A DNA stretch of 64,000 bases. Origin: Microthyrium microscopicum. Its lineage: Eukaryota. How positions within the stretch are numbered: position 1 is the stretch's first letter; each line of letters starts with the position of its first letter. The notes under the pieces are model-generated. The model was not told the DNA's origin. It was given only the letters and a program-made list of their open reading frames with translations, and did no database searches. The translations under genes were made by a program, and so were the position numbers. Below, in pieces: positions 1-64,000 of this stretch. The stretch covers positions 992,001 to 1,056,000 of the forward strand of contig MU004239.1 of the NCBI GenBank assembly GCA_010405405.1. The letters run 5' to 3'.

Positions 1-1505
1 ATTGGCGGCTTCAAAGGATTACGTATTAATCAATAGACTAAAGAAGCTTGTGCTGTTCGGATGGTCAGAATGGTATTGTTTTTATGAGGCTACAAATACA
101 ATGTTGAAGTTAAATCAAATGTTCTAGAATGATCAAATGTATGACATGCTAAAGCATGGATATGATCAACGTGAATGATCTTCGAAACTGGAGAAACAAC
201 GTTCAAATATTGTCACGCTGTGGCAGCGTGGCAGCGTGAGATGTTTCTATTTTGGATCCGCAGTCCCAAAATGGATAGAACACCACGATGTGACCGTTGC
301 ACCAGGTTCAATTGAGCCTAAATTGTTAGTTACACCAAGCCAAGGGAGTATGACACTGCCACAGTTGTCCAGTAAACAGTAAGAGAAGTATTATTGAGTT
401 GCAATTTGCCTGAGGCTGTAAATCAAAATAGAACAACCAGATCATGGTTCGCAACTATCGAGAGAAATGAGTGTTGAAGTTGCGCTCCTGAAATCGCAAT
501 TTCCTCATCGTGAAGACGCGGGTAGGAGAGATTTGGGGAGCCAATTGGACAAGCTGCACGTGTATTGTAGGGATGATCATTGGCCAGGTACCAGATGCTA
601 GAGAAGGTGGAACAGGAAAAAGCTGACAGCACAGAACAGGACTGTAAGGAGAAGACCGTGAGTCCGTACCACAAGCGCTTGAGGCCGAGAATTGGCAAAT
701 GAGCATAAGCCCCCACGACGGCTGAGTATTTTATAGCAGCATTAGGAACATGTGGTTATTTACATTCCAGAAAGGCCTTAGCAATGTGCTGCAGTTGTCG
801 AGGGTAGCACCAGCAAGGCCCATCAGAATCTGAAGGCAAGAAGGGTAATGTTCCTGAATTGCTGGGCGCTGCTTAAGCCAGGGTTACGGAGAAGACTCCC
901 ATTCGACAAATGCACACAGGCCTTGTGACCCCTGGGCCTATCAAGGGCATGAATGACAGGTCTGGCTGTGGATCTGGAGATTTCTTCACCCTCTCTCTCT
1001 TGTCTTGGTGGGTAATGCTTGTTGTGACAACTTGTCAGCGGTTTGACTGGCCTTCAAATGACTGACCGCTAGCCGGGTGCAATTGTGGTCTTGGTCAAGC
1101 CTTGCGTGCCTTGGTCAAATGGCAGGAGCGACCTAGACATAGCGAGGCTAGCTCCTTCCTCAGCCGTCGCTGCTAACATCACAACTGGCCAAGCGTGGAT
1201 CGCTCCTGCCGGTGTTAGTGTTCCCCCTGACCGTTCCTGCTTCTTGAGGCTGCGCCTAAAATAATATACTCTTGCCATCGCCAGGGCAGCGAGCTCAGCC
1301 TTCTCTTCTTCACACTTCCAACCTCTCCTTTGCGCTCCACTCTTCAATCTTCAATCTTCAGCTCGACTATTTCTTTCGCTTTCCAACTGCCAGTCACTCT
1401 TTTATAACAGCTCAGCTACAGTCTCTCGTTAACTTTTCGCTTCATCCCCTCCCATCACCTTCAATCTCACCTAGATTTCACTTGAGAATCAATTAATACG
1501 CAAAA

Positions 1506-2395
1506 ATGGTTGGAAAATCTGTTCTCGCTGTCGCCGCTGGCGCTACAGCCGTTGCTGCTTCCTGCGCTGCTCCAGTAAGTTCTACGCGAAAGTGTCAACA
1601 AGAGCAGTATAGCTAACATATCAACAGTCTACCCAGCTCGCTGGTAACTCCATCTTCCAGCCATCTGGATCAAGCACCCCTACTATCGGTGCTCCATACA
1701 CCATCAGCTACGATGGAACTGGTCTCTCAAACTCCTTGACCTTCTACCTCCTCAAGGGACCATCCACCAACATCATCAACATTGGAACTCTTGCCGCTGG
1801 TGTTGCCAACTGCGGAACTGCTAGCTGCACATTCCAATGGACTCCAAGCTGTGACCTCGAGGCTACCACCACCAACATGGGATACGGTATTCAAATGGTT
1901 GATGATGCTACTTGCATGTATCAATACACCACTCAATTCGGTCTCAACGCTGGAAACTGCGCCGTGTCGAGCTCTGTTGCACCACCAGCTTCATCTTCCG
2001 CACCAGCTCCAATGTCCTCCTCCAAGGCCGCACCACCAGCTTCCTCTTCCAAGGCTGCCCCGGTCTCCTCCGCACCAGCCAGCTCCAAATCTGCTCTCGC
2101 ACCATCCAACTACCCAACTTGGTCCAGCTCCTGGAAGGCCGCTCCTACCGGTGGTTCCAGCCCATCATGGGGATCTGGTTCAGGTTCAGGATCCGGCTCC
2201 GGCTCCGGCTCAGGAACCTGGGGTGCCGCAGCACCATCCAACACCACCTCCAACTCTACCTCCTACACCCCACCAGGTGTCAGCGGTGGTGCTTCTCCTA
2301 GCTACACTCCTCTCCAGTCTAACGATGGAGCTCGCTTCGCTGTCAGCGGACTCGGTGCCCTCATCGCCATCGCTGCCTCCGTCATGCTCCTATAA
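1506..2395 (+). CDS. GPI-anchored Ser/Thr/Pro-rich cell-wall protein (Kre9/Knh1-N-like extracellular domain), about 278 aa
   Basis: ATG 1506 with signal peptide MVGKSVLAVAAGATAVAA; intron 1575-1627 (GTAAGT..CTAAC..CAG) joins in frame to the 1736-2395 ORF; LLKGP and YQYTTQF segments; S/A/P- and GS-rich stalk; hydrophobic GPI-type C-terminus. Confidence 0.85.
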
Positions 2396-4345
2396 ATGCC
2401 AACAACAAAAAGCACGTCTGCATAATAGTTTCAGATTCCACCTCTGGTCTTTGAGGTAGCAGCACGGGTCGGGCGGAAGTGGGCTTTTTTCTCTGGCGTA
2501 AATCTTGCAAAGCCAACAACCAATACCCACAGGCTCCACCGGCCTGCATAATCATTGGGGCTTGCAGCTTTGCAGTTTTACTTGCCAAAAAACCATACCC
2601 TTGTTTCAGCGATTGTTTTGTTCCCGCTGTATCAAATATTTTGTGTAAATTAATTTAATGAAGAGGGCGAAGGTGTTGGGATCAACGGGGCCCCCATGAT
2701 CACAAGGAGTTGATGTGGAAATCTGAAAGTCGTTTATTACCGTGTTTTTCTTCGCTTCTTGATGTCTATATACTGATATCCCTACCTTTGTGTTGTTTTC
2801 AACGTTTTATTTCTTATGTTTTCATACATTGTATTCGAAATCGCACGGCATGGACGTATACCTGGCATCGATTCTGGCTGCATTTTGGTTTTTGGCCGAT
2901 TTAAAGCGCTGTTCTCGGATAGAGATATACCCCCCTATGAATGATGGTTCTACTTTAATGCTCTATCTTTCTGTCCCAATGTCTGTGAGCCTATGTACTT
3001 AATTCATAAGCCATGATATTTGTGTATAGATTCGATGCCTTGGTTAATTACCATTTCCTGCCTGCCATTTTTGTTCCAAAATTACATCCGCTGTACGTGA
3101 TCGAAGAATTCTAGAAGCATAAACATGTTAATTGAACGTTGGATCTTGTGTCCCGAATTGTTGGATTCATATTAATTTTGCCCTTGTAAGCGCGTCGTCC
3201 CGAGTCCCGATGCCTTATTACCTTTACCATTATCGCGGATGGATAGATTAAGCGTTCACTTTTAAGCAAGGGTTTGATTTCTATGGCAGTTCTCGAAAAG
3301 AATGGATTGCTACTGTGATAATGACCGTTGAAGTTTAGAGGGTCTTTGGATGAGTATGAATGTATTAGGAAATGAGGCTCGTATCAACTATCAACAACAA
3401 ACATTTAGCATTCACGAATGGCATGGGCAACACGAAACAGAATGAAGTGAACTAGGTGCACGGAATGTAGTCCGGCTCCTCACTTGCCAAAGAAGCAACC
3501 CTTGTTTGCAAGCTTAAAGACAGATATGGGTGCGTAATTGCCGATCGGTGTATCTTCACTCATCCATCAATAGAAAAACAAGTTGACAAATTAAAACTTT
3601 ACGATGGTGATATTATGGGACGTAGTGGTATCTTTACTCTTGTGCAAATCACGAATTTTGTATGAGGTACTGCTTTGCCGCCTCTTTACTTTAGGAAATT
3701 TGCATCTTGACGAAGCGAGGAAGCATTTTTATCATCGGCCTTTGTTCTGCGGTAACTTTCATCCACCGCATTGATATAAAAAGGTCGGCCGTAGCCGTTT
3801 GTGCGCTTTTAGCGATGCAACGCTTATGCAGGTACAAATGGGGGAGTGGATCTAGTGTGCTTCCACGAGGCACGCGTTATTGGACTCAGTTACCGCTGAA
3901 ATCAAATAGTTTTGACGTGGGGCGTACGGGAATAGTGAAACACGATGCGACTACTTTAGTACCGTGGGAATATCAAATTCCTAGGACACACTTTTCGTTT
4001 GCTATGACTTTACCATCGCGAGTCTTTGGCGCTGCAACTGCAAGTCGGTCGATTTGACGCGGAGAGACGACTTCGAGTTTTAATCTCACTGCCTTTATGT
4101 CAGTTGACGCTGTCATGGTCGCCTTACACCTGGGAAGCTCGCGATACTGGTAGACACGAGTATGAATTCTGATATTGCTTGCAGAATCTGGAGATTATTT
4201 CATGAGAAGGGAAGCATGTCAGCCCATGAGGATTTGGAGTCGTGTGGTCTTCTGATTGGTTTGAGCCTGGTTCCTTGCGCATCTTGAATCTTCTCCTCCG
4301 GCATCAGAAAGCAAGACAAGACAACCACCAGGCAAGGCGCGAGTC

Positions 4346-6724
4346 ATGCCTACTACCGTCCAGCCACACGCAACTCCTTCTACGCGGCATCGAATGTCCA
4401 AATTATTCGGCCTCGAGCGTCTTAGAGTCCATCGACAGCGTAGGAACCTAGCCGGAGCGACTAACATTGAGACCGAAGACTTTGCTGACCTGAACGATGA
4501 TGTTGAGGACTGTGCTTCTCTCAAGAATCAGATTGACGAACTGCTTCAGCCCGACCAAGTTCGGCATGGCGATCGGGTAGACCTCCATAGCATATGCAAT
4601 GCCTGCCGCAAGGTTTTCAAAAAGTCACCAATGATCAGCAAAAACTCGTACTCGGCAATAATGAAATCCCCCGACCATAAGGAAGTCCATCAACTGCATG
4701 AGAATCTTCAGCATCTCCGTGCATCAGGGGATAGTCGTTGTCATTTCTGCACCTTGGTTTGGAAGGTTTTGTGGCCTTCGTTTACGGCGAAAGCCGGGAA
4801 AATCCAACCTCAGAAGTTGTTGCGACAGGCAGTAATATTGGAAATCCGACCCCGTCATGACGCATCTCCGACTGATACACTTTGCGAACTGGAAATTGTT
4901 TGTGGGGATATAATGCAAGACAAGAGACAAGGAGGCATAGGTTGTGCTGGCGATCGATATCCAGATATGTTGGTCAGCTTCGTTCAAGGACTCCATAACT
5001 GGTCAGACTCGGAAGCAAAGTATCGGAGACGTTCGGTCCATCCAGCGCAGACTTACTTTTCCACTTCCTCTGACGAGCACATGGCCCTTGCCCAATATTG
5101 GCTAAACGAGTGCTCTAGTAAGCATGAATTGTGTAATTCACACGTGGACAGCAGCTTCATGCCAACTCGAATGCTCTATGTCGGGGCAACTAAAAGCGAC
5201 TACGTCAGACTTCATTGCTCGAATGTCCAAGATAGAGGAACCAAGTATTGCACCTTGAGCCATACCTGGGGTGGTGTAAAGGACGCTCTCACTCTCCTGA
5301 GTACCAACCTTACTACTCTACAACAGGGTATATCGCTTTCATCATTACCAAAAACTTTCCGCGATGCTGTGACTATCGTACAAGCGCTAAATATACAGTA
5401 TCTATGGATCGACTCCATCTGTATCATGCAAGACTCTGTGGAAGATTGGACTAGTGAAGCAGCTCTAATGGGCTCTGTTTACGCCAACTCAGCATGCACT
5501 ATCATGGCCTCCGCAGCTAAGGGCCCTCATGATGGTCTATTCGCTTACCGCGATCCTCTTGCTTTCTTTGCCTGTAAAGTTGCAGGTTCCCTTGAGACTG
5601 GCACATTTGCATCCTGCGGCTCAACAAGCGCAGTGCTCTTGGGCCAGTCTCATCTAAATTCTCGAGGTTGGATCAAACAGGAGCGAATCCTCTCTCCAAG
5701 AATGCTCAATTTTGAGACTAGTGGCATATCATGGTCCTGTCTCCATGGCACGGCTACGGAAAATGAGAGAGACGGTATGGGATATTCCATTGCCAGGAGA
5801 CGCTCTGGGACGGCCTTCTATGCTGAGCAGAACACGCTTTTGCAAAGGATATTTGGAGAGAATATACAGCACGTGGACTGGACCATTGGATCAATAGATG
5901 ACGCTCGTGATTGCAGTCTGCGCGAGCTGGAAATGTATGCACAAACTGGCTCTTTGGACGACAAACTGTTTCTGGATCGATTCGACCGATATTGGAAGAA
6001 TTTGATATCTCTTTACAGCTACTGCGAATTCACAAACTTGAGCGACAAGCTCATTGCTCTTAGTGCGATAGTCCAGAGATTGCAAAAGGCCTCCGGATAC
6101 ATGTATTTTGCCGGAATGTGGTCTCCAACGCTTATGGGCGACCTGCTTTGGTCAAGCCCTTACTTCAAACCGAGGCCGTCCGAATATCGAGCGCCGTCGT
6201 GGTCTTGGGCGTCGATTGAGGGGTGGATCAGCTTTCCAAACACAGAGGTTACCAATTCACCAAGGACAGAACCCATGGCAAAGTTTCTGTCTTGCGAATG
6301 TACAACCCATCCCCTTGACATATTCAAGACAGGAAAGGTTCTGGATGCACAGCTCCGACTCTCAGCTAAACTGCGCCCTTGGAAGACTGGCCTTGGAAAG
6401 ATTTTCAATAGTTCCCACGATCTATTGCTGAGAGAAAAGTCTATTGGTGAGGTAAAGCCTGATTGTGTAGCGCTTGATCTCCAAGATATTCATCTGAAGA
6501 ACCTGTACTTGTGTCCTCTGGAAAAGTATGTTTGTCGCTCCGGGCAGACAGATGATGGTAGTTACATGTCTATCAAGGGGTTAGCTGTGCTACCTCACGC
6601 GGGAGGCTCTAATCATTACGAACGAATTGGGACTTTTGCTTTACACTCGACCTACCACTACACTTGGGCGGATGCAGAGAGTTTATTGGATAGCTATCCT
6701 ACTCAAGATATTGTACTTCGCTAA
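4346..6724 (+). CDS. HET-domain (heterokaryon incompatibility) protein, 792 aa
   Basis: Single ORF with motifs PTRML, YCTLSHTWG, LPKTFRDAV, YLWIDSICIMQDS, MGSVYANS, RGWIKQERILSPR, DKLIALS, YRAPSWSWAS. Confidence 0.93.
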   Translation: MPTTVQPHATPSTRHRMSKLFGLERLRVHRQRRNLAGATNIETEDFADLNDDVEDCASLKNQIDELLQPDQVRHGDRVDLHSICNACRKVFKKSPMISKNSYSAIMKSPDHKEVHQLHENLQHLRASGDSRCHFCTLVWKVLWPSFTAKAGKIQPQKLLRQAVILEIRPRHDASPTDTLCELEIVCGDIMQDKRQGGIGCAGDRYPDMLVSFVQGLHNWSDSEAKYRRRSVHPAQTYFSTSSDEHMALAQYWLNECSSKHELCNSHVDSSFMPTRMLYVGATKSDYVRLHCSNVQDRGTKYCTLSHTWGGVKDALTLLSTNLTTLQQGISLSSLPKTFRDAVTIVQALNIQYLWIDSICIMQDSVEDWTSEAALMGSVYANSACTIMASAAKGPHDGLFAYRDPLAFFACKVAGSLETGTFASCGSTSAVLLGQSHLNSRGWIKQERILSPRMLNFETSGISWSCLHGTATENERDGMGYSIARRRSGTAFYAEQNTLLQRIFGENIQHVDWTIGSIDDARDCSLRELEMYAQTGSLDDKLFLDRFDRYWKNLISLYSYCEFTNLSDKLIALSAIVQRLQKASGYMYFAGMWSPTLMGDLLWSSPYFKPRPSEYRAPSWSWASIEGWISFPNTEVTNSPRTEPMAKFLSCECTTHPLDIFKTGKVLDAQLRLSAKLRPWKTGLGKIFNSSHDLLLREKSIGEVKPDCVALDLQDIHLKNLYLCPLEKYVCRSGQTDDGSYMSIKGLAVLPHAGGSNHYERIGTFALHSTYHYTWADAESLLDSYPTQDIVLR

Positions 6725-7409
6725 GTATACTTAGGTAGGTCTCTAGGCAATGCAGTTCAAAAATAAACGAAGTGAGTGAAGTTACCATTGCCCCGGAATT
6801 GAAGACTACTCTAAAGAGACTAGTACAAATCGCGCTAGGCACAAAAACTCTCCGTACTCCGATTTGGCGGCTTTAGCGTCAGTCCTTTCTTCTCGGGTTC
6901 CTCGCTTCATCTCACAAGACTCAATCCTACAGATCCTTCTGTACTCATACGACGTGTCTTATCTGCATGACTCTTGATGTTGCGTCGTGAGTTGAATACT
7001 GAATTCTGACGCTGACATCTCCTGCGATTGGGACTCGCTAGCGCATGGGTAAGCGAACGATCCAGCCAAATAGTCCCAACTAGGAAATATTAGCCTATAC
7101 CACAGCGATGGCAGCGCATCGTGCTTGGCCTCACCAATGAAGGAAGTAGTATGCTAGGGTGAGTCGGATATTCTTTAGTCCTTCAACGGCCGAAATGTAT
7201 CAAGTGGCACAGCTTACAATCCTCGCGTAGATCTCTCTTCAGGGTGAGGCGATGTTCACATCATCTTAGATATTCTCAGAGTTGATATGGACGACATATA
7301 AAGATGAGTACTCGGATGATTGAAAAGGAGCCATAATGCTTCAAAGTCAATCCATTACAACAATATCAGTTTCCAATATCATTTCCAGCTTTCTTCCTCC
7401 TCAAACTGC

Positions 7410-9124
7410 ATGACCAACTCAATGGACTCAACGGAAGAGAAAGAAGAACATTACAAGGGTTGGCCGAACTCGCATGGTGTATGGAATTCATTCTGCTCTT
7501 TAAAGTAGTGACCTAACCTTTCCAGTTCGACCCGGATTTTGAAGTTCTCGAACCAGTCGAGCTTCAAATCACAGGAAAAATCCCCCAATATGCCGCTGGA
7601 ACTCTGTACAGAACTGGCCCAGGGAAGCGACAAGTCCAAGCCGACAACGGGAAAGTCTACACAATCGATCACTGGTTTGACGGATTCAATCAAGTCCATC
7701 GATTTCAAATTGTATCAGAAAATGGTACTATTCGAGCATACTACAACTCTCGTATGACTGTGGACAACATACTTCAGAACATTCGGAGAACAGGCAGACT
7801 CGACGGTTTCACATTTGCACAAAAGAACGATCCATGCCAGAGTTATTTCCAAAAGTTCCAGAGCCTATTCTTTCCTGCAACGCCTCCTACCCCTGATGAT
7901 GAAAAGTCATCTCGTAACGTGGGAGTTACTGTGGCCATCAGCATGCCTGGCTTGAGTAATTCAGATGGCGACAAACAGAAGACTAGCTTTCTCACTCTCA
8001 AAACGGATGCGACCCAGATGTCCAGAATTCATCCAGAGACTTTAGAGCCAATTGGTCTCGCCACGCAGGCGTTACTTCACCCCGATCTTACCGGGCCTCT
8101 ATCCGCAGCTCATTGTAAATCGGATCCAGTCACTGGTGACATATACAATTACAACTTGGATATTGGATCTAGTTGCACCTATCGTATATTCCATGTCTCT
8201 GCCAGGACAGGAGAGACTCGGATTCTCGCCAAATTTACTGGAGCTGGTGCTTACATCCACTCCCTCTTCCTCACAGCTGACCATGTCATTCTATGTGTAT
8301 GGAACAGTCACTACTCCATGGGAGGTCTCAAAATGCTCTGGGAGAAGAACATCCTAGACGCAATCGGGGACTACGATCCATCCAAGCCAGCAACGTGGTA
8401 CGTTATCCACCGGCGGGAAGGTGGTTTGCTAGCTACCTACGAGAGCCCAGCGTTCTTTTCCTTCCACTCGGTAAATGCTTGGGTAGAAACCAAGGGCGGG
8501 AGCTCATATATTGTCGCCGAATTGGCAGCATACGATAACCTTGATATGCTCAAAAGAGTTTATTACGAAAATCTCATGTCCAATGGGAAAGTCGCGAAAT
8601 CAAGTGGTGATCAAATGGCCAATAGTGCTAGAAGCACACTTCGTCGATATCGTCTTCCTGCTGTTCCTACTTCAACGAATCTCAAGTCAAAGTCAAAGGC
8701 GAAACGAATTGCCGTTGTTGAATGGACCGCCCCGTATGATGTTTCGCCTGAGTTGCCAACATTGAATCCTAACTTTCTAACTATTCCACATCGGTATACG
8801 TATGGTATTATCGACCGTGCAAAAAGTTCACTGTATGATGGGTTGGTCAAGTACGACTCACTAACCAAGGAAGCGAAATACTGGGAAGAATTTGGGCATA
8901 CTCCAGGCGAAGCCATTTTTATTCCGGATCCGAACTCCAAGGAAGAAGATGGCGGTGTCTTGTTGAGCGTGGTGTTCGATGGTATCAATGATCACAGCTA
9001 TCTCATTTGCCTTGATGCTCGCACAATGACTGAATTGGGAAGAGCGGATGTTCGCGGCGTTGTAGGTTTTGGTTTTCATGGAGCTTTTGCACCAGCAGTA
9101 GGCTCAGCGCAACCTCAGGTATAA
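7410..9124 (+). CDS. Carotenoid cleavage oxygenase (RPE65/CCO family), torulene dioxygenase CarT/CAO-2-like
   Basis: Exon 1 7410-7478 (..GWPNSHG), intron 7479-7525, exon 2 FDPDFEV..GTLYRTGPG..HWFDG in frame with the 7754 ORF; four Fe-ligand His candidates (AAH, YIHS, FHSVNAW, GFHG) plus EAIF and EDGG motifs. Confidence 0.9.
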
Positions 9125-9380
9125 CGATGTTTTGGTTCAGCGGCATATATAAGTTTCACGAATTGATCATTTAGGAGAAAGTCTGATTTTTTCAGTATTC
9201 GAATTGTGACAGACATAAGTATGCTTGGATAGTATTGGGTATCAAATCGAGCATTACGATCATTCTGTCATGCATTTAGCTTCGTTAGTTCGTGTAGGAG
9301 ATTGTCATGACAATGAACGTTTACTATTCCAAAATTAGTATGGGTAATCGCAACATTGTTGAGCACGGTTGACTGACTTT

Positions 9381-10178
9381 TCATCTGTCATTTTTTTCAT
9401 GCCACTTGTCATCCTGTCTATCGTCTTTTCGCTGATGTTTCTCCCACATCTTGTCAGCCAGGCCCGCGCCAATAGCTCCAACAACCGCGCCTATCAAAGC
9501 ACCCATCTTGTCCTTTCCTCCTGTAGCCTCATTTCCAAGGTATCCGCCTGCGATAGCGCCGGCTAGACCCGCTCCAAGATGATGGTCCTTCTCGTCATTC
9601 CGAGAGCGAGTACGAGATCGACTTCTACGGCGTGGTCTCTGATTATCGCGGCGTGTAGAGTAGCTGCGGGCGCGCGTGCGCTGCTCGCGAGGTGTTGGCA
9701 ATAATGTTTGATAGGGTTGCTCGTCGACATATTCCGGTCGTCTTCGACTCTGATAACGGTCGTTAGCTCACAGATATACTTTGACGCTTTACCAAACAGA
9801 ATTTGGGTGCGAAAGGTGGGGCAAACATACTCTACCATCATCTCGGTTTTCGCGTCTACTCACGGCGTGACCATGACTATCATCAGGCTCTTGAACAGCC
9901 AAGTAATTGTTGCGACCACCCCTTGGCCGCTCTTCAGGTTCGTAGTCATCTTGAGGGTCGTCGACTTCCTGCGGAGGAGCTGCTGGTACAGAAGAAGCTC
10001 GGTTTCGATGTCTGCGCTTTCTGACTAATTGGGGAAGCTGGGCTCCTCTATCGTAGATGGTATCGTGATACCGACCTGTGAGACGATCAAAGCCCTCAAG
10101 GCCCAGTTCCTAGATGATGATTTAGCTGACGATATCGAGCCAAAGATGTTCAAGCACACGAACCAATGCATCGGCCAT
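9381..10178 (-). CDS. Fungal glycine-zipper protein with RS-rich low-complexity region
   Basis: ATG 10178 (MADAL), introns 10163-10110 and 9830-9750 give a continuous frame ELGLEGFDRLTGRYHDTIYD..RSRSRTRSR..GAGLAGAIAGGYLG..GALIGAVVGAIGAG. Confidence 0.8.
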
Positions 10179-10391
10179 TATTTTGAGTTTGGCGGGAGTG
10201 TGTCTAGGTTGATGCTGGTTGCAAAACGTTCCACGGAACAATAGTTGACGACAGCTGGGGTTACCGTGCGAAAGTACCGGTAAAGTAGCTCAACGGGTGG
10301 GCGACGTAAAAGTTTAATCTGTGAACTGCCAGAATTGGTTCAACTGGTCATCGTCCTGGTGCTTGGCGCAAGTCAACTTTTGCGGCTGTCA

Positions 10392-10801
10392 CAGTGTTGG
10401 CACTCGAGTAAGTACTAAAACTAGTCTAGTCTAGTATACTAGTACTCGAGTACTAGTAGTCTAGTATTTTAAAAGCTCTAACTAGTCTAGTACGAGTACT
10501 AGTATTTATATTTTTTAAGACTAGTCTAGTAGAGTAAGTACTTAGTACTTTAAGACTAGTACTAGTCTAGTACTAATACTACTAAGCTTTACCCTTTTAC
10601 TAATAAAATACTAGAGAATACTAGTACTAGACTAGTACTAGAGTGCTAGTAGTCTAGTATTTTAGATAATCTAACTAGTCTAGTACTAGTACTAGTACTA
10701 GAAATTTCGTTAACTAGTCTAGTAGAGTACTCATTTTTAAAACGCCATACTAGCCGTACTAGTACTAGTACTCGACTAGACTAACTCGAGTTCCAACACT
10801 G
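10392..10801. mobile_element. Non-autonomous hAT-type MITE, 410 bp
   Basis: TIRs CAGTGTTGG(C/A)ACTCGAGT match at 17/18; perfect 8 bp TSD GGCTGTCA at 10384-10391 and 10802-10809; interior made of ACTAGT/AGTACT palindromic motifs with no ORF. Confidence 0.9.
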
Positions 10802-12020
10802 GGCTGTCACTCGTTGTCGATCATAAACAGGGAAAGATGGCGCTTACACCAATGACGTAACAGAGCGCTTGGCAGCCTTATGCTCAGCCTTGTCTTCAGC
10901 CTCATTGCTTCATACCTATTGTCAACTCAACATCAAACGGTAACAACTACCTACTTCTCGTGGCCATAATATCATGCAATAAAACTTTAGTTACGACTAA
11001 CAAGTGAAGAAATCTTACAGTTTATTACATGAACATGATATGCCCTAAAATATCGGGAGGTTAGGCTCAGTCAGGCTCAATGGCCAGATCAATCGTGCAT
11101 TATGGCGTCCAGGCCGTCTGATCCTATTAATACTAATCCTCGCCCACAATAGACTTCCTCTTAAACGCTCAGCTCAATCGATTAGAGGGCCTGCGGCTCA
11201 AATCTACCGAGCGAGATAAGGACATGGCATTAATGAATTACAGGGCCAGAATATCTCGTTCATTAGAGCATTTCAGAGTAAGACAAACCAGGATTTAATA
11301 TCACCTTCAGAAAGCCGTGTCAAAGTATACGTCGCCGATGTATGCACAAAATGCTCATGTTTCGCATCTTGACAATTGGGGACTATAGGTAGCTATAGGT
11401 CAAAGCCGACTGAGAAAATATAATCTGCGTTAAAAACCTACGTCTTTGGATAATAGACATGTGCGATAACTTGGGAATAATATGTGGCTGGCCAGGGTAT
11501 TTCTCCATAGGGTTGACGATCCTCCTGAATGATCAAGCAAATTTCGTTTCGCTTAGCTATGTGCGTGAGGTACATAATCTAGCAATATATCCACGCGTGA
11601 GCGCTATGAACTTTTCAATTTGACTGGCTTCAAGATTCGTACCTTAAACACCTGAGACCTTATAGCTGTCTTAGTTTTCCCAGGTTTGGTCTTTGAAAAA
11701 GCTAATATCAATTTATAGCAGCGATCATGAATATATTTTCCGCTTCGGTTGTACATCCGATCCACGACGCTTCTCCATTTGGACAATCATACATTACTTG
11801 ACAATGTGTTCATCTGCCGCTTACGAAAACGGGTCCTGTTAATCTAGACCTGCTTGATCGGTGGCATTAGATTTGCAAAATAATGTAAACCATAAAGGTC
11901 CTGCGAAGCAGATCGGCAGGGTCCAGTCAAATTTCTGCATCTTCTCGCAATACTAGAAAGGTCTTTGTTCATTTTCGAGAGACGACTAGACAAGAGCTAT
12001 AATTTGTTCGCGTGTTCACA

Positions 12021-13434
12021 ATGAGATCTTCAATCATTACTAGTGTGTTATGTCTTTCTGCCAGTGCATCGGCGGCCTCGATAGGTACATTCTCTGATAT
12101 ATTCCTGAACAGAGTATTTGTACTAACATCAAGTAGCACGTAGAGACGATCATCCGCCTCCTGCCAAACTGCCATCACAAAGTCTACCTTCCGAATTACT
12201 TCCGAAAGATGTCAAGGTTCAAAAGGCCTTCAAGGTCGAGAAACTGACGCCTCGCATCGATCCTAAAGCCACTCGCTTAAAGCTCACTTATGGCCCATAC
12301 GAGATCAAAGGCGCCAATGTATTTTCTTCCGCGATACGCATACAATGCAGCCAGTTGCTGACTTTTCTTAGGATACCCGCAAAATGGGTTCTGGTAAATC
12401 CATGGATCCACATGGCACAAGCTGGATATACTTGGCCGGCGACGACATCCCAAGAGATATCACTGTTCTGCAAGGACATTCGCAAATGGTCGACGAGGCC
12501 TACAAAGTGATGGATGTCAAAGACGGTCTTTACAACCACCACAATGTGTTCTTCGACTTGGACGTGATAAAAAAGCCACTCATTGCCTGCGGCGATAAGC
12601 CTCATGTCGATTCACCGCTAGCCGTTCTAATGGCAGGAGCTACCGAGGCCGCAAAAGACGATGCGGTGTCCTTCAGTATCAAGGACGTCAAGTCTGGCTT
12701 TTACGTTGGCAAAAACGATCGGATCATGATACAAACAGATACCGTCAATTACCACGATGAACCAAGGTTCGTGTTTTCCGAGTCTGAATTAGAGTTTGTA
12801 CCAGGCAAGGCTGCAGGTCTCTTACCCGCGATACAATCTTCCATTGATATTGGTGTATGTGGTGGACCGAATGGAAGTAGCATCCACGCACCAAAAGATC
12901 AAAAGATTTTTACTGTAGCTGGAAATGAGATGACCATGGCTCAAGACGGCTATTTTGGCAGCACGCGTAAGTTTCTTGACCTACCTATTCTTGACAAAAG
13001 TGACTAACGATGGCGATCAGGCGCCCATATGCATGGTAACTATTTGCTGATCGAGCTTAGCTGATCTTCAGACACTGACGTTATACTAGATGGTGGCAAA
13101 AGTATGGAAGTTTTTGTAAACGGAAAGAAGGTGTGCGAAACCACTGCTGTTTATGGTGGTTCTGGGGCAACTGGTGTTGGTCCAAATGGAAAGCCTTGGG
13201 AAACCATATCGACTATGACAGCTTGCCCAACAATCAAGGTTGCGAAGGGAGATAAACTATCCATGAAGGCTCATTTCGACATGGAGGCCCATCCAGCGTA
13301 AGTAATCAAACTGATATACGACTTCTGAAAGTTACAGCAGCTAAAATATGTCTAGGCGTGAGTCGTCACATGGAGAAATGTCAGAGGCGATGGCTCTTTT
13401 CGTTGGTGTTTGGGTTTCAGCGACTCCGGCATAG
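12021..13434 (+). CDS. Secreted hypothetical protein with PHM/DBH-like (SURNod19-like) His/Met motifs
   Basis: Signal peptide MRSSIITSVLCLSASASA; six exons with canonical introns, including a 15 nt microexon 13021-13035; spliced protein has YNHH, RAHMHDGG, CETTAVYG, MTAC and C-terminal HGEMSEAMAL. Confidence 0.75.
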
Positions 13435-14956
13435 ATATATTATTTCTAGAATCCAGACTGCAATAGAATTGGCCAGTTTTCCTTGACTTGATTCAAATTG
13501 CTGAAAAGGCACAAAGTTGACAGAGCTCACCGCTGTAAGAAGTGAGATTCATGCCAGAGGCAATGAGAAGATATGAATAGTTCGGTCAGCCGATTCTGTC
13601 CAGCATAGGCCCGAATAATCCTTGGAGCTGAGAATATGCATAAGCACAGCCACTGTAGTTTGGTGTATCTTTGGTAATGATTTGGCCACGTTCTATAGGT
13701 ATAAGAAAAAATTCGTGACAGCGGCCTCTGGATCCTCTTGTTAGTTTACCTAGAGCGATATGCAGTTTGGTTTTCAAAGTAAAACTATGCAGTAGTTAGA
13801 TTTAACTTTATCCACCAAGGACATGCCTGGGAAATCCATATACTATTACCTTTCCGTACTAGAGTCATTCAACCTCAATTTGGGATACCCGTCAAACTGT
13901 CATTGTCAGTTCTAAGAACCTGGACTCCTTGCGATAATCAATTGTCAATCGGACAATCCGGGGAGCCTGGGATTGCCAGTTGGCATGCAAGCCAAACGGG
14001 AACAAGACTTTAGACCCTACCGTACCAACCATTTATTGGAACTTGTGTCTGTAGAAACTTGTGGCCCAATTGAATGAATCCACAATATGCAGCCTTACGG
14101 AGCAAGCCGCTGGTGTTCTTCACCCAAGGCTTATCCAAGTGACCAAGTCTGTGCATCAGCCATTTGGCCCAGAACTGGTCGGTTATGCAACTCTGTGAAG
14201 AGTAACTTAGCTGCGCGCACTGCGAAATTGGTCTTATTCAGTCGCTTGGCAAACACAGCTATAATGCAGCCAAGACACAAATTTTATCAGGCCACTGGAA
14301 GTCTTGAATCCAGTTAAACAAAACTTACCGTAACTCTTGCATGGCTCCGTCTTGTTGACACCGGGAACTAACTTATATTGTGATCGTGTTCACAAGTTCA
14401 ACGTCTTGGCAAGCTCCGACTCTCAGAGGCTGAAAGTCTCAAATCTCGGTGCCATTGTTTTTCTTGCCTGATCAGACCAGTATCATTGGGCATCGTGAGT
14501 TGTAAAAATGAAGACACAACTTGAAGATCGATAAGACGGCATTTGCGATAAATAGTACGGCGTATGACAGTAACGGATACCACGCAATATTCGATAGAAC
14601 TCGTCGTACCATCCTTTCAAGGACGAGTAGAAAATGCTGCGCCTACGCCTTAAATCCTTTTTCGGCAATCAGCCACTGCTTGTGCTTACATCTTGGCATA
14701 AACAGCCGTCAACGACGCCATGCACTCTTGCGGTAAAGACTCGCATTATTGGGTGGTTTTCAGCCCCCGATGTAAAGGCTCTTCGGTTCGTGTAAGCAGT
14801 CCTCGAAGATAAAAATGTTCTGTTCGCCTTCCTCCTCCACAGCCAACTTGTGAGCCTCTTCTTATACTTTAACTCCATGCCGGATCAGGTTGGAACTCAT
14901 AGAAACCTCCAGCATCTTCATCTACGGCAGACACAAGACCAAATTCGCTATCAGTC

Positions 14957-15878
14957 ATGGGGACCATAATATTGCGCGTCCTCTTGGCCGTGCTTATGAT
15001 TGACTGCTTGATCGAAACCGGAATGATTGGCAGCACTGTCGGTTTTCTTCACAAAGATGGCCTATACAAGATGGAAAACAACAAGATACTCGACGCAAAA
15101 CCGAAACACATAGATGCAAACCACGGCCACACGGCAAATGGTGCATCCGGTTCAGCTCTTATGCTGGTAGGCTTGCTTGGACTTATCCTTCTCGGAGGTC
15201 GGGGATTTATCGAGCGACGAGTAAGAAAATTCCCCTACGAGTTACCGAAACCAGAAAGCGAAATCTTTGATGTTGTTTCAAAACTTTGTCTTTTCTACGA
15301 AGCATTGTGTAAAACAATTGACTTCTCCGCTCTTGATTCATCCAAATCATGAACATTCAGGGTCTTGAAGAGTCAAGACCGAATAATCACCCCCACAAAA
15401 ACACGTTTTTCAATCCATTCTTTCCAAACTAACGCATGCACAGTTCCCACGCTACCTAATTCCACTTTACACGACCTGGCTCGTGCTCACCATCCTCTCC
15501 TTCCTCCTCACCCTCGCCGCGCTCATCTACGTCTTCGTCGTCGTCCACCAAACAAGTGGTCAAACAATCGACATCAACGACCAAAGTCTTACCACCGGCA
15601 GCCACTATCCGCTAGGCAAATGGGTACCGCAGACATGGTATGCCGCTGTACTGGACTCTCCGCTAGTGTTCGTGAATAAGAGCGATCATGATAATGTATC
15701 GACTCACTTGGCGCTCATGAATGGCTGGAAGTGGAATTTGATCGTACTGTTTCTCCTTGAACTTGCTGCGACTGTGATGATTGTCATGGAGTATAGAAAG
15801 GTGCGCAAGAGCCGATCATACAGCAACGTTGCTGTGACTGAGAAGCATGGGCAAGAAGCCGCATTTGCTGAAGCATAG
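14957..15878 (+). CDS. Four-TM integral membrane protein (MARVEL-like fungal family)
   Basis: ORFs 14957 and 15483 joined by phase-0 intron 15221-15443; four hydrophobic helices; GHTANGASG and WVPQTWY motifs. Confidence 0.75.
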
Positions 15879-16057
15879 AAGGAATGATCTTTGTTTCAAA
15901 AATGGCTTGGGAAAAAGAAGACTTACTGATACGCTCATTAATTTAATCAATAATGCATAGCAAAGCGAAGGACGGCGGGAAATTGAAGAGCTCACCCGTT
16001 TCTGTTGGCAAAATTTCATTAACACACGGTTTAACAATGGTGCTACTTGTACTTGAA

Positions 16058-17456
16058 TTACAACAACGTCAATGTTTTTGAATCCTCATTTTTTTCTTCT
16101 TCCACCGTGTGTTCAGATGCTTGCTCGCTCTTGTCCTCAACATTACGCCGCTCGATAATTCGCTTGCACATACCATTCACATCTCCACGTTCGCATGGCA
16201 CAGTATACACCAACTCGATCCCAAAATCTCCCACCTGCTCCATAACTCTCGCGGCGTTTGAAATCGAGATCGTCTTGACAGGTGTTCCTGTAAACTGCTC
16301 GTTCCCCAAGTACGGCATCGGCTCATAGATGAGTTCAATGCGCCGCAGTGCTCGCCTCTCTGACGCTGCAGTAAATGCGAGCCCCTGGAACCAGTCCAGC
16401 GTAGTAACAGCGTTGACAAAGCTTTCAAACTCCCAAAACAGATTGTTGAAGCGAAAGTCGACGATGAATGTCTGCACTGTGGGCGTGATCATCGTTCGCA
16501 CAACGACGTCTGGCTTCAGAATGTGAAGGGGCTGGAAGCGTGTTGCGGGCGGGTTGGGGAGGGTGGTTTGGTAGTCTGGGTGAGTGTTGTTGCGACGGTA
16601 GCTCATTAGCATAAAGCGCGAGATGTGGACTGTTCGTAGGTTTTGGAAGTGGGTGAGAGAAAGTGATGGGTGAACTCCACTGGCTTGAGGGCCTTTTCGG
16701 ATAACGAGATGTTTGAGAGATTGGCTGTGTGCGCCGGCCAAGGCGAGGATTGGGTTTTCGTCAGCGGATTGGATCAGGGGCAGCCAGTCAGTTGTGAGAG
16801 ACTCTAGGGAGTTTGGTAGAAGTTTGGCGAGTATGTTTTCCATGCTGTCACGGCCGCTACATGTCATTAGTCATTGTGTATCCGATATCATGAGAAGTGA
16901 GTGGCTCTTACCCAGTGATGGTCAAGTGCTTGAGCCGTGGCATGTTTTCAAACATCGTCTCAAGCATCCGGAAATGAATCTGCTGAAATACAGGAATATT
17001 TATATCTGGTACATGGATTCTCAGACACTCCACATTGCACTTATCCTTATTCTTTGCCATGCTCCACAGATGCAGAAAATCAAAGTCAATATTGGGCGCT
17101 TTGTACGCAAGGATTCTCTCCAGTAGATCAGGACAATCCTCAAAACGAACGTTGAGGATATGACAGTGTCTGGCATCCTCTTTCGTCAAATTGTATCGTC
17201 GGTTGTAGTTGATTTCTGGAATTTTGAAAGACAAGCTGCGATATAGCATTGGCCGTATGATCGCTTTGAAGAGTTGACAGACTTGAGAGAGTGTTCTGGC
17301 AGTTGATTTTGAGCCTCCTTCACCACAGCATGTCTCGATTGGCAATGTCGTCCAGCCGTATAGAGGTATCAGCGCTTCGTCGATGATCATGGTCAGTATC
17401 TCTAACGGAAGTCCCAGCATATGGAAGCGACCAGCGCCCATGTTGGCTTCTGCCAT
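16058..17456 (-). CDS. F-box-like protein with RNI/LRR-like region
   Basis: N-terminal LGLPLEILTMIIDEAL..LSQVCQLFKAIIRPMLYRSL; intron 16911-16857 joins the two ORFs; LxxLxI repeats. Confidence 0.7.
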
Positions 17457-18126
17457 GTTGTTGGGAATGTTGCCTTTCAAGTTAAGTGTTGTGGAAAAGA
17501 AAGAAGAAGTAGACAGGAATTAAAGCGATTGCAATAGTACATGTGCGGCTCTCAAAGCCGTATAGTCGTGAGTAAAGCAGAATAGTTGAGAGAACACGCG
17601 AAACCAGAAACCTTAAAAGGATAATTGCCTCCTCAAACGAGACTATATCGCTCGTTGGCTCCTTTCCATGGTAACTTGAACAGCATGACAGACAATCCTT
17701 TACAAACAACCAGAGCCTTCTTCGATTGTTCACACTGTCACATCTACAAAGATCTCCTGAGCTCAAATCACAAGCAACAACAGAGACATATCAACCGATT
17801 ACACATAATTCATTGACAATAGACTACAAAGTCCAAGCACTAAACGCTATACAACGTGCCGTCATGGCTACAATTCAAACCAATAGGAGTATCAATATCA
17901 ATGCCAATTCTTTTGCCCAAGCAAAACCCCATCCGATCGCCAATACCCAAAATGGCGGCCCCTATTCCATCAACCCTATGCATAAAAATAAAAACTCCGC
18001 CGCTATGCACTTGTCATGATAAATACATGAATAAAACAATACAAACGTCCCAATTACACAGGTGTCCAACGTTGGCATGCCCGTTCAGCGACACAGCACG
18101 CGCCGAAGCAGCCTTCTCCATTTATT

Positions 18127-20729
18127 CTACATCACAGCACACTGTCTATCCGGCGCATTTGGGTCTTCTGGCGGCGTAGCTTCTCCGCGTGATTTACTCT
18201 TTGGCCGCAGTGATTTCCGTCGGCCGATGCTGGAGTACTTGTCCTTCTCTTTCGTCTTCTCTTTCCCATTTGTTGTAGTGCCGTCGGGCAGTGGCGGGCC
18301 TTCAGCTTCAACCGCGCGTGTAGCGGGATTCGATTGCTCAGAGGTAGTGCTGTCGCTAGCAGTGGTGACTGTGACGTTGAGAGGGAGCTTGTCTTTGCTC
18401 ATGGCACCGCGGATACCCTTTACGAGGTCGCCCATGGTCATGCGGCTGTCGGCGGGCGGCATACTCTTAGGTCGTGCGCGTCGGCTGCCTACGCTGAGCC
18501 ATAGGGCGCGAGAAGAGCGTTTCTCTGACTTTTCTGTGCTGCCTCGTTTTCTTGGTGGGCTAGTAGTGCCGCTGACACTTTCTTGAGGGCTAGTAAGCTC
18601 TTTTGCACCAATATAACCGTCTTTGTTGGTGGTAGTGGTTGCGTCTTCATGTGGTGTGGTGGTTGCCGAATGCCCATAGGAGCTGTCTGTAAAGGCAACA
18701 CTGTTGCGCTTCTGGTCAGAGTCTTGGGACTTGCGAGATCTGGATTTGGAAGTCCGAGGAATATCGAGAGATCGTGGTCGAAGGGTATCATCTCCGAGCT
18801 TCGGAGGCGCCGACAGAGCTTGTTCAAGAGATCGTGCAGAGCTGGAGGGAGAGGCTGTTCTAGGGGTCAGGAGTATTTGAGCAGGAGGGAGATGCGCAAC
18901 TCTAGCTTCTGGAGTAATGATATCATCGCGTTCGGCGGGTAAAAGAGAAAGTTGAGATAGTGACTGCGAGACTGATGTTTCAGGTGTGATAGTCGCAGTA
19001 CTATTGCGAGCTTCAGTAGTGGCGGGAGTTGAGATATTGGTGGCTTCGGCGTAAGTTGGAGGCTCTTCGGGGTCGGAAAAGGATCGTTCAGAGTATGTTT
19101 CTTCTTCCTCATCATCATCAACAGGCTGGACCTGGTAGAAGAGCAGATACGGGCATTCCTTTTTTAATGCTTTGCGAATATCAACTGTGGTGACTCTCTC
19201 CTTGGCCAAATCATCGAACATGAGCCATTGGCATTTGCGATCTGACTCTGATCCTTCAAATCGAATCTCGTTTGGCGCTGGACGTACAATCGAGACGTAA
19301 TGTCCCGCATTAAGAGACACGCCTCGATGGAATATTACTGATTGCAAAGACAGCTTGAAAGTGGAGAAACTAGATCCAAAACCATCCTCTTCATTCCCAT
19401 TGGAAACAAAATGGGGAAGCCGAATTTCCAAAGGAATATCGATATATGTATCGACTCGTCTCGGCCCGTCCTTGGTGATGCCGTACCGTTTCAGGCATAT
19501 ACCCAAAACAGGTCTTCTCTTGGCAAAATGTGCGGCTACTTGAGCATCTGTCGTAGGCTGTCCTTCGGTTGTTGGCTTCGCTTGAAACCAAGGAATGAGA
19601 TTGAAGAATTGCCAAGCAGGTATGGTGACTTCTTTGCGAACCGCTTGTCCTGCTTCTTGCTGCTTACCACCATAAATCACATCTGTGTCGTCCTTTGGAG
19701 TCGTGATTTTGTTTGCGGCTCCTGTTAACAATTCCATTTTACGTTGTCGAAAAACAGACTGGGTAGTTGATTGTCGCTTGAGCTCCACCTCTTCTACATT
19801 TGACGAGCCCCCCTTCTCTGTGGGTAATTGAGGTCTCGAATTGACGGTATTACGCCGTTGTAGCAGTCGCTTAACTTCGATCTTGTTGTTGAAAAAGCTT
19901 TCCAGGCAATCTTCCAGCTTGACTGCGGTACCTTCAGCTTGCCCTTCCGGTATTGCCACATCTAATAATCTTTCCCGTACATATCTATGATCGTCCATCG
20001 ATTCTTTCCCAGTATGGTACACGTCCATTTTGAGGGTCAAGAGGGGCAGAGCCAACTATCATTCAATTAGCCAAAGTTCTTGTCAGCAGGTCGAGAACTA
20101 TTTCAGAAGATCCACATATTGAACGAGCAGGGTAATCTTGCCTTGTCTGTTATGAAGGTAAATGCCTCTGACACATCTTGCTGTCGAATCTCACGTGCAT
20201 CCTCCCACCCACAATCTGCCATTGCGTCTTGAATATGCTTAGCTATATCCACAGTAATGAGCTTGCCTGTTCGCAACATGTTGACCCAGAATCTCAGGGT
20301 AATTGCAAGCTGGTTGATAGCAGGATCGTGGAATTCGACCGATAGCATGGATTCAAAGCTGTCTACTCGTGCAAACATGGCGAAAAGGAGCGAGTCGATA
20401 TAGCATGTGACCATGTTTCTATTTTCAGCACCAAGCATCGGGATCACCGGATTGAATTTGACCATTTTGCCAGATATTGTCTCGTGGAAGAGCCGTATGA
20501 GTTGAACAGCCTTATCTGGGTCGCCATTTGAATAAGGATGTTGTAAAGCATACTTGATGTGAGAATCCTTGATATCTGTGATCTCTAGTTCCTCTAAACG
20601 CTTAGAAATTTCTTGTATCTATAGACCATTAGCATTCGTGGCTGATTGGTTGAGAGGCGGGGAACAGAATGACTGGTGAAGCTCTATCAACAATGATGAC
20701 AGATAAACCAATTCTTCTGACATATTCAT
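18127..20729 (-). CDS. Ubiquitin C-terminal hydrolase (USP/peptidase C19 family)
   Basis: Cys box NRNMVTCYIDSLLFAMF, QQDVSEAF, His box HRGVSLNAGHYVS, WLMFDD, YLLFYQ; long S/T-rich tail ending CAVM; start exon (MNMSEEL) approximate. Confidence 0.88.
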
Positions 20730-22228
20730 ACAACGCCACTTGCCGAGCGCATCGCTATAAGCGAAGAACTTGGAATGCAGCGTGGGAGTTGGTATCATTG
20801 TCGGTGGGAAAAAGAGGAACGGGTAAGCCAGAGAATTAACGCGCCACCATCGAGAACCATGTCTGCCATTTACCGCACTTGATATCGAGTGCTTTGATTC
20901 CCATCGTAAACCATAGAACTCCAAGCTCTAAACGCACTCTTTGGGAAGCAAAGCAATCGACGACAAAGCGTAGTGGATGGTTGACATCACACTCGATGGG
21001 AGCATGCCAGTCATTCTACCGCCTGGGAGAGGGCTGAGAAAGAATGGGATACAAACATTTTTTTCCTCATCGCGAGAGGATTTTTTCTTGTCTTCGTGAT
21101 GAAAGATGCGATATATATCCTGGAATTTGTGTTAGCGCGGCGATATGTTTGGAGAGGAATTGTTTACCTTGGCTGAAGGAGTGTGTCCCTTGCCCTTCTT
21201 CTCTCTTCGACTCAGAAACCTACTGACGCCGTTCATGATGGGATAACAATTGATGAATTAGCAGACCATGGCGTATGGTGGAGCTGATGAGAGTTGTATT
21301 CCCTCTCTTAGAAGAGGCGGAGATCAATAGAAAGCGGAAACCATATGCCGGGAATGAATGGTGAATTCTGCAGGGACAGTCCGACAGGCGGGGTTCTTTG
21401 GGCGATATTGAGCAAGAACGACGTGGGGGGATGCAGCGTAACCCTTGAAGAGACGTTTCAGCGGTACTTCAGACACGCGCGCAGGAGAAGCTGAAAGTAG
21501 CAGAGGTGTACGGATGGAGTCAGTAGGTCCCAGTGCTGATTTGAGGAAGTTATTGAGACTGGAGGAGGAAAGATTGGAGAAAGAGATGAGAGAATAGAGT
21601 TGGTGGTAGATAATTGAGATAGATAATGCAGCCTGGCGCCTTCTGGAAATCCCAAGTTGACTTGCGTTAGTTCTGCAGAATAGTCTATTAGTAGTGTGGC
21701 GGCTGTGTGGTAGTGAAGCTGTAATGGTGATCTTGACTGCTTGTAGATGGCTGCAACGTCCGTGAACCTGTCAGAAGGGTCTGACCAGGTATTGATAGAC
21801 CCTGGAATCCTGTAATCCTGGATAGTGGTAATGGGTAGTAGCTAGGGCCAAATTGATGGATGGATCTTTGTTGGTGTCAGAAGTAGAAAGTAGAGCGAGC
21901 GGGGGCCTCAAGAAGGATTGAGGATTGCAGAACTGCTGCTTTAAGGTTGATTGTTTGCATTGGTTCACTTGGTCTCTGGCCTCTGCCAGCTGGTGACTTG
22001 ACAGGTTTTGCAGTCAGCCAAGACTGCACTGCGTATCATGTGCAAAATCCAGAATAACAAAAGCAACGTTAACGTGAGAAAAAAATGAAACCTCTATGGG
22101 TAGATATGTAAGCATTTGATCGCTCTTTCTCTTTGCTTCCGGTTTGCTCCCTAACTCCTTCCTTCTTTCCCTTCCTTAGGTGTTCCTACTCCTTCAACAC
22201 GCATGTACTCATCGCGTGGGCTCACAAG

Positions 22229-22380
22229 TGTTGCAAGAATATGAGAAATAAAGCGTGGTTGATTACTACGGGGGTCTAAGGGCCTAATATAGTTTTTAGG
22301 ACACGCTGATTAGGGGATTATGTTATCCCTAATTAGGTCCTACGATTATCTAATCCCTTAGTATATTCTTTATTATAATA
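22229..22380 (-). repeat. 3' LTR (left copy)
   Basis: Direct repeat of 31680-31831; begins TGTTGCAAG; followed on the plus strand by a pyrimidine tract TTCTTCCTT (PPT on the minus strand). Confidence 0.95.
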
Positions 22381-23024
22381 TTCTTCCTTACTAGCGTGAA
22401 CTTTCCTAAGATTATAAATCCTATAGCTATAGCTTTAATAAATGAGTAAAATAAAAAGAATATTATAATAACTAATAAGGAACCTCTACCTAGGAACTAG
22501 GTTTATCGCCTTAGTTATATTAGATAGTAATCTCTAAGATATTATTCCTTAAGAACTCTTCCTAAGATCTTAGTTAAACTATCGTAAATAGTACTTAGGC
22601 GTTTATAGTTCCTTAATTCTTTTAGGAAGGTTTATCTATATAAGAGCTATTAGTAGTAGTATATTAAGGAATTATAAAGGGTTTATATAAGTATATTAAG
22701 GCTACTTAATCTAGTAAGGGATATATATAACCTACGTATTAAGGCCTTAAAGGATAAAGTTTGTAAGAAGTAACGTATAGGTAGTAATAAAGAACTAGGT
22801 AGTAATTACTAGTCTAAGTAAATATAGGGATAGGAGCTTAATTCTATATTTATAAAGCTTTATAATTTATTGTCTTCTCTTTTTCTTTTTTATTATATTT
22901 TTACAATATTTTTAAACTAGTAGAAGTAGATTTCCTCTTATACTTCTAATATTATTAAATATAAGTAACTTTATATATTCTCCTTACTTAAAACTTACTA
23001 TTTATACTTCTTAAGGCTCTTAAA

Positions 23025-24580
23025 ATAACTTCTCTAGGCACTCTAAAGAAAGATAGCTCTTAGAAGTCTAATAAGGGAAACTCTTCTTGTTTAGGCGCTT
23101 ATTAGAAGATTATTAACGCTCTAAAGGAGGATAAGTAAGAGTAGCCCTTACCTTATATAACCTATTTACGTAAGAAGGTTAAGACTAAGGTTCTATCCTC
23201 TTTGCTAAGTTATAAGAAAATTCCTAAGGAATTAGTTTATAACTTAGTTAAGCGTTATTCTTATTTTATAAGTTTTTAGCTAATTAACTAAATTCTAGAG
23301 GCTAATAAGAAGGAGGAAGATCTCTTTAGTAATACCTCTAGTAACGTTTCCTATCCTTACTATAAGTTTCTAGTACCTTCTATAATGCTAAGAATGTCTT
23401 ATTAAATAATTCCTATTAATAATACTCTTACTTAAGGATTAGCGCGTATAATAAGAAGTCTAGACTTATTAAAAAGTAATTATAAGGCTAAGTATAGAAC
23501 TTCTATACTTTTTAACTTATTATAAGTACGCAATTTCTATACTAAGACTTTTATAATAGTTTTAACTTGTAAGTATAAGGCTACTAAAAAAGAGTTAGTA
23601 AACTTAGTAAAGTACTAGGAGTTTATAAAGTAAGAAGTAAAAGATTATAAAGATTAACTAGCCTTTACTAATAAGAGCCTAAAAGATACTTATAAGTATA
23701 TTAAAACTACTAAAGCTACGCGTAATAAACGCGAGTAGGAGTTAAAGTAAGTAAAACTCTAAAAGTATAAACGTAAGGTAAGCTTAATAGTAATTTTAGA
23801 AGAGCTATCTACTATGCGTAGTTATACGAATATAGTAAGACTAACTATTAAGAAGAGTATAGATTATTAGGAGAAGTAGGTTAAGTTCCTAGACTCTAAC
23901 TAGTATCTTGCCTTTAAGGATATTAAACTCTTAAGGAAGAAAGTAACTTAGGAATTACTCTTCTAGCTCTTAAAATATTATTAGAAGGATAATAGTATTT
24001 TAGTAGAGGTTGCTAATATCTTAGCGCTTATACCTTAGTAAGGAATCTATTAGCATCTAAGTACTTTACTCTTAACTAGGAATATTCTATTATTGTCTTT
24101 TTATTTAAAGACTTCTATAATATATATAATTATAGGAGTAAAGTAAGAAAAGGCTTATATATATTACTAAGACTTGTCGTAAGTCTATACTTATAATAGG
24201 TACGTTATTAGTATACGTAAGAGGAATAAGGCTCCTTTCCTAGATAGTGCCTATATTAATTATGCGTTTAATAGCAAACCTTAAACTTGTTTATTTTATA
24301 AGGACTACGTCTCGCTATAGGGTTAGAAGAAAGGTCTAAATCTTACTATTATTTAATTATCTACTTCTCTTAGCATTTCTAAGTTACTAATTAATAAGGA
24401 GTACTTTAGAATAGCTAAAATTGTTATAGGATTAGTAGCCTAGGTAAAGCTCTTAGAGAATAAGAAGAAGGAGTAGGTATAGGCCTTAAAAAGATAGGAC
24501 TTTGTAGGATTATAATAGGATGTATAGTAGTGGTTCTTTAATATTCTTATATTTCTTAGTCTTATCTTATTAGTTTATTA
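23025..24580 (+). pseudogene. RIP-degraded extra antisense ORF inside the retroelement: coiled coil plus Cys6 (DUF3716-like) motif
   Basis: One frame reads as protein for about 520 codons if TAA/TAG are read as Q/W; E/K/Q heptad stretch near 23570-23960; 24135-24299 de-RIPs to G..EKACxxCQ..CV..FLDGACVNCAFNGKPQTCSF; ends approximate. Confidence 0.65.
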
Positions 24581-24839
24581 AAGGGTAGACTTTAGTAATA
24601 GTCTTAGGAATTACTAGGGAGATCTAAAGATAACTTATTATATTTAAATATCCTTAGTAACGATCCTAGGAATTACTAGGAAGATCTAAGGATTTAGCTT
24701 GTTTATTATAGCTTGTAATAGTTTACTTAAATTAATAATAAAATAAAAGTAATTTCTTATAAATAGTTTCTTAAATAAATATAATTAGGAAAGGTTATAA
24801 AAGAGATAATAAAAGGTTAATTTTTCTTTTCTTTCCTAT

Positions 24840-27800
24840 AGGTACCTTGCTTATGTCTATACGTAGGATAATCTCTTATTTAGGAGTAGCCTTCTGCTAT
24901 CTTTATCTTAATCCTAAATATTATAGGCTAGTACTAGGATGCATAGAACTACTAGGCGTTATAGTTAGCCTAAATATATTAGTGTCCTATAAGAATTCTT
25001 TAGTTATATCTATCTCTTATAGTAGACTAGATTTAGAGTAATCTATAGAAAGAACCTTTACTTCTATAGTATCTAGTAATAAAGGGTTAATACCCTAATA
25101 ATTCTCTCTAAGATTAGATACCTATTTATATAGATCTATTACCTCTAGTATAGGCGTATAGGTAATTAGGGTAGCGATTCTATTATAGCTCCTTAGCCTT
25201 AATAATTTATCTTTCTACTTTTATTATTTTAGTAATATAAAGATTAATTCTTATTCTACTATAGCTAAGAGGATTTCCTCCCTTATTAAGCTTTAATTTA
25301 GAGGGGTAGAAATATTATTATTCTCCTTCCTTATTAGATCTTATAGCACTATAAAATATTTTGCCTTCTACATAATTTACTTTATCTACTTTAGATTGCT
25401 TTATGCTAAAGCTAGAATTAGGCTAGGAGGAATATATTCTAATGCTATAGGAGTCTCTAAGTTACTACTTAAGTTATAAATAATTACTATAGGGCGTTTC
25501 TTTTCTTATCTATAAATGCTTACTTTAGCTTTCTAAACTTTTCTTATAAGGTTAAGAGAGATAGTAGGTAGACCTAGGTAATATCTCCTAGTACTAGACC
25601 TTTTAATATTAATTAATTCTACTAAAAGGTTTCTTAATCTATTAAGCTAGTCTTTCTTAGTTATAGTAGATATATCTATCTCACTTTTATACTCTTTATC
25701 TAGGACGCCTTTAAGGTTATCCTTGCTTAGTTACTTATGCTTAGGATACGGCTAGTTTTAGTAATAATATTTATTTTCTTTCTATATATATGCTTATATA
25801 AGGTAATTCCTATAGACGAGGTTTCTAAGTACTTTTTTATTAAGTATCTTAAGAGTGTATATTCTTAGGAGGTAGACCTTTAAGACTTTATAAAGGCTAA
25901 ACTATGCCGCCTAGAACTTAGTTTTATTTAAGTTTTTAAGGAGTATATAAGAACCTATAGGGAACTTAATAATAAAGTCCTCTTTTAAAATTATATTACT
26001 ATTAATAAGGTTTAAAGCTACGGCTTATTTTAATAAGGCGTTATAATAGACTTACTTAGTAGTTCTAACTTTTTCTAGACAATCTTTAGTAATTACGTAG
26101 ATAAAAAGTATAGTACTAGTTAATTTAGCTTATTTATCTTTCTTTACTTAGCCTATTTTAAAGTCTTTAGGATCTTTCCTATAGATAAGGAAGAAGAGAG
26201 ATATTCTTAACGTAGTATAAGCTCGTACTTTAGTAATATAAACTACCTAATTTAGGTATAGATCCTAGCTAGCTATAAGTTTTTCTTCTAGGAACTTAGT
26301 TAGGAACATGCCTAGTAAGTTGTTAAATCTCTTAACCTTTTTGTTAAATTGAGGGTTATATAGGGCTATTAAGTAGTACTTAGTCTTTATCTATTATAAT
26401 AAGGATAAAATTACGTTTAAGATAAACTAAGGTCTATTATCTAAGGTTAACGATTAAGAAGAACTATATTCTAAGATAATTTTCTTATAGATAAATTCTA
26501 TGACTATAGGAGCGGTAGCATTTAGTACTACTTTTATAATAAGCTATCCTATAATATAGTTAATTATATAGATAATATATTAGTTCCTAAAAAGACTCTA
26601 TAGAAGTTTACTAATTAGGTTAATTCCCTAAGCCTTAAATAGCTATAGGTTTCGTACTTAATAGTAGAACCTATGCTTAGGCCTACTTTAATCTATCTAT
26701 TAAACTTAACATATAGGACAGAACTAGGTAAATTCTTAGAAGTTATCTTTTATTCCTAACTACTAACCTTCTAGTTTAAGGATACTAGTAAGGCCTATAT
26801 ATAATAGGTGCCTATACTAATTATATATTTTCTTAATAAGGTCTTAATAGTAGAGGAAGTAAATATAGAGTAAACTAGTAAGCATTTTAGCTTTAGTAGA
26901 ATTTTTCTCTAAGAATAGATACTTGCGTTTCCTTCTAATATCTTTATTAGGGTTGATCTAAAAACGATTAAGAACGCTTTTCTAGAGCCTCTTTTATACG
27001 CTAGTAGGGATAGTATAATCTTTCTTTTCTAACGCTTTTTATAAGCTCTATATATAGAGGGCTTTCTATTCTTTCTACTTTTATAAGGGTTCTAATAAGG
27101 TAGCTTGCGCCTTAGAAAATAAGTTATTATTACTATCTTTAGGCTCTATTTCCTAGATAGTGTTAATCTATTCTTCTTAAAAGTTTAGATAGCGACTAAA
27201 AGTATTAGGAACTACTACTTAGGAACCCTTACGATACATAAAGATAAGATTAAATTCTTAGAACTCTTTAATTTATTAAGTAATACGTTAAGTATTGTTC
27301 TTAATTGTATTTATATACTATAAGCTATTATAATTTGTAATTACTTTAATAGTCTTCCCTAGGAAGTAGTGTTAGTATCTCCTAATTATATTCTTAATTA
27401 TAAGAAGCTTTTTCTTATACACTAGATAGTTAAGTTTAGCTCTGCTTAGCTTATAGCTATTAAAAGTAACTAGGTACTATTTACCCTAGTCGTCTTCTTA
27501 TACTAGCTTGTAACTAATCGTATAATCTAAAGCATCTATTTAGAGCTTTATAGGCTTTTGTAAGTTATATATTACTAAGATAGGCAATAAGGTTAATAGA
27601 GTCTTAATTCTATTAAAGGCTATAGTATATTAATAGGTCTAAGTAATAAGGTAGTGCTTCTTTTTCTTAATATCTAGGTTAGCCTCCTTTAGGAGGTTAA
27701 AAATAAGGATAGCAATCTTAGTAAAGTTCTTAATATACTACTAGTAGTATAAGGTAAGACTAAGGAATTAACGTATTTTATATACGTTCTTAGGTATAGG

Positions 27801-30800
27801 CTAGGACTTAATTAAGGTAGTCTTTTTACGTAAGGGTTAGATTTACTAACTTTCTACTTTATAGCTATAGAATTTAATCTTCTTAACTTTAAAGATATAT
27901 TTATTAGGATGAGCGTAGAGCTTATTATCTTAGAAGATCTTTAGAACTTAGGTAATATACTTATAATATTCCTCTATAATATTTAAGTAAATAATAATAT
28001 TATTTAGGTAAATAACTACGTAGGTTAACAGAAAGGGCTAAAGAAGTGTATTTATTATACGCTAGAAGAATGATAACGTATTTATTAATTTAAAAGGCAT
28101 AATAAGAAACTTGTACTTCCTAAACCTAGTATTAAAGGCTATTTTCTTAATATTTTTTTCTACTATACGGACTTACTAATAGCTTAATAGGAGGTTAAGC
28201 TTAGAGAAGAATCTTGCTCTACTAATAGTATTAAGATACTTATTAATTCGTAGTAAGGAATAAGTATCCTTGCGCGTAACTATATTAAGTAGACGATAGT
28301 TAATATATATTCTCTATTTTCTTTTTAGCTTTAGTACAAATAGAATAAGGAAACTCTAAGAACTTCCTAAGACTCTAATAAGTTTTTTAGCAAGTAGTTC
28401 TTAAATCTACTTTTCTTACTCTTTTAGTTGTAGACTAAATATCTAATAATAAGCCTAATTATAAGGAGGAGCGTCCCTTGTAGAGATTTCGTAATTAAAC
28501 TTAAAGTATAGAGAAAGTTTAAAAAGAGTATAATGAAAAGACTTATAATAATTATTTAAAAGTTTCTATATGCCTTTATCTTCTAAAGCAAGTTTATTAA
28601 TGTTAAGGTTATTAGTTATTAAGAGGATATTAGGCTATTCTTATATTTTGTGAATTAGCTAAAGAACGCTCTTAACTTTGTTTCTTGCTCTTTTTACCCT
28701 ATTCTAAAGTACTTAAAAGATTACGTAAAGAGAGCTAGCTATAAACTACTCTATTTATTTTAGGTAGCTTCTTTTATTCTAGAGAGGCTCTACCTAGCGT
28801 TCTATAATAAGCTTATAAGTATATAGGCCCTTTAAGCGTTACTTTATAAGCTTAATTCGCCTTATTATCTAATTAATCTATAGATTGCATAACTAGAACT
28901 ATAAGAGTCTAAAAATAACGTTAAGATTAGAAATATCTAGGACATAAGCCTTAAAGTAGCTATAAAAGGTCCTAATACGATAAAGTAAGTAAATCTTAAA
29001 GGAAGTTATAACTATATAGCTATCTATAAGAGTAACTTCTTTCTCTAAGATAAGTATTATAGGAGTTTTAAGTTTCTTAATAATCTTTTAACTAACGTAA
29101 ATAGAGTTAGCTCCTAAGTCTAGAAGAGCTATAGTCTTAATAGAATAATTTTTATAATATAAGTAAATAAGTAGACGTAAGAGAGTATTGCTATATCTAC
29201 TTATATAGTTAAGGAAAGCTTATTAATTGTTATATAGATAAGTAGAGTATTCTAGTTCTAAGCTAGAAGATTCTTATTTATCTCTTAGTAATAGTAGTTT
29301 TTTAAATCCTATTATTGCTAGTTAGGCTTTTTATAATCTATAGCGCGATAGCTAAGTTTACTATAATTCTAGTACTTAAGTTTAGAGTTATCTATAGGAG
29401 CTTTCCTACTTTTAGAGTCCTTTTTACGAAAGGGCTATAACTTTTTATTAGAGTTAAATTTCCTAGAGCGTTAAGTATTATGTTATCTTCTAGGATGGTG
29501 ACTATAGCTATTTATAGCGTTAAGCTACCCTAAATTTTTATTATTTAACTTAAGCTTATTATTAGTATAGCTTTTATTATTAACTTCCCTAAGATATTTT
29601 TTAGAATTAGTATCTAGAGTAGGCTTTTTATCTTCCTTAAAACTAGAGGAGATTTTATTAAGCTACCTTAGCCTATAAGCGTTATAAGTATTACGCGTAT
29701 TTCTATAAAAGTTTGTATTATATTTAATAATCTCTTATTTAAAGGCTAAAATATTAACTATAGGGTTAGGAATAGTACTATGCCTACGCTTAGCTTTAAA
29801 GGTAACTTGTTCTTTAAGGCCTCCTTAGATTTAGATACCTATTTTGTGATTAGTAGGTATAGGATTTATTTAAGTTTATAGAATATAAAGATAATAAATA
29901 AATTCCTTAGTAAATAAAACCTATAATATATAATTCTACTAGATACTAACTTTAAGTATATCTTTTTTAATGCTAAATATAGGTTAAAAGTAGATAAAGA
30001 AGTAAGATAAACTTTTAAGTGTTTTAAACTCCTCTATAGCTTATTACTAGGCTAAGTTAGCCTATAAGAGACGTTGCTTAATAGGAAGATATTCTTTAAC
30101 CTTAGTAATTTTTTACTACTTAGGTAGGGTAGAATTTAATAAGAGAATATTCTTACTAGCCTTAAAGGTATAAAGGAGGCTCTTAACCTAGGTATTATAC
30201 TCGCTTAGTTTCCTAGAGAATAAACTATTAGGAGGTATCTTAAACTTAGTTAAATATTATCTCTATTCCTAAGGAACGTTTTTTATTATCTTAATAAGTT
30301 TTTAGAGACTAAAAGTTTAGAAGAGCAATTTAATAGTCTTATCTAACTTCTTACTTAGCTTTCTTATAAGGTCTAGGTAAGTAATACCTATTCGTAAAGT
30401 TTCTTAGGTTAAAGCCTAAGTTTAGGTATAAGCCTTAATTTTATCTATTTAGCAATCTTAGGTACGTAGAGTAAACTTACTCGCGTTAAGATAAGAAGTT
30501 AATTTAGTAATATAATTTACTATCTCTTACTACTAAGTATATTAGACGTTCTTTATAGGTTTAGGGCTATAATCTTATTTACTTTGCCTATTAGTAGTAG
30601 AGTAAAATAACGCTCCTTAAGAAGAAATAGGCTTATTTACGAACTACTAATTTTTGTTATTATTACGTTAGAAAGTTTAGTTATAGGCCTAGAGAACGTA
30701 GTTAGGTCCCCTAGGAGTATAGTTCTAAGCTTAGGAGAGAGTTTATAGTTTAGTAAAAAGATAGTTAATAGTCTAGAGATTAACTTAATACGTGCTAGTA

Positions 30801-30950
30801 GAATAGTTTAAGGCTTAGGGCCCTAATTACTAAATGTTAGTAACCTAAGTTATAAGGTTAGAACTAGGATTTAGTACGCTAGGAAGGTTATCTAGTAATA
30901 TAGAAGTAAGTTACTTATCTTAAGGATCTAGGTTAGTAACTTAGGCTTAG
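24840..30950 (-). pseudogene. gag-pol polyprotein relic
   Basis: De-RIP motifs: CCHC knuckle near 29335-29380, protease ALLD(S)GA near 29110-29130 in the gag frame, RT DYRLLN..KDxYPLPRI..FSKLD and YL(DD) at 27999-28010, RNase H DAS..NYPVHEKEL, integrase HHCC near 26700-26830 and GPY/F module near 25810-25950; ends approximate. Confidence 0.9.
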
Positions 30951-31679
30951 TATTATACTTACTAAGTATCTTATCTTATAGCTTAGGCTATAATGTTATT
31001 ATGCTAGTTATTTATTTTAGTAAAGGGGAGTAATAGTTTTAACGAAGGGTATAATCTTAGTAAGGTAAGGAAAGAGTCTTAAGGTTTAGAAGTTCCTATA
31101 CTAAAGTTAGTTAGATAGAATCTAGAGTTAGGAGATTATTCTAAGGTGGATTTTTATGCTTCCTTAGTATAGATAAGATCTTAATCTAATTTCCTAAGAT
31201 AACCTAAGGCTAAGAGCCTACGTTATTACTTATTAGCTTTAATTTATATAGTAAAGTTCCTATAACGTTATCCTAAGGGATTTTTTAAGGAGAAGTTCTT
31301 ATGTTTCGTCTAATAGTTACGTAATTAACGTAGCAAAGGTTAGTAGGGATAAGAAGGGTATTATTATAGAAGAGATAATTCTTATAATATATTTAATAAT
31401 CCTTAAAGTAGTAGTTTAAATTAAAGATAATTTAAGACATTTTTAGGATATATTATAGTAAGAAATATTATTATACGTAAATCTTAAGAATTATTTCCTA
31501 ATATATAGTTACTAAGTATTAGGCTATAATAAGGCTAGCTAATTAGGAGATAGTGTTCTTAGAGCATATCTTACTAGATATTAATCCTAAGTAATTATTA
31601 ATGATAAGGTAAATCTAGGAATTTCTATAAGAGGTCTATTATCTAGAGGTCTTAATTAAATTAAATCATTACTACTAGA

Positions 31680-31831
31680 TATTATAAGAATATGAGAAAT
31701 AAAGCGTGGTTAATTACTATAGGGGTCTAAGGGCCTAATATAGTTTTTAGGACACGCTAATCAGGGGATTATGTTATCCCTAATTAGGTCCTACGATTAT
31801 CTAATCCCTTGGCATGTTCTTCATCACAACA
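31680..31831 (-). repeat. 5' LTR (right copy)
   Basis: Direct repeat of 22229-22380; ends CATCACAACA next to TSD ACAAG. Confidence 0.95.
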
Positions 31832-32407
31832 ACAAGCTTGTTCAACGGCGCCTCCCATATCCATAAGTCGTCCGCCATTGGCCATTTGATAATCGTCTGC
31901 CTTACGGTTAATACTGTACTTCTCCCATCAATGAATGGCAGGGTTAACAATAACGACAAGTCATACATATGTCATAGTGAAATGTGTGCTACTTTGAAGG
32001 TAATTGTGTTTCTTGTACTAGCGACACGCAAGACAGGCTGCCATATTGTTTCTCATAGACATCCGTTGCCTTCCTGTTTGGGCAGGGAACTTCGGATATT
32101 ATTAGATCGTCAATCATCCGCGGTTCCTCCGCTATTTGTGATATTATTTCTTGACTCCTAGATACAAGTCCGAGACTAGCTCGCACCGTAAAAAATGGGC
32201 ATGACGTACGGCATGCTTCACTTATGGGTGCCTTGAAAGATGAAATCATTCGAAGTATGTACTGTCGGGTCCCGTATCCGACTCCAGGCAGCTCGGCCCG
32301 AACTGGCTTCCGTCGGGATCAACCGCCGACCAAGATTTTATGCTCTAGTGCTGCGAGACTCCAAAGAGATTGATCGTGCATAGGTACATCTTCATCCGCC
32401 TCTATCA

Positions 32408-33530
32408 ATGGCCTTTGCCCTTCCCCCCGCGAGGCTAACGTGGCTTCGAGCTCTATCACACACTCGTTCTAATCAAGTACGATGTGCTGCGACCGCTGCA
32501 GCATCTACGCCTGTCAACGATCTGGTTGATTCGTCTTTCTACACTTCAACCGATGATGTCGCAAAGTCATACGACCCAGTAGCCAATGCTGCTAAAAGAA
32601 AGAGGCAATTGCCTTCTAGTCGGTATGTTCTACAGCTTTGAATCGTCACGACGACCGTTCCACGCGCAACATCCGCGAATCCCCTATCATGACATTTACT
32701 GAATGACCACCAGCTACAAGTACCGACCCCCAAAGTACTATCGCGGTCCTCTCCATCCCCATCAACCTCCTCCACCAGATGACATCTCATCCCGCGAATT
32801 TATACCTGGACCATTCACACAACCGCGACTACTGGAAACATACGACAGTGTCGTAGCATCAGACATGCTCGCCCTCTGCTACACTCACGTAATACCAGGA
32901 GAAGGACTCAAAGATCGTGGAGACAGAATGCGGCATTGGGTTGGTGATTCACCATACTACGAAAACAGGCCTCCCAAGGGACCCAAAGGAGGCCACGGCC
33001 GCTTGCGACCAATTCATAAACCCATATCCTTCAAAAACATACCGGAACTTCGAAAAGCCGTAATCCATACCCATGTGCCCGACGCAGTAGAGAACCGCGG
33101 CTATCTACATTCAGCAAGTATGCTTCTACAGAGCATATCAGGCCATCGCGCTGAAGTCCACAAAGCCAAGATGAGCGTTCAAGAATGGGGTGCAAAAAAA
33201 GGCAAGCACGTCTCGCTTACGGTTGAATTGGAGGGAGAGGATATGTATCATTTCATGGCCAAGCTGGTGGAGATTGTCATGCCTCAGATCAAGGACTGGC
33301 CTGGTGTTAGCAGAGGGTCTGGAGACTCGGTCGGCAACATTTCTTTGGGTCTGCGGCCGGAGGATCTGACGCTGTTTCCAGAGGTCGAGGTGAATCTTGA
33401 TATGTATCCGCCGGATAAAATTCCTGGGTGCCATATTCAGATCCAAACGTCAGCAGTAACGGACAAGGAGGCTAGACTATTGCTGTCTACCATTGGAGTA
33501 CCATTTCATGACAAAGTGAAGAAGAGGTGA
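32408..33530 (+). CDS. MRPL7: Mitochondrial large ribosomal subunit protein uL5m (54S L7)
   Basis: Mitochondrial presequence-like N-terminus; intron 32623-32713; YRPPKYYRGPLHP, SREFIPGPF, GSGDSVGNISLG, IPGCHI..TSAVTDKEARLLL. Confidence 0.93.
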
Positions 33531-33661
33531 TCTCGGGTCTGGTACAGTCCGTAGCATATTAGACATGTAAATATAGCGGCGCATTGCGGCACTTGTAGAT
33601 TATGTTCTCGTACTAGCAGTATGAATACCAATTCTTCATAATCTGCCTAAAGCTCAAACTA

Positions 33662-33894
33662 CCATAGGGTGCGAGGGGGGGGTAGAGGCAATGATAGTAG
33701 GAGAACCCTTTAGGTAAAAGAATGGTATAAGTATTCGGAGATGCTTTTAGATATCTAGACAGGTCAGAGATAATAGATTAGAAAGAATGGCCAACTGTGG
33801 CATACCTTCTACGTCTTTTCCACAACATATGGTCGCTCTTTCCAGGAAGGGTTCTCCCATTATCATTTTCTCTACCACGCGTCGCCCGCTATAG
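33662..33894. mobile_element. Degenerate MITE-like element with about 50 bp imperfect TIRs flanked by TA (Tc1/mariner-type)
   Basis: GGTAGAGGCAATGATAGTAGGAGAACCCTT (33681-33710) matches the reverse complement of 33847-33876 at 26/30, with weaker matching out to TA at 33660-33661 and 33895-33896. Confidence 0.55.
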
Positions 33895-34405
33895 TACCTA
33901 ATCCATCCCAACAGAAGTACAGAACATGCATGCTCATCACCTCCTGAAGCTTTTGTCTGCCCGACTTAATCACAATTGCCGCCGTTGGCTCCTTCAATGC
34001 CCATTGATCTAATGAAGATGTTGTTTGAAGGCATCAGAAACTGCTGCTGCCTGGAAGTATTCTCCAGAATTGGTGAGAGCACTTGGACACGCTAAGCCTA
34101 ATATGGTCTGAAATAGTCACTAAATTGCATCACCTGACATGGCGCCTTCTTCGCTCCTCCAAACGCGACGCGTGTTGAACTCTTCCCCCTTTATCACTTT
34201 TTTGCCACACCACTCCAGACCATTGATTGCTCGAGGTCGTTAGTCGCCTCCCATCACCCCTCCACTATTTTGTCAATTTTCCAAAGCCAGATCGTACAAA
34301 GATAAGACCCTACTTCTCCCATTAACTCTCCTCGGCCATCGCGTATCCTTCATTTGACCACCGACCTGTTATCAGCCTGACTGATCTACGCCTCGCTCCG
34401 CCACT

Positions 34406-37368
34406 ATGCGTTCTCGTAGCAAGCTCCGAGCGAGCCTACGAGACAAACCTGCCGATGAAATGTCTCCGACACCAGGCCCTTCTACACGCCCAACTCGATC
34501 ATTCAGAGGCGTCGTCGTTCCATCGGTTCAAGCCGATACAGATAGCGTAGACTCGAAAAACTACCGAGATACATCAACTCGAAGTGCCTCATTGGCATCC
34601 GAGACACCTGATACTAGCATGGTTGTAACACCAGCCGAATCTTTGGTCAAAGGTCGAGGTCGTGGACGACAAATTTCCACAAAGCTTGTCCTTGGTTCCG
34701 CAAATGCAGGTACCCGTGGCCGATCAAAGCGAAAGTCGTCAACAATCAAGACTGAAGACGAAGCAATCAAGGATGAAGAGAGTGTGATTGTCGACACCTC
34801 AAAGGATGCTGAATTGGCTTTGAGACTCCAGAAACAAGAGTACAAGGACTCTGATGCTGAAGTATCTGGCGATGACTCCGACGTTCCAATCATGCAGAAT
34901 AGAATGAATGCAAAGAAACGATCACGTCGGTCTGCACTGTCTGATAGCGAATCAGAGCTTGTAAGTATATCTACTAAGCATTCATTGTTTCGTCGGGTCT
35001 CTGAGGCTAATACACTGTAGAGTGATTACTCTATTCGCGGTCCAGCAGGCAAACGTGCTCGCCATGAATCTGATTTCAATCTTACTGAGACCGAAGAAGA
35101 AGATGAGCTGTCTGAAGAGGACATTGAAAACGATGTCACTACCGCTGTTGCAGGACCTAGTGCGCTTATGGAGGAGGAGGAAGAAATAGACGAAACCCTC
35201 TCACCAGCAGGTAAGCAAATATCGATTGTCTAGTGTAGTATCTTGATGGCCGCGTTCTAACTCTCCTATCAACAGCCAAACGACGAGCTATAAAAGCTGC
35301 GCGACGAGCCAAACGACGTGGACCGCGGTTTAAGGTACCTCGAGGCGTCACTGGTCAGGAAGCACGCAAAATGCGCCGCCGTATGAAGCTGGAGAACTCT
35401 CATCCGGAAATTACCACTATGTGGGATGATTTAGCCAAACTTCCAGTCATCAAGCCCGTTCAGGCTCCTCAACCAGAGTCCATCACGCGTGAGCTGAAAT
35501 CATTTCAACGCGAAGGACTTGACTGGATGATCAAACAAGAAAAATCTACTTTCAAAGGTGGCCTTCTTGGTGATGAAATGGGTATGGGCAAAACGATTCA
35601 AGCCGTCAGTCTTATCATGTCCGACTATCCAGCAAAAGCTCCTTCACTAGTGCTTGTTCCACCCGTCGCTTTGATGCAATGGAGTGATGAGATCGAGTCT
35701 TACACTGATGGAAAGCTCAAAGTCTTGGTTGTTCATGGTTCGAATACCAAATCCAAGAACCTTACTGTCAAGGCTATCAAGCAGTACAACGTGCTGGTCA
35801 TGTCGTACAATACGCTGGAGTCGGCTTTTCGCAAGCAAGAGAAGGGCTGGAGCCGCGGCGAAAATATCATCAAAGCCGACTCTGCCGTTCATGCTGTGAA
35901 ATGGCATCGTGTTATACTCGATGAGGCGCACTCCATCAAAAGCCGAAATACTGGACAAGCAAAAGCCTGTTTTGCTTTGAACGCTACCTACAAATGGTGC
36001 TTATCTGGCACTCCTGTGCAAAACCGCATTGGAGAGTTCTTCTCCCTTTTGCGCTTCCTAGAGTGTCGACCATTTGCAGATTACTTCTGCGAAGCTTGTG
36101 ATTGTGCTGAACTTCACTGGGCTATTGACACAGAATATCGATGCACCAAGTGTAGACATTCTAGCTCTGAGCATCGTAGTGTCTTCAATGAAGAGATTTT
36201 GAACCCAATTACAGGGGATAGGTAAGTCCTCGCCGATTGTAGAGATATCACATCATACTGATTCTTTCCTAGTCCTGCCGATCGTGATGCTGCTTTGGAC
36301 AAGCTTCACATGCTCACTGATCGTATCATGCTTCGGCGATTGAAGAAAGATTACACCGCCTCTATGGAGCTACCGCCAAAGCTGGTTCAAGTACGCAACG
36401 AGTTCTTTAGTTCCATCGAACGGGATTTCTCTTCAAGTATTATGTCCAATACTGTGCGCCAATTTGACACTTACGTCTCTCGCGGTGTGGTCTTAAACAA
36501 CTACGCCAACATCTTCGGTCTGATTATGCAGATGCGTCAAGTCGCCAACCACCCAGATCTCATCCTTCGAAAGCATTCTGAAGGTGGCCAAAACGTCTTG
36601 ATTTGCAACATCTGCGACGAACCAGCCGAGGAACCAATCCGATCTCAGTGCAAGCACGACTTCTGTCGCGAATGCGCCAAGTCTTTCATCTCAACCTGCG
36701 AGCAAAGCAGCGGCGATATAGAATGTCCTCGCTGCCACATTGCCCTATCCATTGATTTGACGCAGCCTGAAATCGAGCAAGATCTTGATATGGTCAAGAA
36801 AAGCTCAATCATCAACCGCATCAAAATGTCCGACTGGACATCCTCTACCAAAATCGAAATGCTCGTCTACGAACTCTACAAGCTCCGCTCTTCCAAACGC
36901 ACCCTTAAGAGCATCGTCTTCAGCCAATTCACCAGCATGCTGCAGCTCGTCGAATGGCGTCTCCGCAAAGCAGGCTTCAGCACCGTCATGTTAGACGGCA
37001 GCATGACGCCTATGCAACGCAAAAAGAGCATCCAGTACTTTATGGAGAACGCCAATGTTGAAGTCTTCCTCGTCTCGCTCAAAGCTGGTGGTGTCGCGCT
37101 CAATTTGACAGAGGCCAGTCGCGTATTCATCATTGATCCGTGGTGGAATCCGGCGGCTGAGTGGCAGTCTGCTGATCGGGTTCATCGTATTGGGCAGAGT
37201 CGGCCGTGTGTTATTACGCGGTTGGTGGTGGAGGATAGTGTGGAGAGTCGGATGGTGCAGTTGCAGGAGAAGAAGGCGAATCTTATTGCGAGCACTATCA
37301 ATAAGGATAAGGTTGCGATGGATAAGCTGAGTCCGGAGGATCTGCAGTTCTTGTTTCGTGGAACTTGA
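34406..37368 (+). CDS. RAD16: DNA repair protein Rad16 (SNF2 ATPase with RING finger)
   Basis: Introns 34961-35020, 35211-35275, 36222-36272; GGLLGDEMGMGKT, ILDEAH, LSGTPVQNR, RING CNIC..CKHDFCREC..CPRC, WTSSTKIE, DPWWNPAAEWQSADRVHRIGQ. Confidence 0.96.
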
Positions 37369-37803
37369 TTTGGCTGTCCGGCGAGGGTACGGTGCGGGCT
37401 TGGGACTGGCGGCATTTTGGCTGCGGTCCGGTTATGGTGAATAGGTTGAGTATTTTTTATGATATCCCTTGATGCGCCTTCATGATTAAGACCGGACTGG
37501 CCTGATTGGCATCACCACGGCCTATATCCAGGCACCACTCTTATGTTCTATGTTGTTGATTGATGATTTATGGCTACTATTCTCTGCGTATCTTGTTCGA
37601 TTCTTCGACTTGGTGGTTGACGTTTCTGCAGTCCAGGCTTGGATGAAGACAGTTATGTAGAACTATTAGCAATGTATACACTATCTAGAATATATGGCTA
37701 AGCTCCATTGGCAGTCCTTAGTGAACGAATACGTGCGTTTGTAGACTGTGGTTGCAATGGACCCTTTTCAGCCTTCACGGCACTCACTGGATACAGTAAA
37801 ATA

Positions 37804-39547
37804 TCAGACTTGATTGATGTGAGCTGCAGGCTGATCCGACTTGTGGCAATTGTAGTGCTTTCCGTCATCAACAATATCCATATGAATGAATGGAATATCA
37901 TCATCGTCAAGCTCAATCCATGTGACTAAGCGCAAGTTAAATGCTTGACATGCACTGGGTGATATCATCCACTCGCAGCATTGACTAGGCAGCCAAATTT
38001 CCTTGTATCGATGAATGCCAGGAAATTGCTTATTATGAGAAGCAAGCGCGTCGTGGAGCGGACTCAGCCTGACAAATATATCGACGTGGCATCTATTACG
38101 GTTCAAAAGGACTTCCAGATCCATGAGATGGGGTTCCCCGTTCACGATTAACTCGGCAAAAACATATCTTGATGTAGCCCAGTGAAAAGACCCATTAGAA
38201 CTGTCTCGACTCTTTGGCCCTAGGAGAATTCTTGGACCAAGAGGCGCTGCTTCTCTCTCCGTGGGAATGACAAATCCTGCTATGCGGCGATTCGTTTTGA
38301 TGCGATGATATATCATACCTTCCAGTTCAGCCCTCATGTTTATTGTTCTTGTTCCTGGTCTATAGCGTGGTACATCGCCATGCAAGTATACGCTATCATG
38401 GTAATGGGATAAAGATTCAGGTCCTACGCGGACATAATCGTCCTCCGATATTCTTTGAACTCGGATTGCCGGGACGTTATACCTACCGTGAGGGCCGATT
38501 CGCTCGACATCCCAGACGATGATAAATTCAGATTTAACGCTGTCTTTGCAGAGCCGAAGGTCTATTTTCATTTGAATGCCTCTGTTGGTATTCTGAATCG
38601 TGGGTGTGAGATTCGCTTTTTGTGCCTGTACAATGTTACCGGAGCACCCAAATTCAGCTGGACTACGGGCCAGGAGTCCTCTCCAAGTGAACGCGGATTT
38701 GATATTCGTCGAGGTCCAACAGAATATGGACTGGTCGGTGGCTGTTTTGAGTATTTCCTCTTGTAGACGCAGAAATGCGCGGCTTCCTTCGCCGTAAAGA
38801 AGGGGCATATGCACGCCGAACAGTCCGAGAAGGCAATATGCTCGATCTTCCTCTCGAGTAGTCTCTCGACTAGCCGCCCAGCTCATTCGCTGTGCGATGG
38901 ACCACCTTGCTGGTTTGAACTCTTCCAGGGCTCGACGCGGTATTGCGGTCTGCTCCGTAATCAATCCATATATATACTCTTCGTCCAAAGTAGTCTCCCA
39001 GTCATTCGCGACAAATTTAACTGCTTTTGGTGCTAGAATTTCTTGCAGTGTCCAGCCCCGAGTCAGCCACCGGCTCTCCCTGAATTTCCTTTCCCATCCA
39101 ACCAATAGTTCCAAATCGTGGTTCGTTCCATACGGAGGCACATCGACTAGGTAGACGCAGCAAATTTGGCTGTTGCGATACCACTTGTACATGCTATTGA
39201 TAGCCTCAGAAAGCTCCGCTGAGCTGCTCTTGTCGATGCAACCTAGCTAGGTCAAAACTAGGCTGTCTCATCTAGAGAGTGTTTGACTTACATGTATCAA
39301 CCCAGATGTGTTCATGTCCCGAGTTATGAGCCCAAACTGCAAAAGACTTTATCTTCTCCAGTCCTGGATGGGTAGGCTCTGGATACAGTCCATCAGCTGC
39401 TGAGTCGGAGATCCAGGAGCAGAAGTCTTGATAGGTCGCCTCTCGCTCTCCCCAGGTATGAGAAAGGATTGCATAAGGAGGGATTTGACGATCATGAAAC
39501 TCTTCAAGCTTCATTGCCTCCAGATTTCTGATATTGATTAGCCGCAT
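37804..39547 (-). CDS. HET-domain protein (HET-E-1-like N-terminal HET domain, no NACHT/WD)
   Basis: MRLINI..PPYAILSHTWG..WVDT, intron 39291-39243, CCIDKSSSAELSEAINSMYKWY..RGWTLQEILAP..RMSWAASRETTREEDRAYCLLGLF..AFLRLQEEI. Confidence 0.93.
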
Positions 39548-39913
39548 GATATAACAACGACTTCTATTCTCTGAAGACAGTATTGTATAAGTGTTGGTGA
39601 ATGTTGACAGGTTTAGTTCCTTGGAACTGAGCATGAGTTGTGGTGCTCACGGAGTTGAGGCTGTGCTGCAGATACTCATCTGCGACCTGCATGAGATAAC
39701 GTCAAGGTTGTCACCGTTGTGATTCGTTGCCTTGCACATATGGAACTTCAGCCTCAATTGCTATCGACGAGGGCAGCTCTTCTGAAAACAGGTCAACATC
39801 ATATGTCTTGAAGCAGCACTGCTTGCAATATGTAAATCGTATTCGTAGGTAGCTATAAATGTAACCGTACTACTACCATACAGGGTTTCAATGCAACAAT
39901 TCGTAATAGTACT

Positions 39914-40299
39914 CTAGTAGTAAGATGCTGGCGTTTGCTTCTTTGTAGCTCCTCCAAGCGCAGCAAGGAAGATGAAGAAAATGATGAGTCCCAATATTGA
40001 ACACATAATCTGCGCCCCCGTTGTGCGGCGTTGTCTTTGATGACCTCGCTGAAAGTCACTTCTCTGCTGCGACTCCAGAAAAGGGTTATATGTGAATGGT
40101 AGCCCGCTTGAATCCAATCCAGAAGGTGGAGTGTCGATGGGATTGTCGTGATGGGGTTGGTGATGGTGGTGGTGGTGGTCTGGAGCATCATGCGAAGGGT
40201 CCCCTGCCCCATGATCGGGTGCTGGATGGTCCTGTGCTATTTCGTGAGAAGTTGAAGGGGCTAAATGGACCTGTTACATACGGTATGTGACTCAGTCAT
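39914..40299 (-). CDS. Small His-rich single-pass membrane protein, about 110 aa
   Basis: MTESHT, GTATGT..CAG intron, then DHPAPDHGAGDPSHDAPDHHHHHHQPHHDNP..IMCSILGLIIFFIFLAALGG..SYY; TATA-like site near 40316-40326. Confidence 0.5.
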
Positions 40300-40834
40300 A
40301 GCCTATAGAAAGGGTGATATATTTAAGAGTTTGGTGGGAATTGTGTGTCAGCTCAATTCGGAACATTAAGGTTGTATAATATGCTTGATCATAAAATCCA
40401 GCTTATATCGCTAGGCGATTGAAAATCGTTTTGCACTTCTACGCCGCTGAGATCAAAACATGGCTGTGCAGACTACTGCTTTACGAATTTGAAACCAACT
40501 CTAAGCGCCATAGCAAAACTCGACTGCTGTGCCGCATTTACCATCTAGATCTAGATCATCCTTCTGCAAGTACCAACAGGAATCTATGATTAGGTTGCTA
40601 CGGACCAATAAGCGGCAGAAAGAGTCTTCATCATCGTAGGCCTTCTTATGGCATAAACTATCATCAAACGTGGACATTTCCGTGCCTCACTGCCTACGGT
40701 CTTATCTATAGATAACCAGCTGAGTTTTCCTAAACATAGTCACGAGCCTACTCTTCCTACGGCATATGATAGTGTAAAGCAACTTCTATTCCTCCCATTG
40801 GCTTCGATCTTAGTAGGATTGCTCTCCAGTCTAC

Positions 40835-42517
40835 TCAAAGGATATACATTGTGTCAAGACTTTGATCTCCCTCCAATCCGTTGATAGTAGCCCCCGCGGC
40901 AATGAGTCTTTCTTTCTCTGCATTTCTGCGCTTGAGTAGGAGCCAAGACGCGCCATATAGAGCTGCAGCAACGACTGTCAGACCAGCTGAGACGGAATTA
41001 CCTTGTATATATCGTGGGCCTTGCTCGGTCGGATATAGTTGGGCCGATACCAGTGAGGATATATCTGCAATCGTAAGGACTAAAGGCATACCAAGTGCGC
41101 GTTTAGAATCAGGTGAAAACGTATTCGTTGCCCACGTCGTAGCTAGCGTAGAGATAGGATAGAGTCCTTGGAAGGTCATTAGCTTGAGTCTCGACCCGTT
41201 CAAAGTGGAAAGCAGAGATCATGAGACAGGTTGGCCCACCTAGGACGAGAATAAACATTCCAGCATAACCGGCATGAGGATTGGGTGTTACCACACAGAG
41301 GAGATATCCGACCGCAACTGGAAGACAGCATCCAATTATGACCACTGCGCGACGCTTGAATTTATCGGATAGATAGACTTGAGTCATGAGAGAAATGGCG
41401 CCTAGAGCGTAGACTGGTATCGTCATGTAGTTGACCCGAATAGAAGCATATCTAAAGTTCATCAGCTAGAGGTTTCAGTGATTTGATATAGAACCTACCC
41501 CATGCCAGCAATGATGGTAGGTAAGAAGACACTAAATCCATTGATGGCAACGGATGAAGTAAAGAACGCTACGCCTAGAAGATAGACAAAGGGGTCAGTA
41601 AGAGTAAGTTTAATCCATTTGCGATTAGACATGTCTCCTCCTCGAAGAGCACGATCCCGTTCTTTCTTCATACACATAGTTTCCTTTTCTTCTTCGCTGA
41701 GATACCAGGCTAGATTGCGGTCAATTCACTTGATCAAGTATCTGAGCAACCTGACATACCTGTTTCTGCAGAGTCCGGAATAAAAAACCAGCCGACACCA
41801 CCGATACAGATCGTAACGCTAAACTCAACAATAAACAGCCATCTCCAAGCTGCTATTCCCCGTCGAGCACCCATAGTCTGAATCGCATATGCAAACAATC
41901 CGCCAAACGCACCAGAAATGCATTGTGCAAGGTTTGTTGTCATGATTCGCTTTCCCATCTGTTCTTGAGAATAAATAGTAGAAAAGACAAAAGCGAAGCC
42001 TGGAGATATTCCTGATTCACAGGCACATAATATCATCCGAAGAACAATAGCCTGACCATAAGTGTATATGAATGCTGTTCCGAGTGTACAAATACTCCAT
42101 AAGATGAACGCTGTGCCGAGCGCTTTCTTTGGCCCAAAACGTTTAACAGCAAAGGTCCAAGGAATCTCGAAGAGGAAGGTACAAAGGCTAGACAGTGTTT
42201 GAATATTTCCGAATTGGCCGCTTTTGAGTCCGAGGTCCTCATCGAAGCCAAAGACTCTGGCATTTCCAAGCTTGTTGAAGTTAGCGATTGAAGCTAGACA
42301 TGAAAATTTCACTCACATTGTTACGATCCAATGCAGATAGAATAATGAAAATCAGAGAGACTGGTACAAGGTACTTGTCGAATTTCCTTAGAGCTGCCGC
42401 TTCCTTCTCAGGCTTGATGTGTATGACATTCCTCAGGGAATTTTCCGAAAAGGAGTTGTCAGATGCATTCGTATCCGCCAATAAATGTGTCGTTTCTGTT
42501 GTCGATACCGAACCCAT
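40835..42517 (-). CDS. MFS transporter, anion:cation symporter (Dal5/Tna1-like)
   Basis: Multi-exon; LRKFDKYLVP..LDRNN, LGNARVFG, WRWLFIVE, LPTII, SDKFKRR, GPRYIQGN. Confidence 0.9.
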
Positions 42518-43473
42518 GGTAGCAGCTCGTAGTAGGCTGGATCTATCAGAAATTTAATGATGATTGTGAAAACGTTGCAATTGTTAGGAAAGCGAAAGGT
42601 CATATCACACGTAGTCAAATTTAAAGAAATACCCTGCAGTCCATGATAAACGATGAAAGTATGGAAGTCGCCGTAACATATCCATTGTTTCATGATAGTT
42701 TGGCATCTCATGAGAATATCATAATAGAAACGGAGCTTTGAACGAAAATGAGGAGCTTCGGAAAATGCCGATCTGACATGGAGATTCAAAACAATCACTT
42801 CGGATTTCGCAGATGCGGATGGTTCCATATACAGTAGCTTGATTATACACCAGTCTTGCTCTTCCTTGCAAGTTAACGAGGAGGAAGCGACAGCGGAGGA
42901 CAGGATTTTCCTCTCTTGAAAAGAAGAAAGTCTCAAAGAAACCCAATAAAGCACGATTATCGTGAGATAGGATGTACAGATTTAGGATAATGATACCATC
43001 ATATATACAGTAACATGGCGAGGTTTACGCCTCGTAACGAAGATCTTCCAATTTTAGAGTATTGCATGCAAGGAAAACTTCATTTTGAATAGTCACAAAG
43101 TCATGACAAAGCAACTTCCTATCATTCATTCTCCTATATCTTCTATAGCTGCGCTAGGCAATCGCTAACGGCCGTTCGGGGTTGTATATGCAGGGAAATC
43201 GGCTTACTCCGAAATAGCACGCGAATCGATCATCAATCGTTGCTAGTAACGCGCTACCATAGGGTTGATCTCTCTTCCTTTGTTTGAAGTAATGGAACTA
43301 ATAAGCTGGACAAGACACGCGTGAAATTTTTCAAGTGGAGATTGAAAAAGTGCAGAAAGCTTAGGACATGACAAACAGCTTCCAGATCATATCAACTCTT
43401 TGAAGTTTTCAGGATTATTTACCAATACAATCAACATTGCTTCCAAAAGGATCTTTTCTAATATCTACATATC

Positions 43474-45485
43474 ATGCAGTCTTCAGCTGCCGAAACAACG
43501 CCTCTGTTAGGTAAATCTAACAACCAAGCTAAGCTCATGTTAGTGCATAGGAGCTTCTTCAATTGGCAAGGAAATGATATTGACTTCTCCAGATCTGGCG
43601 AATTTGAGGGAGAGCCTATTACTTCTTCAATATCTCGCTCTACTTCCATATCCCGTGCGACTTCAAGATCTCGCTATGGGTCAATATCTCGATATGGGTC
43701 GATGTCCCGTTATGGATCACTGGATGGAGGATATCCTTTCCTTAGCGGAGGAATTGGAATGTCTGAAAATCCGACAGACACCTTGAGAAGACCCAGCATA
43801 GTCACAATGCAATGTCCTGTATCTGAAGAGACGGAACGAGGCACCATACACTCCGAGGACGAAGACTTTCAAGAAGACAGGAAACCAACCAAGTTTCTAT
43901 ACGGCGTGAGCGACTCACAGTTCTGGCCATGTTATATTGGCATAGCTCTGGCATGTTTCGTAACTTGCTTCGATTCAACTCTGATGGCTTCCAGTCATCC
44001 AGTCATAACTTCTTACTTTGACGCTTCGAACTCTGCATCCTGGCTATCGACGTCCTTTCTTCTCACTTCAACAGCATTTCAGCCCATGTTTGGCCGAATT
44101 TCCGACACATTTGGCCGAAAGACGCCATTTGTAGTGTCATTATGGGCATTTTTGCTCGGAACTTTATGGTGTGCTCTTGCTCCAAGCATTCTACAATTCA
44201 TATTCGCTCGCGCCGTATGCGGATTGGGTGCGGCAGGAGCACTCTCGCTGGGAACTATTATCATAGGGGATATGGTGCCTCTTGAAGCTCGTGGCGGCTA
44301 TCTCTCCTTTCTCAATCTGGCCTCTGGAGTCGGATCTTCACTTGGCGTAGCTTTGGGCGGCTTCCTGGCTGAAACTCTTGGATGGCGGTGGGAGTTCGGC
44401 ATACAAGTACCTGCTATTGGCGTATGCCTTCTGGTCGCACAGTTCTCCACTCCTCCTGATCTGGGTCCTATGCTGTGTCAAACTTCACAAGCATCGCACA
44501 GTTTTATTGACACAATGCTTAGCTTTGATCTTGCTGGATCAGCTCTCCTGACCAGCTCAGTAACTTTCTTGATCCTTGCTTTGAATCTTGGTGGTAATCT
44601 GTTGCCTTGGAATGACCCATTCATAATCCTATTCTTCATCCTTTTCTTCATACTGGGAGCCGCTTTGATACATGTTGAGCGTTCAGCAGAAAAGCCTGTC
44701 ATGCCACTGTATATGCTCTTCAACAAGCCCCAGGGAAACTTGATCTTCAGCAATTTCCTAGGATGCATGACCATGAGCGGTATTCTTTTCAATCTGCCCT
44801 TATACTTCCAGGCAGTGCTGCTGGACACGCCAACACTTTCCGGTACCAGGCTCATTGTCCCGTTCATCGCGAACATGATCACATCATTCATAACTGGCAA
44901 TTACATATCTTACTCTCTTCGATTTCAACCAACCTTAGTTCTTGGAGCCGTCCTCATCTTACTCGGCTCAGTTGGCCTCACAATTATGCCCCGGAATCTT
45001 CCAGCTATACTTTATTCGTGGTTGCCTGCTCTCGCCACTGGAGGCCAGGGATTCCACTTCCCAACAACCAGCATAGCAATTCTGGCAGTCAATACTGAGG
45101 CCGACATGGCTATAGCTACCTCGACGCTAATTCTGTTCAGAAGCTTGGGTACAGTGATGGGTGTAGCAGTATCGAGTCTTGTGGCGCAAAACGGCTTGAA
45201 ATACTTCTTGGAACAGACTGTGACTGGACCTCAGAGATTACGAATTATCAGAGAAGTAAGGATGAGCGTGGAAGCTATCAGAGGATTAGAGGGAGTTGTC
45301 AAAGCTCAAGGTACGTACAGTGTAGTAATTATGGCAAACGTGCAGAACACAGCTAATGAGATACAGTTATCAGTGCTTATGCTTCTACAATGCATCTCAC
45401 GTTTGCATTAGGGATCTTGACTGCGCTTGTTAGCTTTATTCTTATTATCATTATCAGGTTACCGCGGTTAAGTAAATATGAGTAA
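43474..45485 (+). CDS. MFS DHA2-type transporter (Vba/Azr1-like)
   Basis: ETTPLL vacuolar-type motif; FDSTLMASSHPVITSYF, WLSTSFLL, GRISDTFGRK, GWRWEFGIQVP; last intron 45311-45367, stop 45483-45485. Confidence 0.88.
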
Positions 45486-45760
45486 ATAGCTCAGCGCCAG
45501 GAGTAGCTTAAAAATACTGGCTGTGTACAGTATCACAGCCACTTATCAAATGTTTAACCTCTCTTCGCTATGTTGCCGGTCACATTGAAGTAAATGTTGC
45601 TCTTCCACTGCAAGAGGAGGCACAAGCTGCATATTCTGACGTTCTCTGTCCGTGAGTTTGGACATAATATTGTTATCCTGATATTAGACTGAGGCTTTGG
45701 GAGCGTTCAACGCCGACCTCAACATAGACTATCAACAGGGCAGCACTAACACCAGTTAGG

Positions 45761-47339
45761 TCACCATGACATCCCACAGTACCCATTTAGGATTTCGACC
45801 AAAGGTGCCCATGTTCTAGCACGATCCCATATATCGGCATGATTGAGACCTTCATACCAAATAATATCCAAGCCCCTTTGCTCTAGGCGTTGATGGTATC
45901 GTCTGAAACCATCTTCCTGAGTGAGGTCCTTGGCATTGTATACTTGGGCGTTCAGGTTATCATCATCTACGAGATACTTACGTATTGCGAAAGTATCCAT
46001 GACGATATCGGCGTCAGCGAGCGCCACGGTTATAACACGTCCTCTCATATCCTCTCTCCAGAGAACGTTTTGCGTCCAGTCAAAATTTCGGGTAATACTA
46101 TGCGCCGCCCCCATATCCGTGGAGATAAAGTAGTGCAACTGCCATTCACTGGCTTTCCGGGGATGACGGTAGAGGAAGTTGTATGGAATGTCACCCCAGT
46201 GAATGGACAGTGTGACGGGATCCACAAGAAGTAAAGGGCCTACACGGCCTGTATCGCCGAGCTTCTGCAGTAAGTGTGTAGCTATGATTGTTCCAAACGA
46301 GTGGCCTACAATGACGAACTTGTCCCAGCCATGGTAATCAAGGATTTTGAAAATTTCGCTTAGCATTTCGGTTCTCGGTGGTATTGCTTTGGTGATGCGC
46401 ATGGAGATAGGCATGATTTCCAAGGCGATGATGCCAACTTGGCCATCATCGTCCTCCAGTGCGTCCCGCTCAATAAAATCCTTGAGGAAACCTGTGTAGG
46501 TGCGTAACCCAGCACCTATGCCATGGAGGAATAGAACTGGCTTTCGCTTCTTGGATGTGTGTGGGCGATACCAGTAGGATAACTCTTTTGACGGAGACAC
46601 TTGTTGACTGATTAGAGTCTGAGGCCGCAATGGAAACACTGTAAAGAATTGACGGAGAGGAATTCGAAAATGGCGAAGTCCCATCCAGTTTGCGGTCACA
46701 TATGTACTCAAGTCATCAAACACAATGCCAACCTACATTTTATCAGCACAACATCACACGAAAATGCTATAAACCATGTGTACATACCGCGTAGAAAACT
46801 AGTGGCTTGTGTTGCAAGTGGAGAACATCAGACGTCGACTTCGATGGTCGGTGCAGACCACGTCCAGGTGGAAATTCTCGGTCTATAGAATTTTCGATTC
46901 GAACAACGTAACTCTCAAGCTCATCATCATCAGCTGGCGAAGCCGTCGTTTTGTATAGAAAGGCCGAAGCTAAGAAGTCCTTGAGGTCTTGACGATGGAT
47001 GGTGTCTATATTCACGCCTTTGAACCAGATGCTCAGGAAGGCTTCCAGGTCGGGAATGCTAGTCCAGCATCTTTCGAAAAGCTCTCTGCGTTCCTCACGG
47101 CTCCGAGAAACCGCTCTAGGTTGGGCATGATTAAGAATCCACTGTCTTGGAAGACTGACAAAGAAGCAGAATGCGACTTCTGCATACGCGAACACTTCCA
47201 AGGACCAAGGTATAGTCGGCAGAGGTGTATAGCCTAGTAAACGGGAAAAACAGTAGACTGTAGAGAGAGGAGCGATTACTCGAAGCGCCCAAATAGAACC
47301 CCTGATGAATATGTAGTGAAGGGGCGTATTGGGTATCAT
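45761..47339 (-). CDS. Alpha/beta-hydrolase fold protein
   Basis: Two exons; PVLFLHGIGAG oxyanion motif, GHSFG nucleophile elbow, LLVDPV, LNHA. Confidence 0.85.
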
Positions 47340-47841
47340 GACTGAACGCTTTGAATCATGGATACGCAACAAAGTTCAGGAAAGAGGCTGAAAATGAGCC
47401 GACCAGTAGTTGTAGAAGATGAGATCAAATACATGTTTCTAACTTGTTGAATCGGTGACGTCGGAAGCGCTATTCTTGCGTGTAAGGCCGTTTCTGCTCT
47501 GATCTACTGCAAACAACGCTGGCCACCTGACTGAATAACGCTTCAAGTCATAGAACACTCGCGAAATCAGCCAAGAAGAAGTCGGTATTTGGCGTGCGCA
47601 GCATTACGATGAGATGTTGTTGTGGTTGGAGCTCTTGAAGACTTGAACCAAGTGCAGTTGCCTTGTCGAGCCTCATTAGGACTAGCGCAAGGCGCCTTAT
47701 CTCCAGATGCCTCCCCCAAGCTCAACATGGAAGCTAGAAACCATCAACTCCTTAAATTTCCAACCATCAACAAATTGCACGATCAATACTCATCCAGTGG
47801 TGGCTCTTTCAAAAGACCTAACGTCTTAGATAAAAGGTCCA

Positions 47842-50462
47842 ATGGTGTCAACCGGCCAGCCAAGCAGCCGGCTGGTCACAGCTGTTCAACAGGTTCGTTC
47901 CTGACAAGGTTGTTGTTTTGATATTCAACGCTAATAATCCAGATCACACTTTCGTCTTCAGATTCCGACTACTTACTTCAATTGATTCCGGTGATCAAGG
48001 AAGTTAGCCAGACACGACGCGTTGAGGAACTAATAAATGTCCTTAACCAACTTTCAACTGAAAAGAATGGAGAAATTGAAAACATATGCAACTCTAATCA
48101 TCAAGAGTTCGTTGACTCAGTTCAACAACTTTTGACTGTGCGAGAAGGGACTATGAGTACAGCAACTGAGGTAATGGAAGTTCAAGACGGTATGCAAGCA
48201 AGCGTACAAAAGCTAGCTGAGGCAAAGAAAGCGCTGGTGGACTCCAGGAGCGTTCGGGAAAACATCGATGAAGCAACAGAGGCCTTAGATTCCTGCTTGG
48301 AGGTACTTCGGCTGGCTAATCAAGTGCATGAATTGCTGGCTAAGAAACGCCATTATGCTGCTTTGAGGGCCTTGGACGAACTGCGCAATGTCCATCTTCG
48401 AGAGATCTCAAGATACAAGCTTGCGGATATGATCGAAAAGTCGGTCCCTGCCACTCAACGCCTCATTGCAGATGCCGTCATGAACGACCTCAATACATGG
48501 CTCTATCGGATCCGTGAAGCCTCGCAATATCTTGGCGAAGTGGCCTTCTATCACACTGAAATGCGCCGGTCGAGATTAAAGCAACGTGTTGAAGATGATG
48601 AGAATCTCCGGAAATTCAAACTCAACTCTGCCATTGAACTGGTTGCTGATGAAACTGATGAGTTTGATATTCTGAACAATGAAGAGACGGAAACCCAGGT
48701 GGACTTTACACCCCTGTTTGAGTGCATGCACATCTATGAGACTTTGGGAAGAATGGATCATTTCAAAAGTGAATATGCAGCGACTCGAAGAAGACAAAAA
48801 GAATTGCTCATCCCGACCACCGTAAATCTTTTGGATGAAGAGGAAGCAGACCTCAGTAGTTTACTGGAAAGCATCTCCGGATTCGCCATAATTGAACGAG
48901 CAACCATGCGCAAAACGGACAACTTTCGAGCTCCTGTTGATGTTGATGAGCTATGGGATTCCATGTGCCAGAGTGCTATTGCGCTCATTTCGAATGCTCT
49001 TCACACCGTCGACAATGACGAGAAGCTTCTTAAAATCAAGGGACGGATCTCACTCTTTATCCAAACCATGGACAGTTGGAGCTATTCGACTTCATCACTC
49101 CAATCATTGGTTCTTGTCATTTTTGACAAGTACTCTCAAATTCTAAAAGAAAGATTTAGTGAAGACTTTCAAGAGATTGTGGCAACCGACGACTATATGC
49201 CCATGCCTATTACTAGTATGGATGAGTACAACAAGGTAGTTAATGTCTCGTGGTATACTCCTGAAAAGGATCCAAGCAAACTCAAGTAGGTCCGAAGCTT
49301 GTCTTTCATTTTACTGATGCTAACAACTTAGATTCCCCTGCGTTCTGCCATTTTCACAGATGTATCCTCTTTGTTGTATCGACATTCGAAATTTCCTCAA
49401 CCAGATCTATCTCTTTGCCGATGATCAGTTTCAACGGTCTGCTGTTATTGACGAGACCTTACAACACGTAAGTACTCTCACGGCAGTGTCTTCTTCTCAG
49501 CTAATGTTTGCAGTCATTGGACGAGCTACTCTGTGAAAAGGTTTGCCAGTCTCTTATTCAGCGGCTGAGTTCCCAGTATCCAGGCCAAATCGTTCAAATC
49601 TTAACAAACTTTGAGCATTTCGAAACGGCTTGCCTTGAGCTTCAAACCCTGCTCTATGAAGCGAGAGCATCTACACATGCCTCTGGTCCTGTAGTTCTCA
49701 AGGCTTTGGAGAGATTTCGAACTGGAAAGAAAACTGCAGAAAAGCGTATATTTGAGTTGGTGAACTCCAAGATCGACGACTTGGTGGAGACTGCAGAATA
49801 TGAATGGTAGGTTGAAATCCATGTATTTCTACCGTACATACACTAACCAACCTAGGCTTTCGACCACAGCACCAGAGGAACCAAGCTTGTATATGCAGGA
49901 GCTCACACGATATCTTTCTGTCAACATGAACTCTGTTCTCCTTGGACTTCCCACCGAGATTAAAGAGTTGATATACTTTGACGCTCTCAGTCATGCAGCA
50001 AACATGATCCTTGTAAGCTCATCGCTTTAATCGACGCTTCTTCTGCTAACTCTACTCCAGGCTCTACCTTTAGATGCTAACGTAAGGCGTATCACGCCAT
50101 CCGCGACCAAAACCCTTGCCCAAGATGTTCATTTCTTATCCCAATTCGTGGAGTCTTTGGGGAACCCGATTCTCAAGGAGAACTTGGACGAGCTTGTACA
50201 GACCGTTGCACTCATGCAGACCTCTGATCCCGATGAGTTCTTCGATGTTTCACAGGCCAACAAGAAGTATGGTCGTGTAGATCGAACCAATGGAGCCATA
50301 TTACTGGAAAAGTAAGTGATTCCATACTGCTAAGTGTTGCGAAGTGCTAATTGCAATTACAGGGTACGAGAGGGAGCTGTTGTGGCTTCGAATCCAGTGC
50401 TTAGCTCCAGCAATGCTGCGTTTGCTGCGCTAGGGTCGAGATTCGGTATCAATCGTAGTTGA
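47842..50462 (+). CDS. SEC15: Exocyst complex component Sec15
   Basis: Multi-exon; ICNSNHQEFV, HYAALRALDEL, VDFTPLFECMHI, DDYMPM, FPCVLPFSQMYPLCCIDIRNF, AEKRIFELVNSKIDDL; stop 50460-50462. Confidence 0.95.
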
Positions 50463-50773
50463 TTGAGAATTGAAAGGCTTGTTTGATGCAATTTAGCGCT
50501 GGGAGTCTTTAGGATAATTGATCCATGAACTGCCACAGATGTTTATAAGAATCTACTAGTATGTAAAGATTGCGTTATATATCCATTGTTTGTCAACTTC
50601 ATCAAAAATACGAAGACTAGTAATCCATATAAGTAAATCCAAAAAAAGGCTGATAATGGACGCTTGACGAAGCCGATAATGTGGAGCTCCATACAGGTAC
50701 TGTGAAGATGGCTGGGATCCGACATCAACACCACTTGCATCACCAACTCCAACTTCACACCCATCGCCTCACA

Positions 50774-51679
50774 ATGACAACAACAATCCAATCCCTCGAA
50801 GCCGAAATCGTCGCCCTAGAAGCCCAACTCCAAAATGCCAAAATCCTCCTCTCCCGCTCCCAACCACCATCCCCGCTTCCCATAGCTCCCTCCACTACCA
50901 CTGTACCCACCAACAACACCACATCCCCATCACCCCAACCATCCTCCACAAAGCAAACTATCACTCCATCATCCCTCCACACCCTCCTCCTACTCGCCGA
51001 CTCCGCCCTCCCCCTCGGCTCCTTCGCCTTCTCCTCCGGCCTCGAGTCCTTCCTCGCGCACCACCGCACTCCACCCGCGCATCAGCCAGCTCTTTTCGCG
51101 CGCTTCCTCACCCTCTCGCTCTCTTCATTAGCGTCCACTAGTCTGCCGTACGTGCTCGCTGCTCACAGACAGCCAGGCAGGTTGACAGAGCTTGATAATG
51201 ACTTTGATGCGAGCACACTGTGCACCGTCGCCAGGCGCGCGAGTGTCGCGCAAGGACGCGCGTTACTCGGTGTCTGGGAGCGCAGTTTAAAGGGCTCATG
51301 TATCAGCGATGTGGACGCGTTGAAACTGTTTGCGCGCGCATACCGCGCCCAGAACTCGCAAGATGCACAGATTAATGCACACCTTGCGCCACTCTGGGGC
51401 GCCGTGTCATGCGCACTGGGCGTGGACGAGGAGCAGACAGCGTATGTGTTTCTGTTCGGGCATGCGCGGGCGGTGGTGAGCGCGGCGGTGAGGGCGAGTG
51501 TGCTGGGTCCGTATCAGGCGCAGGCGGAGCTGGCGAGTGGGGAGTTACGGGCGGGCATTGAGGGACTTTTGAGGGAGTGGTGGGATGTTGAGACGAGGGA
51601 TGCGGGGCAGACGGTGCCGGCGGTGGATTTATGGGTGGGTAGACATGAGAAGTTGTATTCGAGGATATTTAATTCATGA
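50774..51679 (+). CDS. ureF: Urease accessory protein UreF
   Basis: LLLADSALPLGSFAFSSGLES, RRASVAQGRALL, AAVRASVLGPYQAQ, GRHEKLYSRIFNS. Confidence 0.94.
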   Translation: MTTTIQSLEAEIVALEAQLQNAKILLSRSQPPSPLPIAPSTTTVPTNNTTSPSPQPSSTKQTITPSSLHTLLLLADSALPLGSFAFSSGLESFLAHHRTPPAHQPALFARFLTLSLSSLASTSLPYVLAAHRQPGRLTELDNDFDASTLCTVARRASVAQGRALLGVWERSLKGSCISDVDALKLFARAYRAQNSQDAQINAHLAPLWGAVSCALGVDEEQTAYVFLFGHARAVVSAAVRASVLGPYQAQAELASGELRAGIEGLLREWWDVETRDAGQTVPAVDLWVGRHEKLYSRIFNS

Positions 51680-52003
51680 TGGGATGGTGCTTTACATGCT
51701 GGGCGAGAAGGTGGGAGGGAGATAATGAGCCGACGGATGAACGGTATATGACACGAGCAACTTCTACGGGTTATGAAGCTGGACATACGCTCCAAGGTAT
51801 AGAGCTTGAATGGAGTTAAACCATAAATAGGTCAAGTAAGCGGATATCATCCATATCACAGAGGCGTATTGAAGCCAGCATCAGATTTTGGAATCCATGG
51901 TCGTTTCAAAGGACGCTCGAAGACTCCTATTCCCATTGAACCTTGCCTATGGGCAGATGCAAATACTATGACACCCCTTCTACCATTCCCGAGCACACCT
52001 AAT

Positions 52004-52642
52004 CTATTCCTCAGCCTTCTTTGCCTTTACGCCTCTCGGTTTCGCAGCTGGTCGGTCCTTCTTCTCGCGCTGGCTGTTCTGAATAGCAGATGTACGGGCA
52101 ACGGCGGCTTGACGGAGATCAGCACGGTAGCCACGCTTGGCTGTGCTTGAGACGACGGTCGAGTAGGATCTGAAGGTGCGATATGTCAGTTATCCATACA
52201 GGAGCAATAGATGAGGTTTACTGACTTGCGTCCTGAACCCTTGAGGCCGGAGGTGTGTCGGTGGGATGCTGGCTTGTTGGCCTTGTCTCCACCCTTCTTG
52301 GTGGTGAGTGTTACGCCCTTCTCGCTTGGTGTGATGCCAATGGCCTATATCATCCATGTTAGCTCCATATGTCTCTTGTAGCTCGTGGTTTTGGGAACAT
52401 ATATGCGCACCTGGTCGTTGATGAAGCCAGTGTGTTTGCGCGTTTGCTTGTTGAGGAGATTGAGAGGATCGCGAGAGAAGTTGACTCCACCACCTGAGCG
52501 GCGCTTGACTTGGTAGCTGTTCCATCCCTCTACGGCGAATGTTAGCAATTGTCCTACGATTTTTGCGTGATGTGGGCTGGTTGCTCGGGCAGAACGTACT
52601 GGTAACCTCCCAGAGAAGATCGGCAGAGAAGTGGTCGGTCAT
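52004..52642 (-). CDS. RPL28: 60S ribosomal protein eL28
   Basis: Four exons: MTDHFSADLLWEVT, GWNSYQVKRRSGGGVNFSRDPLNLLNKQTRKHTGF, AIGITPSEKG.., ..YRADLRQAAVARTSAI..KKAEE. Confidence 0.93.
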
Positions 52643-53184
52643 TTTCGCGAGATTTTCTGGTAGGGGAGAGTGATGTGTGACTATCTTCAATCGATAATAT
52701 GAGCTTGGTGGGAGTAGGCGAAATCAGAGCGCTGCTGTGGGTTAATTATTTCGGATGAATAATCGTTGCGCTAGGGCCAATGCGGCTACTTTGGTATGGG
52801 TTGGATGCAGCTACACGTAACGTCGACTGTTCCTTCCTTCTTCCTCCCAGAGGTCGATCGTAGATGCCTACTTGGATCCCCCGTCCCTACTACTGACGAT
52901 TTATCCTATATTCTGAACACTCTCTTCTCTTCCTTTCTGTCTCAGACCCCTTAAATTGTCTACGTTTTCACAGTAAAGGTTGTGTGGTGTCATCGCTTTT
53001 GTTCTCTATTCACTCCACAAACAGACTTGCAGCTGACGTTGCGGATGGCACGGATATAGAGTGAACGGGCAGCCGTAAATACCAAATCAACGTCTACTTC
53101 CACTATATCAAGATCTTCCACAATACGATACATATTCAACTTCAAGGGTGCTCATACAAAGTCGCCAAACCGACCACCGCAATC

Positions 53185-53622
53185 ATGATGCTCTTCTACA
53201 GCCTCTGTTTCCTCACTCTCATCGCCATGACAGGTACGTACTCTGCCATTTACCCACCTCCAATCCATGGAACTCCCAAAGCACCAGAAACTAACAATCC
53301 CCAAGCAGCATACTTCACTCGCTCCCGCTGGCTGCACCTCCTCCCCACCCCAAGCTACTTATACACCCAACTCCCCACCACATTCCGCGGCGACGTCGAA
53401 GCAGGTCTCCACTCCGCCGACTTTGACATGACTGGCAACGTAGAAGGCGACAGCCGCTCCGGGCTTGACGAGAACGGCAAGCGCCAAGTGCTCACCATCA
53501 TGAAGCGGCGCGGGGTTGGCTTTGATGAAGCGAGGCGCATATACATGGAGCAGAACTTCAAGAAAGCGGGCATTGGCAGTGATGGGCTGCCAAAGGACCC
53601 AAAATTCGTTAGCTTTTCTTAG
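53185..53622 (+). CDS. UPF0357/DUF2015 family protein (YCL012C-like)
   Basis: N-terminal TM; FRGDVEAGLHSADFDMTGNV.GDSRSGLD, FDEARR, DGLPKDPKFVSFS; probable in-frame intron 53234-53305/53308. Confidence 0.88.
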   Translation: MMLFYSLCFLTLIAMTGTYSAIYPPPIHGTPKAPETNNPQAAYFTRSRWLHLLPTPSYLYTQLPTTFRGDVEAGLHSADFDMTGNVEGDSRSGLDENGKRQVLTIMKRRGVGFDEARRIYMEQNFKKAGIGSDGLPKDPKFVSFS

Positions 53623-53922
53623 TGTCATGAGAAGTCACTTGAGATGGTATGGAATAGGAGCGAGGCGTTTTGCTTGGTATACTTTCATTTGTCTGCGCGG
53701 GATGCGCGAGCTTGTGCTATGAGCTTTGAAGCGCAGTTTTTACTGCTGGTTTGTCATATTATACAATGGGAGTGGACGGTGCTCTCCTTGCTTAGCTTCT
53801 AGGTCAGTGCTCGGCCTTGAAGGCGGAGTTGGCAATAAAAACAGAGATTGAATCAATCATGTTTGTCGTACGCCATACGTAGACATCTGTGCCGTGGTTT
53901 GTGCATGCTAAGGTGGTAGTGT

Positions 53923-54999
53923 TCATCTCTGGTATTGTTGTTGGAAGCCAGGTGGCATTGGTGGAGGAGCCCCAGGCATTCCTGGAGCAAAGCCAGGAGG
54001 AAATGCTCCAGGCGGACCACCCATGCCCGGAGCACCCATAGGCGGGGGACCTCCTTGAGGATATTGACCTCCAGAAAATCCAGGCGGTGCGAAATTCGCC
54101 GGCCCACCGTATCCTGCTACTGACGGCGGGGGTCTCGCAGGTAAGCCTGAAGGAGGAGGAGGTAGCGGACTGGGCGAGGGGCCACCGCGGGGAGGACCTT
54201 GATGCTGCTGATGGCCATTCGCGAAACCAGGCGGTGCAAAGCCAGCTGGTCCTCTCGAATCGTTCATTGCTGGCATCGGTTGTTGCATGATAGGGGGAGC
54301 GAAAAGTTGTGTTTGTATTGGCTGTACTGGAAGTTCGACGTTGTGCGCTCTCGCTTGGTTGGCGAGCATGCGTTCTGCGTCGTCTCCGTGTTTGAGACCC
54401 TTGCCATCCTTCTTGAAGGCATATTGAACGGATATTTCCTGGTTCATGAGATATTGGCCGTGCATATTTGCGATTGCCTCGTCCGATGACTCGAAATTCG
54501 AGAAAGATACGAAGCCATAGCCTTTGGATAGATTGGCCTCGTCGCGAGCCACTTTTGGCGCTTCCGTAAGAGCTCCAAAACGGCTAAATGTATCGTATAG
54601 TGCCTTCTCGTCAACCATAGGATCCAGATTTCCAACGAATAACTGTGCGCCAATTTCTATTATCTTTGCCTTGTCTGCCGATGCTTTGTTGACGCGGATA
54701 GGCTTCCCGTAAAGCCGTACTTGATTCATGATTTTGGCAGCATATTCTGCATCTTCTTCCGTTTGGAATTCCACAAAGCCATATCCTTGATGTGTTTGGG
54801 TGACGCGATCTTTAGGTAGGTGAACGTTTACGATGCGACCGGCTTGGAGCATAAGCTCCCATACCAGCGCGTCTGTGGCTCGCTCATCGAGGTTTCCGAC
54901 GTAGACGGTGGCCTCCTTGTCTTGTTCCCTAAGCAAATTAGTATACTGTGAGGGATGGAGCACAAAGAGAAAAACTTACCAGTGTCTTGCGCCCGACAT
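53923..54999 (-). CDS. HSH49: Splicing factor 3b subunit 4 (SAP49/Hsh49)
   Basis: MSGARHW, intron, EQDKEATVYVGNLDE; two RRMs (HQGYGFVEF, KGYGFVSF); Pro/Gly-rich tail. Confidence 0.95.
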
Positions 55000-55250
55000 G
55001 ATGATTACCTGGGCAATGCGCAAAGTCGAGAGTGGAGCTGGCTAAGAAATATTCAGAAAAGTTCAAGACCATCAAGATGTAGATCAGTCTGCAATTCACT
55101 GCGGGCCGATCACGTGGCTGTCGGCCCGGCTCTCGGATGCAGGGGTCAGTGCTTGGACAGGATGCTCTCAACTTTTCTATCAAGTCCAATTCGATCAGCA
55201 AGCTTCTCTGTCCGTCACTAGAAGTCTCCTCAAAAGCTCTCGTCTACATC

Positions 55251-55609
55251 ATGCAACTCTCCGAAGATTCAAAAGTAAGTAATCAACATTCCAAGCCAAT
55301 TATTTCCTTTGCTAATTTTGGTTAAGGAGCGCATCGCAAAGATCCTCGACATTTCGCGCGTCGCCATCCATTAGTACGTCGCCGTACACGCTATTCTCGA
55401 ATGCATCTAATTATGACAGCGGTTACATCCCTTTGATATTATATATGGGTATGGAGACATCATTTTGAACTCGCCTTCACCAGCTAACCAGGCGTAGGCT
55501 ACACACGAAGCGCCCCAAGACCTTCCTTGATCTCGTTCGTTCATCCCTTACAGCCTCCCACGGATATGCTCTAACACGATGGTGCAGTCTCTTGTCACCA
55601 CTCGGATAG
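55251..55609 (+). CDS. TOM7: Mitochondrial import receptor subunit Tom7 (five exons, absent from the ORF track)
   Basis: Splicing four short GT-AG introns gives [52 protein letters not shown]. Confidence 0.93.
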
Positions 55610-56415
55610 GTCTCACAAGCGTTGAATCGGCATACATCGGGTTTCAGGCGTTCATGTCAACAGTATCACGAGGAGTCAAGATGTACAATATAATACGGGC
55701 ATTGGGTTTGATGGCAAGGAATATACAATCAACACTCTGAAAAATGAAACTCTTTCAAGAAGCCGGATTCTTCTGGAGCACAAGTTTGTGATCAATTCTC
55801 GAGGATACTCAATGCGCATTGTGCAGATGAACCCTTTCTAAATCTAGCTGTCTGGCGTTGAAATCCTGGTGGTACTTGGACACAGATGTTCTGGCTTCAA
55901 CGAGATAGGAGGACGGATAAAGAAGTTGAACACAATCACGGGGCAATAAAGCAATGGAGGGCGACAATCTGCTCTAGTCTCTATGGTTTCTGCGATTCTG
56001 GCAAGCGATCAGGATCAGGCATCTAGCAGTATCAGAACTAAACACATCGAACAATCGGGCCTTATCGCCATCGCGGAACCTAAACAGCTAGAAAAAAACC
56101 TCCGAACTAACGAAGTCGATTTACAGATTTGCCTTCTACAATCTAGCGGTGTACACACTCCCAATCTTGGCAATCGGAATGGATTCTATGGTTGGGTGCA
56201 TGTAACATGTTCGTAGGGTGCGACATAGGCTTGTTTTCCTGCGGCTTCCCGGTCTATCGATAAATGACTTCCACTATCAACCCCTTCCCATGAAGGCGGG
56301 AAAAGTTCCGGCAGATCCTGGATGACAATATTCTTCTCTCAGCACCTCCACCAAACTCCCAGACAGTTTTGTTCCGCACTATTCTGGTCATCCTGCATCT
56401 CCCTCACTTTTAAAA

Positions 56416-57931
56416 TGAATCGGTTCACCCCAAGCCAGGAAGAGCGCGGAAATCGAGCCATAGCTGCCCACTGCAATGCTTTACGAGAGTCTGAAGCTCG
56501 TCAGGGACAGCGACCTAACCTGAACTCGAAAGAGGAAGCTTATAGCAAGTTCATGCTGACTCTATCATCCGCTAACGAAGAACCTGAACACCCTATCTAC
56601 TTCGTTTGTCCCTCATATCCGCCATGCACAAAGACTCAACTGGAACGTATGTACATCGCAGATCTTCGGCACTGCACGCATCATCGCGGCTCCTATCTCA
56701 TACTGCGCGCCGTTACACCACCCAAACGGATTGTGGGTATTCGTGTACTCATGGAGGATGACAAGGGCGATGCCATACAGCTGCAGCTGAACATGCAAGA
56801 AGACGAGGAGAGGCGCGTAGCTACGAACATTGTGGATGTAGGCAGAATCATTCTGATCAAGGAACCCTATTTTGAGGTGATGGAAAATGGTAAGACTTTC
56901 TTTTACTATTCCACATTCACTGATCACATGTGAAATGCCGGCCTATACTAGTGCTGGCTGCCAGCACATTCGATGGCGTCCATAAAACGTCCTATAGGGC
57001 CGCTACGAAAAACCCAAATATTTTTTTCAGCCGGTGTTGGCTTTGATCCTGATGGTCAACTAAATATTTCCAGGCGAATACGCTCTCTGCGTGGATCATC
57101 CGTCCGATATAATGCACGTTCATCCAGATGGCCGCAAAGTGCCACGGGAATGGCAGTTGAAAACCGTCAGCGTACGACAAACAGCTGAAATAATCAAGCT
57201 GAAAGGAAACAAAGCAATGAGCGAAGCTAGGTATTGGGACGCACTTTCGCAGTAAGTGCCTCAAGTCAGATGAGCATAATACGCGTGGCATGATAGCTAA
57301 AGGTATTCTACAGATACACGCACGCGCTTGATCAGCCAGCCGCTGCAAAGGAAGTCGAAATCATCAAACGCAATAGATCGCTTGCATATCTCAAAACAAA
57401 GCACTTCGATACCGCACTCCTCAATGTAGGATATACATCCTTGAATTCCAAGTCCGCAGAGAAAGCACTATTCCGCGCCGCCGAGGCACTATAGCCTGGA
57501 ACGATATCCCGAGTGCCTCAAAGTGCTAAAAATGCTTTGTTCCAGCTTCCCGAACAATATTCAAGCCAAGGACATATTGAAACGCACTTTTCGTCGCATC
57601 CATGAGCAAAGAACTGGCGATTATGATTTTGCGGAGCTCATTCATGTACAATTCCAACAAGGCAAACTTCGAGACAGTAGACTCGGCCGGGAAGGCCTTG
57701 ACTACACTTGGCTTCATCATCACTGGTGCTGATGCAACTGCTACGGCATTCCGTGTGGATAGATGGGGAAAGCTATTATACCTTGTGCCGGAAACGTTCA
57801 TGTGCGCTCGGAGTGCCTTCGCTGCCATGGGTGCTAAGGAGGATGCGAGACGTGCTGATGAGTTTGCGAAGACAGCACACAAGATTCTTGTTGGAGAAGA
57901 CTCCACATATGACGGTTCCCTTAGGGCTTGA
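56416..57931 (+). pseudogene. Degraded fungal TPR(-SET) family gene
   Basis: N-terminal YPPC..THHRGSYLILR..EDDKGD..IKEPYF..VDHPSD, TPRs (NRSLAYL, EKALFRAAEAL); frameshift/stop at 57490-57494; out-of-frame jump near 57635 from GDYDF to the C-terminal segment (..AHKILVGED), with no SET domain visible. Confidence 0.7.
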
Positions 57932-59342
57932 ACTGATGTTCAGTGCCATGGATGATACCGCGTCGCTGTCAAGAGACTGCAAGAATGTGGATTCTACGTT
58001 GAGAAGTTGTAAAAGAAATGTTGACTGTCAAGAAGAAAAGGTTCGAGAGCAACCGTAGACTTGAAACTAAGCAATTGAATCCTGATTTGGGTCGACGTGT
58101 CAAGTAAGAGGGGCTTGAGCCTGGTGATTAATAGATCAGGTTGTTCTCCGACGTACTTTCTTGCGGTTCTTGAACAGCACTATTACCTGAGAGAACTGAT
58201 TTCCATCGGAAGTATTCAATCTGACTGACCACAACAATGGAACCAGGAGCATTCTACGAATGCGTAGGGAGGCGTAGATGAGCAGATCAATGATTACCTT
58301 CCTTTCTTTTTTATATCAGTAGCAGATGAGATTCTGCATGTGGAGTTGAAGAACCATGGGACTGGAAAGTTAAGTCCACACCAATCAAGCCATGGACGTA
58401 ACCACGTTTATCGCTTCTTGAACATGCCCCCGCGTGGCTTTAGTCAGATTGTTGGGCTATGGAGAGGGGCTCTGCCTTGCCATTGTACCTGTGAGTGTAC
58501 AGACGTGTCCGTTTGTGCCACTTCAAGTCATGTCCTTTCTAAAGCAAGTAATCCGAATACCGGTAATCGTAATGTTCTGATCTCAAATATCGCAACTATT
58601 TGATAGCGTTACATTGAACTATCGATCCCGCCCAAGATCAACCCGGACGGCCGGAAAGAGGCACCTCCCCTCCCACTTCCAAGTCTTCAAATCCTTTGCT
58701 ACCCTGTAGTTGCATATAGCCAATGAATGATAGCTGCCGTACTCGAGTGGGCACTACCCGTTAACTCTACGCAATAATAACGTGGTGTGCCCGTCATGTC
58801 GGTTACGGAACTTACGGTAGCTTGTATCTGGCTATCTGCGGTCTGCAAGTGCCTTGTTGCAAACACATTACACGGAATCCGCCCAGCCTTCTTCACGAAT
58901 CAACGAGCACCGCCATTTTCAGTGATGTTGTCAGCAAAACAAATTCTGCCTCATTACGAAAGCCATCCTGTGGGGGTTGCTTTTTCGCTTCGTTCATAAC
59001 ATCATCCGCTAAGGCCTTGAGGCTCGAGGCTGCGATTCCTGGTTCCAACCGACGAGTCGACGACTTCCATGCCGCTATATCAATAAGAAAGTAACCACGC
59101 TTGGGTGCGCAAGATATTTTCAACTGCTGGTCAGTCTTTTTGCCTTTCATATTGCGATATTCTCTCTTGAAACTGTTTCGATTTTGGAGGCCCCAAAAAC
59201 TCCAAAGCTACTCCATATTCATGCCATTTCCTCTTCCATCCCGTGGCTGTACTCGATCCAGTGTCTAGCCATGTTACAGCCTAGGATTTTTCCTACTTTG
59301 AGTGGCATGCTTACACCACCAAGAAGTCCAATAGTTACTACC

Positions 59343-61602
59343 ATGAACTCACCACCGTCTATCGGGGATGTTCTCAACTTATCACAATGCGCTTGGCGGA
59401 CAGGTCGAGCTTTCAACTCGGGAAGTAGATCTGGTCAAGCAAATCTTCCAACTACATTTTTGGAAATCGAGGAAGAGCTAAATCGACTTGCCAAAGCCTT
59501 AAAGCGTTTTGCTGAATTCTTGGTACACGAGAATATTGAGTCGCTGATATCAGGGGCCGATCCAGCGGCGCAAGATGGACTTGGAGTCATACTAACATCC
59601 TGTAAACGGACACTGGAGGACCTCTCAACTTTGGTCGATACGCATCAAGCAACTCGAAGAAACACAGTCACTGGAGGATATACGATTGAACGCATCTGGA
59701 ATCCTGCGTTCCTGGCTAATCACCATGCGCTCGTGTGGACTGTAAATGGCGGCTCCATTTATGACTTGTATGAGATGCTCCGCATGCATTCTGTCACAAT
59801 CACCATGTTAAGAGTAGTACTAGAAAGGTAAAATCTTTCCATTGCGTTTCCCTGCCCTCGAAATTGGCTTCTCTCATGACACGTTCACTTGAAGTTTTGA
59901 TTCAGGCTAATCCAATGCTTAGCCACTCCACAACTGGCGTTGAGATGGGGATTATTCCAATCGCCGAAAAGATCAACGAATTGTACCTAGACATGCCGCA
60001 GGATGATCTCAGTTCAGCTCTCGCGGAGATACGAGGTCTCGCTCATGCATCTGGAGGTGATATTCCGTCCCCTGCATCGACTGTACCACCAACTCCTACC
60101 ATGGGCGGATTTGATTTGAGACGAGTAAGCACCTTACTTATAACACCTGCGATGAGTCCCGATATCAAACCTAGCGAAAGTGAAAGTGGAAGTAACGTTA
60201 CCACACCAGTGCCTTTGACACCTCTCCGTGTATCAAGTGGTTTCTTTTCAGTCCCGCCCTCAGGAGACTTGCCATACCATCCAGCGAGGAAGTCTACTAC
60301 GAGCTTACCAACCCCATCAGCACCTGTATCGCCTCGATCAGAACTGCCCAGCCTTTCCTTGATTCCAACTGTCCCTCTCACTCCAGGGAGCCTAGATTCC
60401 CAACCACAGGGACTTCAAGCATCTGCATCAGCCAGCGATGTCTCTGCTTTGTCACAATCCATCAGTTCATCAGGGAGGAGCAGTCTTCATCGTCACTCTC
60501 ACTCAGCAGATTCATTACACCTACCTCCACCAGTATGGGATGACGAGACCAAATCAATGCACAAAACGGAAAGGCTCTCCCTCCTTCCTCAACTATCTGA
60601 AGAACCACTGAAACTGGGCCGGTCCGCCAGCACAATCAGCCAACAACAAGAGTTTGAGAGAACATTGTTCCGCAATGCGGCAATACTCTGCGACGTACGA
60701 GGCACACTGGTCGAATACACCGTCCCTGCAGCCGCCGACCAACCCTTTGAAGTCGACCTCGAAAAAGCCATGGCAGACTGCCGAGTTTGTCTAGTCCGCC
60801 ACAAACGTACGACCCGCGACGGCCGAATCAACTACTCCACGAGTATATGGTCATTCAGCGACGATCGGTCCGTTCGTCTCGAACAAAAGCGTAAGCCCAA
60901 CCCCTGTTCCAGCCATAAACAGCCCGAAAGCTAACAAACGTAGTTGACGAGCGCGAAGAGATTATCCCCTATACCTCCTACTTCCAGCCCGAAAAAGCCT
61001 CCATCACCATCCCCACCAAACTAATCTACCACGGCAACTCACGCACCACCCCACCCACCAAAATCGCTCAAACCACTTGGCTGAACTACTACTTCGCCGA
61101 CGAAGCCGGTTGTAGAGAATTCCAAAACCAAATCTTTGGTCGCGCTCTCATCGCTAGCTACAAAGTTGAAAAGATTCTTCGCGTACACGAAGGTCTCGCC
61201 GGCATTGTCGCGAGCCAGGAACAGATGTGCGGCATGGAGAATCTACGCGTGTGGGACGAGGATGAGACGGGCGGCATTATGGCGCTGATACATTTCAGTG
61301 CTTTGTTTCGCACGGGCTATATGAAGGTTTATCTAAATAATGCGAAATATCCGATTATGTTAAAGGATGAGGGCGGACGAGTGTTGAGGATCAAGGGATT
61401 GAGGGTCCCGGTGGACGGTGGGCATGGACATCATCATCACCATCATCATGGGCACTTCCATGCGCATAAGAAGGAGCGGGAGCCGGGAAGTAAGAAGAGC
61501 GTCAATGCGAAGGTGGAGTTTCTGCATGAGGCGGACAAGCTGGAGTTTATGGCGCTTGTGAGGGAAGCTCAGAAAGGGATGGTGGATATCGACGATGAGT
61601 AG
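59343..61602 (+). CDS. Conserved fungal hypothetical protein: helical STAND-N-terminal-like domain, S/P-rich linker, C-terminal beta (PH-like) region
   Basis: SIGDVLNLSQCAWRTGRAF N-terminus; introns 59828-59922 and 60891-60943 give a continuous frame; poly-His loop near the C-terminus; upstream in-frame ATGs (59271, 59307) possible. Confidence 0.75.
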
Positions 61603-61955
61603 AGGGTTGATCTTGGGTTTTGTGTATAATGGGCGCGATTTTGTATCTTGCAGCGCGGCGTTGGAAGGCTCATCGATATACATTCTACGGACTTCGTTGT
61701 ATAGAACAGATATAAGGACACAAACGATTTTCCAAAAGATAATGATAAACCTAAAGTCATAACATTCCAGTTCTATTTCAATGTCTTCACGCTATTACAT
61801 ATCCTTTCCCGTGATAGACAATCTAATTGAAAAGCAAGCGGTTCTGAATGGTGTAACCTAACAACACCGCAGGATAAAAGCAACGCTACCCATTCCGTCG
61901 CTTATACCATGAAATTCAAACACAATATGCTGAGCACCCATCCACACCTCCCCAC

Positions 61956-62605
61956 CTATCTCGAAGCATCATCCGTCTTCTTGTTCTTGAGATCTCCGCC
62001 GAACATACCCGCGCCTCCCGAAGTGCTGCCCTTAGCAGCGTTGTTTGCCACCGTCTTCGCGAATAGAGTCTGGCCCTTCATTCTGGTTTCACCATCGTCA
62101 GCATCAACCATCACCTTTATTATAGCAGAAATACTTACCCCTTGCCCATATGCTTGTTCTTGAAGGCAGCCAACTTCTGCGTCGCCGGTGATTGAATTGT
62201 GTCAGACGGGCTAATGTAGGTGTTCTGGAGTCTATTTGCAAGGAGAAGCATGGTGTTAGTCTGCTGATCTACCTGATTCAAGACGCGTGGTTGCTCTAAG
62301 ACAGAATGCTCGTCTTGTTTTTCGTCGTCTTCAGGAGACTTGACCGTCACGCGAAATTGTGGTTTAGCTGCTGGCTGTGTACATGATTTGGATGGTTCCG
62401 ACGTGGATACAGGAGTTGGGCCCGCAGGCTTGGTGGGAGACGGGGTGGGTGCGCGAGCGCTGGGCTTTACGTACTGTCCGTCTTTGACTTGCGATTCAAG
62501 GACTGCGCGGTGGTATTCGAGGCTCTTGGGTTTCGCGTTTGCGGCGCCGTCGAGAGGTGGTGAGAGTTGGGTGTTTGTGTCGCGCTCGGCGAGGGCTGGA
62601 GACAT
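61956..62605 (-). CDS. SPO12: Spo12-family protein
   Basis: KPKSLEYHRAVL and YISPSDTIQSPATQKLAAFKNKH motifs; last exon MKGQTLFAK..DDASR*. Confidence 0.82.
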
Positions 62606-63401
62606 GGCTCTGGCGAGAGGAGCGTTGTTTAGGGATGTGAGAGTTGTTTGGTAGGATGGAATTGGTTTCGATGGTGGTTGCTTGAATTTTGTAGGTTTAG
62701 TTGAATTGTTGGGGGGTTTATGAGGAGTTCGCGGTACGTGGTGTTGGATGGAGTTAAGTCATCGAATTGTTGGTATTTCAGGAGGTTAGTAAATAATGGC
62801 GGTTGCTATGGAAAGCGCTCACCTAGAAAAAAGTGGCTAGCGCGTTTTGCTCAACCACTAGCCAGCGAACAAGTCGCTCCTCCATTTCATCTGAATGACG
62901 CCGTAATGTTTCTTGTTAGATGTTTTAATATCGCTTCTCTCTTCAATATTTACTGTATACACTTATTTTGGTCGCTAAACAAAGCGCTGTTTTGCAAAGG
63001 CTGCGGAAATTGCGGCATTCTTCACAGAAGCACGCGTCCACAGTCCCCTGGTTTTGATTACTCTATCACAGAATCTGAAGAGTTGGAAAACTCCAGAAAT
63101 TCCTCTGATCATGCCAATCGATCACTATAGCTTACAGCAAGGTTTCCATATTCGTTAGCTGCAGCATTATCATTAAATCTTACTACTCCGCACCACGTCC
63201 CATACTGATCTTATAGAGACAGTAATAGATATATACATCGGCGTATTCTTCGATATATCAACAAGAAAGTAACTCAGCACAATCGACCAGCGATCTAATA
63301 ATCGCCATGTAATGTCCACCATGTTTCTGGTCATTCGGAAGAGACAGTTGTATTCTCATCACGCACAAATGGCAATTCATTACACGACCACAACCGCTCC
63401 T

Positions 63402-63996
63402 TTAGACTTGTATCGGAAGTCTTCCTAGCGGAGTTCCAAGTGGGTCGAAGAGCGAACCTGGACTTATTCCTTCAGATTCTCGGCTGGAGAGAACAGGAGT
63501 ATGCCCAGCGCGATATTTCTGTGGTTTTTGTGCCATTTGCTTTGGTGATGACGGAGGATCATCGTCAATTAAGCTTGCAGTGGCAAGACCAATGTCGCTT
63601 CTGATCACAATTAGCACAAGTCTCACGTCTACAACTAAACACTCACTGGGCAAAACTGTGCTCGAACGCATTGGTTTCGTGGCCGAAATCGTCTTCAATT
63701 ATGTACGGCGTGTGAGGAATTGGCTCAAGAAGAGTTCTCCCAATACTTTTTCTATTTGGAATTGTAGTTGGACAAGCAGCACTAAGCGAGTCGCTGAAAT
63801 CTCGTGGACTGGCTTGGGCGATGCTGTTGCGTGCAGTAGGAGGCGGGCCAGTCATTGCATGAGTAGACAAGGCCGTCGAAAATCTTCTCATCCATGAACC
63901 TGCAGAGCCAATTGAAGAGTTTCGCCTTCCGTTCTCCGAGCTAATGGAAGCATTGTCATTGGTATTACTGTTGTTTGTGCTACCGCTTGACGACAT
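63402..63996 (-). CDS. Hypothetical low-complexity fungal protein
   Basis: ORF 63996-63647 spliced (GTGAGT 63646..CAG 63601) into the 63402 frame; RRNS/RRFS PKA-like sites. Confidence 0.6.
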
Positions 63997-64000
63997 GAAG

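Follow-up and report, generated by a model that had tools for sequence, protein, structure and literature searches.

A complete copy of a Ty3/Gypsy LTR retrotransposon, strongly mutated by RIP, occupies 22229-31831 on the minus strand of the window, by which we mean the entire 64,000-nucleotide stretch of DNA analysed. This dead copy probably belongs to a family with a third gene, which runs antisense to gag-pol, is convergent with pol and encodes a protein of ~450-490 residues ending in a DUF3716 domain. An antisense extra gene is a known architecture among LTR retrotransposons; the presence of DUF3716 in such a gene appears to be new.

Anatomy of the element and its extra DNA

The two LTRs are in direct orientation and are 92% identical across 144 nt, and the same five bases flank both of them on the outside (Table 1). 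The sequence occurs in the DNA runs of one sample only, the source sample, whose contigs have loose ends at 22229 and 22380, which are the edges of the 3' LTR. No primer-binding site was recognisable beside the 5' LTR when the mutated sequence was inspected. Remnants of the pol motifs occur in the order protease, RT, RNase H and integrase, and include on the minus strand a protease DLG motif (29106-29129), a YxDD remnant of RT (27987-28010), RNase H (27255-27623) and the CxxC of integrase (26709-26723). The Pfam family RT_RNaseH_2 was matched in pol at 4.2e-17, and 18 Ty3/Gypsy polyproteins containing RVT, RNase H and rve were matched, the best at 6.1e-44 and with a chromodomain. Several frames are stop-depleted over the gag region.

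Table 1. Features of the element, with positions in the window and the basis for each
Feature	Position	Strand	Basis
Target-site duplication ACAAG, left copy	22224..22228		Identical 5 bases at both outer LTR ends
3' LTR (element orientation), 152 bp, TG..CA-type termini	22229..22380	-	Direct repeat of 31680-31831
Polypurine-tract-like run AAGGAAGAA (minus-strand reading), adjoining 3' LTR	22381..22389	-	Read from sequence
Spacer (~650 bp) upstream of antisense ORF	22390..23024	+	Stops depleted in none of its frames
Decayed antisense additional ORF	23025..24500	+	Stop depletion, purine periodicity, pol-like stop density
DUF3716-like six-Cys domain	24072..24302	+	RIP-aware HMM score
Pair of 40-nt direct repeats (85% identity) lying between ORF end and pol end	24592..24693		Repeat search
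pol remnant	24800..29300	-	Pfam match, Ty3/Gypsy polyprotein matches, motif remnants
gag region and leader, frame uncertain	29301..31679	-	K-rich minus-strand frame
5' LTR (element orientation), 152 bp	31680..31831	-	Direct repeat of 22229-22380
Target-site duplication ACAAG, right copy	31832..31836		Matches left copy

The pol frame is readable down to ~24800, so that ~2.4 kb of extra DNA separates pol from the 3' LTR, as had been proposed from a first reading of the sequence. This extra region is as extreme in its RIP signature as the rest of the element, with a TA/AT index of 2.03 compared to 1.81 for the whole. Source-sample contigs that diverge by 10-17%, nearly all of it transitions, cover 22938-23674. 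The summed depth of the contigs (from run X2), which is not a copy number, ranges from 3822 to 9226 over the extra region and from 5303 to 12733 over gag-pol, is ~948 in the flanks, and is unbroken over the boundary between pol and the antisense ORF. Because RIP is uniform and contig depth is continuous with pol, the composite of element and extra region appears to have itself been multiplied. The earlier note had claimed an accessory gene common to the whole family. Diverged copies of the extra region, with RIP as strong as that of the element, agree with this claim in part; none of the source-sample contigs shown joins pol, ORF and LTR of another copy.

An antisense reading frame ending in a DUF3716-like domain

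Between 23025 and 24593 the plus-strand frame contains 40 stops in 523 codons, all of them TAA or TAG and none TGA, whereas the five other frames contain 70, 70, 55, 51 and 61. Dinucleotide shuffles gave 63.9±7.0 stops per frame, with a mean of 57.0±4.3 for the lowest of three frames, and 40 or fewer stops were reached in 0 of 2000 shuffles. The stop density of the candidate frame, 7.6%, is close to the 7.8% of pol. In 900-nt windows the depletion corresponds to a z of -3.2 at both 22831-23730 and 23281-24180, compared to -1.8 to -3.4 for pol, and none of the minus-strand frames beneath the candidate ORF is stop-depleted in such windows. Purine content by codon position, a measure that RIP cannot alter, is 0.577/0.511/0.489 in the candidate frame versus 0.574/0.509/0.471 in pol; this periodicity is that of a sense frame. 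The depletion is weaker in the last part of the ORF (z of -1.3 at 23731-24630), and past about 24310-24500 the frame is no different from noise. The data thus support a decayed plus-strand ORF of ~430-490 codons, convergent with pol, whose start and end are not fixed. The frame of ~520 codons originally described opposite gag-pol is confirmed, with a weaker end part.

The coiled coil also ascribed to the product is not supported: hydrophobic periodicity at 3.5 residues is absent in all six segments (p 0.27-0.64). Nor is there support for the RIP-altered start codon suggested in the earlier note, an ATA at 23025. Taken literally, with X at the stops, the ORF matched only Fib_alpha at E 5.1 in Pfam and gave no PF12511 match up to E 10. 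The literal ORF likewise had no matches among 1.84 billion representatives with phmmer or among 8000 candidates in a word-indexed search, no relatives in viral or metagenome contigs, and, for a stop-free piece of 33 residues, no usable match in Atlas. An AF2 model of the literal ORF had a pLDDT of 35.5 and was set aside as meaningless.

The C-terminal part of the ORF is different once RIP is allowed for. A profile HMM was built on 21 proteins with PF12511 (DUF3716), recruited through a motif that was itself derived from the hypothesis, and the element was scored with each TpA readable as CpA or TpG and the best reversion picked per codon. The candidate frame scored 58.9 bits at 24072-24302, whereas no other place in the six frames of the element scored above 30.9 bits. 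Every null model was given the same freedom of reversion. Whole-element shuffles (80) scored 32.3±2.6 bits with a maximum of 39.5, corresponding to a fitted Gumbel p of 2.5e-6, and the maximum for 300 column-permuted HMMs was 41.1 bits. The 60 codons upstream of the part covered by the search pattern scored 29.2 bits, a value that none of 4500 real windows attained and that 2 of 4000 shuffled ones did; the score of the N-terminal domain part alone was reached element-wide by 20 of 80 shuffles and is not significant.

The six cysteine columns fall on TAY codons (TAT or TAC) at 24156, 24165, 24201, 24252 and 24261 and on a TGT at 24288, which gives a spacing of C-x2-C-x11-C-x16-C-x2-C-x8-C when the five TAY codons are read as cysteines through RIP reversion. 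The family spacing used for comparison is C-x2-C-x9-12-C-x9-15-C-x2-C-x8-C. The literal residues at 24135-24299 had been read correctly, the last cysteine (TGT) being the only literal one, and each of the reversions proposed for the motif does start from a TpA dinucleotide, taken to have been TpG or CpA. The conserved residues compared were the G before the first cysteine, GPF, GAC-x-NC-x-YN and CSF. Literal matches are G at 24135, N at 24258, F at 24267 (in a Y/F column), N at 24270 and F at 24294; among the motifs of DUF3716, GPF and the NxEA that lies upstream have no match in the candidate.

The literal 77-residue domain piece has no Pfam match and does not reach the 22-bit gathering cut-off of PF12511. 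Such a miss is expected if cysteine codons have become tyrosine codons, and the mutated pol of the same copy has no Pfam match to RVT_1 or rve either. The likeness to DUF3716 suggested in the earlier note is upheld for the C-terminal part with RIP changes allowed, and is absent from a literal Pfam search. Read through canonical RIP changes, the C-terminal part of the ORF is supported as a probable match to DUF3716.

The pattern [GA]CxNCx[FY]Nx5CxF, taken from the RIP-reverted motif, retrieved 66 metagenome loci, and 38 of their ORFs were scanned. Fifteen of the 38 match PF12511, 13 of them above the 22-bit cut-off, and none matches another Pfam family. Two of the loci (L004 and L007) have prokaryotic contexts and are probably false positives. 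At 15 of the loci, the flanks of 1.5 kb hold 105 ORFs with 90 residues or more beside the DUF3716 genes; 37 of these neighbours were scanned, and none contains RT or integrase. DUF3716 was found in none of the 34 long ORFs of the window, did not turn up when viral contigs were scanned with an alignment of the family, and as PF12511 was not found in 14 control genomes.

Precedents and alternative explanations

The premise that antisense extra genes are unheard of in Ty3/Gypsy elements fails, given the precedents of Boty brtn, Grande, RIRE2 and Retand. The brtn gene of Boty (BcGypsy1) of Botrytis cinerea was reportedly the subject of Zhao et al. 2011, Virology 417:248. Boty elements of Botrytis and Sclerotinia contain an additional ORF that is antisense and lies between pol and the 3' LTR (PMC8365987, PMC7264820, PMC4227169, PMC5987419). 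Like the element described here, Boty is a fungal Ty3/Gypsy element with an extra gene in this place and antisense to gag-pol. The two are likened by position and orientation, and the present element differs in having LTRs of only 152 bp and in being a RIP-dead copy. In a different kingdom, antisense ORFs in the same place and orientation include gene23 of maize Grande and those of rice RIRE2, Silene Retand and Phaseolus PvRetro13; as reviewed, most copies of a given family have them, and they are suspected of acting in the nucleus or as regulators (PMC7264820). That review describes no clear similarity of the plant products to database proteins, and one with an SMC domain (PMC7264820). The product of the present ORF differs in having at its end a Pfam domain that can be recognised once RIP is allowed for. 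The literature searched, the supplementary ORF drawings of BcGypsy in PMC8365987 excepted, makes no link between DUF3716 and an LTR retrotransposon or antisense ORF.

DUF3716 is found as an accessory gene in another multicopy fungal transposon. The IS3EU transposon REP9 of Zymoseptoria tritici carries the DUF3716 genes REP9-1 and REP9-2 (PMC8232023). REP9 is a class II element rather than an LTR retrotransposon, and its genes are intact and expressed. This raises an alternative, which we consider unlikely, that the 2.4 kb are a nested piece of another DUF3716 mobile element or a captured host DUF3716 gene that inserted into a single ancestral Gypsy copy and was copied along as a passenger with no role in the life cycle. 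Consistent with a passenger, DUF3716 travels in other transposon classes, as in REP9 and in two metagenome contigs (L002 and L024) where the DUF3716 ORF is convergent with an ORF for a Pif1-type helicase. LTR elements with transduced ORFs exist (PMC7264820), and the N-terminal 350 codons of the present ORF have no relatives among the representatives and word candidates searched. However, no terminal inverted repeats surround the extra region, RIP and contig depth are continuous with pol, and the region matches precisely, in where it lies and which way it reads, the antisense ORFs conserved in Boty, Grande and RIRE2 as described in the sources cited above. A nested class II element was rejected as a candidate, the inverted repeats in 22380-25000 being just short and poorly complementary. 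An ancient acquisition kept in all copies is, with the present data, indistinguishable from an accessory gene.

It is far less probable that the antisense transcript, rather than a protein, is what matters, with the region serving as a source of antisense RNA or dsRNA that regulates the element and the open frame being incidental. It has been suggested that such regions may function through antisense transcription and dsRNA-mediated silencing (PMC7264820), but a non-coding RNA would not be expected to lack stops in one specific frame, to vary in purine content by codon position as a sense frame does or to match a protein domain. A last and similarly remote alternative, that the frame and its Cys-like pattern are accidents of TA-rich DNA, draws on the removal of TGA and the creation of many TAY codons in all frames by RIP and on stop depletion in other antisense frames (plus phase-2 over gag, z -2.1 to -3.4), but it is largely refuted by the shuffles and permuted models (0/2000 for stops, 0/80 for the element and 0/300 for the HMM) and by the gap between on- and off-target scores.

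Possible function and significance

The preferred reading, an antisense third gene with a C-terminal DUF3716 domain, allows a mechanism to be outlined. On this reading the host of the element is a filamentous ascomycete, in which the copy at 22229-31831 has been killed by RIP. The third gene, antisense to gag-pol and lying between pol and the 3' LTR, would be transcribed from its own promoter, presumably located in the ~650-bp spacer beside the 3' LTR. The six cysteines may bind zinc, and the protein may bind DNA in the nucleus and act in trans for the element. Most likely it would serve as a tether or as a regulator, steering either expression or integration; more generally, it may have a regulatory, targeting or anti-silencing role.

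Host proteins with the domain offer a further comparison. PSC58 of F. graminearum is a DUF3716 protein and the orthologue of N. crassa NCU05718 (PMC10776026), which directly binds double-stranded TTAGGG repeats (PMC4650311). Both share DUF3716 with the protein proposed here but are encoded by host genes and are not transposon-borne, and in these reports the region that binds DNA is not mapped to DUF3716. The binding of TTAGGG repeats by NCU05718 suggests how DUF3716 may work.

The structure of the domain gives a lead in a similar direction. An AF2 model of a natural DUF3716 domain had a pLDDT of 91.7. In Gal4, the six cysteines are arranged as C-x2-C...C...C-x2-C...C and form a Zn(II)2Cys6 binuclear cluster. 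The order of the six cysteines in the Zn(II)2Cys6 type of Gal4 and HAP1 is like that in DUF3716, in which the spacers are, however, much longer. The top five Foldseek rows for the DUF3716 model were HAP1-DNA complexes, none of them significant (E 4.2-7.5, probability <=0.06), and a wide search of the model with VIA-align gave nothing with Z >=2. A kinship of DUF3716 to the Zn(II)2Cys6 cluster may thus be taken as a lead only.

A broader proposal, which is speculative and rather improbable, is that DUF3716 is a zinc-cluster DNA-binding module primarily of mobile elements. Under this proposal the module would have been taken up by at least three unrelated classes (IS3EU, Helitron-like and the present Gypsy lineage) and would also have been domesticated by hosts, one instance being a telomere-repeat binder. 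The element described here would encode it as a factor for targeting or tethering, which guides integration or expression towards particular chromatin.

What the antisense extra genes of LTR retrotransposons do in plants and fungi is a standing question, in part because their products look like no known protein. The product described here would end in a defined and widespread fungal domain, one that also rides in a DNA transposon and of which a host member, NCU05718, is reported to bind telomeric DNA, and this provides a testable idea for accessory genes, namely sequence- or chromatin-directed DNA binding. RIP-aware profile scoring is a general means of identifying domains that ordinary searches miss in repeats degraded by RIP. 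The finding also suggests that expansions of DUF3716 in Pezizomycotina may partly be transposon cargo. If the protein were indeed a targeting factor, it would correspond, in fungi, to the accessory proteins of retroviruses.

A complete but dead Gypsy insertion

The window has the G+C content of ordinary fungal gene space (42–57%) and carries host genes, among them ones for a HET-domain protein, Kre9, a fungal DUF2015 protein and MFS transporters. In one block, about 22000–32000, G+C drops to 25–31% and the dinucleotide frequencies bear the mark of repeat-induced point mutation (RIP), with a TA/AT ratio of 1.81 versus 0.78 in the flank and a (CA+TG)/(AC+GT) ratio of 0.18 versus 1.23. Two long terminal repeats (LTRs) border the block, each flanked alike by the five bases ACAAG; a purine run adjoins the 3' LTR, and pol retains, in order, remnants of a protease DLG motif, a reverse transcriptase YxDD box, RNase H and an integrase CxxC. 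The LTR pair, its flanks, the pol remnants and the purine run together reveal that the element is a single complete but dead Ty3/Gypsy insertion. A word-indexed search with the RT-to-integrase segment returned 18 Ty3/Gypsy polyproteins, the best (6.1e-44) with a chromodomain. Pfam still detects RT_RNaseH_2 (4.2e-17) but no longer RVT_1 or rve in this mutated pol, a measure of how insensitive RIP has made standard domain searches here.

The 2.4 kb or so of extra DNA that the earlier note had placed between pol and the 3' LTR is present (see table). Two 40-nt direct repeats, 85% identical (24592–24631 and 24654–24693), lie in the short gap separating the antisense ORF from the pol end; the stretch 24592–24693 differs among contigs of other copies. 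Within pol, at 26431–27780, minus-strand phase 1 contains fewer stops than phase 2, the main pol frame (10 versus 26 stops per 200 codons at 26580–27179; z about −2.0); this copy of pol probably has frameshifting indels around the integrase N-terminus.

Features of the window (positions in the window)
Feature	Position	Strand	Remarks
HET-domain ORF	4265–6721	+	4e-28; ~15 kb from the element
RPE65-type carotenoid oxygenase	7517–9121		1.7e-104
LTR pair, 152-bp direct repeats	22229–22380 and 31680–31831		92% identity over 144 nt; TG..CA-type ends
pol	about 29300 down to about 24800	−	one readable frame
Five Cys columns of DUF3716	24156, 24165, 24201, 24252, 24261	+	TAT or TAC codons
Sixth Cys column	24288	+	literal TGT
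Literal family-residue matches	G 24135; N 24258, 24270; F 24267, 24294	+	
SNF2/RING helicase	35239–37365		split

The reading frame opposite pol

An ORF exists on the strand opposite pol, as had been claimed from the sequence; stop count, stop density, sliding-window depletion and purine periodicity, four lines of evidence, agree. The plus-strand frame 23025–24593 contains 40 stops in 523 codons, every one TAA or TAG, and the remaining five frames over the same stretch contain 51–70. Dinucleotide-preserving shuffles give 63.9±7.0 stops for one frame and 57.0±4.3 for the lowest of three, with 40 or fewer in 0 of 2000. Stops make up 7.6% of its codons, versus 7.8% in the true frame of pol. The depletion z-score in 900-nt windows is −3.2 at both 22831–23730 and 23281–24180 (pol, −1.8 to −3.4); it weakens to −1.3 at 23731–24630, and the signal merges into noise past about 24310–24500. 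Because RIP consists of transitions only, it leaves the purine/pyrimidine sequence unaffected. The candidate frame has purine fractions by codon position of 0.577/0.511/0.489 and pol has 0.574/0.509/0.471; host ORFs have a similar first-position excess (0.544–0.607).

Stop depletion by itself can mislead in RIP-mutated DNA, as the frame antisense to gag illustrates. Over 29131–31380, plus-strand phase 2 has z-scores of −2.1 to −3.4, probably as a side effect of the K/E-rich sense strand of gag. The depletion there equals that of real coding frames, and two minus-strand frames over the same stretch are depleted as well. No minus-strand frame beneath the candidate ORF is depleted of stops, and the candidate is thus no mirror image of a sense ORF.

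The ATA at 23025 is consistent with a start codon altered by RIP from ATG. The coiled coil proposed for the product is unsupported, since the literal sequence lacks heptad periodicity. Apart from these two points, the earlier observation is confirmed.

A DUF3716-like domain

Read literally, with X placed at stops, the ORF matched nothing in Pfam, in phmmer against 1.84 billion representatives, in a word-indexed search, or in viral contigs, metagenome contigs or the Atlas. These blanks carry little information because pol does almost as badly in this copy. A fold prediction of the literal ORF was worthless (pLDDT 35.5).

Metagenome contigs were searched with a degenerate DNA pattern of the RIP-reverted motif [GA]-C-x-N-C-x-[FY]-N-x5-C-x-F, which retrieved 66 loci. 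With 28 ORFs left out (19 with a stop within the motif, 9 very short), 38 were scanned with Pfam. PF12511 (DUF3716) was matched by 15, of which 13 exceed the 22-bit cut-off at 41.5–67.3 bits; the other two, in prokaryotic contexts, are probably false. No other family was found among the 38; the motif is thus a genuine signature of DUF3716. Aligning eight retrieved domains then recruited 21 database proteins (from Diaporthe, Chaetomium, Morchella, Aspergillus, Hypoxylon, Colletotrichum and others), all 21 annotated as PF12511. Their pattern is N-x-E-A-x-L-x-[QY]-x-x-G; C-x2-C; G-P-[FW]-x2-C-[VI]; G-[AS]-C-x-N-C-x-Y-N-x5-C-[ST]-F, with cysteine spacings of x2, x9–12, x9–15, x2 and x8.

A 71-column HMM built from these proteins was scored against the window codons, allowing canonical RIP reversions only (the T of TpA from C or the A from G, never both in one dinucleotide). 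The candidate frame scored 58.9 bits over columns 3–71 (24072–24302), versus at most 8.5–11 bits when read literally. Given the same freedom, the best off-target in six frames of the 9.6-kb element reached 30.9 bits. Whole-element dinucleotide shuffles, best of six frames, gave 32.3±2.6 bits (maximum 39.5; 0 of 80 reached 58.9; fitted Gumbel p = 2.5e-6), 300 column-permuted models 25.1±3.6 (maximum 41.1) and the reversed model 30.5. The HMM was split in two because its members had been recruited via the C-terminal motif. The C part (columns 53–71) scored 37.8 bits, with a best real off-target of 26.8 and 23.9±1.9 in 50 shuffles. The N part (columns 1–52), outside the search pattern, scored 29.2 bits, which is unremarkable element-wide (reached in 20 of 80 shuffles); within the 60 codons directly upstream in the same frame, the only position it could occupy, it was equalled in 0 of 4500 real random windows and 2 of 4000 shuffled ones.

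The Cys columns in the window are spaced x2, x11, x16, x2 and x8. Two otherwise nearly identical metagenome copies have Tyr (L044) and Cys (L058) at the first Cys column, indicating that the Cys/Tyr change inferred in the window occurs in nature; a third locus, L042, likewise has Tyr. The antisense ORF very probably contains a DUF3716-like domain. The earlier assignment holds in the RIP-aware score against its nulls, but not in the literal Pfam search or at the GPF and upstream NxEA motifs, which are unmatched in the window domain.

Family membership and possible function

RIP targets duplicated DNA. With a TA/AT ratio of 2.03, the extra region bears RIP as heavy as that elsewhere in the element; the flanks are free of RIP. 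Contigs from four runs of a single sample, which is probably the source, were aligned to the window at a likeness of at least 80% and differ from it almost exclusively by transitions; several, 10–17% diverged, cover 22938–23674. In run X2, summed contig depth, which is not copy number, was 3822–9226 over the extra region, 5303–12733 over gag-pol and roughly 948 over the flanks; the profile crosses the pol boundary without a step. No inverted repeats framing the extra region were found. As depth is not copy number and the contig table shows no contig uniting pol, ORF and LTR of another copy, membership of the extra region in the Gypsy family is partly shown. The LTRs have several times the depth of the internal region and loose ends at their borders, suggesting that solo LTRs are numerous. 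One contig joint (22380 to 22229) is an LTR-LTR tandem; another (26830 to 24284, with 14 intervening letters) is a rearranged or deleted copy.

That an added antisense gene would be without precedent in Ty3/Gypsy elements is unsupported. Like maize Grande, rice RIRE2, Silene Retand and Phaseolus PvRetro13, and like fungal Boty with its gene brtn, as these are described in the cited papers, the window element has an antisense ORF between pol and the 3' LTR (PMC7264820, PMC8365987). The architecture is therefore not new. Among the papers searched, none connects DUF3716 with an LTR retrotransposon. The Zymoseptoria IS3EU transposon REP9 is reported to carry the domain in REP9-1 and REP9-2 (PMC8232023). 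Among the metagenome loci, L002, L024 and L025 share an identical 248-residue DUF3716 ORF, convergent in L002 and L024 with a Pif1-type helicase ORF (Pif1_2B_dom, 6.4e-18 and 2e-20), which possibly represents a Helitron-like element with DUF3716 as cargo. One 17.7-kb contig (L062 and L065) has the same 3-kb stretch twice, 6.8 kb apart, each time pairing a 160-residue DUF3716 ORF with a downstream, same-strand ORF of 484 residues that lacks a Pfam match; it looks like a repeated unit.

The six invariant cysteines suggest that DUF3716 binds zinc. A high-confidence AF2 model (m51abb80de97d) of a natural domain, from locus L014, has a pLDDT of 91.7 and a pTM of 0.82. Foldseek gave no significant PDB match for it, the five best rows being HAP1 Zn2Cys6-DNA complexes (insignificant, E 4.2–7.5), and VIA-align found nothing; the HAP1 resemblance is a lead, not evidence. 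PSC58, a DUF3716 protein, is stated to be the orthologue of N. crassa NCU05718 (PMC10776026), which binds double-stranded TTAGGG repeats directly, through a domain that the binding study did not map (PMC4650311).

Overall, the earlier interpretation is partly supported; the finding comes from a dead copy. Our best guess is that the element encoded a nuclear, DNA-binding accessory protein, whose mRNA would be an antisense transcript starting in the spacer next to the 3' LTR.
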